Notes: generated by a model from the letters alone, not told the origin. A stretch of 64,000 nt of DNA from Candidatus Bathyarchaeota archaeon (GCA_963702095.1 OY969706.1:2009840-2073839), one strand, 5' to 3'; positions 1 to 64,000 are shown, counted from the stretch's first letter. Numbers and translations are program-made.

Positions 1-137
1 CCACGCAAACCTACATAGCGTCCCAGTCGCAGCACAGGCATGCGTTCCCATTCTTTGAGAATACGGATACCACTTAAGAAGAAAATTGCGATAAAAATAG
101 CTACAATACCTATTATTGGAAGTATAACATCAACCAT
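1..137 (-). CDS. SPFH/stomatin (band 7) family protein, N-terminal part; the gene runs off the window
   Basis: My own translation from the ATG at 135-137 on the minus strand gives MVDVILPIIGIVAIFIAIFFLSGIRILKEWERMPVLRLGRYVGLR. This is a TM helix followed by the 'E.ER.V..RLGR' start typical of SPFH domains. It lies directly downstream of an NfeD gene, as in nfeD-stomatin operons. Confidence 0.55.
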   Translation of the reverse strand, partial: MVDVILPIIGIVAIFIAIFFLSGIRILKEWERMPVLRLGRYVGLR

Positions 138-175
138 ACGCTTCGCCTTCAATAGGCTATCGGTAGTTTAGAGAG

Positions 176-571
176 TTAAGCTTTTTGCTCAACTGGCGTA
201 ACGATTAAAAACATGCCTTCCATATCGACCACTTCAACAGTTTGCCCAACAGGAAGCGAGCCAGTTTTAGAAGTTGCTTCCCAGAACTCGCCAAGGACAC
301 GAACTTCCCCTTTAGGTGCAAGCGCAGTGGTTACGATGCCTTTGGCGCCGATTAGGGCCTCTTTGCCAGTTTTGATTTTTTTGTGCTGCGCTCTAACGCC
401 GACATAGAGCAGCCAGGTTACAATAAGACCGAAGACTATGAGGATTAAAGCGATTACGGTTTCAACTTGTAGGGCTAAACCGTAATATACTATGCCAAAA
501 CCAGCGGATAAAATAAGAAATACGCCGACGGCGAATAAAACTCCTGCCAGAAAGGCTAGCCAAGCATGCAT
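176..571 (-). CDS. NfeD-family membrane protein (TM helices plus C-terminal OB-fold)
   Basis: 131-aa ORF with three hydrophobic helices and a C-terminal 'GKEALIGAKGIVTTALAPKGEVRVLGEFWEATS...VEVVDMEGMFLIV' segment typical of the NfeD C-terminal domain. Paired with a stomatin-like gene. Confidence 0.75.
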   Translation of the reverse strand: MHAWLAFLAGVLFAVGVFLILSAGFGIVYYGLALQVETVIALILIVFGLIVTWLLYVGVRAQHKKIKTGKEALIGAKGIVTTALAPKGEVRVLGEFWEATSKTGSLPVGQTVEVVDMEGMFLIVTPVEQKA

Positions 572-776
572 GCGAAATCCCTCTAAATAGGATAAGGGGA
601 TTCGGCTTATAAGTTATTACAAAAAAAAGTGGATTAGTTCCACTGTTGATTCACGAACAGTCTTAGTGACGAAGGCTCGTTTATGCTGCTAAACTGCGGC
701 GTTATAGATGGTCGTTTGCGTAGTGGTGGCGCAGGCATCGGAGACGGCGGTTCGAGTTCAATGGGGATTTCAGCGA

Positions 777-1712
777 TCAGTCTTGCTCGCCTCCATTGGC
801 TGTTGGGATAACGGTTGTTTCAAGGAGGGTTTCTCTGCGGATGATGACAACTTTGGCTTCTTTGCCAACAACATCTTCTGCTAGCAGCCTTGGCAAGTCA
901 TAGAAGTGGGTGACGGGTTTGCCGTTGAATTTCACCAGTACATCGCCCATGGCTAAGCCGGCTTTGCGTGCGGGGGAGCCTGCTTCGACACTGAAGATCA
1001 TGACGCCTGTTTCCTGTTCTAGCCCTGCTTGCTCGGCGATTTCTTCGGGGATGGCGACGGTGTTGGCTATGATGCCGAGGTAGCCGCGTTGTGCGGTTTT
1101 GCCGGTCATGAGTCGGTCTGTGATGGCTTTGACTTTGCTGCTGGGGATTGCTATGCCTCTTTGCCAGACGTAAGCGGTGTTTATGCCGATGAGTTTGCCT
1201 TCTGCGTCGATGAGTGGTCCGCCGCTGAAGCCGGGGTTGAGTTGTGCGTCGGTTGCGATGACGTTTTCCATGGCGGTGGCGCCTCTCCAGCCGCGGATGG
1301 TGCTGTTTACGCTGGTCACCATGCCCGATGTGGCGGTGGGCTGGCTTCTGTTGAACGGGTTAGCCAACGCCAAAACATATTGGCCCACGTTTAGTTTTTC
1401 GCTGTCACCCACCTCAATGGGCGTAAATTCCCCCTTCTCAGCCTTCAGCAAGGCAACGTCGTTGTATGGGTCAACCCCCACGATTTTTGCGTTTATGGTT
1501 TTTTCGCCTATGCCGATTTTGACTGTGCTGCATCCTTGAAGCACATGGCAGCAGGTGACTATGTAGCCGTCCGCTGTGAGGACGACTCCTGTGCCCCGTG
1601 ACATTTGAGCTTTTACGGCAACGACGGACTGCGCGGTTTTCTGGATTAGGCTGCTGGTTGCGTCTGAGAGCGACTTGAGGACTTCAAGCGGATTAGCAAG
1701 TTGTTGAGTCAT
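777..1712 (-). CDS. HtrA/DegP-like trypsin-fold serine protease with C-terminal PDZ domain
   Basis: 311-aa ORF. Catalytic-triad contexts are 'TCCHVLQG', 'YNDVALLK' and 'NPGFSGGPL'. PDZ-like 'GVMIFSVEAGSPARKAGLAMGDVLVKFNGKPV'. Confidence 0.9.
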   Translation of the reverse strand: MTQQLANPLEVLKSLSDATSSLIQKTAQSVVAVKAQMSRGTGVVLTADGYIVTCCHVLQGCSTVKIGIGEKTINAKIVGVDPYNDVALLKAEKGEFTPIEVGDSEKLNVGQYVLALANPFNRSQPTATSGMVTSVNSTIRGWRGATAMENVIATDAQLNPGFSGGPLIDAEGKLIGINTAYVWQRGIAIPSSKVKAITDRLMTGKTAQRGYLGIIANTVAIPEEIAEQAGLEQETGVMIFSVEAGSPARKAGLAMGDVLVKFNGKPVTHFYDLPRLLAEDVVGKEAKVVIIRRETLLETTVIPTANGGEQD

Positions 1713-2066
1713 ATTTTTTCACTGCAACAGTAATAGGCAAAAAAGTATTTGTTGACTAAGGAACCCCAAAAGTCAGTCACAAAAGCAGCGGTTTAGCGAA
1801 AGAGGCCCCTCCCTCTATAGGTTTCTGCATAGATATGCTATTAGGATCCTAATATGATTCCCAAAGTCCTGAATTTGCAAATTAGTGAAGCAATGAACAG
1901 CAAAATACAGTCGGGCACTAGGCATGACCCATTCGGACAACTTCCGCCCGCACCACAACTAACCCCCAGCCAACCCTATAAGCAATTTTGCGCCACAAAA
2001 CATCCTTCTAAAAAAACCTAAACAAACAGTTGCTACTCGAATTCGGAACGGGGCTTCTCCGTCTGC

Positions 2067-2258
2067 TTAATAATGTACTGAATAACAAAAAACCGAAACT
2101 TCCCCATGATGCGGAACCCACGTAGTCAAAACCCTGCCCCCAGCGCTCTTCTTAAAAGTCGTATGCTTACCCGAACGAACCTCAACAAAACCGTTCGACT
2201 GCAGAATCTCAATGACTTTTCGCTGAGGAAGCGGTCGAAGCTTGCGTATCAGGATCAT
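2067..2258 (-). CDS. hicA: HicA-like toxin (YcfA/HicA mRNA interferase family)
   Basis: 63-aa ORF. 'RKVIEILQSNGFVEVRSGKHTTFKK...' matches the HicA dsRBD-like core. It overlaps the 3' end of the upstream HicB-like ORF. Confidence 0.7.
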   Translation of the reverse strand: MILIRKLRPLPQRKVIEILQSNGFVEVRSGKHTTFKKSAGGRVLTTWVPHHGEVSVFCYSVHY

Positions 2259-2436
2259 GGAGGTAATCGTTAATCAAATCCGCCATGTTCTCCTTAACCT
2301 CCACCTCAGACTTGCCTTGCGTAGCAATATCCAGCAGCGGGCAAGAAGCAACAAACCACTTCCCCTCACGCGCAATAATAATGGGAAACGGCAATTGAAC
2401 AGACACATCGAACACCCTTACAACAAACAACCACAA
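2209..2436 (-). CDS. hicB: HicB-like antitoxin (UPF0150 fold); the true start is probably internal
   Basis: 'FPIIIAREGKWFVASCPLLDIATQGKSEVEVKENMADLINDYL' resembles the HicB N-terminal domain. Adjacent to and overlapping hicA. Confidence 0.65.
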   Translation of the reverse strand: MWLFVVRVFDVSVQLPFPIIIAREGKWFVASCPLLDIATQGKSEVEVKENMADLINDYLHDPDTQASTASSAKSH

Positions 2437-2611
2437 TAAAGATATAAATTATTTCTAAAAACCAGCGCCACTACAAAACCCAAACAGGAAAAAATGGATA
2501 CTCTAACACGATTTAGGCTCTGGGGGCTACACCAGCCTTTCGTTTTAAGGGGCGTATAAATGTCAATGCACTTCAACGGAAGACTTTCCAGCAGCGCCCC
2601 GCGCCCTTGGG

Positions 2612-2989
2612 CTAGATTATTTTGATGTTTGCCTCAGCCAGACACTCAAACCCCTTATCCCTCGTCAACAACACATCCCCACACGCAACCACAACCCCCG
2701 CAATCAACAAATCATTCTCATTAATCATCGTCCCCTTTCCCCGCAGCCTCCCAAAAAGCAACGCAGCCTGCCTAGCCGCAGCCCCATCAAACGGGCAAAC
2801 CCTAACGGCAGAGAGAAACTTTTCTGCAACCTCCCGCTTCAACACATCACCATGCTTGAGCAGTTCATACTCGGTTATGGCTGTGGTCTTAAGGGTATCC
2901 CGCTTCGCAAGACCCTTTATCATCGAGACCACCTTTTCGTCGCCAGCCAAAAAATCAATCACAACGCTGGTATCAAGAAACGTCATCAA
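2612..2989 (-). CDS. vapC: PIN-domain ribonuclease toxin VapC
   Basis: 125-aa ORF. N-terminal 'FLDTSVVIDFL' acidic motif, and 'LLTRDKGF' near the C-terminus. Follows a VapB-like ORF after a 1-nt spacer. Confidence 0.85.
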   Translation of the reverse strand: MMTFLDTSVVIDFLAGDEKVVSMIKGLAKRDTLKTTAITEYELLKHGDVLKREVAEKFLSAVRVCPFDGAAARQAALLFGRLRGKGTMINENDLLIAGVVVACGDVLLTRDKGFECLAEANIKII

Positions 2990-2990
2990 A

Positions 2991-3224
2991 TCACTTCAAG
3001 CTACGCCCGTAGTTAGCTTCCCGTTCCTCTGCGATCTTGGCTTTTAACTCTTCAAGAGCCTTCTTTTCACCCTTGAGAGCGCCCGCAAAAACCATGATGT
3101 CGGGTTTTTCTTCTTTGCCGCAAAGGCTTTCCTTTATGACCTCTGAGAAACTGCGTTTGCCTTTCTTCTCTAACAGTAACTCGTACACTTCGTTTGAAAC
3201 GGAAATTTGTCTAGCCAATTTCAT
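2991..3224 (-). CDS. vapB: VapB-type antitoxin (small archaeal antitoxin family)
   Basis: 'MKLARQISVSNEVYELLLEKKGKRSFSEVIKESL' matches the archaeal VapB-like pattern '..tI.vsdevye.L...K...eSFSevI'. I chose the internal Met; the ORF is open up to 3248. Confidence 0.7.
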   Translation of the reverse strand: MKLARQISVSNEVYELLLEKKGKRSFSEVIKESLCGKEEKPDIMVFAGALKGEKKALEELKAKIAEEREANYGRSLK

Positions 3225-3339
3225 CAACACTCTTTCAAGCATATACATATGTATACATATCGATAAAAATGCTTCTGCTCAAGAAATAAGGGCAAACCAA
3301 AACCGCTTAACAACCTTCACAAAAAACCCTGTGCGGCCA

Positions 3340-3441
3340 TCACTTTTTGCCGCCCTTCTTCGCACAAGCACTACTACAATACTTCGACTTCGCATCAAAC
3401 GTAGTACAGGTCTTCTTACAGACTGAACATTTCTTTTCCAT
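3340..3441 (-). CDS. Small 33-aa Cys-rich protein (possible zinc-binding), absent from the ORF track
   Basis: Own translation: MEKKCSVCKKTCTTFDAKSKYCSSACAKKGGKK. A strong SD-like GGAGGAGGG lies about 6 nt upstream of the ATG (minus strand, 3448-3456). Confidence 0.45.
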   Translation of the reverse strand: MEKKCSVCKKTCTTFDAKSKYCSSACAKKGGKK

Positions 3442-3769
3442 AACATTCCCTCCTCCATATTGCGGTTTTAATAAATTAATATTTTACCCAAATCACGGTG
3501 ACTTCTGCTGCTCTCAAGAGACCCCCCTCCCCCCTATAAAAAGGCGAAACAGGGCATACGGAAAGATCGGAGTGACTTTCTAAGGCGGGAGAGCGAACAC
3601 AAACTGTCAAAAATTGACTAAAGTATTACACACGAAGCCTAAAGGGCGAGTAGTCGGTCGGACAGTCTGTCAATTTTAGTAGGATTAAAGGGGAAGTAAA
3701 CGCAAAAACTAAAAGCTGTAACAATAAACATTTGCAGAAAGACTACCAAATAGCATGAGTGAATAGTCT

Positions 3770-4546
3770 GTGCGAACAGAACACCATCATCCAGTATTCA
3801 AAGAGCTTGATGCAAAAATAAAAATTTGGCATTATATGAGTTTTGCTAAATACGTCTCACTTCTCGATAGAAAGGCATTACACTTTTCGAGAGTAGACTG
3901 TTTTAAAGACGACCCACTTGAGGGTGCCTTGCCAGAGCATATATTTGACCCAATTCTTGAAGCACAAGCTACAGAAGAACAACGGCGCATTCTTAAAATT
4001 AACAAAGAAAGGCTCAAAACAGGTAATGAATTGACTATGAGGGAGCTAGTTATAAACTGCTGGCACATTGATGAATGTGCATCTGATTATATGTGGACAC
4101 AATTCTTGAAATGCGAGGAAGGGGTTGCCATCCAATCAACTTTTAAACGGCTCTCAGATACTTTTGCCAACTATAACGAAAATGACGTGTACATTGGTGC
4201 GATAGATTACATTGACCACGAAAAGGACACTATACCGTGGGACAATGCATTTTATCCGTTTGTTCATAAAAATAGAAACAAGTTTGAACACGAAAAAGAG
4301 CTAAGAGTCGTTTTGTCAAAAAATATTAGATTGGAACTTGCCAAAGCCCAAGAAAGAGGCTATGACAAAATAGTGGATACTATTGAATTTCCAGTTAATG
4401 GTATAGAGGTTCAAATTGATTTACAAACATTGATTGAAAAAGTAGTCGTTTCTCCAAAAGCTGGAAAATGGTTTGAAGAAGTAGTACAGTCAGTAACAAA
4501 GAAATATGGTCTAAATAAAGCAGTAATCAAATCTTTAGCTACTTAA
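3770..4546 (+). CDS. DUF2971-family protein
   Basis: 258-aa ORF with a GTG start. 'IWHYMSFAKYVSLLDRKALHFSRVDCFKDDPLEG' fits the DUF2971 N-terminal signature (hYHYts...l..il....l.fs....lNDp.E). Lies in an A+T-richer stretch. Confidence 0.7.
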   Translation: MRTEHHHPVFKELDAKIKIWHYMSFAKYVSLLDRKALHFSRVDCFKDDPLEGALPEHIFDPILEAQATEEQRRILKINKERLKTGNELTMRELVINCWHIDECASDYMWTQFLKCEEGVAIQSTFKRLSDTFANYNENDVYIGAIDYIDHEKDTIPWDNAFYPFVHKNRNKFEHEKELRVVLSKNIRLELAKAQERGYDKIVDTIEFPVNGIEVQIDLQTLIEKVVVSPKAGKWFEEVVQSVTKKYGLNKAVIKSLAT

Positions 4547-4660
4547 CGCTTCAACCTCCCCTACTTCCGCCCATGTACAATTTTAATTTTTTCAAAAAGT
4601 GACTTCTAAAAAACGCTAATCCGAATCGTTCAAAAATCTTAAATCTGCCAACAAGCAGAA

Positions 4661-5002
4661 TTGGCTAATATGAATCAAAATAGCTCTAAAAATCAAATGC
4701 GTTTGGTCTTTTGGTTTGCTATATTTCCTCCGTTCATTTTAGGGCTATATCCCTTTGTTGTCAACACCGAGTACGTCGTTACAATTGCCAATGGCTTAGT
4801 GACGGCACAAAGTATACTTGTCGCTCTCGCTATTTTTTCAATTGATAGAGGCAATAAAAGTAAACGTTCTTTACACCTTTTTGCACTTTTGCTTCTTTTG
4901 CTTGTTGATGTAGTTGGTGGTTATCAGTTAATTTTAGCTAACGAATTGTTGGTGGCGGCTAAAGTGTTCTTAGAGTGTTTATTGTTTCATGCTGGTTTTT
5001 GA
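4661..5002 (+). CDS. Hypothetical small membrane protein (about 3 TM helices)
   Basis: 113-aa ORF with an alternative start. The hydrophobic segments are the only evidence. Confidence 0.4.
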   Translation: MANMNQNSSKNQMRLVFWFAIFPPFILGLYPFVVNTEYVVTIANGLVTAQSILVALAIFSIDRGNKSKRSLHLFALLLLLLVDVVGGYQLILANELLVAAKVFLECLLFHAGF

Positions 5003-5134
5003 TGGACTTGTGGATGACACAGTAAGTTATTCATATTTTCATGTTTACCACTCTTGAGCATATTCACTAAGGTTTGATTTACTTAGGAACTAAGTATATG
5101 ACATAATCCCACTTTACCAAAAACTTAAATCAAA

Positions 5135-5641
5135 ATGCATAAAATAGGGCAAATGAGGATGATTGAACTGTCTGAAGAGAAGAAAGGAACCCTTAACATT
5201 CTGATAGGTTTCAAAACAAGTAATGCTGATTGTGGAACGTTTAATCCATGGAATGCCTATGCCCTCAAAAGTATGGGTTACACAGGAGGCGCAGTAGACC
5301 CAAAAAATTGGTCATACAATGTGCGAGGTGATTTATATGAAGTCCCAGACATAGCTCGCAAAAACCATGAATGTGGTGGCAGCGTAAACGTTTGCGGATT
5401 AGACCCTACAGGCTGTAGCATTGCGTTATCGCATGTTTTTTACATTGACGAAACTGGTCATGGTGAAAAACCTTACCATTGGAATCACGAGATTTATACT
5501 AGAAAAGGGGATGGAGAATGGGTTCTGTTCGATAAAAAAATGACAGAGAATCACATAATTCCGATTTCAGAGTGGATTGAAATATCAGTAAAAGAATCCG
5601 ATGGAAACGTTGTGGCAAAAAAAGTTAATAGAAACAAATAA
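5135..5641 (+). CDS. Hypothetical protein (no family recognised)
   Basis: 168-aa ORF with non-repetitive, protein-like composition, co-oriented with the two preceding ORFs. Confidence 0.5.
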   Translation: MHKIGQMRMIELSEEKKGTLNILIGFKTSNADCGTFNPWNAYALKSMGYTGGAVDPKNWSYNVRGDLYEVPDIARKNHECGGSVNVCGLDPTGCSIALSHVFYIDETGHGEKPYHWNHEIYTRKGDGEWVLFDKKMTENHIIPISEWIEISVKESDGNVVAKKVNRNK

Positions 5642-5869
5642 AACCTCCGCGGTCTAAAAACATATTCCAACACGTAAGCAGTTCTAAAAAAAATAAACCA
5701 TCTTTTCAAAACGGTTTGGAATTAAAAAGAATTTTACAACAACTTCAAAAAGCCGTAACAAGCTTCCAATCCGCTTTTTCTGAAAGCGATCAAATAAACG
5801 ACCATGCCTAAAACAGAATTTGCAGAATTCATCTTTCAGATGTCTTGTCACAGTATTGCGAAGCAAGCG

Positions 5870-6148
5870 TTAAGGTCCAAGTATTTTTTCTATCTCCGCT
5901 AAATGCTCCGCTACCTTTTTTCCCCTATCACTCAAGGAATATTTAGGTGCGCCTGACGACATGTCGATGTCTAAAAGCCCGTTTTCGTCTAGGAATTGTT
6001 TTGCCGAGTAGAAAGCCCTCTGACCTGAAGCAGAACTTTTTAGAATTTTTGTGGTTTTTGAGTTTGGATGCTTGTAGAGATATAAAATTAGCCTGTTAAC
6101 AGCAGTTAATTCATCGAATTCGTCGAATTTCATGCCGATTTCAGCCAT
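5870..6148 (-). CDS. Small winged-helix DNA-binding protein (putative transcriptional regulator)
   Basis: Internal Met start gives 'MAEIGMKFDEFDELTAVNRLILYLYKHPNSKTTKILK...KYSLSDRGKKVAEHL', a wHTH-like pattern. The ORF is open up to 6262. Confidence 0.5.
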   Translation of the reverse strand: MAEIGMKFDEFDELTAVNRLILYLYKHPNSKTTKILKSSASGQRAFYSAKQFLDENGLLDIDMSSGAPKYSLSDRGKKVAEHLAEIEKILGP

Positions 6149-6285
6149 TACAAGTTTATCGCAACCTTGTTCTTTTTGACTATTATCTTTTTGTATGCAT
6201 AGTGAGTATGCAATATGCACAAGACTTATATGTGAAAACGTGTGCAAATTGAATATGCACAAAACACATTAAAAATGGTGATACC

Positions 6286-6768
6286 TTGAAAAGAGAAAAA
6301 ACTAACCCACTCCCACAGGGGGATATAAAAAACTTAATCGACAAGTTGCCTGAAGAACTCAGGGCAAAATACAAAACGCAAGCGTGTGTGTGTTGTGATG
6401 TTGTTGAGTGTTTGAAGGTTGTGGCGGCGTTGAAGTTGTGGTGTGATCGTGGTTATCGGGAGGTGGAGTTTAGTGCGCCGTTGACGTGGGGTAGGAAAAA
6501 GTTTTTTGTTGATGTTTTGGCGAGGAAGGGGGATGGTGTGGTTGGGGTTGAGTGTATGCCGAGTCTCAATTTGGGGTGGTTGCGTGGGCGTATGGCGTTG
6601 TTGCGTCGCTGTTTGGGTCCAGACACTTATTTTGTTATTGTTTTTCCCTCAACGGTGGATAAGCGGGTTGATAAGGCGGCTTTTTTAGCTGACGAAGTAT
6701 GGGTCACCAGCGAGGACAACGACAAGGTGGCACGCACGATGTTTGTCTCGGTCTGCCATAAAGGATGA
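6286..6768 (+). CDS. Hypothetical protein, strongly G+T-skewed coding strand; possible nuclease-like core (weak)
   Basis: 160-aa ORF. 'FFVDVLARKGDGVVGVECMPS' is vaguely PD-(D/E)xK-like but lacks the Lys. Divergent from the wHTH gene. Confidence 0.4.
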   Translation: MKREKTNPLPQGDIKNLIDKLPEELRAKYKTQACVCCDVVECLKVVAALKLWCDRGYREVEFSAPLTWGRKKFFVDVLARKGDGVVGVECMPSLNLGWLRGRMALLRRCLGPDTYFVIVFPSTVDKRVDKAAFLADEVWVTSEDNDKVARTMFVSVCHKG

Positions 6769-6793
6769 AAATGCCAAACGCAGTCAAGCCTGT

Positions 6794-7423
6794 TTAGGTT
6801 AGGAGGTAGCTGCTGCCGAAGTAGCCCACATTCCTTGTCGCTGCTGAAGCTGTCTGTGAGCTGATGCAGACTTTGCCGATAAGCGACATCAACTGGTAGG
6901 AGGCTTTGAGGGCTAAGTTGAGGTTGTTGTTGGTTAAGAATTTGGCTTCGATGTTTAGTGCGGTGCCCTGTATGTTAGCGGCGACTTGTATTCCGCCATC
7001 CTCAGTGATCCACTTCAAGGTGACGCCTTGGTTGTTCTCGGATATGCCTAGCCAGCGGAGCATGCCGAACCATTTGCCACGGAGCTGTAAAATCAGCTGT
7101 TGGGTCATCAAGTCCGAGGGCAGATAGGTCTGTATAAGTGTCGTCGATGGGGTTTCGGTACGGGGCGGGGTGAGTTTGACTTCTGTGATTTTTGGGGTAA
7201 CCCGGTAGCCTTGGGGACCCTTTTTTATGATGCCTTCCTCTTCGAGGTGGCCCAGGATGCGGCTGAGGGTTTCGGGGTGTAGTCCTGTTCTGCGTTTCAG
7301 TCCGTCGAAGGTGAAGGTGGCGAAGTCTTCGGTTTCAATCAGTGCCAACACGTCTACGTCGCGTTCGCTAAGGGAGTAGTCGGTTGCTGCATTTTGCAGA
7401 TTAACGTTTAGAATAGGTACCAT
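6794..7423 (-). CDS. wHTH-domain protein with an uncharacterised C-terminal domain
   Basis: 'DVLALIETEDFATFTFDGLKRRTGLHPETLSRILGHLEEEGIIKKGPQGYRVT' is a classic winged-helix segment. Start chosen at the internal Met (MVPILNV); the ORF is open up to 7468. Confidence 0.6.
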   Translation of the reverse strand: MVPILNVNLQNAATDYSLSERDVDVLALIETEDFATFTFDGLKRRTGLHPETLSRILGHLEEEGIIKKGPQGYRVTPKITEVKLTPPRTETPSTTLIQTYLPSDLMTQQLILQLRGKWFGMLRWLGISENNQGVTLKWITEDGGIQVAANIQGTALNIEAKFLTNNNLNLALKASYQLMSLIGKVCISSQTASAATRNVGYFGSSYLLT

Positions 7424-7755
7424 TATTGTATGGATGGCTGGGATGTTGCTTTTGAAGGTTACCCACATTACCCAGGATTATCCATGGAAAAACAGGATTA
7501 AATTAAAAACTAATTGCTCAGCGAACCGAACGTCCAGCAATGGGCAAACTAGGAATCCAACTCGGGGATACAATGGCTGCTGGGCGTTGATTCGCCGAGC
7601 CTTACTCGCTTTTGGCTTTGCGATTCTCGGCAAACTATATGGTTGGTTGAGGGCTCTTAAGAGTTTCACAAATAATCTATATAGAGAAAAGATTCTACAT
7701 AGGAATTTCTTAACTTACTCCCATGAGAAAGTATAGTTGAGAGCGTGAATAGAAC

Positions 7756-7908
7756 TTGAAGGTTAAATGCATAGGCTGCGACCATAAATTCGAGGTTTAT
7801 CCTGAGAATTTTTCTAACCACGAAATAATTTTTTGTCCAGTATGCGGTTTAGACCATGAAGTAATCAAGAAAACCAGCCATGCCATAGTGGCGTCCCCCA
7901 TTTTATAG
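7756..7908 (+). CDS. Possible 50-aa zinc-ribbon protein (CxxC...CxxC), TTG start
   Basis: Own translation: LKVKCIGCDHKFEVYPENFSNHEIIFCPVCGLDHEVIKKTSHAIVASPIL. Two CxxC knuckles give a LysW-like topology. There is no ATG and only a weak RBS. Confidence 0.3.
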   Translation: MKVKCIGCDHKFEVYPENFSNHEIIFCPVCGLDHEVIKKTSHAIVASPIL

Positions 7909-7959
7909 CTGACAACGCAAGTCTTAAGGCTTTTAAACTCAAAATGCTAGTCTTGAGTT

Positions 7960-8487
7960 ATGAAAGAAGTCGAAGCCAAAATCTTAGAAATAAACAAAGA
8001 AAAAACCGTCAAAAACCTCACAGCATCCGGAGCGTCAAGAGTTTTTGACGGCGAAATATTAACCCTCTTTCTAGACTTCCCCGACAATCGAATCCACAAA
8101 AGAAGAGACGTTCTGAGGCTAAGAAAAGAGGGAGACAAATCAGAGTTAACATACAAAAAAATTGAAGAGAACAAAGCGGTTAAGCAAGCGCAAGAATACT
8201 CCGTGGAAATCTCCGACATAGAAACAACCCAAAATATTCTACAGAACCTCGGGTTGGGGGTGACACAGAAAATGGAGAAACATAGGCTCAGCTATAAAAT
8301 AGGGCACGTCCGCTTTGACATTGACCGCTATACTGGTGAATACCGATTTATTCCCGAATTTCTTGAGATTGAAGGGCCCGAGGAGGATATCAAAAAGTAC
8401 GCCAAGGTTTTGGGTTTCCAAGAAAAGGATTGTTTGCCTTGGTCCACAGACGAATTAATCCGTCATTATCAAGGTAAAAGGGTTTAG
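7960..8487 (+). CDS. CYTH-domain protein (triphosphate tunnel metalloenzyme; CyaB/inorganic triphosphatase-like)
   Basis: 175-aa ORF. N-terminal 'EVEAK' is the ExExK signature. 'VLRLRKEGDKSELTYKK' and 'FDIDRY...PEFLEIEG' are strands typical of CYTH. Confidence 0.85.
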   Translation: MKEVEAKILEINKEKTVKNLTASGASRVFDGEILTLFLDFPDNRIHKRRDVLRLRKEGDKSELTYKKIEENKAVKQAQEYSVEISDIETTQNILQNLGLGVTQKMEKHRLSYKIGHVRFDIDRYTGEYRFIPEFLEIEGPEEDIKKYAKVLGFQEKDCLPWSTDELIRHYQGKRV

Positions 8488-8945
8488 CGTTTGGCTTTGG
8501 GCGACTTGGGTTTGCGTGCTGGTGGTGATTTAACGATTTTTGCTGCTTGTTTAGGTTTAGCAGGTGACTTCTTAGAAGTATTCCACTTTGGGTATTCGCC
8601 GTGCTCTTTTTTGAAGTTCTCAAGCAGTTGTTCCTGAGTGGTCTTGGGTTTGTCGCTTAGCATCCAGCCGACTGCAACCTTTTCTATGAAGCCGTCGTCA
8701 AAAAGCAGGGAGTGGATTTTCCTGGTTGTTTTTCCGCCGTATCCAGCTAAGTAGCCGCCGAAGACTCTTTTTGTGGGTTTTTTGGATTTGCCGATGAAGA
8801 GTATGTCGGAGGATGGTTTGTCACTGACTGTAGAATCGATTAGCACTATAACGCTGTTTTTGTTGTAGGGCAGGCTTGTGATTGGTAGGCCTTTGAGGGG
8901 TAAGAATTCGGTGAAGCCATTTTCCTTTAGGTTCTGGGAGTTCAT
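8484..8945 (-). CDS. Hypothetical protein: GIY-YIG-like core (weak) with Lys/Pro-rich basic tail
   Basis: 153-aa ORF. 'VIVLIDS...ILFIGKSKKPTKRVFGGY...EQLLENFKKEHGEYPKWN' loosely follows the GIY...YIG...R...E...N spacing. The C-terminal tail 'KKSPAKPKQAAKIVKSPPARKPKSPKAKR' is SPKK-like. Confidence 0.45.
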   Translation of the reverse strand: MNSQNLKENGFTEFLPLKGLPITSLPYNKNSVIVLIDSTVSDKPSSDILFIGKSKKPTKRVFGGYLAGYGGKTTRKIHSLLFDDGFIEKVAVGWMLSDKPKTTQEQLLENFKKEHGEYPKWNTSKKSPAKPKQAAKIVKSPPARKPKSPKAKR

Positions 8946-9283
8946 GTATTTGAGTAGGCGAATGCCAGAATTTAACCGTTACTATATTAAATATATTGCA
9001 CTATAGATTTTATGTTCAAAGGACTTAACCATCACATGCGACTTAACTCGTTCACGGTGTTCTTCAGTGAACAAGAAAGTACCGCTCTTCAAATTCGAAA
9101 GCTTTACAGTCGCCCGCCCTAAATGCAGAGACATAAGCGATTTGCCAAGGAAGCACAACCGCTGAATCCCTTCGAGTCTACGCCCACAACTTATTATTTA
9201 CACGAGTCACTATATAGTATATTGCGCTCATTGTCTTTCGGTAAAATAGATGCGCCGAAGGAGAGGGCTCGGTAGGGTAAGGT

Positions 9284-11422
9284 TTGTCGACTAAATCCAA
9301 TTTCTATACTGAAGAAAACAGTGTTCTGCCCCAAGAGATTAACCTAGATAACCCAAGGTACTACATTAATAGGGAACTGAGTTGGGTAAGATTCAACGCC
9401 CGCATCCTAGAAGAAGCACGTGATGAATGGCACCCCGTACTTGAGAGAATCAAATTCATCGCTATATGCGGTAGCAACCTTGACGAGTTTTTCATGACAA
9501 GAGTCGCCAAGTTGATAAAGAAAAATAACAAGCGCTCTGAGGAAAAATCCATGGACGACACGACCGCTATGGAACAGATAAATGCCACCCGCCAAGAGAT
9601 TATTCCTTTGCTTGTGAAGCATGCGGATTGCTGGAAAAACGAGCTTGTGCCTGCTCTATCGAAAGAGGAGATATTTATTCGGCAGTTTAGCGAGTTGCCC
9701 GATAGCTCCAAAGAAAGTTTGCGGGAGTATTTTAAAACCGCTATCTTACCTGAAATGCAGGTTTACAAACCCGATTTTGACAGCGCATGTATAGAGAATC
9801 TACGGGTCTGCATATGCGTTGTCGGCTTTGGAGAGGATTCTTATAGGATTGTTGAGGTTCCAACTGAACATGTTGGCCGCTTAATTGGGTTTCCTCAAAG
9901 AACCTACAGGCAGGTTTTAGATGGCGAATTAGAGTTTGTATTTCTTGAAGACCTCATTTGTAATTGTTTAGACCTTGTTTTTCCAAACGAAAAAAGCATA
10001 GCAGGGTATCCTTTTCGGTTGACCCGTAACGGCGAGATAGAAATTCTTATGGATGAATCCTCTGACTTCATGAGTTCCATAAAGAAGGGGGTTTCCAGAA
10101 GGAAAACAGGGTTCCCCACCAGACTTGAATTCGACAAAAGAACGCCCTCAAAAGTCAGGGAAACAATAACAGCTCACTTTAATTTACCACCGTACTTGAT
10201 CTACGAGTTTGATGGACCACTAGGGCTTGTAGATTTATGGCAGCTACATAAGGTGAATCGCCCGGATTTGAAGGACAAAACGTTTCTTCCCTCAATTCTG
10301 CCGCTGCTGACTCCCAACGAGAACCTGTTTCAAACTATAGCGAAAAGGGATATTGTCCTCTATCATCCCTATGATGGGTTTGAAGTAATCATCGACCTGC
10401 TCAAGGAAGCAGCACAGGATAGGGGGGTTGAAAAAATATTCATCACAATGTATCGCATGGACCATAAATCCCCCATCGTTGATGCACTCATAGATGCAGT
10501 GAGAAACGGCAAAAAAGTAACCGCTATAGTTGAGTTGAAGGCAAAGTTTGATGAAGAAAACAATATTTTGCTGGTTTCTAAGTTTAGGGCGGCAGGCATC
10601 AACGTGGTTTACAATTTCCCTAACCTGAAAGTCCACGCTAAACTCTGTCTTATAGTTAGGAAAGAAAAGAAGAACATCGTCAGGTATTCACATATAGGGT
10701 CAGGCAACTATAACGCGGTAACCGCAAAAATCTACGGCGACATCGGGTACTTAACAGCTAACCATGACGTTGGAGTGGAGTTGGATGAGCTCTTCCACAT
10801 ATTGATTAATGGATTACAGGAAAAAGAGTTCAAGCATTTACTTGTTGCCCCAAGGTCTCTTAAAAATGAAATTCTTAGACGAATCGATAGGGAAATCGAG
10901 GTACACCGCAAAACCGGCAAAGGCTACCTCGCATTTAAACTGAACAACTTAGAAGAGAAAGATATCATAAAAGCGCTCTATAGGGCATCTATGGCGGGAA
11001 TTAAAGTGGACCTTAACGTGAGGGCTCTTTGCTGTCTACGACCAGGAATCAAAGGAGTCAGCGATAATATCTCGGTGATCTCCATTGTGGGCCGTTTCTT
11101 GGAGCATGCCCGCATGTACTTTTTCCAGAACGGCTACGACCATGAACTCTTAATCGGCAGTTCAGATATGATGTTCCGCAACCTCAACGAACGAGTGGAA
11201 GTTCTCTTTAGCGTTCCTGACCCCCAGATTCGATGCGCAATCCTCGAGGACATGCTGAAGATACACCTCAAAGATAACGTTAAAGCCAGAAAGCTCCTTT
11301 CTGATGGAACTTACGAAAAGGTTTTACCCAAAGAAGGCGAAAAAGGTCTAAATTCTCAGTTCTGGCTAATTCAAAACCGAGGCATCTGGCATGAATACGC
11401 AGCCTACATCTCAGATATGTGA
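9284..11422 (+). CDS. ppk1: Polyphosphate kinase 1
   Basis: 712-aa ORF. 'YINRELSWVRFNARILEEA' is the canonical PPK1 N-terminus. It has two PLD-like C-terminal domains ('KVHAKLCLIVR', 'RFLEHARMYFF'). TTG start. Confidence 0.95.
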   Translation: MSTKSNFYTEENSVLPQEINLDNPRYYINRELSWVRFNARILEEARDEWHPVLERIKFIAICGSNLDEFFMTRVAKLIKKNNKRSEEKSMDDTTAMEQINATRQEIIPLLVKHADCWKNELVPALSKEEIFIRQFSELPDSSKESLREYFKTAILPEMQVYKPDFDSACIENLRVCICVVGFGEDSYRIVEVPTEHVGRLIGFPQRTYRQVLDGELEFVFLEDLICNCLDLVFPNEKSIAGYPFRLTRNGEIEILMDESSDFMSSIKKGVSRRKTGFPTRLEFDKRTPSKVRETITAHFNLPPYLIYEFDGPLGLVDLWQLHKVNRPDLKDKTFLPSILPLLTPNENLFQTIAKRDIVLYHPYDGFEVIIDLLKEAAQDRGVEKIFITMYRMDHKSPIVDALIDAVRNGKKVTAIVELKAKFDEENNILLVSKFRAAGINVVYNFPNLKVHAKLCLIVRKEKKNIVRYSHIGSGNYNAVTAKIYGDIGYLTANHDVGVELDELFHILINGLQEKEFKHLLVAPRSLKNEILRRIDREIEVHRKTGKGYLAFKLNNLEEKDIIKALYRASMAGIKVDLNVRALCCLRPGIKGVSDNISVISIVGRFLEHARMYFFQNGYDHELLIGSSDMMFRNLNERVEVLFSVPDPQIRCAILEDMLKIHLKDNVKARKLLSDGTYEKVLPKEGEKGLNSQFWLIQNRGIWHEYAAYISDM

Positions 11423-13724
11423 GTTAAACAGGAGTTACTGCAGATTCGGAACGGAAACACTGCTTAAACTTCTCGACGGCGTCGACAACTTAATCGATGG
11501 AGTCGTAGAGAATGTTGATATTGAATGTGTCCATAAAACCCGTGTTGCTTCCCGTCGATTAAGGGCGGCTCTGCCTCTGTTTAGCGCCTGTTTTGACAAA
11601 AAAGACTACAAAGACTGGACAAAGGAAATCAAGAAAGTCACTAAACTGCTTTCCCAAGCAAGAGACCTTGACGTCCAAATCGCCTTTATCGAACAATACC
11701 TAAAAAAACTCAGCTCAGCGGAAGAGAAAGCAGGCATTAATGTGCTACTTAAGGACCATAAAAGCTGTCGAAAAAACATCCAATCCCAGGTCGATTCAGG
11801 GCTAAAAGAACTAAAAGACTGCAGCACCCTCGGCGATGTGGAGCATAACTGCAAGGACATACTTGCTCAAGAGCTAAACCAACCCTTTGACCCCGCTCAA
11901 GTGCTGGAAAAAGCCCACTGGCACATATCCTATAGACTGGATGATTTTCTGTCGATGGCAGCCTACGTTTATGTGGAGAAAGAAAAATCAAAGCATCACC
12001 AGATGAGGATTTATGCTAAGAAGCTACGTTACACGATGGAGTGCTTTGCTCCTCTCTATCCAGATAAGCTCAATGGTGAAATAGAAACCATAAAAAACTT
12101 CCAAGATGTCCTAGGCGAAATGCATGACTGCGACGTCTGGACCGATTACATCCCCCAATTTAACAGAAAAATACAGGGAAAAACAAAACTTCCAAAGGGC
12201 ACAAATAAACAAAAAATCAATCAAGCCCTCCATAACTTCCAAACCTACGTAGTAGACCGCAGAAAGAACTACTACAACCAGTTCATTAAACTCTGGGAGG
12301 AAAAAGAAGAAAACGGTTTTTTTGATAAACTAAGGGAAAAAACTGGGCGACACTATATGGCGTTAACTCAAGAGAGAATAAAAAAAGCGCTCAGGGACCC
12401 TAACGTGAAAATCGCGTTGATATCTGACGTCCATGCTAACCTGCAAGCTCTGGAGAAAGTGTTTGAAGACGCAATGAGCCGTGGAGCCAACGTTTTTCTC
12501 AATGCAGGCGACTCAATCGGTTTCGGCGCTAACCCCAACGAAGTGATAAAGTTGCTTTGTGAAAGAGGCGTCTTAAGCATCATGGGCAACTATGACTTAG
12601 AAGTGTTAGAGGGTAAAAGTGATGCTAAAGCAGAAAAAAAGGCAGCTTACAAATTTGCCAAAAAAGAACTGTCACAGTCAGCGAACTGTTATCTTCAGTC
12701 TTTGCCGCATGAACTCCGCCTTGAAGCAGTAGGACAGAAACTTTTCGTTACCCATGGAAGCCCCGAATCCATCGAAGAACACATTTACCAAGATACTCCG
12801 CCACAGCGTCTTGAAGTTTTTGCGGCTGTCGCCCAAGCAGACATCATTGTCGGGGGGCATTCGCATGAGCAGTTTCAGCGGACAACAAACGGAACCTGCT
12901 TTGTGAATCCGGGGAGCGTGGGCAGACCCGGCGACGGCAACCCTCAGGCCGGCTACGCTCTCCTCACCTTCAACCCCCTCAATATTGAATTGGTCAGGGT
13001 GGATTATGATGTTTGGGCTGCTGCAGACGCACTTAGAAAAGAGGGGCTGCCGGAGAGTTTTGCACAGATGCTTCTGTATGGAGTATCCCTTGATGTTATA
13101 ACAAAGGAAGATCATGCTAAAGCTGGCTTTTCTGAGGCAGACTGCACAAGGGCGGTGGATGCATCAGGTAAGTTTTCGCGGGAACTATGGCCGGACGTTG
13201 ACCATTATAAACAGGTAACTAATCTTGCGTTAGGCTTGTTTGATGGGCTGGCTAAATTGCACAAGTTGGGTAAGCGGGAGCGTTGCTGGTTGGAATGCGC
13301 CGCCATATTACATGATGTCGGCTTGTCAAAAAACAGCGGTAAACACCACAAAAGCTCGATGCAAATCATCTTAAACAGCACCCAACTGCCGTTTCCATCC
13401 ATGGATAGAAGGGTAATCGCAAGCATCGCCCGATACCACCGCAAGGCAATGCCGAAACAAAAGCACTACAATTTAACTACTTTAAACCGCGCCACAATCC
13501 ATAAAATCTGTATTTTATCGAGTCTTCTGCGTTTGGCAGACAGTCTTGATTACACTCATGAATCCGCCGTTAAACTGTTAGGCATCAAAGTTGGGACCAA
13601 AAAAGTAACTGTTGAATGCGTTTCTAAGACGGATTTTGCACTGGAAGAGCAGGCGTTTATTAAGAAGAAGGACTTGTTTGAAAAAGTCTTTAATAGAAAA
13701 ACGATGCTGGTATGGAAACAGTGA
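11391..13724 (+). CDS. Three-module fusion: CHAD domain, calcineurin-like metallophosphoesterase and Ppx-C-terminal-type HD domain
   Basis: 777-aa ORF.
- CHAD helices: 'VHKTRVASRRLRAALPLF' and 'HHQMRIYAKKLRYTMECF'.
- Metallophosphoesterase motifs: 'ISDVHAN', 'NAGDSIGFG', 'MGNYD', 'THGSP', 'GGHSHEQF'.
- C-terminal HD module: 'AAILHDVGL...HHKSS...ARYHRKAMPK'.
The start overlaps the ppk1 end by 32 nt and the stop overlaps the ppx start by 13 nt. Confidence 0.85.
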   Translation: MNTQPTSQICELNRSYCRFGTETLLKLLDGVDNLIDGVVENVDIECVHKTRVASRRLRAALPLFSACFDKKDYKDWTKEIKKVTKLLSQARDLDVQIAFIEQYLKKLSSAEEKAGINVLLKDHKSCRKNIQSQVDSGLKELKDCSTLGDVEHNCKDILAQELNQPFDPAQVLEKAHWHISYRLDDFLSMAAYVYVEKEKSKHHQMRIYAKKLRYTMECFAPLYPDKLNGEIETIKNFQDVLGEMHDCDVWTDYIPQFNRKIQGKTKLPKGTNKQKINQALHNFQTYVVDRRKNYYNQFIKLWEEKEENGFFDKLREKTGRHYMALTQERIKKALRDPNVKIALISDVHANLQALEKVFEDAMSRGANVFLNAGDSIGFGANPNEVIKLLCERGVLSIMGNYDLEVLEGKSDAKAEKKAAYKFAKKELSQSANCYLQSLPHELRLEAVGQKLFVTHGSPESIEEHIYQDTPPQRLEVFAAVAQADIIVGGHSHEQFQRTTNGTCFVNPGSVGRPGDGNPQAGYALLTFNPLNIELVRVDYDVWAAADALRKEGLPESFAQMLLYGVSLDVITKEDHAKAGFSEADCTRAVDASGKFSRELWPDVDHYKQVTNLALGLFDGLAKLHKLGKRERCWLECAAILHDVGLSKNSGKHHKSSMQIILNSTQLPFPSMDRRVIASIARYHRKAMPKQKHYNLTTLNRATIHKICILSSLLRLADSLDYTHESAVKLLGIKVGTKKVTVECVSKTDFALEEQAFIKKKDLFEKVFNRKTMLVWKQ

Positions 13725-15289
13725 AAACCGCAGAACGTGTCGTGGGATTCATTGATATCGGCACAAACGCCGTACGACTTCTAGTGGTTAGGATAAACCC
13801 AAACCTTTCTTACACGATAATAAGCCAAGAGAAAGAAGTAGTGAGGCTAGGCGAACAGGAATTCAAAGATTGCATTCTAAGACCTGACGCTAAGGAAAGA
13901 GCTATTTTCGTATGCGGTAAATTCGCTGCGCTAGCTAGAACCTACGGTGCAGACGAAATCGTTTCGGTTGGAACTTCAGCGATTAGGGAAGCCATAAACA
14001 GAGACGAATTTCTTGGGGAACTTAAAGCGAAAACTGGGTTAGAAGTTAAGGTTATTTCGGGGCAAGAGGAAGCAAGGCTCATCTGGTTGGGCGTATCCAG
14101 CGGGATAGACATCGGCGACCAAAAAGCGTTGTTCATAGATTTAGGCGGAGGCAGCACTGAAATTGCAATCGCAAATCAAAACGAATGCTTCTACATCAAC
14201 AGCCTCCGCTTGGGTGCAATCCGTTTGACTTCACAGTTTATCGGTGAAGGCTGGACTGGACCCATAAGCGCCGAAACATACAAGCAAATCCGGAACTACT
14301 CCTGCAACAAAATAAACATCGTAAAATCCCGAGTTCTACAATACGGTGTCAGGTTAGCGTGGGGTTCTTCTGGGACGATGATTAATCTGGCAGAGGTTTC
14401 GAATAAACTGTTCAAGAAAACTGCCGGCGAAAAGGAACTGGTATTGTCCAGAAAGAACCTCAAAAAATTGGCCACTGTGCTTTGTTGGCTGCCCCTTGAG
14501 GAACGAAGAAAAGTACCAGCCATCAACCCTGACCGCGCAGATATTATTATCGCTGGAGCCGCGATAATCGAAGCGGTTATGGAACAGTTTGGACTCGAAG
14601 AAATAAACATCAGCCACCGAGAACTCCGAGACGGCCTACTGGTTGACTACCTCTCCAAGTATGAAGGCTTTAGGCAACTTCAAAAAACCCCTATGAGAAA
14701 CCGCAGCATTTTGCATTTGGGGAGATCATGCAATTTCGATGAGAAACACGCTGAAACAGTCACTACATTGGCTTTACAGCTTTTTGACAGTGCAAAACAG
14801 GTTGGTTTACATCGCATGGGCGAAAAAGAAAGAGAACTGCTAAAACACGCGGCTACTCTCCATGACGTCGGCGACTTTCTCTCCTTCAACAATCACCATC
14901 TCCACTCACACTACATCATCAGTAACGCGGGGCTCCCAGGCTTCGATAAGGAAGAAATCCAAATCATTGCTAACATCGCCCGTTTCCACAGAAAAAAGTT
15001 GCCTTCCAAGAAAGCCCTAAAATATGAGGGGCTCGACGAGGAAAACAAAGACACTGTGGCGTTACTATCTACGTTTTTGAGGTTTGCTGAAAAACTTGAT
15101 CGAAGCCACTGTGGGTTGGTGAAGAAAGCAGAGTTTGTCAAGGTCAATAAAGACCAAGTGCTTCTTAGGTTCTATTCAGACACGGATTGTAGCCTTGAAG
15201 AGTGGAGTATCATCCAGAATCGGCAGGCGTTTTTCGAAGCGTTCGAGAAGCAGTTGGAAGCGCAATGCATCGAAACCCCCAGCAAATAG
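13712..15289 (+). CDS. ppx: Exopolyphosphatase, Ppx/GppA family
   Basis: 525-aa ORF. ASKHA motifs 'FIDIGTNAVRLLV' and 'FIDLGGGSTEI'. C-terminal HD domain 'AATLHDVGDF...ARFHRKKLP'. Confidence 0.92.
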   Translation: METVKTAERVVGFIDIGTNAVRLLVVRINPNLSYTIISQEKEVVRLGEQEFKDCILRPDAKERAIFVCGKFAALARTYGADEIVSVGTSAIREAINRDEFLGELKAKTGLEVKVISGQEEARLIWLGVSSGIDIGDQKALFIDLGGGSTEIAIANQNECFYINSLRLGAIRLTSQFIGEGWTGPISAETYKQIRNYSCNKINIVKSRVLQYGVRLAWGSSGTMINLAEVSNKLFKKTAGEKELVLSRKNLKKLATVLCWLPLEERRKVPAINPDRADIIIAGAAIIEAVMEQFGLEEINISHRELRDGLLVDYLSKYEGFRQLQKTPMRNRSILHLGRSCNFDEKHAETVTTLALQLFDSAKQVGLHRMGEKERELLKHAATLHDVGDFLSFNNHHLHSHYIISNAGLPGFDKEEIQIIANIARFHRKKLPSKKALKYEGLDEENKDTVALLSTFLRFAEKLDRSHCGLVKKAEFVKVNKDQVLLRFYSDTDCSLEEWSIIQNRQAFFEAFEKQLEAQCIETPSK

Positions 15290-15450
15290 CAGTAAACTGG
15301 GTTATGGAGAGCCCAACGTTCCTTTATAAAAACGGGGGATACCTCTAAGATAGGTCGCGTGGGCTCCAACATGGCTTTTGAGCTGCTTGAGGAAAACGCC
15401 TCAACCATATAGCACCCCATCTCCGTTGCAGAACCCAAACAGAGCCGTCT

Positions 15451-15512
15451 GCCAAGCCCCTAAGAAGATGATGAGCAAGGGGCACTCTCTCTTCTTCTTA
15501 AACTAGAAAACA
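15451..15512 (+). repeat. Copy A of a roughly 62-nt direct repeat (partner at 60701-60764)
   Basis: Hand alignment of GCCAAGCCCCTAAGAAGATGATGAGCAAGGGGCACTCTCTCTTCTTCTTAAACTAGAAAACAC against the 60.7-kb copy. There is one 1-nt indel, and weaker similarity extends about 15-20 nt leftwards. Confidence 0.6.
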
Positions 15513-15537
15513 CAACTTGCCATTCTGCAGGATGCGG

Positions 15538-16440
15538 TCACTCTTTTTCCAGTTCCGCCTTAGCTTTAGACAACTCTTTCCGTTGCGCATCAGACACAGA
15601 AGGATACTTCAAGTCTAGTTTCTGTATTTGAGTAACGATGATTTCGGAGATAAGGGCATGCGTCACCCATTTTTTGTCTGCGGGAATAATGTACCAAGAA
15701 GCCCACTCAGTGCTGGTTCTGCTTAGCATTTCCCCGTATGCCTGCTGGTACTGCTGCCACTTGGAGCGTTCAGAGAGGTCTGCTAAAGAGAATTTCCAGT
15801 ATTTATCTGGGTTTTCTAGGCGTTTTAGTAAGCGGTCTTTCTGTTTCTTCTCTGAAATATGCAAGAAAAACTTGAGTACCACCGTGCCGTTTCGGATTAG
15901 ATGTCGTTCGAAGCAGTTTATGTCTTCATAGCGTTGACCCCAAAAGGCTTCACCATCGGCATGAGGCGGCAACTTGTTTTTTTCTAAAACTTCAGGACGA
16001 ACCTTCACGACCAAGACGTCTTCGTAGTAAGAGCGGTTAAAGATTCCGATGCGTCCCCTCTCTGGGAGGGCTTTTTGGTGTCGCCAAAGAAAATCATGGT
16101 CAAGTTCCTCCTCACTGGGGGTTTTAAAGCTTGTTACCTCGCATCCCTGCGGATTAACCCCAGACATAACATGGCGGATGGTGCTGTCTTTGCCTGCGGC
16201 ATCCATGCCCTGCAGAATAATCAACATTGCGTAGTTATCGCTGGCCCAAAGCAGCTCCTGTTCGTTTATTAGTTTTTGACGGTTTTCCGCAAGGACCGCT
16301 GTCGCGTGTTGTTTTACGGTTTTTTTGTGTTTTTCCTCTCTAACCCACTTCGGAGCCCAGTTTGAGGGGTAAGTTTTCAAGTCTACTTTTTTGCCGACTG
16401 GCACTTTAAAGTCTTCAGGGTGCATTGACATTAAAACCAA
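15538..16440 (-). CDS. ppk2: Polyphosphate kinase 2 family (polyP:nucleotide phosphotransferase), single-domain
   Basis: 300-aa ORF. P-loop 'ILQGMDAAGKDSTIRHV', plus 'FNRSYYEDVLVVKV' and 'KFFLHISEKKQKDRLLKR', typical of PPK2. Confidence 0.92.
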   Translation of the reverse strand: MVLMSMHPEDFKVPVGKKVDLKTYPSNWAPKWVREEKHKKTVKQHATAVLAENRQKLINEQELLWASDNYAMLIILQGMDAAGKDSTIRHVMSGVNPQGCEVTSFKTPSEEELDHDFLWRHQKALPERGRIGIFNRSYYEDVLVVKVRPEVLEKNKLPPHADGEAFWGQRYEDINCFERHLIRNGTVVLKFFLHISEKKQKDRLLKRLENPDKYWKFSLADLSERSKWQQYQQAYGEMLSRTSTEWASWYIIPADKKWVTHALISEIIVTQIQKLDLKYPSVSDAQRKELSKAKAELEKE

Positions 16441-16630
16441 CCTATTGTTTGTAGGTTAATGTTGCATATATTTGCTAGGGCAACTTCCGCTGTCCCGGTT
16501 GAAGAATCCATGGCGTGAATCGTCAGACTTTTTTATAGGAAAACCTAAAAAACAGCAGCTACCTTAACAGTAAACTAAGCGACACAGCGAATCAGCACTG
16601 TGTTAAGCGACTAATTATCAAAGTTAACTA

Positions 16631-18208
16631 ATGCTTGGAGAGAGGAGTCCCACAATGGTTGAAAAGCCTGCATTCACCGGTGAAAAGAAAGCCAGCGGTG
16701 ACAGTGCCAATTGCCATTCAGTCAGCAGCCAAAACATCCACCAGGGCTTATTCGTGCATATGAACGATGGATTCGCATACTGCAAAGTAATCTTTGACCA
16801 ATCAGGCAACCCCATAGACTACGTTTTCTGTGAAGTAAACAAAGCTTTTCGACAGATAACCAAGATATGTGACAGACCTATAATCGGGGAAAAAACCACC
16901 GAGGTCTACCCTTGGTCAAAGACAGAAGCGTCTGAATGGATAAAAATATGCGGCACAATCGCTCAAACAGGAAAAAGCATGATGTTTGAGGGACAATGCA
17001 AATCGTTGAATCGATGGTTTGCAGTTAACGCTTACTGCCCAGAAAAAGGCTATGTCGCCATGATAATCAAGGACATCTCTGGGCGCAAAAAAACGGAGCA
17101 GGCGCTGAGGCAGAGCGAAAGGCAATATAAGAAACTCGCTAACAGCATAACTGACCCCTTTTTCGCTTTGGATTCCTGTTTAAAGTTCACTTACTGGAAT
17201 AAAGCAAGCGAAAAAAGCATGGGAATCAAAAGCGCAGATACGCTGGGGAAACATTTCTTTGATGTTTTCGGCCGAACTAGAGCTACCCGCAAAGCCTCCA
17301 GCGTCTACCTTGATGTTATGCGGACAAAGTGCCCCCGGACCATTATTGACCGGCTTCCTAAAGCCGAAGCTGAAACAGTGTTTGAAATCGAAGTGTCCCC
17401 CACCGGCAACGGCATTTCAGTGTTAGCTAAAGATATCACGGAACGTAAGAAAAAGCAAATTATCATGGAGGAATATGCTAAGCGGCTTGAGGAACTGGTG
17501 AAGGTTCGCACGGAGAAGTTGAAAAATGCTGAGCGGTTAGCTGCGATTGGTGAAACTGCAGGCATGATTGGTCATGACATCCGCAATCCGCTACAATCCA
17601 TAATCGGTGAATTGTATCTGGCAAAAGATGAGTTAAGTGATCTAGCGGATTTAGGGGCAAAAGAGAGATTGCTCGACAGCCTCGACCACATCGAAGAACA
17701 AACGCTCTACATCAACAAGATTGTGGCGGACCTTCAGGATTTCGCTAAACCCCTAACCCCCGTCACCACAGAAACCGACCTTGAACAAATAGTTAAAGCG
17801 GTAATGCGGGAGTTAGAAGTGCCAGCCAACGTTAAAGCCGCGTATTCGGTTACCAAGCCCTTTCCACTCCTCAAAACCGACCCCTCGTTTATCAAACGCA
17901 TCCTCACAAACTTGGTTCGCAACGGCATACAAGCCATGGATGAATACGGAGGCGAATTGTCGGTGAATGCTTTTCCAAGAGATGGTTCAGTTATACTGGC
18001 AGTTTCAGATACTGGCGCAGGTATCCCTGATGCAGTTAAGGAAAAACTGTTCAAACCCCTGTTTACAACCAAGTCAAAGGGGCAGGGTTTTGGGTTGCCT
18101 GTGGTGAAAAAACTAGTTGAGGCGTTAGAGGGAAACGTGAGTTTTGAAACTCAAGTGGGTAAGGGCACAACTTTTGTTGTTGAATTGCCCTTGAAACGGA
18201 AGGTTTAG
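16631..18208 (+). CDS. PAS-domain sensor histidine kinase (no response regulator nearby)
   Basis: 525-aa ORF with two PAS-like segments. H-box 'GHDIRNPLQSI', N-box 'LVRNGIQAM', G1 'VSDTGAGIP', G2 'GQGFGLPVVKKLVE'. Confidence 0.85.
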   Translation: MLGERSPTMVEKPAFTGEKKASGDSANCHSVSSQNIHQGLFVHMNDGFAYCKVIFDQSGNPIDYVFCEVNKAFRQITKICDRPIIGEKTTEVYPWSKTEASEWIKICGTIAQTGKSMMFEGQCKSLNRWFAVNAYCPEKGYVAMIIKDISGRKKTEQALRQSERQYKKLANSITDPFFALDSCLKFTYWNKASEKSMGIKSADTLGKHFFDVFGRTRATRKASSVYLDVMRTKCPRTIIDRLPKAEAETVFEIEVSPTGNGISVLAKDITERKKKQIIMEEYAKRLEELVKVRTEKLKNAERLAAIGETAGMIGHDIRNPLQSIIGELYLAKDELSDLADLGAKERLLDSLDHIEEQTLYINKIVADLQDFAKPLTPVTTETDLEQIVKAVMRELEVPANVKAAYSVTKPFPLLKTDPSFIKRILTNLVRNGIQAMDEYGGELSVNAFPRDGSVILAVSDTGAGIPDAVKEKLFKPLFTTKSKGQGFGLPVVKKLVEALEGNVSFETQVGKGTTFVVELPLKRKV

Positions 18209-18848
18209 CCTAGGCTGACTTTCTCGCCTGTAACAATGTAGATGATGGATTCACAGACGTAAACCGCGTGGTCTGCAATGCGCTCGAGATATCGGCTGAC
18301 CAGTAAGCTCGATATGATGCATTTGTAGTTTGGCGTCTCATGGTCGATTAGTCTAGTTGAAAGTCTAGGTACATTTTATCGACTTCTCGTTCTATTGGGC
18401 AGATGGTTCTTGCATGAACCAAGTCGTGTTTACGCAACGAGTCTATGCTGATTCTCACCATGGTGAGCACTTTCTGACTCATTTCTGCAAGGTAATCCCT
18501 TGTTGCCTCATCACATGGGTTAAGTCCGCTTAATTGATCATTAATTGAGGAAATGTCAAGTGCGTATCTGCCATACCTTGCGAAGTCGTTGCCGATTTTC
18601 ATGTAAGATTTTATGGCGCGTAAATCCGAGGCAACTGGCTGATAACGTGCAATCAACTCAAAGGTTTTATCTTCCACTTTATCAGCCATCACAACAAGCA
18701 TGTCGGACATTTCTCGCACTTGGGCTTGGACGCTTTTGCCTTCCAAGTATCCATGTATAGACACCGATAAGGCTTCATACGTTAAATCCCCCATGCGAGT
18801 CAGCAATACGGACTGTTCTTCTAATCCTTTGTCGATTATTCTACTCAT
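18205..18848 (-). pseudogene. phoU: PhoU phosphate-signalling regulator interrupted by a 1-nt frameshift
   Basis: The ORF 18348-18848 (166 aa) carries PhoU repeat 1 ('ARYQPVASDLRAIKSYMKIGNDFARYG'). The missing end of repeat 2, 'LIDHETPNYKCIISSLLVSRYLERIADHAVYVCESIIYIVTGEKVSLG*', is read in another frame from 18351 down to the stop at 18205-18207. The two frames overlap only between 18348 and 18377, which contains a TTTT run at 18374-18377. Confidence 0.75.
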
Positions 18849-18860
18849 CTAACTGGTCCC

Positions 18861-19634
18861 TTATCCGAATTCTCCTGTTATGTACTTCTCAGTTAATTGG
18901 TTTTTCGGAGACTCAAAAATCTCTTTCGTAGAACCATACTCGATTAAAGAGCCCAAGTATAAGAAGGCGGTGTAATCGGATACTCGGGAAGCTTGCTGCA
19001 TGTTATGGGTAACGATGACAACAGTATAGTTTTTCTTTAATTCAACGACTAAACGTTCAATCTTTGAAGAGGCAATAGGGTCCAAAGCAGAGGTAGGTTC
19101 ATCCATCAAGATAACTTCGGGCGCCAAGGCAATTGCACGGGCAATACACAAGCGTTGTTGCTGCCCGCCTGAAATGCTTGTACCCGGTTTCTTGAGGTCA
19201 TCTTTGACTTCCTCCCAAAGGGTTGCTTGTTGCAGGCTATGTTTGACAACTTCGTCAAGGTTCTTTCCTTTTCTTGCGCCTGTTAATTTTAAACCTGCTG
19301 CAACATTGTCATAAATGGACATGGTGGGAAAGGGGTTTGGTTTTTGGAAAACCATGCCAACTCGCCTCCGTATCATTACTGCATCAACGTTTGGAGCGTA
19401 AATGTTTTCGCCATCCAAGAGTACCTGCCCAGACATCTTGGCACCGGGGACTAATTCATGCATTCGGTTGAGAATGCGGATAAAAGTAGATTTGCCGCAT
19501 CCTGAAGGGCCAATTAACGCGGTAACTGCGTTGGTTATGATTGGTACGTTTATGTCTTTGAGGGCTTGCTTTGTTCCAAACCAAGCGTTCAATCCTATGC
19601 TTTGCATTTTAATGTTTTCTGAGTCATACGTCAT
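18861..19634 (-). CDS. pstB: Phosphate ABC transporter ATP-binding protein
   Basis: 257 aa. Walker A 'GPSGCGKST', signature 'SGGQQQRL', Walker B '[11 protein letters not shown]'. PstB-typical 'FQKPNPFP'. Confidence 0.95.
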
Positions 19635-20500
19635 CTTGCTACTCCTCCATATCGATCTCTAGTGGCTAATCTAACGCCTACGTTAAGAGCCAATACTATT
19701 AAAATCAACACTAACGATGCACCCCAAGCTTGAGCTTGTGTTTCTAAGGAGGGCATTCTTGAATCATAGAAAATTCTAAGGGGCAATGCATCCATCGGCG
19801 AACTGAGTCCTTGAAAGAAGAAACTACTGCCCAGAATCGTAAGCAGTATGGGCGCGGTTTCTCCTGCGATTCTTGCGACCGCAAGTAATGTTCCGGTAAC
19901 TAAGCCGCCTTTTGCTGAAGGTATTACTATGCTAAGGATGGTTCGCCATCGGTGGACGCCTAAAGCCATTGATGCTTCACGCACGCTGGTGGGTACAAGT
20001 TTGAGGGATTCCTCAGTTGTTCTTGCCACAATGGGAATCATCATGAAAGAAAGTGCGATGGCTCCAGCAATCGGTGAGAAGCCCATGCGTATTAAACCCA
20101 CAACAATTAAGCTGTAAGCTGTGATGCCAACGATTATTGAGGGAAACTCTGTTAATATGTCGTTGATTGTCCGCATCCAGGTGGCATACTTGTTATTTCC
20201 GTATTCAGCAAGGTATACGCCGGATAATACACCGAGCGGAATTCCTATGAGGCTGGTTAAACCCAAAAGAATTAAAGTTCCCTGAATAGCTGGTCCAATA
20301 CCCCCCTGTAATCCGTTAGCAGTTAAAAAGTGCAGGTTAATTACGGGAGCACCTCGGGCTATTACTTCAAAGAGGATACTTAACAGAGGCACAATTGCAA
20401 TTAGGACGCAGAGGAGACAGAGCACGTAGAAGAACTTGTTCCTGAATTTGCGAAAGTGATAGTTGTCAAGTTTTATTTTTTGGAGGATACGGTTTGCCAT
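19631..20500 (-). CDS. pstA: Phosphate ABC transporter permease PstA
   Basis: 289 aa, polytopic, with EAA-like loop '[14 protein letters not shown]'. Its start overlaps the pstC stop and its end overlaps the pstB start. Confidence 0.9.
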
Positions 20501-21435
20501 TACTCTACAGCGCCTCCTTTTACTTTCAGAACACGAGTAACCATTACATGAGCTATGACGTTTATGATTAAACTGATTGCAAGCAGAACTAATCCTGCAG
20601 CGATGTATGCTGAACCTTCAATTGGTGATTGGGAATCGAAGAAGCCGTTGGCTATCAATGAAGGCAAAGTTTGGCCTGGCTGAAACAGTGTAGTGGGCAT
20701 AGCGGCTGGACCTGTGGCGTTGCCTATTACCATGGTTACAGCCATAGTTTCACCTACTGCTCGGCCTAAACCGAGAATGACTGCTCCGAAGATTCCAGAG
20801 CGTCCATAGCTGAGAACCCAATGTCGGATAACTTCCCATTTTGTAGCTCCAATGCTGTAGGCGCCTTCTCTAATCGAGTCTGGAACTGCAGCGATGACTT
20901 CTCGAGAGACTGAAGCAACTGTGGGAATAATCATTATGGATAGAATCAAGCCTGCAGTTAGGAAATCTAAGCCGAAGGGAGTTCCGCTGAATATGGGAAT
21001 CCATCCGAGGTAGGTGTTGAGGGGAATTTCAATGTAGTCTAAGACCCAAAAACGCAGAACAAACAAGCCCCAGAGCCCAAAAATAACACTGGGTACGGCT
21101 GCAAGCATCTCTACCAGGTAGGAAAAGGGAACTTTCACGAATTTAGGAGCCATCTCTACAATAAAAATGGCGATTCCTATGCTTAAGGGTACACCGATTA
21201 ATAGAGCGATTCCGGATGTTATGAGTGTACCAAGAATGTAGGGCAGAACCCCAAAAGATGCAATACCAGGATTCCAGTTTATCCCTGTTAAGAATCTAAC
21301 TCCAAATTCGCTTAGAGCTAAGGTTGATCCGGAAACTAGGACATAAGTATTCAAGATAAAGACGACGGCGGCTGATGCGGCGATTACTGCGACCAATATC
21401 TGGAAGACTTTATCGCCAGTTAGCTTACGCGTCAT
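20500..21435 (-). CDS. pstC: Phosphate ABC transporter permease PstC
   Basis: 311 aa, polytopic, with EAA-like loop 'EGAYSIGATKWEVI'. Operon position is between pstS and pstA. Confidence 0.9.
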   Translation of the reverse strand: MTRKLTGDKVFQILVAVIAASAAVVFILNTYVLVSGSTLALSEFGVRFLTGINWNPGIASFGVLPYILGTLITSGIALLIGVPLSIGIAIFIVEMAPKFVKVPFSYLVEMLAAVPSVIFGLWGLFVLRFWVLDYIEIPLNTYLGWIPIFSGTPFGLDFLTAGLILSIMIIPTVASVSREVIAAVPDSIREGAYSIGATKWEVIRHWVLSYGRSGIFGAVILGLGRAVGETMAVTMVIGNATGPAAMPTTLFQPGQTLPSLIANGFFDSQSPIEGSAYIAAGLVLLAISLIINVIAHVMVTRVLKVKGGAVE

Positions 21436-21510
21436 ACAAATCTGCCTGAGTTTTTAAACTTGAAAGAAAAAAAAGGTTTTGGAGTTTGATTCGTCATATC
21501 ATCGTCGCAT

Positions 21511-22605
21511 TTAATGGGTCGGTATGGCTTGTCCGTTGAAAGTTATTGAGTTAAGCGTTGCTTCGTCGATCTGAACTAGGTTTGAGGGAAGCGTTGCATA
21601 TTCTAGTGAAGGCGCAAGTTGCTGACCGTCATGCACTACATACCACATGTATTGCACAATTGCTGTTGCTTTGTCTATTGTCATGCCATCGACTACGCCG
21701 AGGTCTTTGTATATCAACATGTATGTTGGAGTCACAATTGGGTAGGCTTGAGCACCCGAGGTGTTGAGTATGGAAACATCTGCCCAACTGTCACTTCCAG
21801 ACGGAAGGGAACTTGGAAGCGCTTGAGCTGCTGCTGTTGTTGAGTCCAGTGTGGGGAGAATATAGTTGCCCGCTGGGTTTTGGATTGCTGCCACGGTTAC
21901 GTCGTTTTGTAAGGCGTAGGCTAATTCGATGTATCCGATGGCATAGTCTGTTGTGGTGACTGTCGCTGCAACGGCTGAGTTGCCGCTTTGACCTGTTCCG
22001 ACTGGCCATTGAACAGTGGTGTTTGCTCCGACGTGTGTACTCCATGTGTTACTGACTAGTGAGAGGTATTTTGTGAACCAGTTGGTTGTTCCTGAACCGT
22101 CTGATCTGTGTACAACAGCTATGGAGTGGTGTGGTAACGTCAAGTCTGGGTTGAGCGCTACGATAGCTGGGTCATCCCACGTTGTTATTGTGCCAAGGAA
22201 GATGTTAGCGATTACAGGACCTGAGAGTTTTAGACCGGAGTCAATACCGGGTAGGTTGTAAGCGACTGTGATTGCACCGATGGTTTCTGGGATGTGGACG
22301 GTGTCAGGCGCTGCTGCTCTCTGAGAAGCAGACAAGGGCGCGTCTGAACATGCGAAGTCAACGACTTTGTTTGTGAGGTCGCTGACACCTTTGCCGCTGC
22401 CGCCACCTTGATAGTTAATTTGTACATTTGGTTTCATGGAAGAGTATTCGGTTATTGTTGCATTAAGGAATGGCTGGGGGAAAGTTGCGCCTGAAGCGGT
22501 TAAAGCGATTGTGGGAGTGCTTGGGGTTGATAGATAGACGTATGCTGCTACACCGCCGATTATTATTACGATTGCGACTATTGCTAATATGATTGAAGTC
22601 TTCAA
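21511..22605 (-). CDS. pstS: Phosphate-binding protein PstS (membrane-anchored)
   Basis: 364 aa. N-terminal TM anchor, then 'YQGGGSGKGV' and 'VHRSDGSGTT', typical PstS phosphate-binding loops. TTG start preceded by a GTGAGGA SD-like motif. Confidence 0.9.
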   Translation of the reverse strand: MKTSIILAIVAIVIIIGGVAAYVYLSTPSTPTIALTASGATFPQPFLNATITEYSSMKPNVQINYQGGGSGKGVSDLTNKVVDFACSDAPLSASQRAAAPDTVHIPETIGAITVAYNLPGIDSGLKLSGPVIANIFLGTITTWDDPAIVALNPDLTLPHHSIAVVHRSDGSGTTNWFTKYLSLVSNTWSTHVGANTTVQWPVGTGQSGNSAVAATVTTTDYAIGYIELAYALQNDVTVAAIQNPAGNYILPTLDSTTAAAQALPSSLPSGSDSWADVSILNTSGAQAYPIVTPTYMLIYKDLGVVDGMTIDKATAIVQYMWYVVHDGQQLAPSLEYATLPSNLVQIDEATLNSITFNGQAIPTH

Positions 22606-22743
22606 ACTTATTTCCTCACTTGCCCTAATTGGAAAATAAGTTACTTATATTGAACCTACGTACAAGCTATAAACTATATAGATATAGCATATATAATTAG
22701 TAGATGCTAAAGACACTATATTAGAGCAGGTTGAGACTTTCTC
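22606..22743. promoter_or_regulatory. Divergent pstS / abrB-phoU control region: perfect palindrome ATAAGT-T-ACTTAT (22636-22648) and a TATA-rich block (22666-22700)
   Basis: Read directly from the sequence. The palindrome lies 31 nt upstream of the pstS start. 'CTATAAACTATATAGATATAGCATATATAATTAG' offers several archaeal TATA-like boxes for both directions. Confidence 0.35.
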
Positions 22744-23793
22744 TTGACTAAAGAAGAAGCAAAACTAAACGAGGAACAACGGAAACTCCAAGTCACAGGC
22801 GGATCAACTTTCATACTGTCGCTTCCCAAAGAGTGGGCAACGAAAAATGAACTTAAACGCGGAAGCTCGATGCTGGTCCGCGAAGAAGACGATGGCTCAC
22901 TGTCTATTGCGCCCGCAAGTTTTCCTAAAAAAGAAAAACAAGACGAAGCCTTCATTAGGGTAGGACAAACCGACAACCCTGACGCCGTAATGCGGACAGC
23001 AATATCAGCCTACTTAAACGGCTACAACATACTCCACATTCGATCACAAGGACAAAAAGTCCTCTCATCTAAACTACGCAACCACCTCAAACACTTCGCA
23101 AGACACTACCTAGTGGGCACAGAAATCGTCATAGACACACCCACAGATTTAACGTTACAGGTTTTGCTCAATTATCCTGAATTAACGGTGCAGAATGCTT
23201 TGAGTCGCATGGCAATCATCGCTTCATCCATGCATAAAGAAGCTATCTCGGCACTCAAAAAACTGGATACCCAGAGCGCTAAAGCAGTTATCGAAACAGA
23301 CCGCGAAGTCAACCGTTTCGGCCTCTATATCGTACGCCTGTTGAAGCTGGCGGTTTCAAACCAGAGGATAGTTAAAGAAATTGGGTTAAGCTACCAAAAA
23401 GAATGCTTGGGCTATAGGCTAATCGCTAAAGCGGTAGAGAGAACCGCTGATCACGCCACAAAAATCGCTGAAAACACTCTGCTACTCAAGGAGCCAGCAA
23501 ACGCAGAATTCCTCGAAAAAATCAGCCAGCTAAGTGAGTCGGCGAATTCAATGTTTGACAACGCAATGGAAGCCCTCTTCAAACGTGACTTTAACTTAGC
23601 CGAAAATGTCCTTGAGAAACTCAGTTACGTACATAAAGTTGAGGAAGAAACAGTATTGCGCTTGCCTAACGCAAAAGTCGATGACATGGTCAACTTGAGG
23701 TTGATAATTGAAAGCGTCAGGCGTACTGCGGAGTATGCAAGTGATATTTCTGAAGTTGTGCTTAACCTTAATGTTGAATCGGTCTTAAGCTAA
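22744..23793 (+). CDS. AbrB/SpoVT-type DNA-binding domain fused to two PhoU repeats (archaeal phosphate uptake regulator type)
   Basis: 349 aa, TTG start. N-terminal 'LQVTGGSTFILSLPKEWATKNELKRGSSMLVREEDDGSLSI' is a swapped-hairpin AbrB-like domain. It is followed by PhoU-like helices, including 'AKAVERTADHATKIAE' and 'VRRTAEYASDISE'. Confidence 0.85.
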   Translation: MTKEEAKLNEEQRKLQVTGGSTFILSLPKEWATKNELKRGSSMLVREEDDGSLSIAPASFPKKEKQDEAFIRVGQTDNPDAVMRTAISAYLNGYNILHIRSQGQKVLSSKLRNHLKHFARHYLVGTEIVIDTPTDLTLQVLLNYPELTVQNALSRMAIIASSMHKEAISALKKLDTQSAKAVIETDREVNRFGLYIVRLLKLAVSNQRIVKEIGLSYQKECLGYRLIAKAVERTADHATKIAENTLLLKEPANAEFLEKISQLSESANSMFDNAMEALFKRDFNLAENVLEKLSYVHKVEEETVLRLPNAKVDDMVNLRLIIESVRRTAEYASDISEVVLNLNVESVLS

Positions 23794-23819
23794 TTTTTTT
23801 CTTCCAGAATCCTTTTTTG
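23794..23819 (+). terminator. Oligo-T tracts (T7, T6) directly after the abrB-phoU stop; candidate archaeal terminator
   Basis: 'TAATTTTTTTCTTCCAGAATCCTTTTTTGA' begins at the stop codon. Confidence 0.4.
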
Positions 23820-23887
23820 ATTGCTTACGAAGCGCTTGAAGGCTATGTTTTAAAATAAAAAAGTATCGTTAAGTGAGTTAGTTTGGC

Positions 23888-24067
23888 TCACTGGTATTGC
23901 AGGAAGCAAACAACGTTTTGGGTGTCTATTATACTGCCGTTGTCTATTAGATGGGCGGTTCCATCTGGACAGTAGACTTTGTCGCCCACTATGGCTTTTT
24001 TGTAGCGTGCACTGCATTCTTTTAGTTTACAGCAGCCATCACAATCTCTTGACAGCATACGTATCAT
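23888..24067 (-). CDS. Possible 59-aa Cys-rich small protein (absent from the ORF track)
   Basis: Own translation: MIRMLSRDCDGCCKLKECSARYKKAIVGDKVYCPDGTAHLIDNGSIIDTQNVVCFLQYQ. AAGGAGAG lies immediately upstream of the ATG, which is unusually close spacing. Confidence 0.3.
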   Translation of the reverse strand: MIRMLSRDCDGCCKLKECSARYKKAIVGDKVYCPDGTAHLIDNGSIIDTQNVVCFLQYQ

Positions 24068-24214
24068 CTCTCCTTGTTTTCAATAGTGTATCACCGGAAT
24101 ACGCCTATATAGATAATCTTCATAAAATATATACTCTAAATATCCAGGCGTGCCATCCGAAAGACCACTAACAAAGAGGAAACTTTAAGAAACAAGAACC
24201 CCAAAATCAACCAG

Positions 24215-24871
24215 ATGCAACATAACAGGTTAAAAGCCAAAGGCATATTCTTAGATTTAGACGGAACCCTCGTCGACTCCACAGACGCCTACATAGAAGC
24301 CGCACGCATCGCCTTTACAGCCCTCAATAAACCCTTACCGCCAAAAGAAATTTTACTGGAAATCCCCCGCCGCATAGAACAGCGGTTAAGCATCGACGGT
24401 TACACCGAGGGCTGCACCCAAAAGTTTCTGCCCATATACCTCCAAGCATACTACTCCACCACAGAGAAACACGCAAAACTCCTCCCCAACGTGGCAGCCG
24501 CCCTCGACACCTTATCAAAAAAATCCAAGCTTGCACTCATCACCATGCGCCATGTACCCAACGAAGTCATCTATAAAGAACTGGATTACCTCGGTATTGC
24601 CAAGTATTTCAGCCATATTATGACTGCACTGGACACAGCTAAACCGAAGCCTTCACCTGAAGCGTTAATCCGCTGTGTGGAAACCTTGGATTTAGAGATG
24701 CACCAGTGCCTCATCGCCGGCGACTCCATTAACGATATGCGGGCGGGAAAAGCGGCAGGCGCAAAAACCGTGGCGGTGCTCTCAGGACTCTATGGAAAAG
24801 AGGAATTGGCAAAGGAATATCCCGATTTAATGTTGGCGGATGTTAGTTTGTTGCCAGAGCATGTTGAATAG
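24215..24871 (+). CDS. HAD-superfamily hydrolase (phosphoglycolate phosphatase / PpaX-like subfamily IA)
   Basis: 218 aa. Motif I 'IFLDLDGTLVDS', motif II 'LALITMR', motif IV 'IAGDSINDMRAGKAAGA'. Confidence 0.85.
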   Translation: MQHNRLKAKGIFLDLDGTLVDSTDAYIEAARIAFTALNKPLPPKEILLEIPRRIEQRLSIDGYTEGCTQKFLPIYLQAYYSTTEKHAKLLPNVAAALDTLSKKSKLALITMRHVPNEVIYKELDYLGIAKYFSHIMTALDTAKPKPSPEALIRCVETLDLEMHQCLIAGDSINDMRAGKAAGAKTVAVLSGLYGKEELAKEYPDLMLADVSLLPEHVE

Positions 24872-24971
24872 GACTTCTTTGGATATATCGATTCCCGTAA
24901 TATTACCAGTTTTTGCTTAAGGCGTTATATGTGAACTAACAAAATAAAGTTTAATTGGAACCTCAATCTTT

Positions 24972-25619
24972 ATGGTTGTGGAGAGGGCTTCAGCGGGAAT
25001 CATAATGAATTTCGTAGAGATTATGATAGGGGAGAAATTAAGGGACGCCGATCCAGCCTTGGATATTATGGGTTCGGACCGCAAAGTCTTGCAAGTGGCG
25101 TGTCAGGACTTCACAAACTACCTTAAATTCCATTGGAACCTAATTGGGAAAGAGGCAAACCAATGCGAAACGGTAGAAAAACTCGAGACACTTTTCAAAG
25201 AAAACGCTGATGAACTAGACGCATTTTTAACTGTCTGGTGCAACATCTGGTTTAAGAAGTGGAAGCAACGGGTCAAACTGCTCATCGGCAACCAAAACGC
25301 CAACAAATGGAATAAAATGACCAAAAACATAACCGACGCAGAACCCCTCTGGCACAAAATCGAGCGCAAACAGGAACTCCAAGAAATCGTCGTTGCAACT
25401 CTGATTAAAAACGGGGAAATTTGCGGTACAGAAATTTTAGCCGAGAATCTCCTCAAGATGGAGCTTGGCGAAAAATCTGTCCAAAACTTAACTGAAAGGG
25501 AAAGGGTGCTTATTATTTTGAACAATTCGTTGCGTAAGGCGCGTGAGATGGCGCAAAGCCGTGGTCCCCTGATCTTCGTTAAGATCGATAAGGGCTACTA
25601 TAACACGGCAGCTGAGTAA
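24972..25619 (+). CDS. Hypothetical protein (no family recognised)
   Basis: 215-aa ORF with helical, Lys/Glu/Trp-rich composition. Confidence 0.45.
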   Translation: MVVERASAGIIMNFVEIMIGEKLRDADPALDIMGSDRKVLQVACQDFTNYLKFHWNLIGKEANQCETVEKLETLFKENADELDAFLTVWCNIWFKKWKQRVKLLIGNQNANKWNKMTKNITDAEPLWHKIERKQELQEIVVATLIKNGEICGTEILAENLLKMELGEKSVQNLTERERVLIILNNSLRKAREMAQSRGPLIFVKIDKGYYNTAAE

Positions 25620-25755
25620 ACTTCCCTAACTTTCCTTTTGTGATTACTGAACGGTTTTTGTGTTTTAATGCATACGCTATGCTGATTTGATGCTAAAAAG
25701 AATGTAACAAATTGAAAGGACAAACGCTTGCTTTAAAAGAGAGTTTTGGCGGCGT

Positions 25756-25944
25756 TCAACAGACTCTTTGCCTCTGTAGAGTCTTGGTTCGCCAACTGTA
25801 GCGCCTCATGGTTGCTTGTTCGCCGTAACCGCAGGCTCCACAGCGTTTGTTGCGTACGTGATAGGCACGTCTGCCGCAGCGCCTACATTTTATGTGGACA
25901 ACTTTGCCCTGGCGCTTGCCCATCGAAGGAGTACCCTTACCCAT
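25756..25944 (-). CDS. rpl37e: 50S ribosomal protein L37e
   Basis: 62 aa. 'MGKGTPSMGKRQGKVVHIKCRRCGRRAYHVRNKRCGACGYG' is the L37e zinc ribbon. Confidence 0.95.
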   Translation of the reverse strand: MGKGTPSMGKRQGKVVHIKCRRCGRRAYHVRNKRCGACGYGEQATMRRYSWRTKTLQRQRVC

Positions 25945-25949
25945 TTAAC

Positions 25950-26177
25950 TCACCTGGGTGGGGGTGAAATAAGGACTACGTTGTCTCCTCGAACGATAAT
26001 TAGCCCTAACTTCTTCTGGTTTTCAATGGCAGTTGTGTCTTCTGTTTCTTCTAGAACCAAGTTTAAGTGTTGATCGAATCCTTTGAGCCGTCCTCTGAGG
26101 CTTTTGCCGCCTTTTAAGCGTACAAGCACTATTTTGCTGAGGTTCTGTTCAAGGATTTCGGTTGTCATTTCGCTCAT
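25950..26177 (-). CDS. Archaeal Sm-like protein (LSm/SmAP)
   Basis: 75 aa. Sm1 'LVRLKGGKSLRGRLKGFDQHLNLVLEETED', Sm2 'IIVRGDNVVLISP'. The conserved Sm-L37e gene pair is present. Confidence 0.92.
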   Translation of the reverse strand: MSEMTTEILEQNLSKIVLVRLKGGKSLRGRLKGFDQHLNLVLEETEDTTAIENQKKLGLIIVRGDNVVLISPPPR

Positions 26178-26364
26178 ATTGGAATCCTCAAGTATCTTTA
26201 TCTCTTCTATACTTTATATCTGCCCATTTAAACCTATCTCAAAGACATCTCAAAGACTCACAGAAATAGGCATTTAGGGCCTGTTCGGATTCTGGGCAAG
26301 GGAAAAGCACGTTTTCTGCCAAGGTAGGAAAAACGAGGAAGAAAAAAATGAAAGGGAGCAAGCT

Positions 26365-26541
26365 TTAGGACTTGCTTGTTTTTAGCTCTGTATTCTCTTT
26401 TTTAAGATCAGCATTCTCCTCCATCAACGCCTTCATGACGGCGTTAAGCTGAGTCATCATGTCGTTGATGCGCAGGTTCAACATACCAATTTGCTGCATG
26501 ATTGGAGATACTTCTGTGGGTGCTTGTGTCAAGGGATTCAC
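26365..26541 (-). CDS. Possible small coiled-coil protein immediately downstream of the tail-fibre-like gene
   Basis: Own translation: (V)NPLTQAPTEVSPIMQQIGMLNLRINDMMTQLNAVMKALMEENADLKKENTELKTSKS. GGAGGTGA overlaps the GTG, so the in-frame TTG at 26532 (5 nt after the SD) may be the real start. Confidence 0.35.
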   Translation of the reverse strand: MNPLTQAPTEVSPIMQQIGMLNLRINDMMTQLNAVMKALMEENADLKKENTELKTSKS

Positions 26542-26571
26542 CTCCGGTCTTGTATTGTGCCTGTTAGTTGT

Positions 26572-29463
26572 TTAGGAGGCTGTTTGCTGATTCAACAGTT
26601 GTTTTTCAAGGGCTATTATGCGGTCACGGAGTTTCTTCACTTCAATGAGCATTGGGATTGCGAGTTTTTCGTATTTGACACCCTCAACTTCTCCAAAGTT
26701 GTTTCTCCATGTAAGAAGAGTACTGACGGTATCAACGTCTTCGGCGATTAATCCTATTTCTTGTTGTGTGCCTCTTAGTGCCTGCTGGTCAGCTGTCCAG
26801 TAGAAAGTCACTGGATTTAGGTCGTATATCCAAGAGCAATCTTCAATGGGTACAATGTTATCTTTGTATTTTTTGGCTGAGCCGCTGTTGTACAGGGTCC
26901 CGTTTACATTGGAATAAACAGTGCCGCCACTGCTTAGTGATTGAGGAACAGAGATATAACCATCCCACCAAACTTGGAATAAATTAGTTCCCGATGAGTA
27001 CCTGTCGATATGCCAGTATTTGCCGGTTGAGCCACCTTCAAAGTAGAAGTTGCCCCATTGGTTCTCTATTATTAGGCCGCCACTGGGTGTTCCGTTATTG
27101 CTATTGGCGTTGTACGATTTGAAAAATGCCCCAGATGTTGTGGATGGCGTAAGAAAACCATTGTAACCGCCTGTTACTATACCTTTCGAGCTATCTAAGG
27201 GAACTAGGTAATTAGTGTACAATGAACCTATGTTTAAGGCGCCATAGTAATATGTGGAGCTGTTGTAGACGAAAGAGCCGCAGCCTGAATCATAGCTTGC
27301 CCCGAGCCGAAGTGTGTAGTTGTTTGTCCAAATCAAGTAAGCGTAGTTTCCACTGCTTGGATTGAAGTTTATTTGTCCTGCCATGTTGAGTATGCCATTT
27401 ATGTTGAGGTCGTCGCTTGTGGTTATTTTGTTTGTTCCGCCGCTGCCAACAGTTAAGTATGCTGAGTTGTTACCGTTGAAGATTACATGGTCGCAATATA
27501 CATCATCGCCAGCATAGACGCTATATGTTACGTGATGGCTTCCGTCAGTCGTCGCATCGCAATCAATGAAGCACATAGCTGCTGCTGAACGATAAATTGG
27601 GACATCTCCGCCGATCAGTAAACCGCCAGATGAACCCTGGGTTGGCAATGATAACTTGCCTGTTATTGTTGTAGCTCCAAAAGTTTGCGGTAAAGTCCCA
27701 GCAGTATTAGTGGCATAAACCTGTGACCCTGACGGACTTGACACTATAGGAGCAAAATAGCCGTTTGTGCCATACGCATTGTTTTCATCAACTCTCAACG
27801 TTATATCCGCATACGCTTGCTGATAGATATATAGGTAATAGTTGTTGCTCCCATCATTGTAAATCGCAAAATATGACCTGTTTGAACTATTGTCGCTTAG
27901 AGCACCATAGTTGATGTGAACAGGAGCCGTGGCTCCACTTCTTGTTCCCGCTATTAGACGCGTGCCGGATGATGTGTTAACTCCAAAGTTTCGACCATCA
28001 GTCATAGTTACGTCAACATAGCCAATTTCGCCGCTGCCAGTAGAGCCTACTATGTTATTGATTTTTCCTATACACAACCATCGTGCAGAAGCCGTGTAAT
28101 TAATACTTATTACTTGAAAACCATTTGCGACCTTTAACCCAGCAAACGTTGGTATACTTGTTGTTAACAGTGGATTGCTTCCAGCGATGGTTGCTGAGAT
28201 GTCTACTCCGTCTACTGTATAGCCGCTACCCATCGCAACATTGACGTTGAATGTAGTCGAGCCCGTCACTATGCCACCGTTCCAAGTTACATTAGACCAT
28301 GTTGGCGTATTGCCGGTACCTTGCGAAGTTAAGACTTGTCCTGTTTGTCCCACGTTGCCATTAAGGTTTATTTGTGCAGTTACACCATTTAGAACCAGAT
28401 TGTATGTTCTGACGTTGGTGCCGTAGATGTCATACCACCTGTTTGTTGAAGAACCAAGCGTGAAGGTTTTAGCGGGGTTCTGGGGAATAATGCCACCTGT
28501 GGAGGCGGAAGTATCAAAGCCCAAAATCAACCCTGAACCATCAATAGCCATAGTTATGTAGCCGCTGCCGACCACACCCATCTGCAGATTCCTAGTGCAG
28601 ACGCTGTTCCACATCTTCTCCATATTGCCGACAAACGATTGATTATCATTAACGGGGGCCACTGAGCAACCGTTTTGGAAAGACGCATTCCCCATCACAG
28701 TATCGCCCTCAACGGTCAAGTTGCCATGCGCAGTCAAGTTACCCAAATCCAAATGAGCAGGATCCTCGCTCGCGAATTTTTTCAGAAAAAGGGTATCGAA
28801 ATTCCCTGCATAGTTAGAGGTTGGTCCCTTGTCATACCAATGAGGTGCTGATCCTTCCTCATGATACTCGTATAAGTGATTATCGTTTGTATTGATGTAA
28901 AGTTGCAATTGCTGATGTGTTGGCGGTTCACCTGACAATTGGTCAATGTGGTCTAGGATTCCCATACCAGAGTGACCCAATACAATCTTTGGGGGATCAC
29001 ACTGCCAATTTAAGCCGCTCCCAAGCGTTAATACACCTTGATTGCTGCATATAAAGCCGCCCGCAGAGAAGTCCTTCTGCACAACTAATCCTGTGTTAGT
29101 GGCTAAAAGTGGTTCATATTCAGGAGGGTCATCGAATTGACTAATTATTCCAAAAAGGGATGCTGTTTTTATATATTGGGTACTGGTGTCTTTGAATGTG
29201 ATTTTACTTTTATTAGCAGCATTTTCTGGGAGTCCTGCAGGTGACCATATGCCATTTGACCATCCCCAGATATCTCCCACAATTGTTGCTTTATTAATTA
29301 CAGAAAAGTTATAAGGAAGAATCAGAGAATCACCTATCTGAAGGGCTAAATTGTCATAATCATCAAAGATTGTCTGTAGATCAATTTGATCAGCGTCAGC
29401 ATTCTCTTTAATAGTGAGTATGGGTTTGCAAGTTAAGTGAAGAAAATTTCCATCATCTACCAT
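26572..29463 (-). CDS. Virus-like tail fibre/spike protein with C-terminal S74-type intramolecular chaperone (auto-processing) domain
   Basis: 963 aa with no signal peptide and long Gly/Asn/Thr/Ser-rich beta-rich repeats. The C-terminus 'SAKKYKDNIVPIEDCSWIYDLNPVTFYWT...EIGLIAEDVDTV...GVKYEKLAIPMLIEVKKLRDRIIALEKQL' follows the S74/endosialidase-chaperone pattern (S.x.xK.NI.PI...L.PV.F.W...G.IA..V....V.Y..L...LIE..K.L...I..LE). GGAGGTGA lies 6 nt upstream of the ATG. Confidence 0.8.
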   Translation of the reverse strand: MVDDGNFLHLTCKPILTIKENADADQIDLQTIFDDYDNLALQIGDSLILPYNFSVINKATIVGDIWGWSNGIWSPAGLPENAANKSKITFKDTSTQYIKTASLFGIISQFDDPPEYEPLLATNTGLVVQKDFSAGGFICSNQGVLTLGSGLNWQCDPPKIVLGHSGMGILDHIDQLSGEPPTHQQLQLYINTNDNHLYEYHEEGSAPHWYDKGPTSNYAGNFDTLFLKKFASEDPAHLDLGNLTAHGNLTVEGDTVMGNASFQNGCSVAPVNDNQSFVGNMEKMWNSVCTRNLQMGVVGSGYITMAIDGSGLILGFDTSASTGGIIPQNPAKTFTLGSSTNRWYDIYGTNVRTYNLVLNGVTAQINLNGNVGQTGQVLTSQGTGNTPTWSNVTWNGGIVTGSTTFNVNVAMGSGYTVDGVDISATIAGSNPLLTTSIPTFAGLKVANGFQVISINYTASARWLCIGKINNIVGSTGSGEIGYVDVTMTDGRNFGVNTSSGTRLIAGTRSGATAPVHINYGALSDNSSNRSYFAIYNDGSNNYYLYIYQQAYADITLRVDENNAYGTNGYFAPIVSSPSGSQVYATNTAGTLPQTFGATTITGKLSLPTQGSSGGLLIGGDVPIYRSAAAMCFIDCDATTDGSHHVTYSVYAGDDVYCDHVIFNGNNSAYLTVGSGGTNKITTSDDLNINGILNMAGQINFNPSSGNYAYLIWTNNYTLRLGASYDSGCGSFVYNSSTYYYGALNIGSLYTNYLVPLDSSKGIVTGGYNGFLTPSTTSGAFFKSYNANSNNGTPSGGLIIENQWGNFYFEGGSTGKYWHIDRYSSGTNLFQVWWDGYISVPQSLSSGGTVYSNVNGTLYNSGSAKKYKDNIVPIEDCSWIYDLNPVTFYWTADQQALRGTQQEIGLIAEDVDTVSTLLTWRNNFGEVEGVKYEKLAIPMLIEVKKLRDRIIALEKQLLNQQTAS

Positions 29464-29642
29464 ATGCTCACCTCCAAAGCGTTAAAGCACTCTGAAGTTA
29501 CCATATTAGATCTGATTTGAAACTTATTTTCTAACATTTTTTTTACCTCTAATAGTGCTAACAACAATAAAATGAATAAGCCGAATTGTACCACCCATTG
29601 GACATTGTGTTGGGCAGTCTGATGACCGCTCTGTTGGGTCAA
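29457..29642 (-). CDS. Possible small single-TM protein upstream of and overlapping the tail-fibre gene start
   Basis: 61-aa ORF (TTG start) with one hydrophobic helix 'VVQFGLFILLLLALL'. There is no other support. Confidence 0.25.
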   Translation of the reverse strand: MTQQSGHQTAQHNVQWVVQFGLFILLLLALLEVKKMLENKFQIRSNMVTSECFNALEVSIW

Positions 29643-29747
29643 TGAGAAAAATTAGAGATAAAGAGAACAATGCGCTAATAATCAGAATTAGTTATATGAG
29701 TAAAGCATATGAATAACAAGCGATGAATAGACTTAGGTCACTGATAT

Positions 29748-31076
29748 ATGAAGAAACCGCTCTTGTGCTTGTTTTTACTCATGGTGCTTGCATGTATCGC
29801 GTTAGTTAGTAGCTTCCACTCATCCATGGGACAAGTAACGAAGGAAGTTAAAGGCATATTAGATTCAAACACTGCATGGACAAAGGGAAACAGCCCCTAC
29901 ATGCTTACAGGACCTATATTAGTGAATAGCGGTGTTACTTTAACAATTGAACCTGGCGTTACAGTAAATCTTGGCAGTTATTACATACAAGTAAACGGAA
30001 CATTAAACGCTATAGGTACTACCAAAGATAACATACATTTCAACGGAGGCGGCGGCACCTTGCCAGGTGCTATCGCCTTCACCAGTTACAGTCCAAATGG
30101 GTGTAGCACCATAGAGAATGCTGTCATAAATGCGTCTAACTCAATAGCCATAGGCATCGGTGATACTTCCCCTAAAATAAACAACAACACTATTTATGGG
30201 ATTATTTGGGCAGCAGCCTCTACACCGACCGGGGAACCATTAAAGTCATCAACCCCAATTATCACCAATAACAATCTCATAGCAAAAAACGGTGAGGGAA
30301 GTGTATTAGAAATGAGTACTTCACCTATAATCGCCAATAATACAATTAAAGGAGACATAAGAGCAGATTCAGAGGATGTGATAATTTCCGGCAATTATAT
30401 CGAAGGCTCAGTAGTATCGAACGGACAAATAATCAGCAACTTTTTGTCTGGCTGTGGTGGCGGAAATGGCATACAGGCAGGCTTTGGGGGCATCATAGAT
30501 CACAATCTAATCACAAACTACGACAATGCGATTGAACTCGGAAGAGGTGCTTCTCCAATAATTAGAAACAACACTATTATCAACAATGTTAACGCTGTCT
30601 CGGTTTCTGGGTACATCAAAAGTTCATACAACCCCCAAATTTACTGGAATAATATCTACAACAATTCAGGTTACAGCATTAACCTGTATATGAGTGAAAC
30701 CTACCCAACTAGTAACATTAATGCAACATGCAATTGGTGGGGAACAACCAATACTCAAGCAATAAATGAGGCTATTCATGATAACGCGGACGATTATAAC
30801 TTGGGCACGGTTAATTTTGTTCCCATCTTAACTGAACTTAATCCCCAAGCTATGCCTAACATAACTGTATTAACGCCACTGCCTTCATCATATCCTACCC
30901 CCAACGCATCAGGCGCGACTTCTCAGAACCCAGTAACCCCAAACCAACCCATTTCTGGAGAGTCTATCCTGTTCGGTTTAGACTGGGTGGAAGTCGCCAT
31001 AGCGGTTTTACTTGCGGTGATTGCTGTTTTGTTGGTTGTTGTGGTTGTGTTTTTGCGTAGGAGAAGCGTTGGGTAG
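29748..31076 (+). CDS. Secreted right-handed parallel beta-helix (NosD/PbH1-like) repeat protein with C-terminal TM anchor
   Basis: 442 aa with a signal peptide. Repeated 'I.NN.I...' beta-helix rungs ('PKINNNTIYG', 'PIITNNNLIA', 'PIIANNTIKG', 'PIIRNNTIIN'). A Pro/Thr linker is followed by 'VAIAVLLAVIAVLLVVVVVFLRRR'. Confidence 0.8.
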   Translation: MKKPLLCLFLLMVLACIALVSSFHSSMGQVTKEVKGILDSNTAWTKGNSPYMLTGPILVNSGVTLTIEPGVTVNLGSYYIQVNGTLNAIGTTKDNIHFNGGGGTLPGAIAFTSYSPNGCSTIENAVINASNSIAIGIGDTSPKINNNTIYGIIWAAASTPTGEPLKSSTPIITNNNLIAKNGEGSVLEMSTSPIIANNTIKGDIRADSEDVIISGNYIEGSVVSNGQIISNFLSGCGGGNGIQAGFGGIIDHNLITNYDNAIELGRGASPIIRNNTIINNVNAVSVSGYIKSSYNPQIYWNNIYNNSGYSINLYMSETYPTSNINATCNWWGTTNTQAINEAIHDNADDYNLGTVNFVPILTELNPQAMPNITVLTPLPSSYPTPNASGATSQNPVTPNQPISGESILFGLDWVEVAIAVLLAVIAVLLVVVVVFLRRRSVG

Positions 31077-31220
31077 CGCTGTTTTGTTCTGATTTTTTTG
31101 TTTGCATTGTGTCGATTATGCTATTTAAATCAGAAAAAGCAGTCTATACATGCTTTCACACCCACATGGCGGCTGCCTCTGCATGGAACCATGTACCGCG
31201 TGTAGAGCGAAACGCATTTG

Positions 31221-31327
31221 CCACACCGAAACAGACAAAGAAGCAAGCTGCAATCCAAAAAAGCAACCGTCCCCTCAACCATTCTTGTGGCGCCCCGCAA
31301 AACGCCACACCCACATAAAGAGAGAAA
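31221..31327 (+). repeat. Copy 1 of a roughly 107-nt inverted repeat (partner at 40461-40567, opposite strand)
   Basis: CCACACCGAAACAG (14 nt) and AAAACGCCACACCCACATAAAGAGAGAAA (29 nt) are identical to the reverse complement of the partner. The distance between the two blocks is the same in both copies. Overall identity is roughly three quarters by hand alignment. Confidence 0.7.
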
Positions 31328-31476
31328 AGCAGTTTATCCCTTGTTTTATGGAAGGAAGTCGGTGGGAGCATTAGACGCTGCCCACTGGTCCACCAGCAAC
31401 AAAATAGTGTAGCAGTTATCTATGCACAAATCTTTATGGGGTCAATCTGTAAACATCCATCAGAGGTTAACCGTAA

Positions 31477-32073
31477 ATGCAGAATATAGTTGAGGCGCCT
31501 GCTGAAGTCAACGTGTATGAAAAGTTTAGGAACCCCATTCAAGAAATCATAAACTTTACTCGGACAATCGATGAAGGATACCGCGAAAAATGCTTCGAAG
31601 TTTTACTAAACCACTACTTATCTGGCGGCTTAGAAGTGAAAACCTGCGGCGTCGTTGAATCACCCCTAAAGAACATGTTTGAAATGGCAAATTTTTCGGG
31701 TGAAACCAAAGTTTTCCTTGAACAGAACAACATATCTGAACAAGTACTCACCAAACTGTTCACTAAAATAAAAGGCGACATTTGCCCCATCTACAAAATC
31801 ACTGAAAACCGAAGGGCAAAAGCCCAAATCCAAATAGCTCTCCTAACAGCCCTTGAGAATGCACTCAGAGGAGCTAATGGAACTTTCGAGTTTTCAGTCA
31901 ACACTGTTAGGCAGAGATGTATGGAAATAAAAATGTATGATGGAAGAGACTACTACATCAATTTCATGGATGCTGCAGGCTTGTTTGGCAATCTCAACTA
32001 CGAAGTAATTAAGCTCAGTGGGACAGGCAAGACAGAATTAGCAAGCATAGTCGCGGCCCTTACCAAGCAATAG
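31477..32073 (+). CDS. Hypothetical protein (no family recognised)
   Basis: 198-aa ORF with an ATG start and protein-like composition. Confidence 0.5.
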   Translation: MQNIVEAPAEVNVYEKFRNPIQEIINFTRTIDEGYREKCFEVLLNHYLSGGLEVKTCGVVESPLKNMFEMANFSGETKVFLEQNNISEQVLTKLFTKIKGDICPIYKITENRRAKAQIQIALLTALENALRGANGTFEFSVNTVRQRCMEIKMYDGRDYYINFMDAAGLFGNLNYEVIKLSGTGKTELASIVAALTKQ

Positions 32074-32182
32074 TATGTCCGTTTCAACCGGATACTAAAC
32101 AAGCATCCGACACCTCCATGGCTTCCTGGCTTGCACTTATAAGCTGCGCACCTAAATCATAAAGACAGGGGGCACCCATAAC

Positions 32183-32809
32183 ATGGCAACACCAATTGAC
32201 TTCCTAATAATCTTTGCAACATCCTTTGCCCTAAACCTCATTCCGTTTGCGGGCCCCTCAAACCTTCTAATTGCATCCACAGCAGCGATTGGTCTAGCCG
32301 GCGCCGACGCAGGCACCCTTGCACTTGCCGCAGTAACCGTTGCCCTTGCATCCGCCCTCGCAAAAGGCATCCACTACATGGTCACATTCTTTGTCAGTGG
32401 ACACCTCAGCCAAAAACGTCAGCAGCGGCTGCATCAAGACGCAGACAAAATCAGGCGATGGGCTTTTCCACTGCTTTTTGCGGTGGCTGCCACGCCTTTG
32501 CCTGATGAACCGGTGGTTATTCCATTGGGGTTGATGAAGTATAGTCCGGCGAAGTTTTTCGGCGCTTACTTTTTGGGTAAATTAACGATTGCTATGGTTG
32601 GGGTATTCATTGGTAAAGAAGCCAGTAACATGTTTGCACCGTGGCTGACGCCTGACCAGATCTTCATACTATCCATCGTTGTATCAATCATCCTAACAGT
32701 AGCCATCACCTATGTCCTCTTAAAAGTGGACTTAAACAAGTTAGCCGAAAAGTACATGCACCGCAAACCTGCAGGGACACAAGAAAAGCCATATAAACCC
32801 AGCCAATAA
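32183..32809 (+). CDS. YqaA/DedA-like (VTT/SNARE-associated domain) membrane protein
   Basis: 208 aa. 'LNLIPFAGPSNLLIAS' and 'LFAVAATPLPDEPVVIPLGLMKYSPAKFF' resemble YqaA-type DedA family motifs. Confidence 0.6.
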   Translation: MATPIDFLIIFATSFALNLIPFAGPSNLLIASTAAIGLAGADAGTLALAAVTVALASALAKGIHYMVTFFVSGHLSQKRQQRLHQDADKIRRWAFPLLFAVAATPLPDEPVVIPLGLMKYSPAKFFGAYFLGKLTIAMVGVFIGKEASNMFAPWLTPDQIFILSIVVSIILTVAITYVLLKVDLNKLAEKYMHRKPAGTQEKPYKPSQ

Positions 32810-32814
32810 CCCAT

Positions 32815-33330
32815 TTGAGACGATACAGTATGCCAACCAAACAGCGTCGATACCCCTTAAAAATGAAAGAAGCAAAACAGGTCCTTGAAGAAGCATCTAC
32901 CAAACTCAACATAAATGTGGAGGAGCTCTTCGGCGCCAAAGCCAACGTTGAAGTGGTTGAATCCGACGTAGGCTTGATTTACCTCATCGGGGGCAAACCA
33001 GTCCTTTTCAAAGCTGAGGATAAAGTGTTGCCGACACTGCTTTTTACTGAATTCACAACTCAGTCCCCTAAAATAGTTGTGGATATGGGGGCGGTTCCCT
33101 ATGTTTGCAAAGGCGCAACGGTGATGGCTCCAGGTATTGTGCGGGTCGAAGGCGACTTCGGCGTGGGCGATTTAGTGTTGGTGGCTGATGTTAAGTTTGG
33201 GAAAGCGTTGGCAGTGGGGGAAAGCCTCATAGATGCTGCAACCGCGAGAGTTACCAAGAAGGGACCGGTAGTCAAAAACCTGCATTATGTGGGCGATAAA
33301 ATCTGGGATTACATAAAAAACATTGACTGA
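32815..33330 (+). CDS. PUA-domain RNA-binding protein (archaeal Tma20/MCT-1-like pre-PUA plus PUA); start uncertain
   Basis: 171-aa ORF. 'DMGAVPYVCKGATVMAPGIVRVEGDFGVGDLVLVADVKFGKALAVGESL' is a typical PUA core. Confidence 0.8.
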   Translation: MRRYSMPTKQRRYPLKMKEAKQVLEEASTKLNINVEELFGAKANVEVVESDVGLIYLIGGKPVLFKAEDKVLPTLLFTEFTTQSPKIVVDMGAVPYVCKGATVMAPGIVRVEGDFGVGDLVLVADVKFGKALAVGESLIDAATARVTKKGPVVKNLHYVGDKIWDYIKNID

Positions 33331-33353
33331 ATAAAAAAAGGATGCTTTGGCTC

Positions 33354-33602
33354 CTACATTGGGCTTGCCATTGTTTCATGTGTAGGTGCATTTCGTGCTT
33401 TAAAGTTGTCCGAAGATTGCCTTACACGGGTTAATAGCAAGTCAATTTCACGCATAGCCTCATCACGTCCCATCGTGTTGGTCCAGCCGTCCATTTTGCG
33501 GTCTTCGACTCTCTCAGCGATGTCGTCTGCAATACATTCTTCAAAGCCAGCGTGTTGGAGCTCATGCTTCAACTCACCCTTGTTAAAACTATCTTTAACC
33601 AA
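33354..33602 (-). CDS. Hypothetical small protein
   Basis: 82-aa ORF (TTG start), acidic and helical. It has only a weak ATP-cone-like flavour, so no call is made. Confidence 0.35.
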   Translation of the reverse strand: MVKDSFNKGELKHELQHAGFEECIADDIAERVEDRKMDGWTNTMGRDEAMREIDLLLTRVRQSSDNFKARNAPTHETMASPM

Positions 33603-33720
33603 ATAAGTTCACCTCCAAAAGAATCCTCAAATCCAGACAATACTGGAACGGTGTATAGCATTAAAACATAAGTGACTGTGCCAAACCAACAACAGGGCAG
33701 GGCAAACAAAAGATGCTTCG

Positions 33721-34185
33721 CTAAAAAGTTGGGAAGAAGGGGGATGGATAAGCAATTCCGAAGAGGAAACCGAACAAAAGACTAATCACAATAAACACAA
33801 CCCAAGCAAGAATCGCTATAGCTATCGCCCGCAGCCAGCCAGTACCGAAACTAACCTTATACACCCCAATCCACGCTAAAAGCGCCAAAAGATAGGCAAA
33901 GATATAGGCGGTTGCGCCGACCACTGATCCAAGTGCAAAGCTAACCAGCCAAGTCACCAGGAAAAAAACGATGGGACCCGCAAGCGTAGCGAGGAGAGCT
34001 CCGCCAAAGCTGGCGTGTCCACCCGTCAACGCCTTTGCAGCTAACCAAACAGGAATAGAAACAATAATCCAGAGAACAACCAGTCCAATAATTGTAAAAA
34101 GAATGCTTTCTAAGCTTAGAGCCGCGAAAATCAAGCAAATATTCCTCAATAGAGATTGTGGGTGCTGCCTTTTAAGGGTTACCAA
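33721..34185 (-). CDS. Hypothetical polytopic membrane protein
   Basis: 154-aa ORF with 4-5 hydrophobic helices. Confidence 0.55.
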   Translation of the reverse strand: MVTLKRQHPQSLLRNICLIFAALSLESILFTIIGLVVLWIIVSIPVWLAAKALTGGHASFGGALLATLAGPIVFFLVTWLVSFALGSVVGATAYIFAYLLALLAWIGVYKVSFGTGWLRAIAIAILAWVVFIVISLLFGFLFGIAYPSPFFPTF

Positions 34186-34513
34186 TACACCGTTAACACC
34201 AAAACTTACCTATTAAAAGAGCACAACTCAGGAAAACTCTTTTGCAAGCTCATCAAGTTCCCTTCGGCATTTATCGCATACTCCATCGTTAAAAAAAAAG
34301 TCCTCCTCAACTATTTCGGCGCCACATTACCACACTTTATCACTCTTCACCCCTCTCTATGCGTTGAAGTAAAAACCGCTTATTCCGGATTGCAACAGGC
34401 AAGTCTCCACCTAAATAATAACTTGGCTGGAAATTTAAGACTTTTCAAAGATACCCACACGCTAACGGCTCGCCCAAAGCGTATAATACTCTTTAGCGGT
34501 ATCTTCTCTACAC

Positions 34514-35283
34514 GTGAATGCAGTACAATCCCCATTGGTTGTCTTGGAACCAAAAGAATTCAGCAAAATCGCTGTACTGGGGACCTGCATGGCGATTACA
34601 AATCACTCAGCACCCTGCTTGAACAGGTGAATTTAGAAGGGGACTTGCTGGTTTTTTTGGGCGACTACGCCGACCGCGGCTCAAAAGGCGTAGAAGTTAT
34701 CCGAAAAGTAGCCCAGCTTCGGCGTGAGCACCCAAAAAACGTGTTGGCATTAAGGGGCAACCACGAAGATTACTCAGCCACTGGGGAGCCAAAGTTCCAA
34801 CCCTGCAGCCTAGTCGGGGAAGCAGAAGCCAAAACTGGAAGTTGGATTGTCTATTTTGAGGACGAGCTTAAACCCTTCATCGACAGCCTGCCCCTATGCG
34901 CCCTAATCCCAAACAACGCACTACTCGTCCACGGAGGCGTCTCAAGCAAAATCCGCGGCATCGACGATTTGCGTGAGCCCTCGGATGAGCTGCGGACAGA
35001 TTTGCTCTGGTCAGACCCCATGGATGGCGAGGGGGAGGAGCCGAATTGGATGCGGGGCGTCGGCGTGTTGTGGGGCAGTGATGTCTCCGAGATGGTTTGC
35101 CGCGCGTTGGGTGTGAAGCGGATTATTCGAAGCCACCAACCGCAGTTGGCAGCATCCAAACCCCACTTAGCACATGGTGGCAGGGTGATAACGGTGAATG
35201 CGACCTCAGTATATGGGGGAACGCCGTTTGTTTACTTTCTTGACCCAGCTACTCCACAGAAGAACAGTTTCTGCAACAGCTAG
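34514..35283 (+). pseudogene. PPP-family (PP1/PP2A/ApaH-like) Ser/Thr phosphatase with an apparent 1-nt frameshift at a GGGG run
   Basis: The downstream frame has 'GDLHGD', 'GDYADRG', 'RGNHED' and 'VHGG'. The natural N-terminus '(V)NAVQSPLVVLEPKEFSKIAVLG' is in the +1 frame starting at GTG 34514 and meets the catalytic frame at GGGG 34579-34582. One extra G would give ...IAVLGDLHGD. The track's 125-aa N-terminal extension from 34156 looks non-protein-like. Confidence 0.75.
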
Positions 35284-35385
35284 TAAGCGAGTTTGGTTAC
35301 TGTTTTGATGTAGCCACATACTCTTATTGGGTAATTCTGTTTCTTTGCTTTTTGAGGTAAATTATGTTTGTCTCAGGATGAACGC

Positions 35386-35526
35386 ATGAGTATGCTTCCG
35401 CCTAAAAGGACTGCTGATGGCAAATACGTCTGCACAGTGGACAACACAGTTTTCGACAACGAAGACGATTATGATCGGCATTGTATGGCGGCGCATACGG
35501 TGGCGGGCGGAGGAAAAACCTGGTAG
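35386..35526 (+). CDS. Possible 46-aa C2H2-like small protein
   Basis: Own translation: MSMLPPKRTADGKYVCTVDNTVFDNEDDYDRHCMAAHTVAGGGKTW. It ends just after an AAAAA run (35514-35518). The overlapping frame continues into a TM helix (see findings). Confidence 0.3.
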   Translation: MSMLPPKRTADGKYVCTVDNTVFDNEDDYDRHCMAAHTVAGGGKTW

Positions 35527-35728
35527 CAAATAGTCTCGCCGCAGCAGTAGCCCTTGTAGCTGTCACCGCCGTCCTAACAATACTGCTCCTGACTCCTTCA
35601 ACCAGCAAATTGAAAAAAAGCCCTCTTGAAGGGTTAAATGGCGTGATAGCGATTGGTAAAACTTATAACCCTTTTTAAAAATCACATACAAGTAAGTATA
35701 GAGGTTTTTTGGCGGAGGTGAATACAAT

Positions 35729-36121
35729 TTGAAGATTGGCGAACTAATACAAGAATCAGACTGGCGCTCAGAAAAGCATGTTCCAGTCGTTGACTGTCCA
35801 GACACCGTCAAAAAAGACGAGTACTTCGAAGTCACAGCAGCTATAGGCAAAGAAATCGCACACCCCAACACAACCGCCCACCACATCAGCTGGATCACAC
35901 TCTACTTCCTCCCAGAAGGCGAAAAATTCCCCTACCAAATAGCAAAATGCGACTTCACCGCACACGGCGCCTCAGCTCAAGGACCCGACACAAGCACCGT
36001 ATACACCAACCACAAGGTTACCGCTTGGATGAAAACCAGCAAGTCCGGAACAATCTTTGCGGAGTCGCTTTGCAACATACATGGGCTTTGGCAGTTCTCT
36101 AAACAGATAAAAGTGCAGTAG
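35729..36121 (+). CDS. sor: Superoxide reductase (neelaredoxin / 1Fe-SOR)
   Basis: 130 aa, TTG start with GGAGGTGA 7 nt upstream. Iron ligand contexts are 'EKHVPVV', 'HPNTTAHHISWI' and 'CNIHGLW'. Confidence 0.92.
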   Translation: MKIGELIQESDWRSEKHVPVVDCPDTVKKDEYFEVTAAIGKEIAHPNTTAHHISWITLYFLPEGEKFPYQIAKCDFTAHGASAQGPDTSTVYTNHKVTAWMKTSKSGTIFAESLCNIHGLWQFSKQIKVQ

Positions 36122-36263
36122 CCACCCGACGAGGAGAGTGGTCTATTTGTCACTGCCCAATTTTTTAATCCACTATTTAATAGACTTTTAATTCGGCAGT
36201 TAGCGCGACGACAAATTATGAACGTGAAACGACAGATGAAGAGTTAGATAGGCAGCCAAAGAT

Positions 36264-36587
36264 TTGCAAGAGACTTGGGGTGAGGGAACGTTTTGGTGCG
36301 ACGCCCGCTTTCCTCAGTCTATTTTGAAGCTTTGCCGTGCAGGTCTAGACGCTAAGCCCTACACTTTCAAACGAGAAGATGGCTTGCGAGAACTTGGAAG
36401 CCGCCTAACACCTGCGAGTGATGGGCATCCCCGCCAGTTTGTAAGCAAACGCTGCGTTAACCTCATATCAGAATTGTTGGAGTATCGGGAAGACGTCAAG
36501 GAAAACGATCATGCGACCGATGCTTTGCGGTATAGTTTGCCGCTTACAGCCGAAGAGAAGCCGTTTCTGTATATAGTTAGACGTTGA
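36264..36587 (+). pseudogene. Remnant of a terminase large subunit (C-terminal nuclease-domain tail only)
   Basis: The 107-aa ORF ends with '...FVSKRCVNLISELLEYREDVKENDHATDALRYSLPL', matching the conserved terminase-6C end (c.nli.E...Y.w....kenDHa.DAlRY). The frame is closed by a stop immediately upstream, so the ATPase and most of the nuclease domain are absent. Confidence 0.65.
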
Positions 36588-36728
36588 CGATAGTGAGGAT
36601 ATACCCCACGTAGCAAGTCGATGGTCACGAAAGTTGACAATATGTTCTAGCTATTAGCTCAGGCTTAGTCAAGAAAGTTTGACGAATTCCCTTATATCAT
36701 TCATGCATTCTAACAACATATTGAAAGG

Positions 36729-37874
36729 ATGGATGGTATGAACAAAGGTTCAGTCTTAGCAATTGCTCTCATTTTTCTAATGTCATTGGGTGTGCTTCCA
36801 TTTGCTACAGTAAAGGCCCAATCAACAACGATTGTTGTTCCCGATAATTATCCATCAATTCAAGATGCGATAAATAACGCTAATGCAGGTGATACCATTT
36901 ACATCAAGACTGGTACTTATGTGGAAAATCCAGTTGTCAATAAATCGGTTTCATTGGTTGGGGAAGATAGGGATGCAACTGTAATTGATGTGACAGCAGG
37001 TTTGAAGGTAGAAAGCGATAATGTAACCATAACAGGCTTGACCATATATGATGGTTGGCAAGGAATAACAGTAACTGCAAACTATTCAAAAATTTCAGGA
37101 AACAAGATAACAGATACTCAATACGGCATAGTATTACTAAGTTCACAAAATAGCACTATAACGGAAAATACACTTCAATCAATCGGACTTTCGGCAGCTA
37201 TTCAATTAAGCTACTCAAACAACAATTTGCTTAAGAATAATTATATTGAATCGTGCACAGAGGGAATTCAGCTTAGAGCAGGCAGTTCAAATAATATGGT
37301 TATAGAAAATATCATAACAAACTGTCAAGATGTAGCTATACGATTACTAGCGGAATACTCTCCCCCAAGATGGTATAATCCAAACGGCAACACAATAATG
37401 CGAAATAATATCTCAAATTCAGGATGCGGAACATCCGTTTATGGTTCAAGCAATAACATCATATCAAATAATGACTATGTTAACAACACCATACAGTTTT
37501 CTGCTAATGAAGACTATTATCTTACATGGGGCGGTAGTCATTCAACTAATACTATTGACCGAAACTATTGGAGTAACTATAACGGGACAGACGCTAATAG
37601 AGATGGCATCGGTGACACCCCATTCATTATAGACTCCTACAATAAAGATAACAATCCTGTTATGGCCCCAATTCCAGTTACTTTACCTAATTATGGTCCA
37701 ACTTCCTCTCCAACCCCAACCATCAATACTGGTCCGCATATGCCAGAAACAGAGCCGTTCCCAACTTCAACACTTTTAGTTGGTGCTTTGATTCTTTTAG
37801 CGGTTGTTATCGCATCAGTTTTGCTTTTTAGAAGGCATCGAAAAACCGCTAATTTGGGTAAGAAGAGTCTATAG
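36729..37874 (+). CDS. Secreted NosD-like parallel beta-helix repeat protein with C-terminal TM anchor
   Basis: 381 aa with a signal peptide. 'IVVPDNYPSIQDAINNANAGDTIYIKTGTY' is the typical NosD/PbH1 start. 'YWSNYNGTDANRDGIGDTPFII' is the characteristic tail motif. 'LLVGALILLAVVIASVLLFRRHRK' is the anchor. Confidence 0.85.
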   Translation: MDGMNKGSVLAIALIFLMSLGVLPFATVKAQSTTIVVPDNYPSIQDAINNANAGDTIYIKTGTYVENPVVNKSVSLVGEDRDATVIDVTAGLKVESDNVTITGLTIYDGWQGITVTANYSKISGNKITDTQYGIVLLSSQNSTITENTLQSIGLSAAIQLSYSNNNLLKNNYIESCTEGIQLRAGSSNNMVIENIITNCQDVAIRLLAEYSPPRWYNPNGNTIMRNNISNSGCGTSVYGSSNNIISNNDYVNNTIQFSANEDYYLTWGGSHSTNTIDRNYWSNYNGTDANRDGIGDTPFIIDSYNKDNNPVMAPIPVTLPNYGPTSSPTPTINTGPHMPETEPFPTSTLLVGALILLAVVIASVLLFRRHRKTANLGKKSL

Positions 37875-38249
37875 CAAACCATAAATTCATTCTATTTTTA
37901 TACTGCTTATTGTGGTGACCTTGAACAATTTAAGTAGGAATCGTTTGGTCGGTGCGTTCGGAGCTATTGGTATAGCACACCCACAAAAGAAAAAACAAGT
38001 TAGCCCCTCCAAAGGGATGGGAGAGGCGGCAGAGCAACAGAGGCTTCTATGATCTTGATTGCTTCTGCTTGCAGAATCATATACAACCAGCTTGCAGACC
38101 GCAGAATCAGCCAACGCAAAAGCAGAGCCCATTGGAAGTTGTTGTGTATAGGGGGTTTCCTGCAACAACAACTATAGAAGAAACCATTTTTTAGAAAATA
38201 AGAAATAGAATTGTAACCCAATTTGCTCAGCTACAGGGTTGCTATTAGT

Positions 38250-38300
38250 GGGCTTTGACGTATATCCTGGATATATGCTCTCCTTGCTCCTCCAGTTAAG
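38250..38300 (-). promoter_or_regulatory. 3' half of the 16S rRNA processing stem (pairs with 39893-39940)
   Basis: GGGCTTTGACGTATA (38250-38264) is the perfect reverse complement of TATACGTCAAAGCCC (39926-39940). CCTCCAGTTAAG (38289-38300) pairs with CTTAACTGGA..GGAGG (39893-39910). The internal asymmetry between the two helices is compatible with a bulge-helix-bulge site. Confidence 0.6.
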
Positions 38301-38321
38301 CAGATACATGCTTATTTACTT

Positions 38322-39810
<1,489 letters not shown>

Positions 39811-39892
39811 TTATGCACTCCGATGTGATTTGTCGGATCTTTTGTTTTTTGTGTGGTACGAATATATTGACACATTTCCTCGCATTCTCTAA

Positions 39893-39940
39893 CTTAACTG
39901 GATTTGGAGGGAAAACATTCCACTCTATACGTCAAAGCCC
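39893..39940 (-). promoter_or_regulatory. 5' half of the 16S rRNA processing stem
   Basis: See the partner at 38250-38300. The complementarity was read directly from the sequence. Confidence 0.6.
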
Positions 39941-40113
39941 AATTCAGACCTAACTGAGCAATTAGTCAGGTCTACATACGTGTCCCCGCAATTGGAGGCC
40001 AACTCCATCATCCCTGTAAGGCGAATCGCCGTTTCGGTACGGGTTGAGCCGCCGCCATGTGAAATTGCGGGGCTAGCAATTGTAGCTGAATTCTAACAGA
40101 AGTGACCTTAATT

Positions 40114-40129
40114 GATATAAAGGTTTCTT
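40114..40129 (-). promoter_or_regulatory. Candidate rRNA promoter (BRE-like AAGAAACC plus TATA box TTTATATC on the minus strand)
   Basis: The minus strand reads AAAGAAACCTTTATATCAATTAAGG about 300 nt upstream of the mature 16S 5' end. This is the only strong TATA-like box between the inverted-repeat copy and the processing stem. Confidence 0.3.
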
Positions 40130-40460
40130 TTAACCCCATACAAACGTCGCCTACCATAGTAGACCGCGTTTTATGAGTCTCCTTCTGCCTAACAACATAT
40201 TGTTTTGATTAGTTTTTAACGTTTCGACTCAGTTTTTGAAGAACACAGCGTTTCCACAGTTGGGCTTTAGAGGGGAGTTTTGGGCTTTTTCAGAGGGAAA
40301 AGCCGTTGATAAGCAGCAAAACAGTGAAAAAAAGGTTTCCCCCCGCAACTTCCCTCCCCAAAACTGATTTTCGACGTATTAATGGGCTGATTTAAGCCAA
40401 TATGGACTTACAGTTTTTTGGGATGCCCTTTTGATTTACAAAAGTCCCTTTTGTTTAGCC

Positions 40461-40567
40461 TTTCTCTCTTTATGTGGGTGTGGCGTTTTATGGGGTGCCC
40501 CAAGATGGGTTGAGATGGCGATGGCTTTTTGTGGAGGCGTTGCGTTTTGGCGCCTGTTTCGGTGTGG
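40461..40567 (-). repeat. Copy 2 of the roughly 107-nt inverted repeat (partner at 31221-31327)
   Basis: Plus strand TTTCTCTCTTTATGTGGGTGTGGCGTTTT (40461-40489) and CTGTTTCGGTGTGG (40554-40567) are exact reverse complements of the copy-1 terminal blocks. Confidence 0.7.
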
Positions 40568-40872
40568 AAAGTGCGATTTCTTCCACAAGTGACCAGCAAT
40601 GAACAGCGCAATGCAAGCGGGCACTAGCATAGCCCTCCGACAACCTAAGCCACCTCTCACACCCAACCAACCCCGCCCCAAAAAAGAATCCCCACAAACA
40701 AAAACACAACAAAAAAGCACAATACAACCAACAAAACCCCTCACCCCAAAACAGCCCAAAGCCCATCAAAATAGCCCCGACACACCGCAACCAAACCCAC
40801 ATGCCGACTCCACAAATCAGGTCCACTTGCCAAACGGACAGCCCCCATCAAACGCAACCGCCACGGCGTTTC

Positions 40873-41376
40873 CTAAGGAATAGCACCGCTTATCATGTTG
40901 TTGATATCTAAGTCGGCGAATTGCCCAGTTATCCATTCTGCGATTTGGTCTCTTACTGTGCGGAACGCTTGGAGTTTTTCTTCTTCTGTGCCGTCCACTT
41001 CGGAGAGGTCGCTAAATCCATGGACCAAATAATGTTTGGTTTTATGCAGTTTTGCGTTGATAACTTGGGGTCGCCCCATGACGAGGGGTGATGAGCAGAG
41101 TGCGCAGAGTGTTTTGGCGCTGCTTTTACACACCGACACTGCTAAGTCGATTTCTTTGTCACTAAAGTCATCTAGGCTCTTAGAGTACTGTTTTGAGATG
41201 TCTACTCCTATTTCTGCCATAGCTTTAACAGCCAATGGATTAACTTTTGTCGGGTTGGTACCAGCACTGAAAACTTTGTATTTTTCCCCGTAAATGTGCC
41301 GCAACAACCCTTCCGCCATCTGGGAGCGTGCGGAGTTGTGGGTGCAGATAAAGAGGATTCTTGGTTTAGGCATCAT
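40873..41376 (-). CDS. Low-molecular-weight phosphatase family protein (ArsC-type arsenate reductase / LMW-PTP)
   Basis: 167 aa. 'ILFICTHNSARSQMAEGLL' is the CX5R(S) P-loop. 'GVDISKQYSKSLDDF' and a later Cys-rich segment are compatible with thioredoxin-coupled ArsC. Confidence 0.8.
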   Translation of the reverse strand: MMPKPRILFICTHNSARSQMAEGLLRHIYGEKYKVFSAGTNPTKVNPLAVKAMAEIGVDISKQYSKSLDDFSDKEIDLAVSVCKSSAKTLCALCSSPLVMGRPQVINAKLHKTKHYLVHGFSDLSEVDGTEEEKLQAFRTVRDQIAEWITGQFADLDINNMISGAIP

Positions 41377-41426
41377 CTGGATTTACTCTGAAATTCTTCC
41401 TTTTAACCAATTCGTCAGTATTCTAA

Positions 41427-41714
41427 TTAGGCGCGCCCATGCTCTACCTTCTTTATTTCTGACCGTTTAGTGGGACGGTAAATTATGACCAGCCAGTTGT
41501 CTGCTGAAACGTTGACTTGGTATCCGTATTGCTGTGCGATGGTTTCCACACACCGTAGCCTGCTGGCAGTAACCTTCATTTTGATGTGCACTTGGTAGCC
41601 TTTGGAGAGCAAGCTGCTTTCATTGGGCTCAATAAGCATAAGCGAGGAGCCACGGATGTCTTTGCATTCCTCATCGATTTCACGAATAATGCTTATAGCT
41701 TCTTCCCTGTTCAA
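41427..41714 (-). CDS. Hypothetical small protein
   Basis: 95-aa ORF, co-oriented with the ArsC-like gene downstream. Confidence 0.45.
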   Translation of the reverse strand: MNREEAISIIREIDEECKDIRGSSLMLIEPNESSLLSKGYQVHIKMKVTASRLRCVETIAQQYGYQVNVSADNWLVIIYRPTKRSEIKKVEHGRA

Positions 41715-41862
41715 AACCTAAAACCACTGAACAATGAGTGTGGAGCGCCTTATTTCTGCTTGCTGTTGATTAGCTACAATCACTAAGCCAGAAGATAACT
41801 TTAAGAATTAAGATTTAAAAAAAATAAAAAGGGAAAGGGAATTTGATTTTACCCTTAGATAC

Positions 41863-44433
41863 TTAGTGTTTCTTAACTGCCATCATGATGACTGCGCCGA
41901 CTATGGCAATTGCGATGATTATTGCAATTGTCGAAGCAGCGAAGTACATCTCAGTAGGTGGCAATGCTTGAACCGGGGCAGGTGTTGGAGTTGCTGCTGC
42001 TGGATCAACGGTAAATGCTGTATCAGCGCTTGATGAGTAGTATGATTCTGAGCCTGCGAAGACTGCGTAGACAGTGAATGGACCTTCGATGTCTGGCATC
42101 CAATTGAAACTGAAGAATCCGTCAGCATTGCTTGTGGTACAGCCGACTTGGCGGTAGTTGCCATTAGCATCAAGCACATAGATATCAACGTTAACACCGG
42201 TAGCATTGTACGGTTTAGGCTGCTGCCCATAGAGGTACTCCATCCACTCCTCCATACTTGCATCTGAAACTGCTGGAGTGCCAGCGGCTGGGATGCCTAA
42301 GCATGTTTCGCCTGGAGACTGATCTGTAACAGTACCGCGAATAGTCACACTAGAGCCCATAGATACAGCACTCATAGGAGCATCAACAGTGACTGCGCTT
42401 CTACCTTTACCGTATGCATAGATTTGGTTGTCATACGAGTTAGGTAGCAGTAACACGCCGTCTGCTGCGCCGACTACTGGACTGTTGGAGTGGCAGAAGC
42501 TTAGTATTTGCCAGACTGTTTCGCCTGTAGTTGCGTTGATAGCTACTGCATGTGAGCCTCGGAACATTGGCGGGTTGTATGTGTGGCCTTGGTTAATGAA
42601 GACTTTGCCGTCAGCAACGAGTTCAATGACTTTACCTGGGAATGAACCGTAGACTGTGTCATAGCCCGAGTCACCAGCGTACCATGTCCATTTGAGTTCG
42701 CCAGTGTTGGCGTCCCAAGCATAGACGTGGCCGTCAAAGGTACCTTGGTAGAGCATGCCGTAGGCTTCGATTGGTCGATAGGCTGCGAAGTAAGTCCACA
42801 TGTTACCTCCGTCTGGGAAGTAGCATTTACAGACTAGTGCGCCTGTGTCTGCGTTGTAGAGGTCAATTGATTGTTTGCCCTCTGTGACAAGTTCACAGTA
42901 TTTGCCATTGCCAGAGGTGTAGAGAAGAATTCTGTTCCATGGGGCTTCGTTGGTGCGGTTTACGAGGAATTTTTGGTGTCCGTCTGTTAAGTCGTAGCCT
43001 GCTTCTACTTGCCAGTTTGCCCAGTTTCCAGTGGTGCCATAGCCCATGATGACTGAGTTACCGGATATGCCTATGTTGCCACTTGATTGTGGACCAGAGA
43101 GAGTCAGTCGAATCGGGTTGCCATCAATGCTCATTGCGATGGGTGCCTGCCATTGGATGCCGTAGGTCCAGTTGAGTGTCGAGCCCTGGGTTGGTTGGAA
43201 TCTCCAGTTTGAGATGTCACCGGTTCCGTTTCTTGCAAGTATGCATCGACTTGAGTTCCAGCATGTGAGATAGTACTGGCTTTGGTTGCTTGTGTCAATG
43301 TAGTAGTCAAGTATGCTGCCGTCATCTGAAGCCATAAAGTCGCCGTTAGTATTGCCGCCGAAGATGTCGAGTATCCAGTTGCCTGTGGTTGCCTCATACA
43401 TAGACCATGTTGAGCCAGAAGTAGACCAAAGATACGCTTGTCCGCCGTATTGATTAGGTGAAATATAATTGTAGACCTGACCCATTCTTAGGGTTCCCTT
43501 CCAATCGTTCCGATCCCAGACGATTTCGCCTGTCTTGATGTTCTGAGCGATTGTGCCTTCAGGTAAAGATCCGCTTGCGGGTAGGTAAGTGTAGTAGACA
43601 ATGCCGTTAATGATGACTTCCTTGAACTTGCATTCATACTGAGCAGTAGCATAATAATTGCTATTCAATGTATCACCATATTCGCCGCCGATCAAGCCGC
43701 CGGGGGCTAATGGTGTAGTCCATAGAACATGTGGAGTGTTAACGATTTGGACGTAGGGGTCGAAGTTGCCGGTCATGTTATAGCCGTAGCCAGCGTTGGT
43801 GTATGCTTGCATGCCGAACCAGTTGCCGCTGATGGTGTTCCAGTTGTTGTTCATCATGTTTATGGGGCGTTGCCAGTAATCAGTCGGTAATGGATTGTTT
43901 GGGAGACTGGTTGCGTGTTCATCAGTTACTGTGACAGTTACTACTTCGCTGTCACTTGGCAGGTATTTATCACCGATGTAGACTGCATAGCTTGCATAGC
44001 TTCCAACCCATCCTCCCGGCGGCGGGTTTTCACCGGTTAGTTCTTCGCCGAGGAAGTGGCATTGGAAGGTGTAGTTTCCTTCGCGGTCAGGTGTCCATGT
44101 AGTGTAAGAGAAGCCAGTATCGTCAGCTACGAAGCCTGTAAGGGTTTTGCTTGTTCCGTCAGGATAGCCAATTGTGAGGGTAAGGTTGTTCCATCTGTCG
44201 CCATATCTGGTGGCAACGGTCATGGGGACTTTGTCGATGCCGAAGGTAACGAATGCTTCCTGTCCGACGCCTACTGGGCGCGGGTTGACTTCAACGTATG
44301 CATAAGTGGTTACTGTGTAGGGGTGGTTGTCTGCTTTTGCGGTTGGAATAGCGATTATGGCTGCTGCAATTGATAGCAATAGTATAGCAGTTAGGGTAGT
44401 TGCTAATATTTTATTAAATTTTTTGCTTTGCAT
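41863..44433 (-). CDS. Secreted PQQ-like (BamB-type) beta-propeller repeat protein with Ig-like C-terminal region and TM anchor
   Basis: 856 aa with a signal peptide. Repeated 'a.d..TGe..W' blades ('AQNIKTGEIVWD', 'LYNADTGALVCK', 'VYAWDANTGELKWTW', 'AINATTGETVWQ'). C-terminal 'ATPTPAPVQALPP...IAIIIAIAIVGAVIMMAVKKH'. Confidence 0.85.
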   Translation of the reverse strand: MQSKKFNKILATTLTAILLLSIAAAIIAIPTAKADNHPYTVTTYAYVEVNPRPVGVGQEAFVTFGIDKVPMTVATRYGDRWNNLTLTIGYPDGTSKTLTGFVADDTGFSYTTWTPDREGNYTFQCHFLGEELTGENPPPGGWVGSYASYAVYIGDKYLPSDSEVVTVTVTDEHATSLPNNPLPTDYWQRPINMMNNNWNTISGNWFGMQAYTNAGYGYNMTGNFDPYVQIVNTPHVLWTTPLAPGGLIGGEYGDTLNSNYYATAQYECKFKEVIINGIVYYTYLPASGSLPEGTIAQNIKTGEIVWDRNDWKGTLRMGQVYNYISPNQYGGQAYLWSTSGSTWSMYEATTGNWILDIFGGNTNGDFMASDDGSILDYYIDTSNQSQYYLTCWNSSRCILARNGTGDISNWRFQPTQGSTLNWTYGIQWQAPIAMSIDGNPIRLTLSGPQSSGNIGISGNSVIMGYGTTGNWANWQVEAGYDLTDGHQKFLVNRTNEAPWNRILLYTSGNGKYCELVTEGKQSIDLYNADTGALVCKCYFPDGGNMWTYFAAYRPIEAYGMLYQGTFDGHVYAWDANTGELKWTWYAGDSGYDTVYGSFPGKVIELVADGKVFINQGHTYNPPMFRGSHAVAINATTGETVWQILSFCHSNSPVVGAADGVLLLPNSYDNQIYAYGKGRSAVTVDAPMSAVSMGSSVTIRGTVTDQSPGETCLGIPAAGTPAVSDASMEEWMEYLYGQQPKPYNATGVNVDIYVLDANGNYRQVGCTTSNADGFFSFNWMPDIEGPFTVYAVFAGSESYYSSSADTAFTVDPAAATPTPAPVQALPPTEMYFAASTIAIIIAIAIVGAVIMMAVKKH

Positions 44434-45516
44434 TTTTTCAACTCTTTTATCCTTAAACGGGTTAAGGATGCCATTTATGTGTAGTTGATCGCTATTTAAG
44501 AATTATGCAAATAAACGCACACAAGTTAACATGGTTGCTTTGAGATGAATAAAGAAAGCATCGATAAAATGCTTTTGAACAATTCATTATAATCCTAAAT
44601 ATTATTGTTCTTAAGCATTTTAGAAAAAGTTAAAAAAACAAGTTAACTACCAAAATTTGAAATCTAAGACCCTAAAGAATAAAGAAAAGAGCATTTTTTA
44701 AACAAAACCAACCGATAATGTGGACCCTAACAGCGCCAACTCAGATGACGATGGATGAAGAGGGGGCGAAGAAACTTAACAGGAACCACCAAGCCCTCTG
44801 CCGTCGAAAAGGCTACAAACGACGGTACACAAAAAAAGTTTTTCTTCCCAACCCTCTTTCGTTGGCGCTGATGTTTGAACTCCGTGCATCTCCGAGAAGT
44901 ACCTGTCATAATCCGCTCATAATGCGAAGGTTTTCTATATGCTTACGGGTATTTACCGTCAGAAGTCATTTTGGGCTCCAATTCCACGCGATCACTATTC
45001 GAGCATGCGGTAATCTATCGCTTTGTTACTGCAGGGTGTGCCCACATTATCTTTTATTTCTATTTGAAAATTAGGTTGTTGTGTGGAAAAGGAGTGAATG
45101 GTGCCCGACAGTTGGGCGGGTCCGGCTGCTAAAGTTGAGAAGGCATGGATCTACAATTTTTGTGCTTGCTCAACCTTAGCACGGGGCTGAATCCGCTTAA
45201 CAACTTTTTTTGCGCACAAGTGTTGTAGTGCTACTACAATCACATTGTTATTTATGGTTCTACGTGGATATATCTGATACAGAAAAGGTTAGCTTAAAAA
45301 CAGGCGAGGTTGTGTTTCCCCTCTCTCTTCCTGAAAATTTCGCTTGTTTTTAAGCTGATCTTCCCCTCTCGACCCACCTCATTTTATTGTTTAGCTAAAT
45401 AAAAATTTATTGACCTTATACCGCTAACTTGTTTGGGGTACTTCCTTCCCTATTCCATCCAAAAAAGCGTTTAGCCGGGTAAAGCTTTATTGACACTTTT
45501 CCTTTTGTAGGTTGTT

Positions 45517-45657
45517 ATGCCGACGTTTGAATGCAGTGTATGTGGGCGCAAAATACGCGGTGAATTTGAGGTTTCCTGCACAGGCGATGCGAAAAGGAAC
45601 GTAGAGAAGGCGCCCTGGTGCTGTGGCAGAGAAATGATTGAATCAATCGACGACTAA
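45517..45657 (+). CDS. Possible 46-aa zinc-ribbon-like protein (absent from the ORF track)
   Basis: Own translation: MPTFECSVCGRKIRGEFEVSCTGDAKRNVEKAPWCCGREMIESIDD (CxxC ... CC). Confidence 0.35.
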   Translation: MPTFECSVCGRKIRGEFEVSCTGDAKRNVEKAPWCCGREMIESIDD

Positions 45658-46139
45658 AGCTTTGAATTTGTGTAGAAGGTTGCTAAGAACTGCTTGAGGT
45701 TTCTATGCAGTCTAATTGCGGGTTGCCTTAGACACTCTGTGAATTCAGGGCTTGGCTGAAAGTACCCATGCTGTGTAAGGTAAAAGATTACACTTGAGTA
45801 GTCGCCTGCTAATGCACATGTGATTTCTTTTCTGCCCAACTCAAGGTAGGCGTAATAGCGGTGGTGCCCGTCTAAAACTGCATACAGGTCTTTACGCGGA
45901 TGCTTAACAACGATTAGGGGGTTGATTTTTTGTTTTTCAACGATTTTTTGCTTGTAAACCTTTATGCCCTGCCTAGAAACCTTGGAGTCAGCAACCAACT
46001 TTTCTGTAGGTAAACAAACAGCGTATTTGTTAGGGTGCAAAAAGACATCAACGTTTATTTCAGTTTGTCCGCTGATAAATTTCGAGAAATCATCCTTCAA
46101 AGAATAAAACAAAGCTACAACCGACAACAAAAACCGCAC
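45654..46139 (-). CDS. ParB/Srx-fold (ParB N-terminal nuclease-like) domain protein
   Basis: 161 aa, GTG start. 'INPLIVVKHPRKDLYAVLDGHHRYYAYLELGRKEI' carries the ParB-type DGHHR motif. Confidence 0.7.
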   Translation of the reverse strand: MRFLLSVVALFYSLKDDFSKFISGQTEINVDVFLHPNKYAVCLPTEKLVADSKVSRQGIKVYKQKIVEKQKINPLIVVKHPRKDLYAVLDGHHRYYAYLELGRKEITCALAGDYSSVIFYLTQHGYFQPSPEFTECLRQPAIRLHRNLKQFLATFYTNSKL

Positions 46140-46274
46140 GTTACCAGTATTTTGTGTCTCTAACGCTAAATTAAGTCTTACATTGCTTGTTTAACCACTA
46201 AACAAATAAAGGATTCTCCATAAAAAAATACGCGTTCAATTTCTTAGGATCCAAAAGAAAATAAAACTGGGAAA

Positions 46275-49109
46275 TTAGTGATAAGGCTTAAGGAAGCCTC
46301 TTTTCTCTTTAATGCTGGCTTGAGCCGCTGCTAACCGAGCCACGGGCACACGGTACGGGGAGCAACTAACATAATCAAGGTTAATTCGGTGGCAGAACTC
46401 AATCGACGAAGGTTCACCGCCGTGTTCTCCGCAGATGCCCACTTTGAGGTCAGGACGGGTCTTGCGTCCCCACTCAACAGCAATCGCCATGAGTCTGCCG
46501 ACGCCTTTTACGTCGAGGATTTCAAAGGGGTTGTCTTGGAGTATTTTATGTTCGTTGTAGAAGGGCAGAAACTTGTTTTCAGCGTCTTCACGTGAGAAAC
46601 TAAAGGTGGCTTGGGTTAAATCGTTAGTTCCGAAGCTGAAAAACGACGCGATTTCCGCCAGTTTACCCGCCCTCATGCAGGCACGCACCACCTCAATCAT
46701 CGTGCCCACTGAGTAGGGGATGTTTATGTGGAGTTTGTCTTTGACCCGGCGTTCCACCCGCCGTATCATGCCGTAGACGCGGGTGAGCTCTTGACCGGTA
46801 CAGACCTGCGGAATCATAATCTCCACTTTAACAGGGATGGTTTGCTTGATTAATTGACCCGCAGCCAACAAAACCGCTTCCACCTGCATCTCGTAGATTT
46901 CAGGGTAAGTAATGCCTAAACGGACACCACGGTGCCCCAGCATAGGATTGACTTCGCGCAGTGTACGGATTTTCTGAAGGGTTTCCATCTTCTTTTTGAG
47001 TTCAGCCACTTGAAGTTCCGCAAGGTTGGAGAGCACATGCTCGTTTTCAGTTAAAACTGGAGCAAGCGAGGGCTCGAGACTGCGAAGCATCTCTGGAAGC
47101 TGGCTTACGCTGCATAGGGCTTCTTGGCATTTTTCGAGGGTTTCAATTTCGCGTTCAATGGCTTCTTCAGAGGGCAGAAACTCATGCAGAGGCGGATCAA
47201 GCAGACGAATTGTAACGGGAAACCCCTCCATAACCCGCAAAATATCCTCGAAATCTTTTTCCTGAAGCGGCAACAGCTTCTGCAGGGCTTCCACCCGTTC
47301 CTCAACCGTATCGGCAAGTATCATATCCTGAAATAGCCCGATGCGGTCGGCAGCGTTGAACATACGTTCGGTTCGGCAGAGTCCAATTCCTTCAGCGCCA
47401 AACTTTAACGCGTGTTGTGCATCGACGGGTGTGTCGGCGTTTGCGCGGACCCCTAATCTGCGATACTCGTCAGCCCAATCAAGGATGGTGGTCATGTTAT
47501 CGGAGATTTCGGGTTCCACCATGGGGATTTCTCCGAGCCACACTTTGCCAGAGGCGCCGTCGATGGTGATGATGGAGCCCTGAGTGATTCGGTTGGCGCC
47601 GACTTGAGCGGTTTTTTCGAATTGGTTAATTTTTATGTCGCCGGCGCCTGAAACGCATGGTTTGCCCATTCCACGAGCGACAACTGCGGCGTGACTGGTT
47701 TTGCCTCCGATAGAGGTCAAGATGCCCTCTGCAGCGAAGAAGCCATGGATATCTTCAGGCTTGGTTTGTTCACGGACAAGGATGACTTTTTTGCCTGCTT
47801 TTGCCTGCCGCTCCGCTTCGTCGGCGTCGAACACAACTTCGCCTGAAGCTGCGCCTGGAGAAGCACCCAAACCGGTGGCGACGGGGACAACTGTGTTTTC
47901 AGGGTCAATTTGGGAGTACATCAGCTGGGTAAGCTGGGCAGGGTTAAGCCTCAAAATTGCGTCTTCTTTGGTGATCAAGGCTTCGTTAACCATGTCGACG
48001 CTGGTTTTCATGCTTGCCGCCGCGTTCATTTTGGCGTTGCGGGTTTGCAGCATGTAGAGTTTGCCTTCTTGAATAGTAAACTCCATATCCTGCGGTTCAT
48101 GGAAATGACGTTCCAATGTCAAGCGAACTTTATTGAGCGCATCATACGTTTCTGGCATGTTGTCCCGCATCTGTGCAATCGGCTTGGGCGTACGGATGCC
48201 AGCAACGATGTCTTCACCTTGCGCTTTGTCCAAGTAATCGCCGAACAACACGTTTTCGCCTGTGCCCGGGTCCCGTGTGAACGCCACGCCAGTAGCTGAG
48301 TTGGAGCCTAAGTTGCCAAAAACCATGGTTTGCACGTTGGCTGCGGTGCCGTTGGCAATTTTCGACGTAATCTTGAATTCACGACGGTAGTCTATAGCGC
48401 GTTTCCCGTTCCAAGAGGCAAAAACAGCTTCTATAGCCAAAAACAGCTGCTGGTAAGGGTCCTGTGGAGCGGGTTTGCCCGTGCGTTCCTGAATGATATG
48501 TTTAAAAATGCTGACTAGTTCCTGCATATCCTGAGTGGTTAATTCAAGGTCTAATTCGACTTTGCGGTCCTCTTTGAGCTTCTCCATGGCAACGTGGAAT
48601 TCTTCATCGGGAATACTAAGAACGATATTACCGAATAAGGATAGGAAACGGCGGTAGCTATCCCAGCCGAAACGTTCATCGCCACTGCGTTTGATAAGTC
48701 CCTCCACGGTTCGGTCGTTTATGCCTAAATTAAGCACGGTATCCATCATACCGGGCATTGAGATTGCGGCGCCGCTACGCACTGAAACAAGAAGGGGCTT
48801 ATCGGGGTCTCCGAAACCGAGGTTCATGGCTTTCTCCACTTCCGCCATGGCGGCTTCCACTTGGTCGATTAAGCCTTCAGGAAAATGGAAACTGTTTTCA
48901 AAGTATTCCAGACAAGCCTGCGTCGTAATAACGAAACCTGATGGAACAGGCAACCCTATCTGGGTCATCTCGCAAAGACCAGCGCCTTTGCCGCCTAAGA
49001 GTTTTTTGTCTTTTCCGTTTCCTTCTTCAAACCTGTAAACGTATTTTTGAGCTGCCGTGCTTTTGGGTTCGTGTGTTTTGGCATAGCTTTGGCTGGTTTG
49101 TTCTATCAA
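46275..49109 (-). CDS. ppdK: Pyruvate, phosphate dikinase
   Basis: 944 aa. 'LLGGKGAGLCEMTQIGLPVPSGF', phosphohistidine loop 'GGKTSHAAVVARGMGKPCV', and PEP-utilising C-terminus 'FSFGTNDLTQ' and 'GICGEHGGEP'. Confidence 0.95.
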   Translation of the reverse strand: MIEQTSQSYAKTHEPKSTAAQKYVYRFEEGNGKDKKLLGGKGAGLCEMTQIGLPVPSGFVITTQACLEYFENSFHFPEGLIDQVEAAMAEVEKAMNLGFGDPDKPLLVSVRSGAAISMPGMMDTVLNLGINDRTVEGLIKRSGDERFGWDSYRRFLSLFGNIVLSIPDEEFHVAMEKLKEDRKVELDLELTTQDMQELVSIFKHIIQERTGKPAPQDPYQQLFLAIEAVFASWNGKRAIDYRREFKITSKIANGTAANVQTMVFGNLGSNSATGVAFTRDPGTGENVLFGDYLDKAQGEDIVAGIRTPKPIAQMRDNMPETYDALNKVRLTLERHFHEPQDMEFTIQEGKLYMLQTRNAKMNAAASMKTSVDMVNEALITKEDAILRLNPAQLTQLMYSQIDPENTVVPVATGLGASPGAASGEVVFDADEAERQAKAGKKVILVREQTKPEDIHGFFAAEGILTSIGGKTSHAAVVARGMGKPCVSGAGDIKINQFEKTAQVGANRITQGSIITIDGASGKVWLGEIPMVEPEISDNMTTILDWADEYRRLGVRANADTPVDAQHALKFGAEGIGLCRTERMFNAADRIGLFQDMILADTVEERVEALQKLLPLQEKDFEDILRVMEGFPVTIRLLDPPLHEFLPSEEAIEREIETLEKCQEALCSVSQLPEMLRSLEPSLAPVLTENEHVLSNLAELQVAELKKKMETLQKIRTLREVNPMLGHRGVRLGITYPEIYEMQVEAVLLAAGQLIKQTIPVKVEIMIPQVCTGQELTRVYGMIRRVERRVKDKLHINIPYSVGTMIEVVRACMRAGKLAEIASFFSFGTNDLTQATFSFSREDAENKFLPFYNEHKILQDNPFEILDVKGVGRLMAIAVEWGRKTRPDLKVGICGEHGGEPSSIEFCHRINLDYVSCSPYRVPVARLAAAQASIKEKRGFLKPYH

Positions 49110-49345
49110 AAATATTCCTCACGTTAGCGAGGGGGAGTTGTAAAATAAATGTATGTGGTTGTAGGTGTAAGCCAACATAAAGAGCTTGATGGTTTTGCTT
49201 CAGGATGTAAGGGAGAACGTATAAACAAAAAATTGTGTGAGGCAAAATCCTAAAAAACAAGTTTTTTCTTATTTACTAAGGCAACATTCAATGTAATTTT
49301 GGGTTAACTTCGGCAGAGGTTTAATCGCTAACAATAGGTGATTTA

Positions 49346-49789
49346 ATGGTTTTAGCTCAGGCAGATGTAATCTCAAGCATCAGGGAGCACCTCCAAAAAA
49401 GAGGATTCAAAGTCTCTCATTCCATCGACAAAGACTCCATCGAATTCTATGCGGAAAAAAACCGTGAAAAATTCGTAATAGAAGGGATATGGGAGACTGA
49501 ACCGCCGAACCCAAAAAAAATCACCTATGCACTTGGCAAAATTGTAAAGCGAATGAAAGAGCGGGGATTCTGGATTTATTATGGAATCGCCATGCCGAAA
49601 AGCTACTTCAGGCTCCTAAGCGAGTTTGAGGTAACTGGATTTGAGACGTTGGGGCTTCATTTGTTTTTGGTGGAAAGTTTCTATGAAGTGTCACATCTTG
49701 ACCCCAAGATGGCTATTGAACTAATTGAGGATGTTAAAACTGGCAACATAACCGATGAATATGTTTGGAGCATCAATTATGGATTGTAG
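49346..49789 (+). CDS. Hypothetical protein
   Basis: 147-aa ORF with an alpha/beta-looking composition. No family recognised. Confidence 0.45.
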   Translation: MVLAQADVISSIREHLQKRGFKVSHSIDKDSIEFYAEKNREKFVIEGIWETEPPNPKKITYALGKIVKRMKERGFWIYYGIAMPKSYFRLLSEFEVTGFETLGLHLFLVESFYEVSHLDPKMAIELIEDVKTGNITDEYVWSINYGL

Positions 49790-49933
49790 ATAGCGCAGTT
49801 TTTGCGGAATTGCCTAGGAGCAACTCGATAAGAGCCGCTGACAAAAATTTTAACAAGAGTTTACACTTCGATTTGGGAAAATGCTTTAAAGCAATCCCAT
49901 CAACCTAAGGGGCTAAGCGGGTAATCCCTCGGC

Positions 49934-50848
49934 ATGGCAGAACAAAAAGAGAAGAAAGAAAAAAAGAAAACAGCATTCGATTACCACTCGTCGCGGTTTT
50001 TTGCGCTAGTATTCCCCGCCATCTACTTAGCCGCCATAGCCGTCTTCAGTTTAATCTACCACATTATCCCCGGACCTGAACTGATTATCTTGGCGTTTCT
50101 GATCTACGCAGCCTACAACAAAACCACTTGGCGGTTCCTCAAAGACTGGCTGCCCTTCATCACGGTGTTTGTTTCCTACGAAATCCTCTATGGCTTCGTC
50201 GGCAGCGTCGCCGCAAACAATCTCCACAGCGGACCCTACAACCTTGAATTAGGCTTGTTTGGGCAACTGCCAAGCATTACCCTGCAGCAAACCATACGTT
50301 TGCCCACACTGGATTATCTGGGCGCCTTCTTCTACTCCCTGCACTTCTTTGCCCCCACCATCTTCGCCTTCATCCTCTGGAAGGTGAGCCCAAAAAACTA
50401 CTGGAAATACACTGTGGCTTTCGGCGTACTCACATATGCTGCTTTGATAACTTTCCTGTTTTATCCTGTGGCGCCGCCTTGGATTGAAGTCCCAGGAAGC
50501 GTTAGCCGCATACTAACTAGTTCAGTAGACCACAGTTTAGGCATTCCAGTTTACAAGACACTCTTTGACTTCCTCAGCCCAGACCTATACGCTGCCTTCC
50601 CCAGCATGCACTCGGCACTGCCCCTGCTGATTTCGCTCTTCTCCATCAAAATCTGGAGAAAAAAAGCCCTGCCGATACTCATTTTCCCCGTAGGCGTATG
50701 GTTTAGTGCAGTTTACCTCGGCGAACACTACATCGTGGATGTGTTGGGCGGAATCGCTTATGCGGTCGTCGCCTTTGTTGCGGTCGAGAAGTTGTTGCCT
50801 CTGATTTCAAGCCGAAGCAGTTTCCTAAAGAAGCACCTGCCAATCTAA
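49934..50848 (+). CDS. PAP2-superfamily membrane protein (PAP2_3 / inositol-phosphoceramide-synthase-like subgroup)
   Basis: 304 aa, polytopic. 'AAFPSMHSALPLL' and 'YLGEHYIVDVLGG' correspond to PAP2 motifs C2 and C3. Confidence 0.8.
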   Translation: MAEQKEKKEKKKTAFDYHSSRFFALVFPAIYLAAIAVFSLIYHIIPGPELIILAFLIYAAYNKTTWRFLKDWLPFITVFVSYEILYGFVGSVAANNLHSGPYNLELGLFGQLPSITLQQTIRLPTLDYLGAFFYSLHFFAPTIFAFILWKVSPKNYWKYTVAFGVLTYAALITFLFYPVAPPWIEVPGSVSRILTSSVDHSLGIPVYKTLFDFLSPDLYAAFPSMHSALPLLISLFSIKIWRKKALPILIFPVGVWFSAVYLGEHYIVDVLGGIAYAVVAFVAVEKLLPLISSRSSFLKKHLPI

Positions 50849-50975
50849 AAGTGCTAGCGGCATTTCTTTGACCAAGGATAGAGATTATTCCCAAGAAAAA
50901 GGGGAACCAACCCTAGCTCCGTTTAATTCAATGATAATAAAAAAGTTTGCAGTTGAAGGTATGTTGCTTGGCTAA

Positions 50976-51556
<581 letters not shown>

Positions 51557-51566
51557 AACAATCCCT

Positions 51567-52019
51567 TTACTTAACGATTAATACGGGACAGAGAGAATAC
51601 TCAATTACTCTTTCTGCAACGCTGCCTAAAAGAATTCTCTCTGCACCACGGCGGCCATACGTTCCCATCACAATCAAATCCACTTCCAAACCCTTAGCGA
51701 ACCCCGTGATCTGCTCAAACGGCCTACCCTTTGCAACAATGGAGGAGACTTTAACATTTTCTTTCTCTGCGAGACCGACAACATAGTTTACGTTGCGTTG
51801 GCCGTCAGCTTTGAGTTCACCTTCGATGTCTGCTTGCTCGATGGACTGAGAAAACTTTTCGACAATCAATTCGTCCACGACGTAGAGGACTATGATTTCG
51901 GCGTTGTGGGTTTTTGCGATGCTTATGGCATACTCTGCCGCGCGGATGCTGTAGCCTGAACCGTCGGTGGGAACAAGTATTTTCTGGATTGTTTGAGAAC
52001 TAAACTTTTTCAATCTCAC
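51567..52019 (-). CDS. Universal stress protein (UspA family)
   Basis: 150 aa. 'KILVPTDGSGYS', 'LIVMGTYGRRGAERILLGSVAERV'. Its start overlaps the atpD stop by 4 nt. Confidence 0.9.
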   Translation of the reverse strand: MRLKKFSSQTIQKILVPTDGSGYSIRAAEYAISIAKTHNAEIIVLYVVDELIVEKFSQSIEQADIEGELKADGQRNVNYVVGLAEKENVKVSSIVAKGRPFEQITGFAKGLEVDLIVMGTYGRRGAERILLGSVAERVIEYSLCPVLIVK

Positions 52020-52654
52020 AATCTCCTTCTATGGCCGCTAATCATCGATTTAATCCTTTTAGTGCGGACGAATTCTTCGCGTTCCTTCTCCTCCAAAACC
52101 AACTCGATCCACTTAGCGGTGCTGCGGTATCTTGGAATCAACACGTGGTTGAGGGCGTTGACTCTGCGCTGGGTTCGGCGGACATCGTTTGCAATCTGGA
52201 AAGTGGTGCCTTCAGCTTGGGCTAAATGCGACAGTATTTTGATGACTTTGTAGAAGTGTTTGAAGGCGCGGTCGAGTTCAACGTTGGTGTTTGCGAAGCC
52301 GTAGTCGGGTTTAACGTCGGTTTCGCCTTGGAAGGTTACAAGGGGAACAGTGACGCCCATGATGCTGCGGAAATCTTCAAGGTACTCAGCCTTGTTGGTG
52401 GAGCCTAACGCGACGTTAGCTATGGTTTCTGAGCCTTTAGCTATGCTGGCTTCGCGCAGACTCACATAGGCTTTACGTAGCTCCTCTGAGAGGTCAGCGC
52501 GTGTTCGCTCTGCATCGTAGATGCTGTTGCGGAGTTCACGGAGGAGTATGTCGCGTTTGCGTTCCAGCACTTCCCGTCCAGACTCCGCGAGTTTAAGCGT
52601 TTTTTTGGTTTGTATAAGGTTGATTCTGGTGGGGCTGATGTTTTCCTGCGACAT
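52016..52654 (-). CDS. atpD: A-type ATP synthase subunit D
   Basis: 212 aa. 'ISPTRINLIQTKKTLKLAESGREVLERKRDILLREL' and the C-terminal 'LEEKEREEFVRTKRIK' are typical of V/A-ATPase subunit D. Confidence 0.92.
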   Translation of the reverse strand: MSQENISPTRINLIQTKKTLKLAESGREVLERKRDILLRELRNSIYDAERTRADLSEELRKAYVSLREASIAKGSETIANVALGSTNKAEYLEDFRSIMGVTVPLVTFQGETDVKPDYGFANTNVELDRAFKHFYKVIKILSHLAQAEGTTFQIANDVRRTQRRVNALNHVLIPRYRSTAKWIELVLEEKEREEFVRTKRIKSMISGHRRRL

Positions 52655-52657
52655 CTT

Positions 52658-54055
52658 CTATGTTGCCTCAGCATCAGTTTTGGGACAATACTTCTGAATA
52701 TACTCTGGTTTTATGCTTGTTAACTCTTCTTCCGGCAAATCGGAGAGTGCATCCCAGGCGATAGAGAGGGTTTGCTCGATGGTTCGGTTCTCGTTTTTGC
52801 CCTGGTTGATGAGGGTTTTCTCGAAGAATTCGCCGAAACGGAGGTACTCTTTGTCTCTGCTGCCTAAGCCTTCCTCGCCGATGATTGTAACCAAGGATTT
52901 AACCGAGTTGTACTGGGCATAGGCGGCATAGAGTTGGGCGGCTACGTTGGCGTGGTCTTCTCGGGTGCTGCCTGCGCCGATGCCGTCTTTCATCAGTCTG
53001 GAAAGGCTGGTTGAAATGTAGATCGGCGGGTAAATGCCCTGTTTTTCGAGACTGCGGCTAAGCACAATTTGTCCTTCAGTGATGTAGCCTGTTAAGTCGG
53101 GGATGGGGTGGGTGATATCGTCGTTTGGCATAGTTAAGATAGGCATCTGGGTGATACTGCCTTTCTTGCCTGTAATCCTGCCTGCCCGTTCATAGATGCT
53201 GGCTAAGTCACTGTACATGTAGCCGGGGTAGCCTTTGCGGCTTGGCACTTCCTCCATAGCTGAACTGACTTCCCTTAGCGCCTCACAGTAGTTAGTCATA
53301 TCCGTCATAACAACGAGCACGTGGGAGTCTTGGTCAAAGGCAAGGTACTCCGCCAAAGTCAAGCCAGCACGCGGCGTAATGATACGTTCAACCGGGGGGT
53401 CTTCAGCAAGATTGAGGAACATGGCAACGTTTTTGATGGCACCTGTTTCTTCAAAGCTCTTCTGGAAGAAAGCCGCGTCGTCGTGTTCGAGTCCCATGGC
53501 GATGAAGACGATGTTGAAGGGTTCGTTGGCGCTGCGGATTTGTGCTTGGCGGACGATTTGAGCGGCTAATTCGTTGTGGCTCAATCCTGGACCAGAGAAC
53601 ACTGGAAGTTTCTGTCCGCGGACTAGGCTGGTTAAGCCGTCGATGGCGGATATGCCGGTTTGGATGAAGTCTTTGGGGTAAGCGCGTGCAGTTGGGTTAA
53701 GTGGGAACCCGTTGACGTCGCGTTTTTCTTCGCTGAAGAAGCGTGGGTGACCGTCGATGGGTTCGCCGAAGCTGTTCATGACTCGCCCCAGCATTTCCGT
53801 GGACACCGGCACTTCTAGGGGTCTGTTGAGGAAGCGGGTGCGTGTCGCCGAAAGGGACAATCCTGTGGTGCCTTCGAAAACCTGCACTGTAACGGCTTTC
53901 TGGGTTACTTGGATGACTTTGCCGAGGCGGGTTTCGCCGGTTTGGGTTTTGACTGCGACCAATTCGTCGTAGCCGACTTGCTTAACGTTCTCGACTACTA
54001 TGATTGGTCCTGAAATTGAAGCTACGCCTTTATACTCAAGTCCTGTTCCTGCCAT
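52658..54055 (-). CDS. atpB: A-type ATP synthase subunit B
   Basis: 465 aa. '[15 protein letters not shown]', '[21 protein letters not shown]', '[22 protein letters not shown]'. Confidence 0.96.
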
Positions 54056-54061
54056 AGGGAT

Positions 54062-55831
54062 CTACCTCAAAGTTGCCTCCAACACAACAAAATTCTCATT
54101 CATACGCGTCTCTAAATCATCCAGTTTCCCCACTTGGTCGTTGGGAATCTGGTTTTTCATACGCATAATTTCTTCTACAACCGTTAACTCTGTTACTTTG
54201 AATATGGGTGCGCCTTTACTCACTACGTCTTCGGCGAGACGGTGGAAGTCCACGATGATTTTTAGCATCTTGAACTGTTTTTGGGGGCTGCAGTAGGTGT
54301 CGATGGGGTCAAGCGCGTTTTGCTGCAGAAAAGCGATGCGGATGATGCGGGCGGTTTCCAAGAGTAGGCGCTGTTTGTCGGGGAGTGCTTCGGGACCCAC
54401 AAGTTTAACGATGTTTTTGAGTTCATCTTCGGCTTGCAAGATGCGCATGGCTTCTTCGCGGTAACTGTTCCATTTACTATCGATGTTATCGTGCCACCAG
54501 CCGGCGAGGTCAACGATGTAGCCACTGTAACTTTGCATCCAGTTAATGGAGGGGTAGTGGCGTGCGTCTGCAAGTTCAGCGTCAAGCGCCCAGAACACTC
54601 GGGTGAAACGTTTAGTGTGCTGTGTAACTGGCTCTGAGAAGTCTCCGCCTGGAGGCGAAACCGCTCCGATGGCACAGATTGAGCCGACGCGGTTGCCGCT
54701 GCCCAATGTTTGGACGACACCTGTGCGTTCATAGAACTCAGCGAGGCGCGAAGGCAAATAGCTTGGGAAACCTTCTTCAGCGGGCATTTCTTCGAGTCTG
54801 CCTGAAACTTCACGGAGCGCTTCTGCCCATCTGCTGGTTGAGTCAGCCATCAACGCCACGGCGTAGCCCATGTCGCGGTAGTATTCTGCGATGGCTATTC
54901 CTGTGTAGATGCTGGCTTCGCGGGCGGACACTGGCATGTTGCTTGTGTTGGCGATGAGGATTGTGCGTTCCATTAGTGGGTGACCTGTGGTGGGGTCGAT
55001 GAGTTTGGGGAAGCTGTCGAGCACATCGACCATTTCGTTACCGCGTTCTCCACAGCCCACGTAGATTACTATGTTGGCGTCTGACCATTTCGCGAGTTGT
55101 TGTTGAGTAACGGTTTTGCCTGCGCCGAAGGGTCCGGGGATAGAGGCGCTTCCGCCTTTGGCGATGGGGAAGAATGTGTCGATGACACGTTGCCCCGTAA
55201 TTAGAGGACTGAATGCGAAGAGGCGTTTGATGTGGGGACGGGGGCTTCGGACTGGCCATTGTTGGAGCATGGCAACTTCGGTTTTCGCGCCGTTGTTATC
55301 CAAAGTGGCGATGGAGTCTGTGATTGTATATTCGCCCTGTGACACAATTTTCTTTACTGTGCCCTGTACACCTATGGGAACCATAACACGGTGCTCAACC
55401 AAGTCGGATTCTTGAACTGTACCCAAAATGTCGCCGCCGACCACTTTTTCGCCGATTTGAGCTTTGGGTGTAAACATCCATTTTTTTGTTCTGGAGAGCG
55501 CCGTGACTCCTTTGACTTGTTTGATGAATGGGCCGGTGAGTTCTTTTAGTGTTTCTAGCGGCCTCTGTATGCCGTCGAAAGTGTTGCCCACTAAGCCCGG
55601 TCCCAACTCAACTGAGAGGGGGCTGCCTGTGCCTACGACGGGTTCGTCGAGTTTTAAGCCGGTGGTGTTCTGGTAAACTTGGATAGTGGCGAATTCGCCT
55701 TCTAAACGGATGATTTCGCCGATTAAGCCGTCATGTCCCACTTCGACCATTTCATGCATAACCGCGTCTGACATGCCTTTGGCTTCCACGACGGGTCCTG
55801 CAACACGTATAACGCTGCCTTCAACAGTCAT
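54062..55831 (-). CDS. atpA: A-type ATP synthase catalytic subunit A
   Basis: 589 aa. Walker A 'IPGPFGAGKTVTQQ', 'GERGNEM', 'LMADSTSRWAEALREVSGRLEEMP'. No intein is present. Confidence 0.96.
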   Translation of the reverse strand: MTVEGSVIRVAGPVVEAKGMSDAVMHEMVEVGHDGLIGEIIRLEGEFATIQVYQNTTGLKLDEPVVGTGSPLSVELGPGLVGNTFDGIQRPLETLKELTGPFIKQVKGVTALSRTKKWMFTPKAQIGEKVVGGDILGTVQESDLVEHRVMVPIGVQGTVKKIVSQGEYTITDSIATLDNNGAKTEVAMLQQWPVRSPRPHIKRLFAFSPLITGQRVIDTFFPIAKGGSASIPGPFGAGKTVTQQQLAKWSDANIVIYVGCGERGNEMVDVLDSFPKLIDPTTGHPLMERTILIANTSNMPVSAREASIYTGIAIAEYYRDMGYAVALMADSTSRWAEALREVSGRLEEMPAEEGFPSYLPSRLAEFYERTGVVQTLGSGNRVGSICAIGAVSPPGGDFSEPVTQHTKRFTRVFWALDAELADARHYPSINWMQSYSGYIVDLAGWWHDNIDSKWNSYREEAMRILQAEDELKNIVKLVGPEALPDKQRLLLETARIIRIAFLQQNALDPIDTYCSPQKQFKMLKIIVDFHRLAEDVVSKGAPIFKVTELTVVEEIMRMKNQIPNDQVGKLDDLETRMNENFVVLEATLR

Positions 55832-56460
55832 TGCGGGGTCTCTCCAAAGAGTTGTTTAGCTACTTGTACACGCAGTTGAGGTTTAAGTTCCTCTAGGCGG
55901 TTATCGAGAGTGGCGTCGTAGATTATTTTGCCGTCGCCGCTTTGGATTTTGCATCCGCCAATGTAGTCTTCAGTTTTCTCAGAAAGTTGAAGGTCACTGT
56001 GGATTTTCTCGGAGGTTTTTTCGAGCATATCTTGGGTTAACCAACCTTTATCTTTGGCGTTAACTTGAACAATGAGGTTTTTTTGCCCCATCTTTTTAGC
56101 AGTGTCCTCTATGAGGGTGAGGAGATAGTCATTGTATTCGCTGCTTTGGGCAAAATTCTTGAGTTTCTCCGTCGCCTTCTCAAAAGCTGCATCCACCAAA
56201 TCCTCTTTTGCTTGAAGCAGGCGGTTTCGCACTTCAACCTCTGCAACCGAAGCGATTTTACGTTTCTCTGCCTCAGCTCTATGTTTAGCTTGAACAATTA
56301 TTGCACGGTAGTTTTCTTTCGCTTTTTCGTTAGCGACTTTCAAGCTTTCTTTAGCTTGGTTTTCAGCAGCCAAGATGAGTGTTTCAGCTTCTTTCTGCAC
56401 GTCGCCGATGACTTCGTTGGCAATCCCGGATATTCCAGTTTTAACAGTCATAAATTCCAC
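55828..56460 (-). CDS. atpE: A-type ATP synthase subunit E
   Basis: 210 aa. Long N-terminal helix 'EAETLILAAENQAKESLKVANEKAKENYRAII...' followed by a globular C-terminus. Its stop overlaps the atpA start. Confidence 0.85.
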   Translation of the reverse strand: MEFMTVKTGISGIANEVIGDVQKEAETLILAAENQAKESLKVANEKAKENYRAIIVQAKHRAEAEKRKIASVAEVEVRNRLLQAKEDLVDAAFEKATEKLKNFAQSSEYNDYLLTLIEDTAKKMGQKNLIVQVNAKDKGWLTQDMLEKTSEKIHSDLQLSEKTEDYIGGCKIQSGDGKIIYDATLDNRLEELKPQLRVQVAKQLFGETPQ

Positions 56461-56525
56461 TCTACATCTTTATGCCCAATATTTTACTGATGGTATCGGA
56501 GAGTTTCACTTCTGTTTGGGGACCT

Positions 56526-56771
56526 TTACTGCCAGGGCAACTCGACGATTAAGGGGGTTACGCGTTCCTGGCGGATCCTGTCGATTTGATCACGGATGGC
56601 GGGGTCCCTGGAGAAGGCTTCGCTGATGATAATTATAACTATGTCGCTGCGTGCAAGGGCTTTGTCTAAGGCGTGCCTTACTTCATCAAGGGAGTTAGCT
56701 TCTGCGCCTTCGAGCCCGATGAGCTTAAAGCCAGTGAGCATGTCACTATCCCCGATTACATAGCCAATCAT
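56526..56771 (-). CDS. atpF: A-type ATP synthase subunit F
   Basis: 81 aa. 'IGYVIGDSDMLTGFKLIGLEGAE...DIVIIIISEAF' is the classic subunit F pattern. Confidence 0.85.
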   Translation of the reverse strand: MIGYVIGDSDMLTGFKLIGLEGAEANSLDEVRHALDKALARSDIVIIIISEAFSRDPAIRDQIDRIRQERVTPLIVELPWQ

Positions 56772-56828
56772 GCACTCACCTAATATAACTTTAAATGCTT
56801 GTTAGCAAATTCAAAATTACTGTTAAAA

Positions 56829-58889
56829 ATGTTGCGACCCGAAAGAATGGCTTCCACATCGATTATTTGCATTAGAAAAGATGTGGAACCCGTGCTGGAG
56901 ACGCTAAACACCTTCGGTGAATTCCATATTGAACCGTCTTCTCAAGACGACGCAACCCTCTCAGAGTACAACCGAAAAATCCAAGTGGTTGATGAACAAC
57001 TCCTTGACGTCAACGGGTTAATAAATCAGTTACCACAGCAAAAAACGGGTCTATTTAGCATTTTTAAAGTTCAGCAGCCAACCATCGTTCAGGTGACGAC
57101 GGAGAACTGGCGCAGCCTCCTCGAATTAACACGCCAAAACATTCACTCACTCAAACATGAGATGGAAAGCCTCAACGCTGCCCTCACAGAGTTAAAAGAA
57201 AAAAAAACAGGGTTAACCCACCTGAAACTGACGTTAACATGCATGCACAGTATGGGCGTCGACGTTGCCAGCATGGAAAAATTTAAGCTCATCCATGTTG
57301 CCATCGCAAGTTTGCCGATTAAAAATTTTGAAGCGTTTGAAACCGCGGTCGCGGGGCTGCCGCTTGAAGTCCACCATACCATCTTAACCCACGAAGTGTA
57401 CTTCCTCACAGCAGCGATGCCGGCGAAACATTGGGAAGAAGTGGAAAAAATACTGCGCACCTACCACGCGGAGATTTTTCAGTACCCAGAGGATTTGCCT
57501 AAAGACGCCGATTTAGCTCTCAAACAAGTCAAAGAACAGTTATCTGAAAACGCCCAGCAAGAAAAGGAACTTTCCGCTAAACTTTCCAAGCTCTGTGAAG
57601 GCAACCGAGGCAACCTTGCTTCTTGGAGGGAAACCTCACAGAACATACTGGCGTTGCTTAGTGCTGAGAAAAAGATTTTGCAGTCAGGCAGATTGGCAAC
57701 CATCAAGGGATTCGTGCCCCAGAACAAGTATCCAGAGCTCGAGCAAACCATGCATGGAATGCTCAACGACAAAGTGTTGGTGTTGCCAGACGATTCATTG
57801 GAAGCCAAAGAGGAGGTGCCGCCGTCAAAGTTTAGGCATGGCCGATTCATTAAGCCCTTCGAAGAAATCACCAAGCTCTACGGCGTGCCCAAGTATAACG
57901 AAGTGGACCCGACACCGTTCATCGCAATCACTTTCCCGATCATTTTCGGGTTGATGTTTGGGGATTTTGGGCAGGGATTGGTGCTGCTGATCGGCGGTTT
58001 AACAGTGGGGTTGCTGATTAAGGGTAACCAAGGCATGAAAAACACCTGCTATATTGTAGCTGCTTGCGGCATAGGTGCCATGGCTGCGGGGTTGGTATTC
58101 GGCGAGTATTTTGGCAAAGAAATGTTTCCAGCCCTATGGTTTAGCCCAGTACCATCAATAGAAGGCGGTGCAGCAGCCTTGGCAAATGCGTCCACAACCG
58201 TATTTAACTTTTTGATATTTGCGTTGTTCGTTGGTGTAGTCCAGATTGTCAGCGGCTTAATCATCCAAGGCGTGAACTTTGCACTCAAACATGAATACGT
58301 CGACACCTTCCTAACAGCCGTCCCCAAAATCGCGTTTTACGTCGGCGGCATCTGGCTAATCGCAGCTTATCAACTTAACTTCGCGGCTTGGCTGACTGGA
58401 CCCATACTTGCCCCCATAATACCCTTCGCCATCATGGTCGCAGGTAAACCCCTCTATTTGAGAATAGCTAAACCAGCAGTTACCCACGAAGGCGAAAGCG
58501 CTGAATCAGACACTTTTATAGGCAGGCTTTTTGAAGGCGGAGACTTCTTCACCAGTTTGCTAAGCAACACAATCTCATACAGCCGTATCCTCGCATTGCT
58601 AATGGCGCATTGGGCATTGCTGTTGGTTACCTACACTGTTGCAGAGTTGATTGCGCCAGCAGGTTCAGGTGCACCCGCATTGGTGTTGGCGGGCGTCATC
58701 ATAGTCTTCGGCAACATAGCCATCATGGCGCTTGAAGGCTTAATCGTGTTCATCCACACCTTGAGGCTGCACTTCTACGAGTGGTTCAGCAAATTCTACG
58801 CTGGCACAGGCACCGAATTCAATCCCTTCAAACAAGACTTTACCCATACCAAGCTGACGCTTAAAGGCAAAAAAGAACAGAAAATTTAG
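56829..58889 (+). CDS. atpI: A-type ATP synthase subunit I (a subunit), encoded on the opposite strand to the rest of the cluster
   Basis: 'MLRPERMASTSIICIRKDVEPVLETLNTFGEFHI' is the canonical subunit I start (ATG 56829; the ORF is open from TTG 56799). The C-terminal membrane domain has 'SYSRILALLMAHWAL' (essential Arg) and 'IHTLRLHFYEWFSKFY'. Confidence 0.9.
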   Translation: MLRPERMASTSIICIRKDVEPVLETLNTFGEFHIEPSSQDDATLSEYNRKIQVVDEQLLDVNGLINQLPQQKTGLFSIFKVQQPTIVQVTTENWRSLLELTRQNIHSLKHEMESLNAALTELKEKKTGLTHLKLTLTCMHSMGVDVASMEKFKLIHVAIASLPIKNFEAFETAVAGLPLEVHHTILTHEVYFLTAAMPAKHWEEVEKILRTYHAEIFQYPEDLPKDADLALKQVKEQLSENAQQEKELSAKLSKLCEGNRGNLASWRETSQNILALLSAEKKILQSGRLATIKGFVPQNKYPELEQTMHGMLNDKVLVLPDDSLEAKEEVPPSKFRHGRFIKPFEEITKLYGVPKYNEVDPTPFIAITFPIIFGLMFGDFGQGLVLLIGGLTVGLLIKGNQGMKNTCYIVAACGIGAMAAGLVFGEYFGKEMFPALWFSPVPSIEGGAAALANASTTVFNFLIFALFVGVVQIVSGLIIQGVNFALKHEYVDTFLTAVPKIAFYVGGIWLIAAYQLNFAAWLTGPILAPIIPFAIMVAGKPLYLRIAKPAVTHEGESAESDTFIGRLFEGGDFFTSLLSNTISYSRILALLMAHWALLLVTYTVAELIAPAGSGAPALVLAGVIIVFGNIAIMALEGLIVFIHTLRLHFYEWFSKFYAGTGTEFNPFKQDFTHTKLTLKGKKEQKI

Positions 58890-59938
58890 AAGTAAAGTTG
58901 AGCTCGAATGGCATCAGGCTTCATGTCGCCGTCGATGCCTAAAGCTAATGCGCGTAGGTTGTAAACTTCAGTTTCTTTCTGAGTCATGTATGCAAGCGGC
59001 GTGCCGATGTTGAAGGTGTTGGAGATTGTGCTGGCTTTTGCATGCTCAATTGCGGCTGCTCGGAGAACTTTTTCAGCTTTAGCCAACGTGTCCTCGGGAG
59101 TGTCTTCTTTGACGAAGTATTTGGCGTAGTCTGTGTCGAGAACTATTTTGTATGCTGCCTCAAAGCTGATGGCGGATAGGACAGCTTCAACCTGCTTCTT
59201 GGTCAACTTGAAATAGTTCTGCGGCACCGCCAACCGTAGCCAGTTAGGGTCGTAATTGAGGTTTTTACCCCTTAAAAGCGAAAGCAAAACGAAACCGTCG
59301 TTTTCTGTGCCTGCGTAGAAGCGGGCATGAGGCTTCTCTTTTTTTGGTAAACGCTCAAAAACTTCATGAAGATGCTCAAAGAAGAATACATCCAGAAAAA
59401 CATCCAGGCACATTGTTGAGCCGCTTTCGTTGTAGCTAACTAACCCAGTGTTAAGCGGGCACCAATACGCTGTTTTCTTAAAGACACCCACCAGATGAGT
59501 CAGATCAGTTGCTTTAGCAGCATCCTCCAATAAAACAGGTTTTTCAATGTGGCATCCCACGAAGGGGTAGAGTTTAGCCAGTTTCTGCTCAGGCGACTCC
59601 TTGGCGAAGGTTGCTTTCACGAGCACCTTGACGTTTTCCACTTCAAACCGCAACAGGTAGAGGCGGAGGTATTCCTTTGCTGTTTTGGGTGAGTACTTGA
59701 TTATTTTCTGGTAAGTCTCAATCAGGTTTTCGTTGAAAGCGCGTTCCAATTTGCGGCCAGATAGGGGAAGCGCAGTTTTAGCGATTTGCTCTTGGTATGG
59801 GGTGTCGCGGAGTTGCCCGGCGAAATCGTTGAGGTTTTTGCTGTCTGCTAAGGTTTTAAGTTTTGCTTCGCTTAGCAGGCTGCTTCGTTGAGCGCCGATT
59901 TTAGCGAGCACCGAAGCGTAACGGACTGTCTGGGGCAA
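58886..59938 (-). CDS. atpC: A-type ATP synthase subunit C (d subunit)
   Basis: 350 aa, all-helical, with the size and pattern of V/A-ATPase subunit C ('YASVLAKIGAQRSSLLS...', 'LYLLRFEVENVKVLVKA'). Its stop overlaps the atpI stop (convergent). Confidence 0.85.
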   Translation of the reverse strand: MPQTVRYASVLAKIGAQRSSLLSEAKLKTLADSKNLNDFAGQLRDTPYQEQIAKTALPLSGRKLERAFNENLIETYQKIIKYSPKTAKEYLRLYLLRFEVENVKVLVKATFAKESPEQKLAKLYPFVGCHIEKPVLLEDAAKATDLTHLVGVFKKTAYWCPLNTGLVSYNESGSTMCLDVFLDVFFFEHLHEVFERLPKKEKPHARFYAGTENDGFVLLSLLRGKNLNYDPNWLRLAVPQNYFKLTKKQVEAVLSAISFEAAYKIVLDTDYAKYFVKEDTPEDTLAKAEKVLRAAAIEHAKASTISNTFNIGTPLAYMTQKETEVYNLRALALGIDGDMKPDAIRAQLYF

Positions 59939-59940
59939 CC

Positions 59941-60255
59941 TTAATTTTCCTCGAGAACGGCGGCTACAACCGTTGAAACCGCATCATCCATGCGTTTTTG
60001 GGCTTGGGTTTTCAGTTTTTGGGCGGTTGCTTCGTTTGCTTTGAGTTTTTCAGCGCGGTCACGGTTAGCGTCCTCGACGGCTTGGGAGTAGAGTTTCTGT
60101 GCTTCTTCTTCGCCGTAGGTTTTACCGTTGGCGACGAGTTTTTCGGATTGCTGCTGTGCAAGCGCCGTAATTTTTTTGGCTTTTTCCTGTGCATCCGCTT
60201 GGATTTGGTCAGCTTGGGCCTCAATTTTTTTTAGTTCATCCCATACTTTCTGCAT
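59941..60255 (-). CDS. atpH: A-type ATP synthase subunit H (peripheral stalk, G-like)
   Basis: 104 aa. Ala/Gln/Lys/Glu-rich single long helix, 'LKKIEAQADQIQADAQEKAKKI'. It is the first gene of the cluster. Confidence 0.7.
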   Translation of the reverse strand: MQKVWDELKKIEAQADQIQADAQEKAKKITALAQQQSEKLVANGKTYGEEEAQKLYSQAVEDANRDRAEKLKANEATAQKLKTQAQKRMDDAVSTVVAAVLEEN

Positions 60256-60360
60256 CTTGCGGTCACTGCCTCTATAGGGTTGTTAGCACTCATAATATTC
60301 TTACGGTTTCTAAAGGTTTGCGCCTAACCGTTTTGATCGGTACCAGACAAACTTGGATGA

Positions 60361-60609
60361 ACGTATAGAGGTTTACAGGTAACTCCCACACCTACCCCTA
60401 TACCGACTCCAACGTCAACTCCAACACCTAAGCCAACCCAATCAACCAGTTCGACCCCAACAGCAACTCAATTGACAGCAAAACCAAATACACCCGATTT
60501 TATATTATCTCTGTTAATAGTCTTAATAGTCGGCGCAAGTGTGGCAGTGGCAGTTTTATACAAAAAGAAATCTAAGCCCAAAAACACCGCTAAGAATACG
60601 TTACCGTAG
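60361..60609 (+). pseudogene. Orphan C-terminal surface-anchor module (Thr/Pro linker, PDF, TM helix, Lys-rich tail) without an N-terminal domain
   Basis: Own translation after the stop at 60358-60360: ...VTPTPTPIPTPTSTPTPKPTQSTSSTPTATQLTAKPNTPDFILSLLIVLIVGASVAVAVLYKKKSKPKNTAKNTLP*. There is no ATG or GTG. Only an internal TTG would give a roughly 40-aa TM peptide. Confidence 0.4.
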
Positions 60610-60700
60610 CTTGGAGTAAATTTTTGGTGTTCTGCTTGCGGATTTGCCCACAACCAACCTGCAGCCCAATACACAATCCAAACCCAAAAAGCAGTTGCCA

Positions 60701-60764
60701 GCCAAGCCCACAGGAAGAAGATGAGTAAGGGGCGTCTCTGCCTTCTTCTTAAACTAGAAAAACA
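60701..60764 (+). repeat. Copy B of the direct repeat (partner at 15451-15512)
   Basis: GCCAAGCCCACAGGAAGAAGATGAGTAAGGGGCGTCTCTGCCTTCTTCTTAAACTAGAAAAACAG, aligned by hand to copy A. Confidence 0.6.
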
Positions 60765-60904
60765 GAAAAGCCCCAAATTCTGATCTACAGGTATAGGGGT
60801 AGGGGAGGGTCTCTTAGAGCAACGGGTCTTTGGCTACGCTACTTTTTGTAAGTTTGAGAAACAGTAAAAAGGTGCATGACCCCTTAGTAGGAAGAGAGGG
60901 CAAA

Positions 60905-62194
60905 ATGGTTATTCCAGACAAATTCAACGTGACCGCAGAGGATGCATACAATTACATTGCAAGCAAGTACTTTGCCGACCAGCAGCTCTGCATGGTGCTG
61001 AAATTCGACGGAAAAATCGATGAAGCCATACTTGCAAGGGCGGTTCGCGTAACTTTGGATTTAGAACCTGTTTTGGGCTGCCGATTAGCCATCGACAGCG
61101 GCAACTTGTTTTGGCTACGCAGAAGCGACCTCGACGAACTGCAAACCTGCCAAGTAATCGCAGTCCAGCAGGCACTGCAAGACGTCATCAACACACCCAC
61201 TCATGCGGACGTAGACCCGCTGGTTGCCACACGACTTCTGAGGGAAGGCGGCGGCGATACAGTCTGTGTTAAAGTTAACCATTCAGCCTGCGACGGGGGA
61301 GGACTCAAAGAATACATGTCGCTCCTTAGCAGTGTCTATAACAGCTTGGTATTGGATGGCAAATGCTTGTTGGAACCCAATTTGGCGGGGAGAAGAGACC
61401 AAACACAAGTCTTCCAATACACCAAAGACCCCAAAACCGTACCACTCAAAGACTTCCCCAAACCCACATGGGCACTCCCCCAAAAACAAGGCCCAGAAAG
61501 GCGCCATATCTATCGTACACTACCTGCGGGGAAACTGGCAGCGATCAAACAGGTTGCAAAATCCAAAAAAGCCACCGTCAACGACGCCCTCTTAGCCGCA
61601 CTCTACCGCCAATTTTTTACGGTAAACAATGCGCCTGAGGGTAAACCCATGATTATCCAAGTATCCATCGACCTCAGACGGTACTGTCCCAACCGCAAAG
61701 CAGAAGCAATCTGTAACCTTTCAAGCGGGTTGCACCTGGAGTTAGAGCGTAAACTGGGCGAAGGCTTTGAGCAGACACTTGAGAGGGCAACGGCGGCGAT
61801 GAACAAATTCAAAGAAAAGTATCCAGGCATCGAGACTGCGGTGAAGTTAGACTACCTATTTAGCCACGGCTTCGCTTGGATGGAGAAGTATATGGGGCAG
61901 ACAGCTGAGTTAAGCCAAAAGTACAGTCTAACTTATCCGCTTCTCTCCAACTTCGGCGTTCTACCCGACTATAGTTTCGGAGGATTACACGCAAAAGAGG
62001 GGTACATTACGCCTCCCATTATGTACACGCCAGGGTTCATGCTTGGCGCCTCAACCTTCGACGGCATGTTAACGCTTTCGATTGGTTACTGCGGAGTAGA
62101 AAACACAGCGAAGATGCAGAGCTTTTTGGATAGCTTAATCGAAGATTTTACAAGGCAAAGTAGGAGGCGGTTGGATGCAGGAATACCTAGTTAA
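60905..62194 (+). CDS. Condensation-domain-like HxxxD acyltransferase (WS/DGAT / PapA5 / NRPS-C superfamily)
   Basis: 'VCVKVNHSACDGGGLKEYM' contains the H(H)xxxDG catalytic motif, and the protein is about 430 aa. Start set at ATG 60905, preceded by AGGAAGAGAGGG. The ORF is open from 60830. Confidence 0.6.
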   Translation: MVIPDKFNVTAEDAYNYIASKYFADQQLCMVLKFDGKIDEAILARAVRVTLDLEPVLGCRLAIDSGNLFWLRRSDLDELQTCQVIAVQQALQDVINTPTHADVDPLVATRLLREGGGDTVCVKVNHSACDGGGLKEYMSLLSSVYNSLVLDGKCLLEPNLAGRRDQTQVFQYTKDPKTVPLKDFPKPTWALPQKQGPERRHIYRTLPAGKLAAIKQVAKSKKATVNDALLAALYRQFFTVNNAPEGKPMIIQVSIDLRRYCPNRKAEAICNLSSGLHLELERKLGEGFEQTLERATAAMNKFKEKYPGIETAVKLDYLFSHGFAWMEKYMGQTAELSQKYSLTYPLLSNFGVLPDYSFGGLHAKEGYITPPIMYTPGFMLGASTFDGMLTLSIGYCGVENTAKMQSFLDSLIEDFTRQSRRRLDAGIPS

Positions 62195-62369
62195 AACCAA
62201 AAGAGTCGGTGACCAAATCGTCATCGCATTACCCAAGGAACTATTGGCGGCACAACAAATCGGCGCAGATACGACTGTGAAGATTACGGTTCAGAAATAC
62301 AAAACCGCTTCCGCCACAAAAAATGACTCCACGCTGGGCCCAGATGACCCATGGAAACTACTTGAATGA
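62175..62369 (+). CDS. Small AbrB/MazE/SpoVT-type swapped-hairpin domain protein (antitoxin-like or regulator)
   Basis: 64 aa. 'VKTKRVGDQIVIALPKELLAAQQIGADTTVKITV'. It overlaps the acyltransferase stop by 20 nt, and no toxin gene is adjacent. Confidence 0.5.
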   Translation: MQEYLVKTKRVGDQIVIALPKELLAAQQIGADTTVKITVQKYKTASATKNDSTLGPDDPWKLLE

Positions 62370-62373
62370 GTTC

Positions 62374-63267
62374 TTAAGAACTCTTCAGAAGTGAAGCCAA
62401 CTCCGCCGTATTTCCAAACATGACGCAATGACCTCTTCCCTCGAATACCTTGACCTGCGAAAGAGCTATGGATTTAGCAAGCAAATATGCGTTCTCAACG
62501 CGGCACGTCTTATCGTCAGCCCCATGCCAGATGAACAATCTATCCCCCGGAACCCGCGAAAAAGAAAAGCCCCAGGGCTTCATAAACATCTGATGCTCCA
62601 TAACCACCGTTTTGACTCCAAGATTGCCCTGACGAAATGCTTCAGCCAAAGATTGATACATAAGCCCCATCCAAGCAGGATCACCGAAGAAATTCAAGTC
62701 ATCCTTAGAACAGCCACGGAGCACCTGTTTTCCGCTTCGCGAACGCAGAAAAGCCTCAACGTCACCGTTGGCTCTAAGCACGTCTGAATGCATGTTTTTC
62801 ATGGCTAAATAGCCGATGGATGGGATTTTCATGATAAACCTTGCCAGGGGCATGTTATGCGCGGTTGACACATCAAAGGGTAAAGCGGGCGCACCCACAA
62901 CAACCGCTCTATTCACACGCTCGGGAAACAGGGCGATGTAGGCAAGTGCAAAAGCGCCTCCGCCAGACCAACCTAAAACCCCGAACCGTTCAAAGCCTAA
63001 ATAATCAGTCAAGTGATTAACGTCGCCGGCAAATTCTTGGAGGCTCTTTCTCTGCTGGAAAGTTGACAAGCCATAGCCTGACCTGTCGACGCCTATTATC
63101 TGCAGGTTTGCGGCATTAGCAAGGTCTTTTAGGAGAAGGGTTTCTAGGCGGCTGCTGGCTGTGCCGTGGAAGTATACAACGGGGACGCCCTCGCCTATTG
63201 CTATGTACCCGAGTTGTCGTCCATCAGGCAGTGAGAGCACTTGTCCGCTCCGTTGTTTTTTCTCCAT
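62374..63267 (-). CDS. Alpha/beta-fold hydrolase
   Basis: 297 aa. 'VVYFHGTASSRLE' (oxyanion region), nucleophile elbow 'VLGWSGGGAFAL', and C-terminal 'GRGHCVMF'. Confidence 0.88.
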   Translation of the reverse strand: MEKKQRSGQVLSLPDGRQLGYIAIGEGVPVVYFHGTASSRLETLLLKDLANAANLQIIGVDRSGYGLSTFQQRKSLQEFAGDVNHLTDYLGFERFGVLGWSGGGAFALAYIALFPERVNRAVVVGAPALPFDVSTAHNMPLARFIMKIPSIGYLAMKNMHSDVLRANGDVEAFLRSRSGKQVLRGCSKDDLNFFGDPAWMGLMYQSLAEAFRQGNLGVKTVVMEHQMFMKPWGFSFSRVPGDRLFIWHGADDKTCRVENAYLLAKSIALSQVKVFEGRGHCVMFGNTAELASLLKSS

Positions 63268-63330
63268 CGTAATCTCACTTGTGAGTTGTAAACTATTATA
63301 TATAATCCCAGAAAATTAACGCAAACTTAG

Positions 63331-63455
63331 GAGACTGGTCTAGGGGGTTTGCCGGTTGGGATAGCGCCGGCACCCCTGGTAGACCCTCGGTTTCTTTCGC
63401 GGCAATCTATGACAGATGGCGCCGAGTTTCGGGGCAGGCGAGACTCAAGGGCTGA
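63331..63455 (+). ncRNA. Candidate structured non-coding RNA or leader (GC-rich island in an A+T-rich intergenic region); the strand is a guess
   Basis: Nested helices were read by eye. GGTCTA/TAGACC, GGGG/CCCC and TGCCGG/CCGGCA form one long hairpin (63338-63385). CTCGG/CCGAG encloses ATCT/AGAT (63386-63426). A TATA-rich box TTATATATAAT (63293-63303) lies about 30 nt upstream. The palindromic hairpin GTTGATG-GATA-CATCAAC follows at 63469-63486. Confidence 0.3.
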
Positions 63456-63663
63456 TCTGTTGATTTGTTGATGGATACATCAACATATAAACCTTGGTTA
63501 AACTTAAGTTAAGGCTTGGTTGAGTAAATTCACGGATTAACCCATCAATCCCCAACAGAATAATCAACCAACAATTAACCCAAATTAAGCAAAAGTTTAT
63601 AACAGCAGAATAACCAATGCCTTCCAGCATCAACCAATAAAACAGTCGCTAGGACACCCCAAA

Positions 63664-64000
63664 ATGCTTCTAGAGCAAACCCAGATTCACATCAAAAGGG
63701 AAAATGAGAACCTGTACTACCCTCAATACAGAGACAACTGCATTTCAAACATACCCGACCTACTTCTGGAAATATTTAACGCCCAAAACAAAACAGTACA
63801 CCCCCTGCAAGAAGAAATGGCAGAAAACTGTCCTGAGCGTAACTTAAAAGTTATACTTTTAGTCATTGACGGCTTTGGGTTTAACCAATACCTAAAACAC
63901 CAAAGGGAAAACCAATTCTTAACCAAACTAGCCACCAAAGGCGAAGTTGAACCATTAACAAGCGTTTTTCCATCCCAAACAACAAACGCCCTAACAACAT
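63664..64000 (+). CDS. Alkaline-phosphatase-superfamily protein (type I phosphodiesterase/nucleotide pyrophosphatase-like), N-terminal part; runs off the window
   Basis: Own translation from ATG 63664: MLLEQTQIHIKRENENLYYPQY...NLKVILLVIDGFGFNQYLKHQ...LTSVFPSQTTNALTT. 'D-G-[FLM]' and 'FPS.T..a.tt' are the metal-ligand and nucleophile motifs of this superfamily. Confidence 0.6.
   Translation, partial: MLLEQTQIHIKRENENLYYPQYRDNCISNIPDLLLEIFNAQNKTVHPLQEEMAENCPERNLKVILLVIDGFGFNQYLKHQRENQFLTKLATKGEVEPLTSVFPSQTTNALTT

Follow-up and report, generated by a model that had tools for sequence, protein, structure and literature searches.

A CHAD, metallophosphoesterase and PPX-tail fusion protein encoded between ppk1 and ppx in a Bathyarchaeota genome

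Gene order and overlaps at the locus

The window analysed here is a stretch of 64,000 nt from a Candidatus Bathyarchaeota archaeon (GCA_963702095.1, OY969706.1:2009840-2073839), marked as archaeal by a 16S rRNA gene at 38322-39811. The genes and domains discussed below are collected in Table 1. As claimed in the first-pass annotation, the fusion gene is wedged between ppk1 and ppx, with its ATG lying 32 nt inside ppk1 (11422-11391+1) and its stop sharing 13 nt with the start of ppx (13724-13712+1). An alternative start of ppx, the in-frame GTG at 13721, would instead give the junction GTGA with an overlap of 4 nt. The overlap between ppk1 and the fusion gene is kept in 56 loci. Such overlapping genes would be translationally coupled, and the fusion protein would be made in a fixed ratio with PPK1 and PPX. 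Around the fusion locus, the CYTH, ppk2 and pstSCAB-phoU genes form a phosphate island, and a CYTH gene is likewise positioned upstream of ppk1 in a related locus (L080).

Table 1. Genes at the locus and domains of the fusion protein, in window coordinates
Feature	Coordinates	Strand	Remarks
Stand-alone CYTH (triphosphate tunnel metalloenzyme) gene	7960..8487	+	5' of ppk1; Pfam CYTH E 1.6e-16
ppk1 (polyphosphate kinase 1)	9284..11422	+	Upstream neighbour; complete, all four domains
CHAD-MPE-PPX(III-IV) fusion gene	11391..13724	+	Uninterrupted ORF, ATG start, 777 aa plus stop codon
Long (pore-type) CHAD domain, residues ~12-335	11424..12395	+	Two four-helix bundles; Pfam, PDB profiles, AF2, Foldseek
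Metallophosphoesterase (MPE) domain, residues ~338-565	12402..13085	+	Pfam, TIGR00040, PDB profile, Foldseek
Helical linker, residues ~566-599	13086..13187	+	AF2 helices 567-577, 580-583, 585-599; lower pLDDT, 55-64
PPX domain III-like (HD-fold) module, residues ~600-725	13188..13565	+	Pfam Ppx-GppA_III, HD; DrPPX 8jgo; adjacent PPX
PPX domain IV-like beta-beta-alpha-beta unit, residues ~726-777	13566..13721	+	AF2, BLASTP, Foldseek
ppx (Ppx/GppA: ASKHA domains I-II plus domains III-IV)	13712..15289	+	Downstream neighbour; complete
ppk2-family kinase	15538..16440	-	Convergent with ppx; Pfam PPK2 E 3e-62; TIGR03709 360 bits
phoU plus pstB, pstA, pstC, pstS	18348..22605	-	High-affinity phosphate uptake; Pfam PhoU, ABC_tran, BPD_transp_1 x2, PBP_like_2

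Three modules in one protein

The three modules initially read from the ORF are all supported by profile searches, with Pfam matches above the curated cut-offs for CHAD (residues 28-252, E 4.7e-42), Metallophos_2 (residues 340-527, E 3.5e-24), Ppx-GppA_III (residues 602-748, E 1e-17) and HD (residues 604-721, E 2.3e-7). The N-terminal module scores 145 bits against the CHAD profile PF05235 (cut-off 25.6) and matches the PDB profiles 3e0s/6qv7 over residues 28-315. Its AF2 model is helical throughout residues 14-335, with long helices at 70-106/110-143 and 228-262/273-307, and Foldseek matches it to the long CtCHAD 6qv7 and the Chlorobium CHAD-polyP complex 6qva (TM 0.73-0.76). Two CHAD signatures had been noticed at first, and both are real (residues 47-64 and 202-219), being the pseudo-symmetric four-helix-bundle halves of one pore-type domain of ~320 aa. 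They carry the motifs H48-x2-R51-x3-R55-x2-R58 and H203-x2-R206-x3-K210-x2-R213. In 50%-identity clusters, H48, R51, R55, R58, R91, H203, R206, K210, R213 and H245 are invariant wherever the position is aligned. CHAD domains bind polyP, the long ones by means of a central pore, and CHAD raises the activity of the fused polyPase ygiF (PMC6537752). By analogy, the CHAD of the fusion protein would also bind polyP.

The central module shows the full set of calcineurin-like MPE motifs that had been listed from the sequence, with all metal ligands present: D346-x-H348, G373-D374, G399-N400-Y-D402, H455 and G489-H490-x-H492. The metal and catalytic ligands (7/7) are invariant across 25 family members and nearly so among 50%-identity clusters representing three architectures (38-39/39, 43-50/51 and 21-23/25). 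In motif III, Tyr or Phe stands where His is usual (GN[YF]D). The score with the TIGR00040 (YfcE family) model is borderline, 56.5 bits with the cut-off at 56.25, and the YfcE structure 1su1 is a much poorer match than 3rqz or SapH. The closest solved homologue is 3rqz (PDB profile, E 6e-30 over residues 338-565), and Foldseek places the alpha/beta sandwich with SapH 3qfm, 2gju, 1nnw and 3rqz (TM 0.76-0.79). Among these, SapH is the nearest with a named activity, its PDB title giving Ap4A hydrolase/phosphodiesterase; the trypanosomal Ap4A hydrolase 2qjc also matches. With its site intact in ligands, the MPE is the predicted catalytic unit of the fusion protein.

The C-terminal module had been described as an HD module like that of Ppx/GppA. 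The HD-fold is real, scoring 31.6 bits against PF01966 (cut-off 22), but rather than a generic HD hydrolase the module is the whole C-terminal half of PPX, the helical domain III plus a domain IV-like unit. It is 37% identical to residues 343-514 (of 525) of the adjacent PPX over 172 residues (BLASTP, E 3e-28), matches the PPX of Deinococcus radiodurans (8jgo, E 4.5e-21), and scores 65 bits against the Ppx-GppA_III profile PF21447. Foldseek finds the C-terminal fragment of Yersinia PPX (3rf0, TM 0.74) and also 2flo. The domain III-like residues H605, H641-D642, H652, R681-Y-H683-R-K, R714, D717 and D720 are invariant across all architecture classes, and the domain IV-like unit is modelled as strands 729-734, 738-744 and 770-776 with a helix at 750-767. 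Pfam gives no match to the ASKHA domains I-II (PF02541) in the fusion protein, while the adjacent ppx product scores 199 bits. In architecture, the fusion protein is in effect a PPX with an MPE in place of the ASKHA catalytic head and with an additional CHAD anchor. How the domains are arranged relative to each other is uncertain in the AF2 model (pTM 0.58), so the model cannot place the CHAD pore facing the MPE site.

Distribution and module shuffling

Homologues of the fusion protein are numerous, with more than 120 full-length proteins of 745-810 aa, collinear over 100% of the length, from many assemblies; an identical protein (P0001, 100%) lies on a 2.94-Mb contig. An assembly or annotation fusion of separate genes, which the split versions of the modules in other organisms might suggest, is refuted by these collinear homologues, by multi-megabase contigs and by the lack of any stop or frameshift at the domain junctions, and we give it practically no credence. 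The ORF is thus not an artefact, as the more than 120 independent full-length homologues confirm. Of 75 related loci, about 65 show the gene order ppk1 > fusion > ppx < ppk2; most of them belong to Bathyarchaeia, with Methanomassiliicoccaceae in addition, and the order ppk1 > gene > ppx (< ppk2) holds at identities as low as 35-37%, including in Methanomassiliicoccaceae.

The three-module architecture accounts for 39 of the best 150 50%-identity clusters and its distribution in GTDB spans at least some hundreds of species. Besides this architecture, MPE-tail, CHAD-tail and CHAD-MPE proteins exist. For example, one split locus reads ppk1 > CHAD (336 aa) > MPE-tail > ppx with 4-nt overlaps, and a bacterial locus reads ppk1 > MPE-tail < ppx. 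Since split versions fill the same slot, the fusion is a Rosetta-stone fusion, and the split and bacterial loci show that the MPE-tail core is tied to polyP genes even when no CHAD is fused to it. CHAD-tail proteins without MPE (32 clusters) also fill the ppk1-ppx slot; some lineages thus do without the MPE, and it could be CHAD and the tail that make up the conserved core. Databases label the protein only "YfcE family phosphodiesterase". The first-pass annotation did not recognise the architecture as a described enzyme, and our literature searches found no paper describing the architecture or the protein. The architecture thus proves to be common, but not functionally characterised as far as these searches reach.

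A candidate polyphosphatase and its relation to known systems

The domain identities, the intact ligand sets, the conserved operon position and the fused and split variants are established by this analysis. The conserved context and the conserved basic residues of CHAD strongly imply a role in polyP. The most likely reading, to which we give an even chance, is that the fusion protein is a polyP-tethered polyphosphatase working beside PPX with the MPE as its catalytic unit. The long CHAD, with its basic pore and patches, would bind chains or granules of polyP, and the PPX III-IV paralogue would hold and guide the chain and/or mediate dimerisation, as that tail does in PPX, while the dinuclear-metal MPE site would cut phosphoanhydride bonds. 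Since the gene is always accompanied by one for a canonical exo-acting PPX, the activity would probably be complementary to that of PPX (endo-cleavage, or short-chain or end-processing), and the overlapping, translationally coupled genes would supply the three proteins in a fixed ratio. The substrate of the MPE, whether it cleaves in endo or exo fashion, what the tail does and the binding of polyP by this CHAD are inferred here. In yeast, Ppn2 is a Zn-dependent endopolyphosphatase of the metallophosphatase superfamily (PMC7381174). Counting against the polyphosphatase reading are the MPE-less CHAD-tail proteins in the slot, the Tyr/Phe of motif III, the nucleotide-acting SapH-type enzymes and the uncertain inter-domain geometry.

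Three other readings have to be weighed, each of which we regard as unlikely. The protein may be bifunctional, with the MPE and the HD-fold both active, for instance with one site cleaving inside polyP chains while the other works on ends, on short oligophosphates or on a nucleotide polyphosphate. This improbable arrangement would fit the HD-type set H605, H641-D642, H652, H683, D717 and D720, which is invariant in 39+32+51 tail-bearing clusters, including CHAD-tail proteins without other catalytic domain, as well as the passing of the Pfam HD model; the tails of Acinetobacter and Yersinia PPX carry HE and are without the Asp residues, which makes the fusion clade the less degenerate one. However, the same His/Asp set, with Glu in place of D717, is invariant in 72 neighbouring canonical PPXs, and conservation alone therefore does not prove a second enzyme; it could reflect metal- or phosphate-dependent binding of the chain. 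Moreover, PPX catalysis sits in domains 1-2 with a non-catalytic C-terminal tail (PMC11234463), and no report of catalytic activity of PPX domain III was found in our literature searches. The two different phosphohydrolase activities proposed in the first-pass annotation are thus not established.

SapH-type enzymes act on nucleotide substrates and not on polyP. The fusion protein could be recruited to polyP granules to hydrolyse small phosphoanhydrides, nucleotide polyphosphates among them (Ap4A, p4A/p5A, ATP, P3), and would then clear side-products of PPK1/PPK2 and not break down the polymer itself; this is suggested by the matches to SapH and 2qjc and by the PPK2-family nucleotide kinase encoded nearby. 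We find this doubtful, since the MPE shares only about 25% identity with SapH, CHAD and the PPX tail are both polymer-binding modules and hard to fit to a small-molecule substrate, and the gene slot lies between a polymer synthase and a polymer exo-hydrolase. That the protein is mainly a scaffold or regulator is a similarly tentative reading: CHAD would anchor it to the granule, the PPX-like tail would bind PPX, at its tail or its head, or else PPK1, so as to recruit or gate that partner, and the MPE would be an accessory or regulatory phosphatase, acting for example on a phospho-enzyme intermediate. The MPE-less CHAD-tail proteins in the same slot speak for it, as do the tight overlaps, which suggest stoichiometric co-production, and the paralogy of the tail to the part of PPX that gives the dimer its shape and is in contact with the N-terminal domains (PMC11234463). 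In other archaea, moreover, phosphohistidine phosphatases (SixA) are found together with ppx and CHAD genes (PMC12995831). The invariance of the catalytic set of the MPE speaks instead for a real enzyme, and scaffolding is compatible with a polyP-tethered polyphosphatase.

Among the closest known systems, the long Ppx/GppA exopolyphosphatases (PPX of E. coli, 1u6z/2flo, PPX of D. radiodurans, 8jgo, and the adjacent PPX) follow the same overall logic as the fusion protein: they share with it homologous domains III-IV, the H..HD..H..(Y/F)HRK..D pattern and the plan of a catalytic head plus a polyP-handling tail adjoining ppk1. Unlike them, the fusion protein has an MPE instead of ASKHA domains I-II and an added N-terminal CHAD, and its tail scores higher against the tails of other accessory proteins (median 122-143 bits) than against PPX tails (95 bits). 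With TTM/CYTH-CHAD proteins of the E. coli ygiF type it shares a phosphohydrolase fused to a polyP-binding CHAD; however, it has an MPE and not a CYTH tunnel (Pfam gives no CYTH match in it, the CYTH of this locus being a separate gene), its CHAD is N-terminal, long and pore-forming, and the PPX tail is extra. SapH/Spr1479 (3qfm) and the uncharacterised MPEs of ~250 aa 3rqz, 1nnw and 2gju have the same fold, length, metal ligands and C-terminal 'GLPE' helix, but they occur as stand-alone proteins, the substrates of SapH are Ap4A, ATP and diesters, and motif III reads GNHD in 3rqz and GNWE in SapH against GNYD in the fusion protein. The likeness to yeast vacuolar Ppn2 (and Ppn1) is at superfamily level, in that the fold is shown to be able to be a polyphosphatase; these belong to another MPE family, are eukaryotic and vacuolar, and have neither CHAD nor PPX tail. 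Finally, stand-alone CHAD 'phosins' of ppk/ppx operons occupy the same slot near ppk1 and ppx, and the split relatives carry their CHAD gene before the MPE-tail gene, whereas in the fusion protein CHAD is covalently joined to two more modules.

Reality and architecture of the fusion gene

The first-pass annotation described one uninterrupted reading frame that overlaps both of its neighbours, and the window bears this out: the frame runs for 777 codons from its ATG at 11391, with its first 32 nt inside ppk1 and its last 13 nt inside ppx (Table). An in-frame GTG at 13721, if used as the start, would reduce the second overlap to 4 nt (GTGA), and an SD-like GAGG lies 8 nt 5' of the fusion ATG. 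Scans for sigma-70 promoters and terminators, with models unsuited to an archaeal host, give scores at the shuffle level.

The protein search finds an identical protein (100%) encoded on a contig of 2.94 Mb, and more than 120 full-length homologues (745-810 aa, 55-87% identity) with the same three domains in Bathyarchaeia/Nitrososphaerota MAGs, which are named, where at all, 'YfcE family phosphodiesterase', 'putative phosphoesterase' or 'CHAD domain-containing protein'. The GTDB scan, with one genome for each species, gives at least 481 tblastn-confirmed relatives, of which the best 75 loci are nearly all from Bathyarchaeia, and full-length relatives of 35-37% identity are present in Methanomassiliicoccaceae, an 'Altiarchaeia' MAG and a Planctomycetaceae MAG. 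With so many full-length homologues across species, the ORF is a genuine and widespread gene; an assembly fusion of separate genes, named earlier as a possible objection, is ruled out by these homologues and by the relatives across GTDB species.

Table. Features of the window (nucleotides), modules of the fusion protein (residues, aa) and related loci with a downstream fusion copy (nucleotides within each locus)
Feature	Position	Strand	Remark
CYTH (triphosphate tunnel metalloenzyme), stand-alone	7960-8487	+	0.8 kb upstream of ppk1
153-aa ORF	8484-8945	-	divergent, upstream of ppk1; no Pfam match
ppk1	9284-11422	+	upstream of fusion gene; complete four-domain PPK1 (Pfam, NCBIfam)
Fusion gene	11391-13724	+	
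ppx	13712-15289	+	downstream of fusion gene; complete Ppx/GppA (Pfam, NCBIfam)
PAS sensor histidine kinase	16631-18208		adjoins ppk2
phoU-pstB-pstA-pstC-pstS	18348-22605	-	
AbrB/MazE-PhoU fusion protein	22744-23793		
Archaeal 16S rRNA gene, complete	38322-39811	-	1489 bits
CHAD	aa 28-252		Pfam E 4.7e-42
Metallophos_2	aa 340-527		Pfam E 3.5e-24
Ppx-GppA_III	aa 602-748		Pfam E 1e-17
HD	aa 604-721		Pfam E 2.3e-7
All-helical N-terminal domain	aa 14-335		AlphaFold2 model
Alpha/beta domain	aa 340-565		AlphaFold2 model
Helical linker	aa 567-599		AlphaFold2 model
Helical domain	aa 603-718		AlphaFold2 model
Small beta-beta-alpha-beta unit	aa 729-776		AlphaFold2 model
Two copies, L035	302-2628 and 6001-8334		
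Two copies, L059	103-2437 and 6001-7980		
Downstream copy only, L049	5890-8187		ppk1 and ppx directly adjacent

All four Pfam matches exceed their curated cut-offs, and an NCBIfam match to the YfcE family is borderline (56.5 bits against a cut-off of 56.25). The AlphaFold2 model, built from a 25-sequence alignment, has a mean pLDDT of 82 and a pTM of 0.58. In Foldseek searches against the PDB, the N-terminus resembles the Chlorobium CHAD domain, including its polyphosphate (polyP) complex 6qva (TM 0.73-0.76); the metallophosphoesterase (MPE) part resembles SapH/Spr1479 (3qfm) and the uncharacterised MPEs 2gju, 1nnw and 3rqz (TM 0.76-0.79); and the C-terminus resembles PPX C-terminal fragments or domains, 3rf0 (TM 0.74) and 2flo. 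PDB profile and sequence searches concur. As to the two CHAD signatures pointed out earlier, Pfam, the model and Foldseek show a single long CHAD, twofold symmetric within itself, of which each signature marks one half; two separate CHAD domains are ruled out. Long CHADs of about 300 aa have a central pore threaded by polyP, which the short ones lack (PMC6537752).

Conserved residues and the PPX-like tail

The full set of MPE motifs claimed from the sequence is confirmed. In the 25-member alignment the ligands D346, H348, D374, N400 (with D402), H455, H490 and H492 are invariant or nearly so, motif III reading GN(Y/F)D and not GNHD, and so are the His/Arg/Lys residues of CHAD and an HD-type set made of H605, H641-D642, H652, H683, D717 and D720. 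The conservation of all three sets is repeated, by architecture, across 147 representatives of 50%-identity clusters. Six cysteines (C10, C17, C67, C154, C632 and C636) are also nearly or fully invariant in the family; C10 and C17 form a C-x6-C pair whose coding sequence lies partly in the ppk1 overlap, and the two in the tail belong to ERCWLEC. They might reflect a metal site, a disulfide or redox control.

The C-terminal module, first read as an HD domain like that of Ppx/GppA, is indeed homologous to PPX, but it extends to domain IV and is not a generic HD domain. Its last 172 residues share 37% identity (E 3e-28) with positions 343-514 of the neighbouring PPX, so that it corresponds to PPX domains III and IV; a generic stand-alone HD hydrolase is ruled out by the profile searches, this alignment and Foldseek. 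The equivalents of its HD-type residues (H346, H384-D385, H395, H426, E460 and D463) are invariant in 72 adjacent canonical PPXs, namely that of the window and 71 PPX ORFs from related loci, so that the intact pattern is a general property of this PPX-tail clade. HE stands in place of HD in the PPX tails of Acinetobacter, Yersinia and Deinococcus; in the first two the Asp residues are missing as well, and in Deinococcus they are kept. These sequence patterns raise the question of whether domain III may bind metal or be active in the archaeal PPXs. The window tail scores higher against the tails of accessory proteins (MPE-tail, CHAD-tail and fusion; median 122-143 bits) than against those of neighbouring PPXs (95), which suggests an old paralogue of the PPX tail; a recent duplication of the 3' half of the adjacent ppx is not supported.

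Modular variants and the phosphate island

An HMM search of 1.84 billion cluster representatives gives 2,434 matches at E<1e-30. Assigned with domain HMMs, the top matches comprise 39 clusters of CHAD-MPE-tail, 51 of MPE-tail (about 430-480 aa), 32 of CHAD-tail (about 500-560 aa) and 25 of CHAD-MPE. Among the best 75 loci, about 65, Methanomassiliicoccaceae included, keep ppk1 > fusion > ppx, and in most of them a ppk2 gene comes next in convergent orientation. The ppk1/fusion overlap is kept in 56 loci (5-146 nt, mode 17), 54 of which have an ATG at the projected fusion start, and the fusion/ppx boundary overlaps or abuts in every locus compared. Elsewhere we find a split locus, ppk1 > CHAD (336 aa) > MPE-tail (457 aa) > ppx, with 4-nt overlaps; a bacterial contig with ppk1 > MPE-tail < ppx; the variant L080, CYTH > ppk1 > CHAD-MPE > tail (203 aa) > ppx; and a locus without MPE, ppk1 > CHAD-tail > ppx < ppk2. 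The ppk1-ppx slot is a place for a combinatorial CHAD/MPE/tail cassette, and as its modules are separate neighbouring genes elsewhere, the window protein is a Rosetta-stone fusion. Some Bathyarchaeia have two fusion paralogues, one in the slot and one, about 50% identical, downstream of ppk2; tblastn recovers the slot copies of L035 and L059 in two pieces each, perhaps because of frameshifts.

The window locus is a phosphate island, in the order CYTH, ppk1, fusion gene, ppx, ppk2, PAS histidine kinase, phoU-pstBACS and the AbrB/MazE-PhoU protein. The CYTH > ppk1 arrangement also occurs in L080, and of the related loci only some (L001, L004, L005, L023, L032 and L072) keep the histidine kinase beside ppk2. 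An ORF of L081 (621-1082, minus strand) has the same length and position as the 153-aa ORF, suggesting a conserved unknown gene of the polyP locus. ARAGORN finds no tRNA in the whole window, and neither 23S nor 5S rRNA is detected anywhere along its 64 kb, which suggests that the rRNA genes are unlinked.

Proposed function and relation to known systems

Prokaryotic polyP turnover is usually ascribed to PPK1/PPK2 and the exo-acting PPX. The best-supported reading makes the fusion protein a polyP-anchored polyphosphatase, in which the MPE would cleave polyP, CHAD would provide affinity and possibly processivity, and the tail would serve chain handling or dimerisation as in PPX. MPE-tail is then best read as a PPX whose catalytic head is of non-homologous origin, and Bathyarchaeia further fused the operon's CHAD gene to it. 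Since a canonical PPX invariably co-occurs, the activity would be complementary and not redundant. Endo-cleavage is attractive: yeast Ppn2 of the metallophosphatase superfamily is exclusively an endopolyphosphatase (PMC7381174). In the TTM polyphosphatase ygiF, the fused CHAD raises activity (PMC6537752). The domains, their ligands, the gene context and the pattern of fusion and fission are established by the data, and the substrate, the cleavage mode and the part played by the tail are inferred from them.

A bolder form of this reading, which we hold only tentatively and consider rather unlikely, is that the fusion family and its MPE-tail relatives are a dedicated prokaryotic endopolyphosphatase, with the PPX ASKHA head (catalytic domains I-II) swapped for an MPE, acting on granule-bound polyP in a stoichiometric PPK1-fusion-PPX machine; domain III, whose HD-type site is intact both in this tail and in archaeal PPXs, might bring a further role, catalytic or dependent on metal, that has so far gone unrecognised. 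The first-pass annotation had suggested two phosphohydrolase activities. The intact MPE ligands agree with one of them, but the HD pattern, common to this PPX-tail clade, is no proof of a second enzyme, and a truly bifunctional protein with MPE and HD both active is improbable. It is quite unlikely, to a similar degree, that the protein is a SapH-like nucleotide-polyphosphate hydrolase parked on granules; 3qfm is labelled 'asymmetric Ap4A hydrolase and phosphodiesterase'. A scaffold or regulator recruiting PPX or PPK1 would fit the CHAD-tail variants without MPE in the same slot, yet the invariant MPE site weakens this idea and leaves it equally doubtful.

Archaeal polyP enzymology is described as largely uncharacterised (PMC12995831). 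The fusion gene provides a third, conserved and apparently catalytic polyP partner, hard-wired between ppk1 and ppx in a lineage of archaea that is a major one in sediments and soils; elsewhere it occurs split or reduced. Should the protein prove to be a polyphosphatase of the MPE type, possibly an endo-acting one, it would be a new enzyme class for prokaryotic polyP metabolism and a natural non-homologous replacement of the catalytic head on a conserved polymer-handling tail, and it would allow the contributions of CHAD and of PPX domains III-IV to be tested in a defined way. The generic label "YfcE family phosphodiesterase" in many genomes is also corrected. The proposal is readily testable and bears on a poorly known metabolism, though it is not conceptually startling.

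Full-text searches on CHAD with metallophosphoesterase or polyphosphate, archaeal polyP metabolism and Bathyarchaeia find no description of the three-module architecture or the MPE-tail family, CHAD proteins being reported as stand-alone or TTM-fused. The architecture is thus undescribed in the literature searched, as first supposed, but not rare. Bacterial CYTH is usually fused to CHAD, whereas in the window CHAD is joined to other partners and CYTH is a separate gene; the protein is not a CYTH-CHAD enzyme. Neither is it a Ppx/GppA, with which it shares the tail, because the defining ASKHA domains are absent. It is a member of both the CHAD family and the calcineurin-like MPE superfamily (SapH/3rqz group): a common, generically annotated and uncharacterised protein, akin to CHAD-fused polyP enzymes and PPX analogues.

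Follow-up and report, generated by a model that had tools for sequence, protein, structure and literature searches.

Organisation of the inserted cassette

The window, the whole 64,000-nt stretch of a Bathyarchaeota chromosome that was analysed, carries an inserted cassette of three genes between a membrane-protein gene and an Sm gene. The following features were identified, with positions counted from the first letter of the window:

26242..31181, no strand: whole inserted cassette, 4,940 bp, with the coiled-coil gene, the fibre gene, the divergent promoter region and the beta-helix gene
26342..26348, minus strand: oligo-T tract (T7), 17 nt past the coiled-coil stop codon
26365..26532, minus strand: gene of a small coiled-coil protein, 55 aa, with a TTG start at 26530-26532 and its own GGAGGTGA at 26538-26545
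26572..29463, minus strand: fibre gene, 963 aa, with an ATG start and a TAA stop at 26572-26574
26575..26880, minus strand: Peptidase_S74 intramolecular-chaperone domain of the fibre (Pfam), aa 862-963, with the Ser862 codon at 26878-26880 and the Lys867 codon at 26863-26865
26881..28698, minus strand: shaft and distal part of the fibre, aa 256-861, G/N/T/S-rich (41-48%)
28699..29463, minus strand: N-terminal module of the fibre from the alignment, aa 1-255, the presumed attachment end
29457-29642, minus strand: 61-aa ORF with a TTG start, overlapping the divergent intergenic region
29464..29747, no strand: divergent intergenic region, A+T-rich (GC 0.345), the presumed site of both promoters
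29468..29475, minus strand: Shine-Dalgarno sequence GGAGGTGA of the fibre gene, complementary to the 16S 3' end, with the ATG 4 nt further on
29748..31076, plus strand: gene of a surface protein, 442 aa, with a signal peptide, a right-handed beta-helix, an S/T/P-rich stalk and a C-terminal transmembrane anchor ending in RRRSVG
31093-31099: oligo-T after the surface-protein gene
31154..31324, plus strand: repeat element with CCACAC/GTGTGG motifs (nhmmer), ~170 nt, at the right border of the cassette, directly outside

The cassette is a genome-specific insertion and was unique among the 81 genomes compared. The closest relative, L014, is collinear with window positions 20000-26241 and 31182-33714 in blastn, and the cassette stands in place of 785 bp of L014. 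None of the 80 related Sm loci held any of the three cassette genes within 10 kb, and the flanks are conserved cellular genes in these relatives. The Sm-L37e pair, which a sequence-only reading of this DNA had placed next to the block, adjoins it directly. A 5,135-bp contig from an independent sample spans just the cassette, with identical proteins. The GC content of the cassette was 0.427 against a window mean of 0.459 (sd 0.022), and GC3 was 0.42 against 0.45-0.56 for the neighbouring genes. The block described as A+T-richer thus has the lower GC content, but the shift is modest, at the 8th percentile among equally sized windows.

None of the three ORFs is disrupted; a Shine-Dalgarno match over the full 8 nt and oligo-T ends accompany them. 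Oligo-T acts as a terminator for archaeal RNA polymerase, and the T7 tract at 26342..26348, which precedes the Sm promoter, is where joint transcription of the fibre and coiled-coil genes likely ends. The proposed search for viral hallmark genes and att-like repeats yielded neither. Homologues of TerL, portal, tube, neck and integrase were absent from the 64-kb window, as were tail, baseplate and capsid genes. The window contained no tRNA, and direct repeats in the cassette flanks were not beyond chance.

The fibre protein

The very large ORF of the sequence-only reading was recovered as a 963-aa ORF (26572..29463, minus strand) with an ATG start. Its perfect ribosome-binding site was borne out as well, with GGAGGTGA at 29468-29475 pairing with the window's own 16S 3' end, ...GATCACCTCC. 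As described, the protein lacks a signal peptide. Its hydropathy is too low for a transmembrane segment, the highest 19-residue Kyte-Doolittle mean being 1.34. Asn, Gly, Thr and Ser made up 38% of the whole protein and 41-48% of aa 260-850 in a composition count. Of the "long N/G/T/S-rich beta-type repeats", the residue bias stood, but self-BLAST of the protein and TRF found no internal repeats. The "repeats" are compositional bias only.

The S74 assignment of the last ~102 residues was upheld by a Pfam score above the curated cut-off and an invariant Ser/Lys pair. Peptidase_S74 (PF13884) matched aa 862-913 with 28.8 bits (gathering score 22, E 1.5e-6) over model positions 1-52 of 58; it was also matched by 29 of 57 family members. 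Ser862 and Lys867 (i, i+5), at the domain start, were invariant across 16 aligned relatives. The S74 profile aligned the S-x4-K pattern with T5 pb1 (8hqz) and tail fibre 8jov at marginal E-values. In the monomer model the domain reached a pLDDT of 80-93, and a C-terminal coiled-coil helix lies inside it at aa ~935-962. In Foldseek, the solved chaperone domain 3gw6 came up in the PDB only at a non-significant E of 2.7, and predicted "IMC auto-processing domain" proteins of BFVD at E down to 4e-7 (probability 0.99). "Minor tail/tail proteins" of GenBank phages matched aa ~815-960.

The N-terminal module (pLDDT 75-97 in monomer model md8fd0220ee5d) combines a conserved "MV-DG-F--LTCKP-LTIK" extension with a family-conserved module at aa ~42-255. 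It was seen again in hundreds of proteins, at varying positions, and comes with two alternative N-terminal extensions in the alignment. The proposed comparison of this region with tail-fibre or baseplate adaptors gave no relative in Pfam, PHROG or PDB. The shaft and distal part was predicted with a pLDDT <50. Different homologues share different segments of it piecemeal, such as aa 260-420 (75% with L002) and aa 680-850 (55% identity with viral L149). The all-against-all comparison, the representative search and the syntenic-locus comparison all revealed a mosaic family in which the proximal module is conserved and the distal parts vary. In BFVD, Foldseek returned 30 matches at E<=1e-3, the named ones all being phage tail fibres, tail proteins or S74/IMC proteins, with TM-scores of ~0.1 and a model that is poor in the middle. 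Nothing significant was found in the PDB with the fibre model, in which aa 260-780 have no confident structure. These sequence features support the 963-aa protein as a putative viral-type receptor-binding fibre with an S74 intramolecular chaperone.

The coiled-coil protein, the surface protein and the intergenic region

The 58-aa coiled-coil ORF noted downstream of the fibre proved to be a real gene, probably with a TTG start and 55 aa. This TTG (26530-26532) lies 5 nt past the gene's own GGAGGTGA and is a likelier start than the GTG at 26541 chosen by the ORF caller. A heptad pattern is visible in the 55-aa sequence. The ORF directly downstream of every fibre homologue examined was 67-75% identical to this protein. 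The family comprises at least 628 clusters, nearly all from Bathyarchaeia, and its gene almost always comes after a large mosaic fibre gene. The downstream coiled-coil gene, for which pN was 0.09-0.15 against a pS of 0.67-0.87, is the most conserved part of the system. The best PHROG was phrog_3671 (function unknown, E 7e-4). Tfa/Caudo_TAP, gp38 and gp57A were rejected as identities, with no match in Pfam, PHROG, NCBIfam or GenBank phages; the protein has in common with tail-fibre assembly chaperones only its position directly after the fibre gene. The JGI label YabA ("regulator of replication initiation timing") was likewise discarded at 20.2 bits versus 30 in Pfam and 19.1 versus 130 in NCBIfam, and this likeness is that of a generic coiled coil.

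The 442-aa surface protein scored 26.4 bits with Pfam Beta_helix (cut-off 25.9), and its hydropathy reached 2.84 at the N-terminus and 3.67 at aa 418. Among proteins encoded divergently beside other fibre genes, it was 39% identical to that of L002 and 33-38% identical to those of L005 and L110. Its anchor is common to the shorter, 258-297-aa neighbours in other cassettes. Neither this protein nor the coiled-coil protein matched a known tail-fibre chaperone or exclusion protein.

A possible upstream 61-aa transmembrane ORF had also been noted. The ORF exists, but it is probably not a gene, because it lies inside the A+T-rich divergent promoter region. It has no homologue in any other cassette and no Shine-Dalgarno sequence before its TTG. 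A holin identity was rejected, with Hol_Tox at 15.4 bits below the cut-off of 23.3.

Recurrence and selection in Bathyarchaeia

Gene maps revealed ~30 loci with the same layout, and the three-gene unit occurs at many unrelated chromosomal sites with sharp borders. The product of the divergent gene is in every case a surface-anchored protein of a type usual in archaea, and the gene varies together with the fibre gene between loci. Many cassettes also encode p105, a holin-like protein of 105 aa with two hydrophobic helices, which is missing from the cassette of the window. Cellular genes flank most of the loci that carry the coiled-coil gene, and most of the longer ones have no viral hallmark close by.

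At one syntenic chromosomal locus, the small genes and the flanks are conserved, in contrast to a hypervariable fibre and surface protein. Identities were 83-93% for the flanks, 80% for p105 and 70% for the coiled-coil protein, compared with ~35% for the fibre and 32-44% for the anchor protein. Nucleotide homology was unbroken outside the anchor and fibre genes and broken inside them, with breakpoints that differ between pairs. For all three cassette genes pN was far below pS. The pN/pS of the small genes at the syntenic locus was 0.17-0.31, and their pS resembled that of the housekeeping flanks. The purifying selection seen between cassettes may date from time spent in viruses.

The earlier suggestion of a tailed-virus remnant was not supported in that form, and the cassette does not qualify as an ordinary prophage remnant. 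The foreign DNA comprises exactly three genes (26242-31181), and no other viral gene, integrase, tRNA or att repeat was found in 64 kb. These three genes also recur at other sites under purifying selection. There was no evidence for the suggested tailocin either, sheath, tube and baseplate genes being absent nearby.

Occurrence in tailed viruses and signs of integration

The viral reading of the fibre, by contrast, agreed with the presence of its modules in bona fide tailed-virus contigs. L149 encodes TerL, portal, scaffold and a 1768-aa protein that contains the N-module, the segment of fibre aa 680-850 and S74. In L124, the fibre, coiled-coil and beta-helix genes are followed by a TerL fragment 84% identical to that of L149. 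L121 combines the coiled-coil gene with genes of a tail protein and an S74 fibre, and in L006 tail genes, the cassette and TerL are interspersed with cellular-type genes. Anchor-type proteins are located next to TerL in L230, and the podovirus-like contig L007 has a coiled-coil homologue inside its tail module. All three cassette components thus adjoin a terminase gene in one lineage of tailed viruses. The fibre copy of the window lies outside any tail or late module, whereas homologues with the same modules lie within one in L149, L124, L121 and L006. The N-module was present in just one IMG/VR contig; given this and the mostly cellular flanks of the coiled-coil loci, a purely cellular role is possible.

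Signs of integration were detected at other loci. At the syntenic locus the cassette adjoins a tRNA-Arg, and in L010 an integrase element is inserted exactly at tRNA-Arg. In L114, a 20-nt tRNA repeat lies on both sides of a 6.2-kb cassette island. This island consists of the cassette only, with no integrase left and a premature stop in the coiled-coil gene. For the CCACAC/GTGTGG element at the right border, nhmmer found nine distinct copies, six of them in loci with the cassette or the coiled-coil gene. Its position and orientation relative to the cassette are the same in L125 and L008. It is also present at the orthologous spot in L014, without the cassette. The element may or may not be part of the cassette, and it could serve as a target or recombination site.

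Comparison with known systems

Peptidase_S74/CIMCD domains occur in the phage K1F endosialidase, the T5 L-shaped tail fibre pb1 and many other fibres and spikes. The fibre of the window shares with them the C-terminal place, the invariant Ser and Lys five apart, the GxIAE core, the terminal coiled-coil helix and a profile aligned with T5 pb1 and other fibre C-termini. It differs in its archaeal host and its location outside any virus genome, and its cleavage is a prediction. Identity to proteins of isolate phages is only 28-35% and confined to the last ~110-200 aa.

The cryptic prophages Rac, Qin and e14 of E. coli K-12 carry orphan stf/tfa pairs of side-tail-fibre and assembly-protein genes. 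Like these, the cassette has a fibre gene followed by a small accessory gene in a chromosome that lacks the rest of the phage, with mosaic fibres and possible recombination with incoming phages. Unlike them, it is a recurrent three-gene unit with a divergent surface-protein gene. The 55-aa protein shows no similarity to Tfa, which co-varies with the fibre tip, whereas the 55-aa protein is far more conserved than the fibres. T4 gp57A is a small coiled-coil chaperone required for tail-fibre trimerisation. Both proteins are very small, all-helical coiled coils tied to fibre genes, and action on many different fibres would fit the conservation of the 55-aa protein, as with gp57A. No sequence similarity between them was detected, however, the gp57A gene is not directly behind each fibre gene, and the role of the 55-aa protein is putative.

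T5 Llp, encoded beside the receptor-binding protein pb5, and Cor of phi80/N15-like phages are surface-exposed proteins adjacent to receptor-binding proteins, and they block the receptor. The cassette likewise pairs a receptor-binding protein gene with a neighbouring gene for a surface-anchored protein, and the pair varies jointly between loci. Its partner is a large beta-helix or a ~200-aa ectodomain on a type-I membrane anchor instead of a lipoprotein, and receptor blocking by it is hypothetical. CIMEs (cis-mobilisable elements) undergo tandem accretion with integrative elements at tRNA att sites. They resemble the island of L114, with tRNA-derived repeats on either side and no integrase, and L010, where the same tRNA has an integrase element beside it in tandem. 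In contrast to CIMEs, the tRNA/integrase arrangement is at another locus than that of the window, and mobilisation is putative.

Origin and putative function of the cassette

Several explanations of the cassette were weighed. The three genes might be the last piece of an otherwise deleted provirus, functionless but recent enough to be intact. The insertion is found only in the source genome among the 81 compared, its composition is slightly foreign, and the L114 island with its att-like tRNA repeats, missing integrase and premature stop shows a cassette alone. Related viruses carry the fibre modules at the genome end beside TerL, so that an att-proximal piece could outlast deletions. We nevertheless regard an inert leftover as unlikely: the ORFs, the 8-nt Shine-Dalgarno match and the oligo-T ends are all intact, random decay would not give a sharp-bordered three-gene unit at many sites, and the small genes of the syntenic locus have a pN/pS of 0.17-0.31 with a pS like that of housekeeping flanks. 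Domestication carries a similarly low probability. The fibre, the coiled-coil protein and the anchored protein would then form a hypervariable, host-owned surface structure, independent of a virion, for adhesion, cell-cell (self/non-self) recognition or defence, and p105 with its two hydrophobic helices would in many cassettes export the signal-less fibre. Such a system is favoured by the very large, almost entirely bathyarchaeial coiled-coil family, the lack of viral hallmarks near most of the longer loci, the constant surface-anchored type of the divergent product, and the one lineage in which conserved small genes accompany a hypervariable fibre/surface-protein pair at a fixed locus. The positional conservation of that locus, however, would equally be explained by its being a tRNA att site, where L010 has an integrase element in tandem. 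Moreover, the fibre has no signal peptide, the cassette of the window has no p105, tailed-virus contigs hold all three components, and PADLOC gave no match for the fibre, coiled-coil, beta-helix, p85, p105, p132 or anchor proteins.

In RcGTA, fibre and spike genes sit apart from the main cluster. In a comparable arrangement, a provirus, or else a phage-tail-like or GTA-like particle, might have its genes elsewhere in the 2.94-Mb genome and draw on the cassette for an alternative receptor-binding protein. The conserved N-module with its two alternative extensions suggests docking on a conserved partner, and L006 combines tail genes, cassette and terminase among cellular-type genes. A related Bathy-6 genome contains a 46.8-kb siphovirus-like provirus, described as "common in Bathyarchaeia" (PMC11697101), which also speaks for action in trans. 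Tail, baseplate and capsid genes are absent from the 64-kb window and no sign of coordinated regulation was seen, and we consider this supply in trans somewhat less likely still. Finally, S74 domains exist outside virions, as in the eukaryotic MYRF transcription factors, and the middle 500 residues have no confident structure, so the protein might be another self-processing protein that borrows the domain. Since transmembrane and DNA-binding domains are absent and composition, mosaic evolution, BFVD fold matches and viral homologues all favour a fibre, this is very improbable.

Its recurrence in many Bathyarchaeia genomes and in their tailed-virus lineage indicates that the cassette is probably not a prophage, whether whole or decaying, but a virus-derived host-recognition (receptor-binding) module that is exchanged between viruses and chromosomes and stays intact. 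By analogy with S74 fibres, three fibre chains would assemble with the help of the C-terminal domain, which would cut itself off just before Ser862 and leave a mature fibre of ~861 residues. Docking of the fibre onto a particle or a partner would fall to the N-terminal module, and binding of a surface target to the distal part. Judged by position and conservation, the 55-aa protein may be an assembly or attachment cofactor acting on a conserved feature of the fibres, and the beta-helix protein a surface-exposed partner that, for example, masks or modifies the receptor of the fibre. Exchange between viruses and chromosomes may proceed by site-specific integration, as the tRNA-Arg att sites at another locus suggest, or by homologous recombination through the conserved segments that flank the hypervariable interior. 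In the source genome, the cassette most likely stays as an intact orphan module that appears from its sequence to be expressed. For the cell, it may at present be a store of fibre variants on which resident or incoming viruses could draw, a means of exclusion based on the surface protein, or a module with a use of its own.

The cassette at the Sm locus

The window belongs to an archaeal chromosome. It carries an archaeal 16S rRNA gene, and the fibre protein is recorded on a 2.94-Mb contig. The neighbourhood was collinear with Bathyarchaeia genomes of the Bathy-6 type. A scan of species-representative genomes, with the Sm protein next to the cassette as query, gave 80 Bathyarchaeia loci. The order PUA, mem208 (a membrane-protein gene), Sm, L37e, unk215, HAD, small Cys protein, PhoU and PstS was kept in nearly all 80, as was a distance of about 170 nt from the end of mem208 to Sm. 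Fibre, coiled-coil and beta-helix genes were absent within 10 kb of Sm at all 80 loci. Compared with the closest relative, locus L014, with flanks of 78-88% nucleotide identity, window positions 20000-26241 and 31182-33714 were collinear, and 26242-31181 (4,940 bp) stands in place of 785 bp. Exactly three genes lie in this segment.

Genes of the cassette
TTG start at 26530-26532, small coiled-coil gene, 55 aa
26572..29463, minus strand, fibre gene, 963 aa
29748..31076, plus strand, divergent gene, 442 aa, beta-helix surface protein

The segment had been described from sequence as an A+T-richer block, which agrees with a GC of 0.427 vs 0.459 +/- 0.022 for the window and a GC3 of about 0.42 vs 0.45-0.56 for the neighbours. 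A contig of 5,135 bp, obtained in an unrelated sequencing run, covered the cassette alone, with identical proteins. The sister genome from which L014 comes has its own fibre cassette (fibre P0002), located between Vps4/CdvA and a DUF1269 gene of a different contig; cassette sites therefore differ among close relatives. That the fibre is part of a discrete, recently acquired three-gene cassette is well supported.

The remnant of a tailed archaeal virus suggested in the sequence-only reading was not borne out as a prophage. The insertion comprises three genes, no att-like repeat, tRNA or integrase was found in the window, and the remaining window genes are cellular, including polyphosphate kinase, Ppx, histidine kinase, Pst, PPDK and V-ATPase. 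A check around 26.2-31.2 kb for att repeats returned 12-nt near-matches only, at chance level. A tailocin or eCIS was rejected, since the window showed neither homologues of tube, neck or tail proteins nor any sheath or baseplate gene. For the 61-aa 'TM ORF', a role as a holin was rejected. An Rfam scan of the cassette region gave no family at E<=1.

At the left insertion border (26241/26242), a perfect tandem duplication of 11 nt (ATCTCAAAGAC) occupies 26236-26257, directly ahead of the Sm promoter region; in L014 there is a single diverged copy. The mem208-Sm interval (window 26178-32182) is a variable hot spot, about 170 nt long in most relatives and 2-7 kb in about ten genomes, where its contents are unrelated to the fibre cassette. 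The hot spot was noted in the window and in the same interval of L015, L027, L033, L036, L039, L052, L061, L064 and L072. The window shares the gene unk198 (31477-32073) with L014 and L029 only. An extra gene for an 859-aa secreted, membrane-anchored protein at L014 3922-6501, missing at the window junction 33714-33722, is a further indel involving a surface protein. A 59-aa Cys-rich ORF (CDGCC...C...C; window 23888-24067, minus strand) is retained in synteny by most of the 80 genomes with 55-90% identity, and the virus-like island of L006 has a copy (12769-12894) of 67% identity immediately downstream of its fibre cassette. It is probably a real small zinc-binding protein. No 23S gene follows the 16S rRNA gene (38322-39811, minus strand) within the window and a NosD/beta-helix gene (36729-37874) lies directly downstream; the rRNA genes therefore appear unlinked.

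A non-coding repeat of about 170 nt was noted in the window. With nhmmer, nine distinct copies were found in about 3 Mb of DNA, six of them in loci with a fibre cassette or coiled-coil gene, and none in 80 viral S74 loci. In the window, in L125 and in L008 the repeat adjoins the cassette; in L014 and L060 it is located where synteny breaks. It contains three short inverted repeats formed by five or more motifs of the CCACAC/GTGTGG type. Because it had no Rfam match and almost no covariation with both strands tested as RNA, it is more suggestive of a DNA element bound by protein than of an RNA.

Copies of the repeat of about 170 nt
Window 31154-31324, plus strand
Window 40463-40598, minus strand
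L014 9030-9172
L060 8461-8629
L002 3636-3801
L008 3519-3688
L094 5460-5623
L125 134-302
L127 80-246

The fibre protein and its S74 domain

It is well supported that the ORF is a genuine gene and that it encodes a receptor-binding fibre of viral type whose S74 chaperone appears competent. Its Shine-Dalgarno motif, GGAGGTGA, lies 4 nt ahead of the ATG and is complementary to the 16S 3' end of the same window, in line with the ribosome-binding site noted from sequence. The first 40 residues (MV-DG-F--LTCKP-LTIK) are kept in several homologues, which makes this ATG the true start. The absence of a signal peptide was likewise upheld, as no hydrophobic segment was present (highest 19-residue Kyte-Doolittle mean 1.34). 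Of the N/G/T/S-rich repeats proposed, the composition was confirmed, with 38% in the whole protein and 41-48% in the middle; internal repeats were not detectable.

The S74 C-terminus was verified by Pfam Peptidase_S74 on aa 862-913 (28.8 bits vs a gathering score of 22), and PHROG 1786 covers aa 850-956. Across 16 aligned C-termini, the pair Ser862 and Lys867 (spacing of five residues) was invariant, as was the W-Y-L-PV-F and G-IAE core. Meaningful matches of the C-terminal profile in PDB were solely phage tail-fibre C-termini at marginal E-values, namely the S16 long tail fibre 6f45 (E 0.009), T5 pb1 8hqz and tail fibre 8jov, and S-x4-K was aligned in the two latter marginal matches. GenBank phages provided partners for aa ~815-960 only, annotated as minor tail or tail proteins. 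In the S74 family, the domain assists the folding of three chains and then cleaves itself off at a serine. By analogy, the fibre domain would aid trimer folding before self-cleavage at its serine.

An initial AlphaFold run with 9 sequences was discarded (pLDDT 38). A second model with 57 sequences reached pLDDT 75-97 at aa ~50-250 and 80-93 at aa ~850-963; the middle was not confident. A Foldseek search with the fibre model found no significant match in PDB (nothing below E 0.5) but 30 matches at E<=1e-3 among predicted viral structures, every named one a tail fibre, tail protein or S74/IMC protein. Searches of PDB with phmmer, using the entire fibre and its last 141 aa, gave noise only (phycocyanin, gp41 constructs), and a profile of the conserved N-terminal module (N-module) had no relative there.

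An exhaustive search collected 2,499 cluster representatives of fibre relatives at E<=1e-3, with matches chiefly either in the N-module, at aa ~45-255, or towards the C-terminus, at aa ~670/840-960. All-against-all comparison revealed module shuffling among the fibres. Many members without S74 (P0153, P0174, P0194, P0195, P0209, P0226 and P0235) terminate in another module, YFD-YDDLAL-K-GEK...LP-DYD plus a coiled coil, which in L005 is a separate 105-aa ORF (12852-13169). It may be a second type of fibre-folding module. On the 12.6-kb contig of P0009 (JGI 3300075153), three successive genes (687, 620 and 543 aa) each end in Peptidase_S74. A diversity-generating retroelement target was rejected, with no reverse transcriptase Pfam match among the genes neighbouring the cassette.

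The coiled-coil gene and the divergent surface protein

Judged by sequence comparison, the coiled-coil gene is the most conserved part of the cassette. It starts from a TTG with its own GGAGGTGA upstream. The coiled-coil ORF predicted downstream of the fibre gene was substantiated at four unrelated loci, where the ORF that immediately follows the fibre homologue is 67-75% identical to it and shares the invariant stretch QQIGMLNLRI-DMM-QLN. The protein has about five clean heptads. A profile search gave at least 628 clusters, the named ones nearly all from Bathyarchaeia. Searches with PADLOC and NCBIfam gave no match. The JGI name for the family, 'regulator of replication initiation timing', was rejected; the YabA-like coiled-coil match was sub-threshold.

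In about 30 loci with enough sequence, the coiled-coil gene nearly always followed a large ORF of 303-1324 aa, and the same S74 domain terminates about a dozen of these. An ORF of ~85 aa sometimes lies between the two, and one of ~105 aa with two hydrophobic helices often follows. The latter, p105, has ~80% identity in many cassettes and a holin-like size and topology; it is missing from the window cassette and had no database match.

Examples of p105 copies
L013 8252-8569
L110 6486-6803
L107 10252-10569
L009 8224-8622

The 442-aa divergent product comprises a signal peptide, a right-handed beta-helix, an S/T/P-rich stalk and a TM anchor ending in RRRSVG. Homologues with 33-39% identity adjoin the fibres of L002, L005 and L110. 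Other cassettes carry a protein of 258-297 aa with another ectodomain and the same stalk and anchor. A second, unrelated-looking beta-helix surface protein is encoded at 36729-37874, so such proteins are a normal class for this organism. Judged by position and conservation, the surface protein may be a functional partner of the fibre and the 55-aa protein an assembly or attachment cofactor.

Virus-borne relatives

The IMG/VR contig L149 (23 kb, GC 0.47) encodes a large terminase, portal and scaffold, and a 1768-aa protein with the N-module (32% identity), a segment matching fibre aa 680-850 (55%) and S74. In over 20 IMG/VR contigs, a terminase with 70-83% identity to that of L149 was present. 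In L124, a fibre, the coiled-coil gene and a 515-aa beta-helix anchored protein precede a terminase fragment 84% identical to that of L149. In L121, a tail protein with 68% identity to one of L006 is followed by an S74 fibre and the coiled-coil gene. In L006, tube/minor tail, Neck1 and tail proteins are followed by the cassette and an intein-containing terminase 42% identical to that of L149; Pfam Intein_splicing lies between Terminase_6N and Terminase_6C (18100-21030). Both kinds of anchored surface protein adjoin a terminase in L230. L007, of high GC, encodes a capsid and adaptor of the SU10 type, and an 812-aa protein of its tail module is followed by a distant coiled-coil homologue; the large proteins of L007 were rejected as fibre relatives because they are not similar to the fibre. 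Given these gene contents, all three components are virus-borne in at least one lineage. That the cassette family occurs widely among Bathyarchaeia, and in their tailed viruses too, is well supported. Scans of IMG/VR with full-protein patterns and with one N-module pattern gave no match, and virus-borne cassette components were not described in the literature on Bathyarchaeia viruses examined.

Maintenance, exchange and possible roles

Between cassettes, non-synonymous change was far below the saturated synonymous change, with pN 0.09-0.15 vs pS 0.67-0.87 for the coiled-coil gene and dN/dS of about 0.2-0.3 for the fibre and beta-helix genes; one control pair with incorrect coordinates was left out. 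An inert leftover of virus integration is considered unlikely. In L114, the coiled-coil gene (about 9990-10160) has a premature stop after ...AALKN.

In L110, L009 and L114, the cassette occupies one shared locus, 150-250 nt from a tRNA-Arg(CCG) gene and flanked by housekeeping proteins of 83-93% identity. The coiled-coil protein was about 70% and p105 about 80% identical. Identity of the fibre was about 35% and confined to the N-module, and that of the anchored protein 32-44% along a portion of the sequence. Nucleotide homology was unbroken in the left flank and, on the right, from the coiled-coil gene onwards; it was interrupted across the anchor and fibre genes, with breakpoints varying by pair. 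One fibre segment was 82% identical between L009 and L114, and its pS of 0.38 vs about 0.7 in the flanks suggests a recent exchange. An integrase-bearing element is inserted exactly at tRNA-Arg in L010, and in L114 a 6.2-kb island of cassette genes only lies between two copies of a 20-nt sequence from the 3' end of tRNA-Arg (4640-4659 and 10827-10846). Thus, cassettes can arrive by site-specific integration and be reshuffled by recombination. The pattern at this locus fits long-term vertical retention and repeated integration with reduction at one att site alike.

The reading that we favour as probable is a host-recognition module of viral origin, retained in the chromosome and exchanging variants with viruses. 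A fibre acting in trans for particles encoded elsewhere appears rather improbable. The idea of a domesticated cellular surface system is doubtful. In its full form, which we put forward just as tentatively, Bathyarchaeia would have domesticated a viral receptor-binding module as a widespread, chromosomally maintained and hypervariable two-part surface system for self/non-self recognition, adhesion or virus exclusion. One part would be the signal-less fibre, maturing by S74 self-cleavage with the aid of the universally conserved 55-aa factor, and the other the co-varying membrane-anchored surface protein. Variants would be traded with tailed viruses through accretion at tRNA att sites and recombination through conserved flanks.

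Bathyarchaeia are among the most abundant archaea of anoxic sediments and mostly uncultured. To our knowledge, almost nothing is known about their recognition by viruses or their surface display. The cassette is a concrete and widespread handle, with at least 628 coiled-coil clusters and about 2,500 fibre-relative clusters, and offers a marker gene that is conserved, next to a hypervariable fibre and the surface protein paired with it. Receptor-binding genes of archaeal tailed viruses can easily be sought in metagenomes with the coiled-coil gene as probe, and pairs of fibre and surface protein may indicate virus receptors. Were the stand-alone chromosomal copies mere leftovers, they would be an ordinary but neatly delimited trace of virus traffic; if functional, they would represent an archaeal case of a virus host-recognition module kept by cells.
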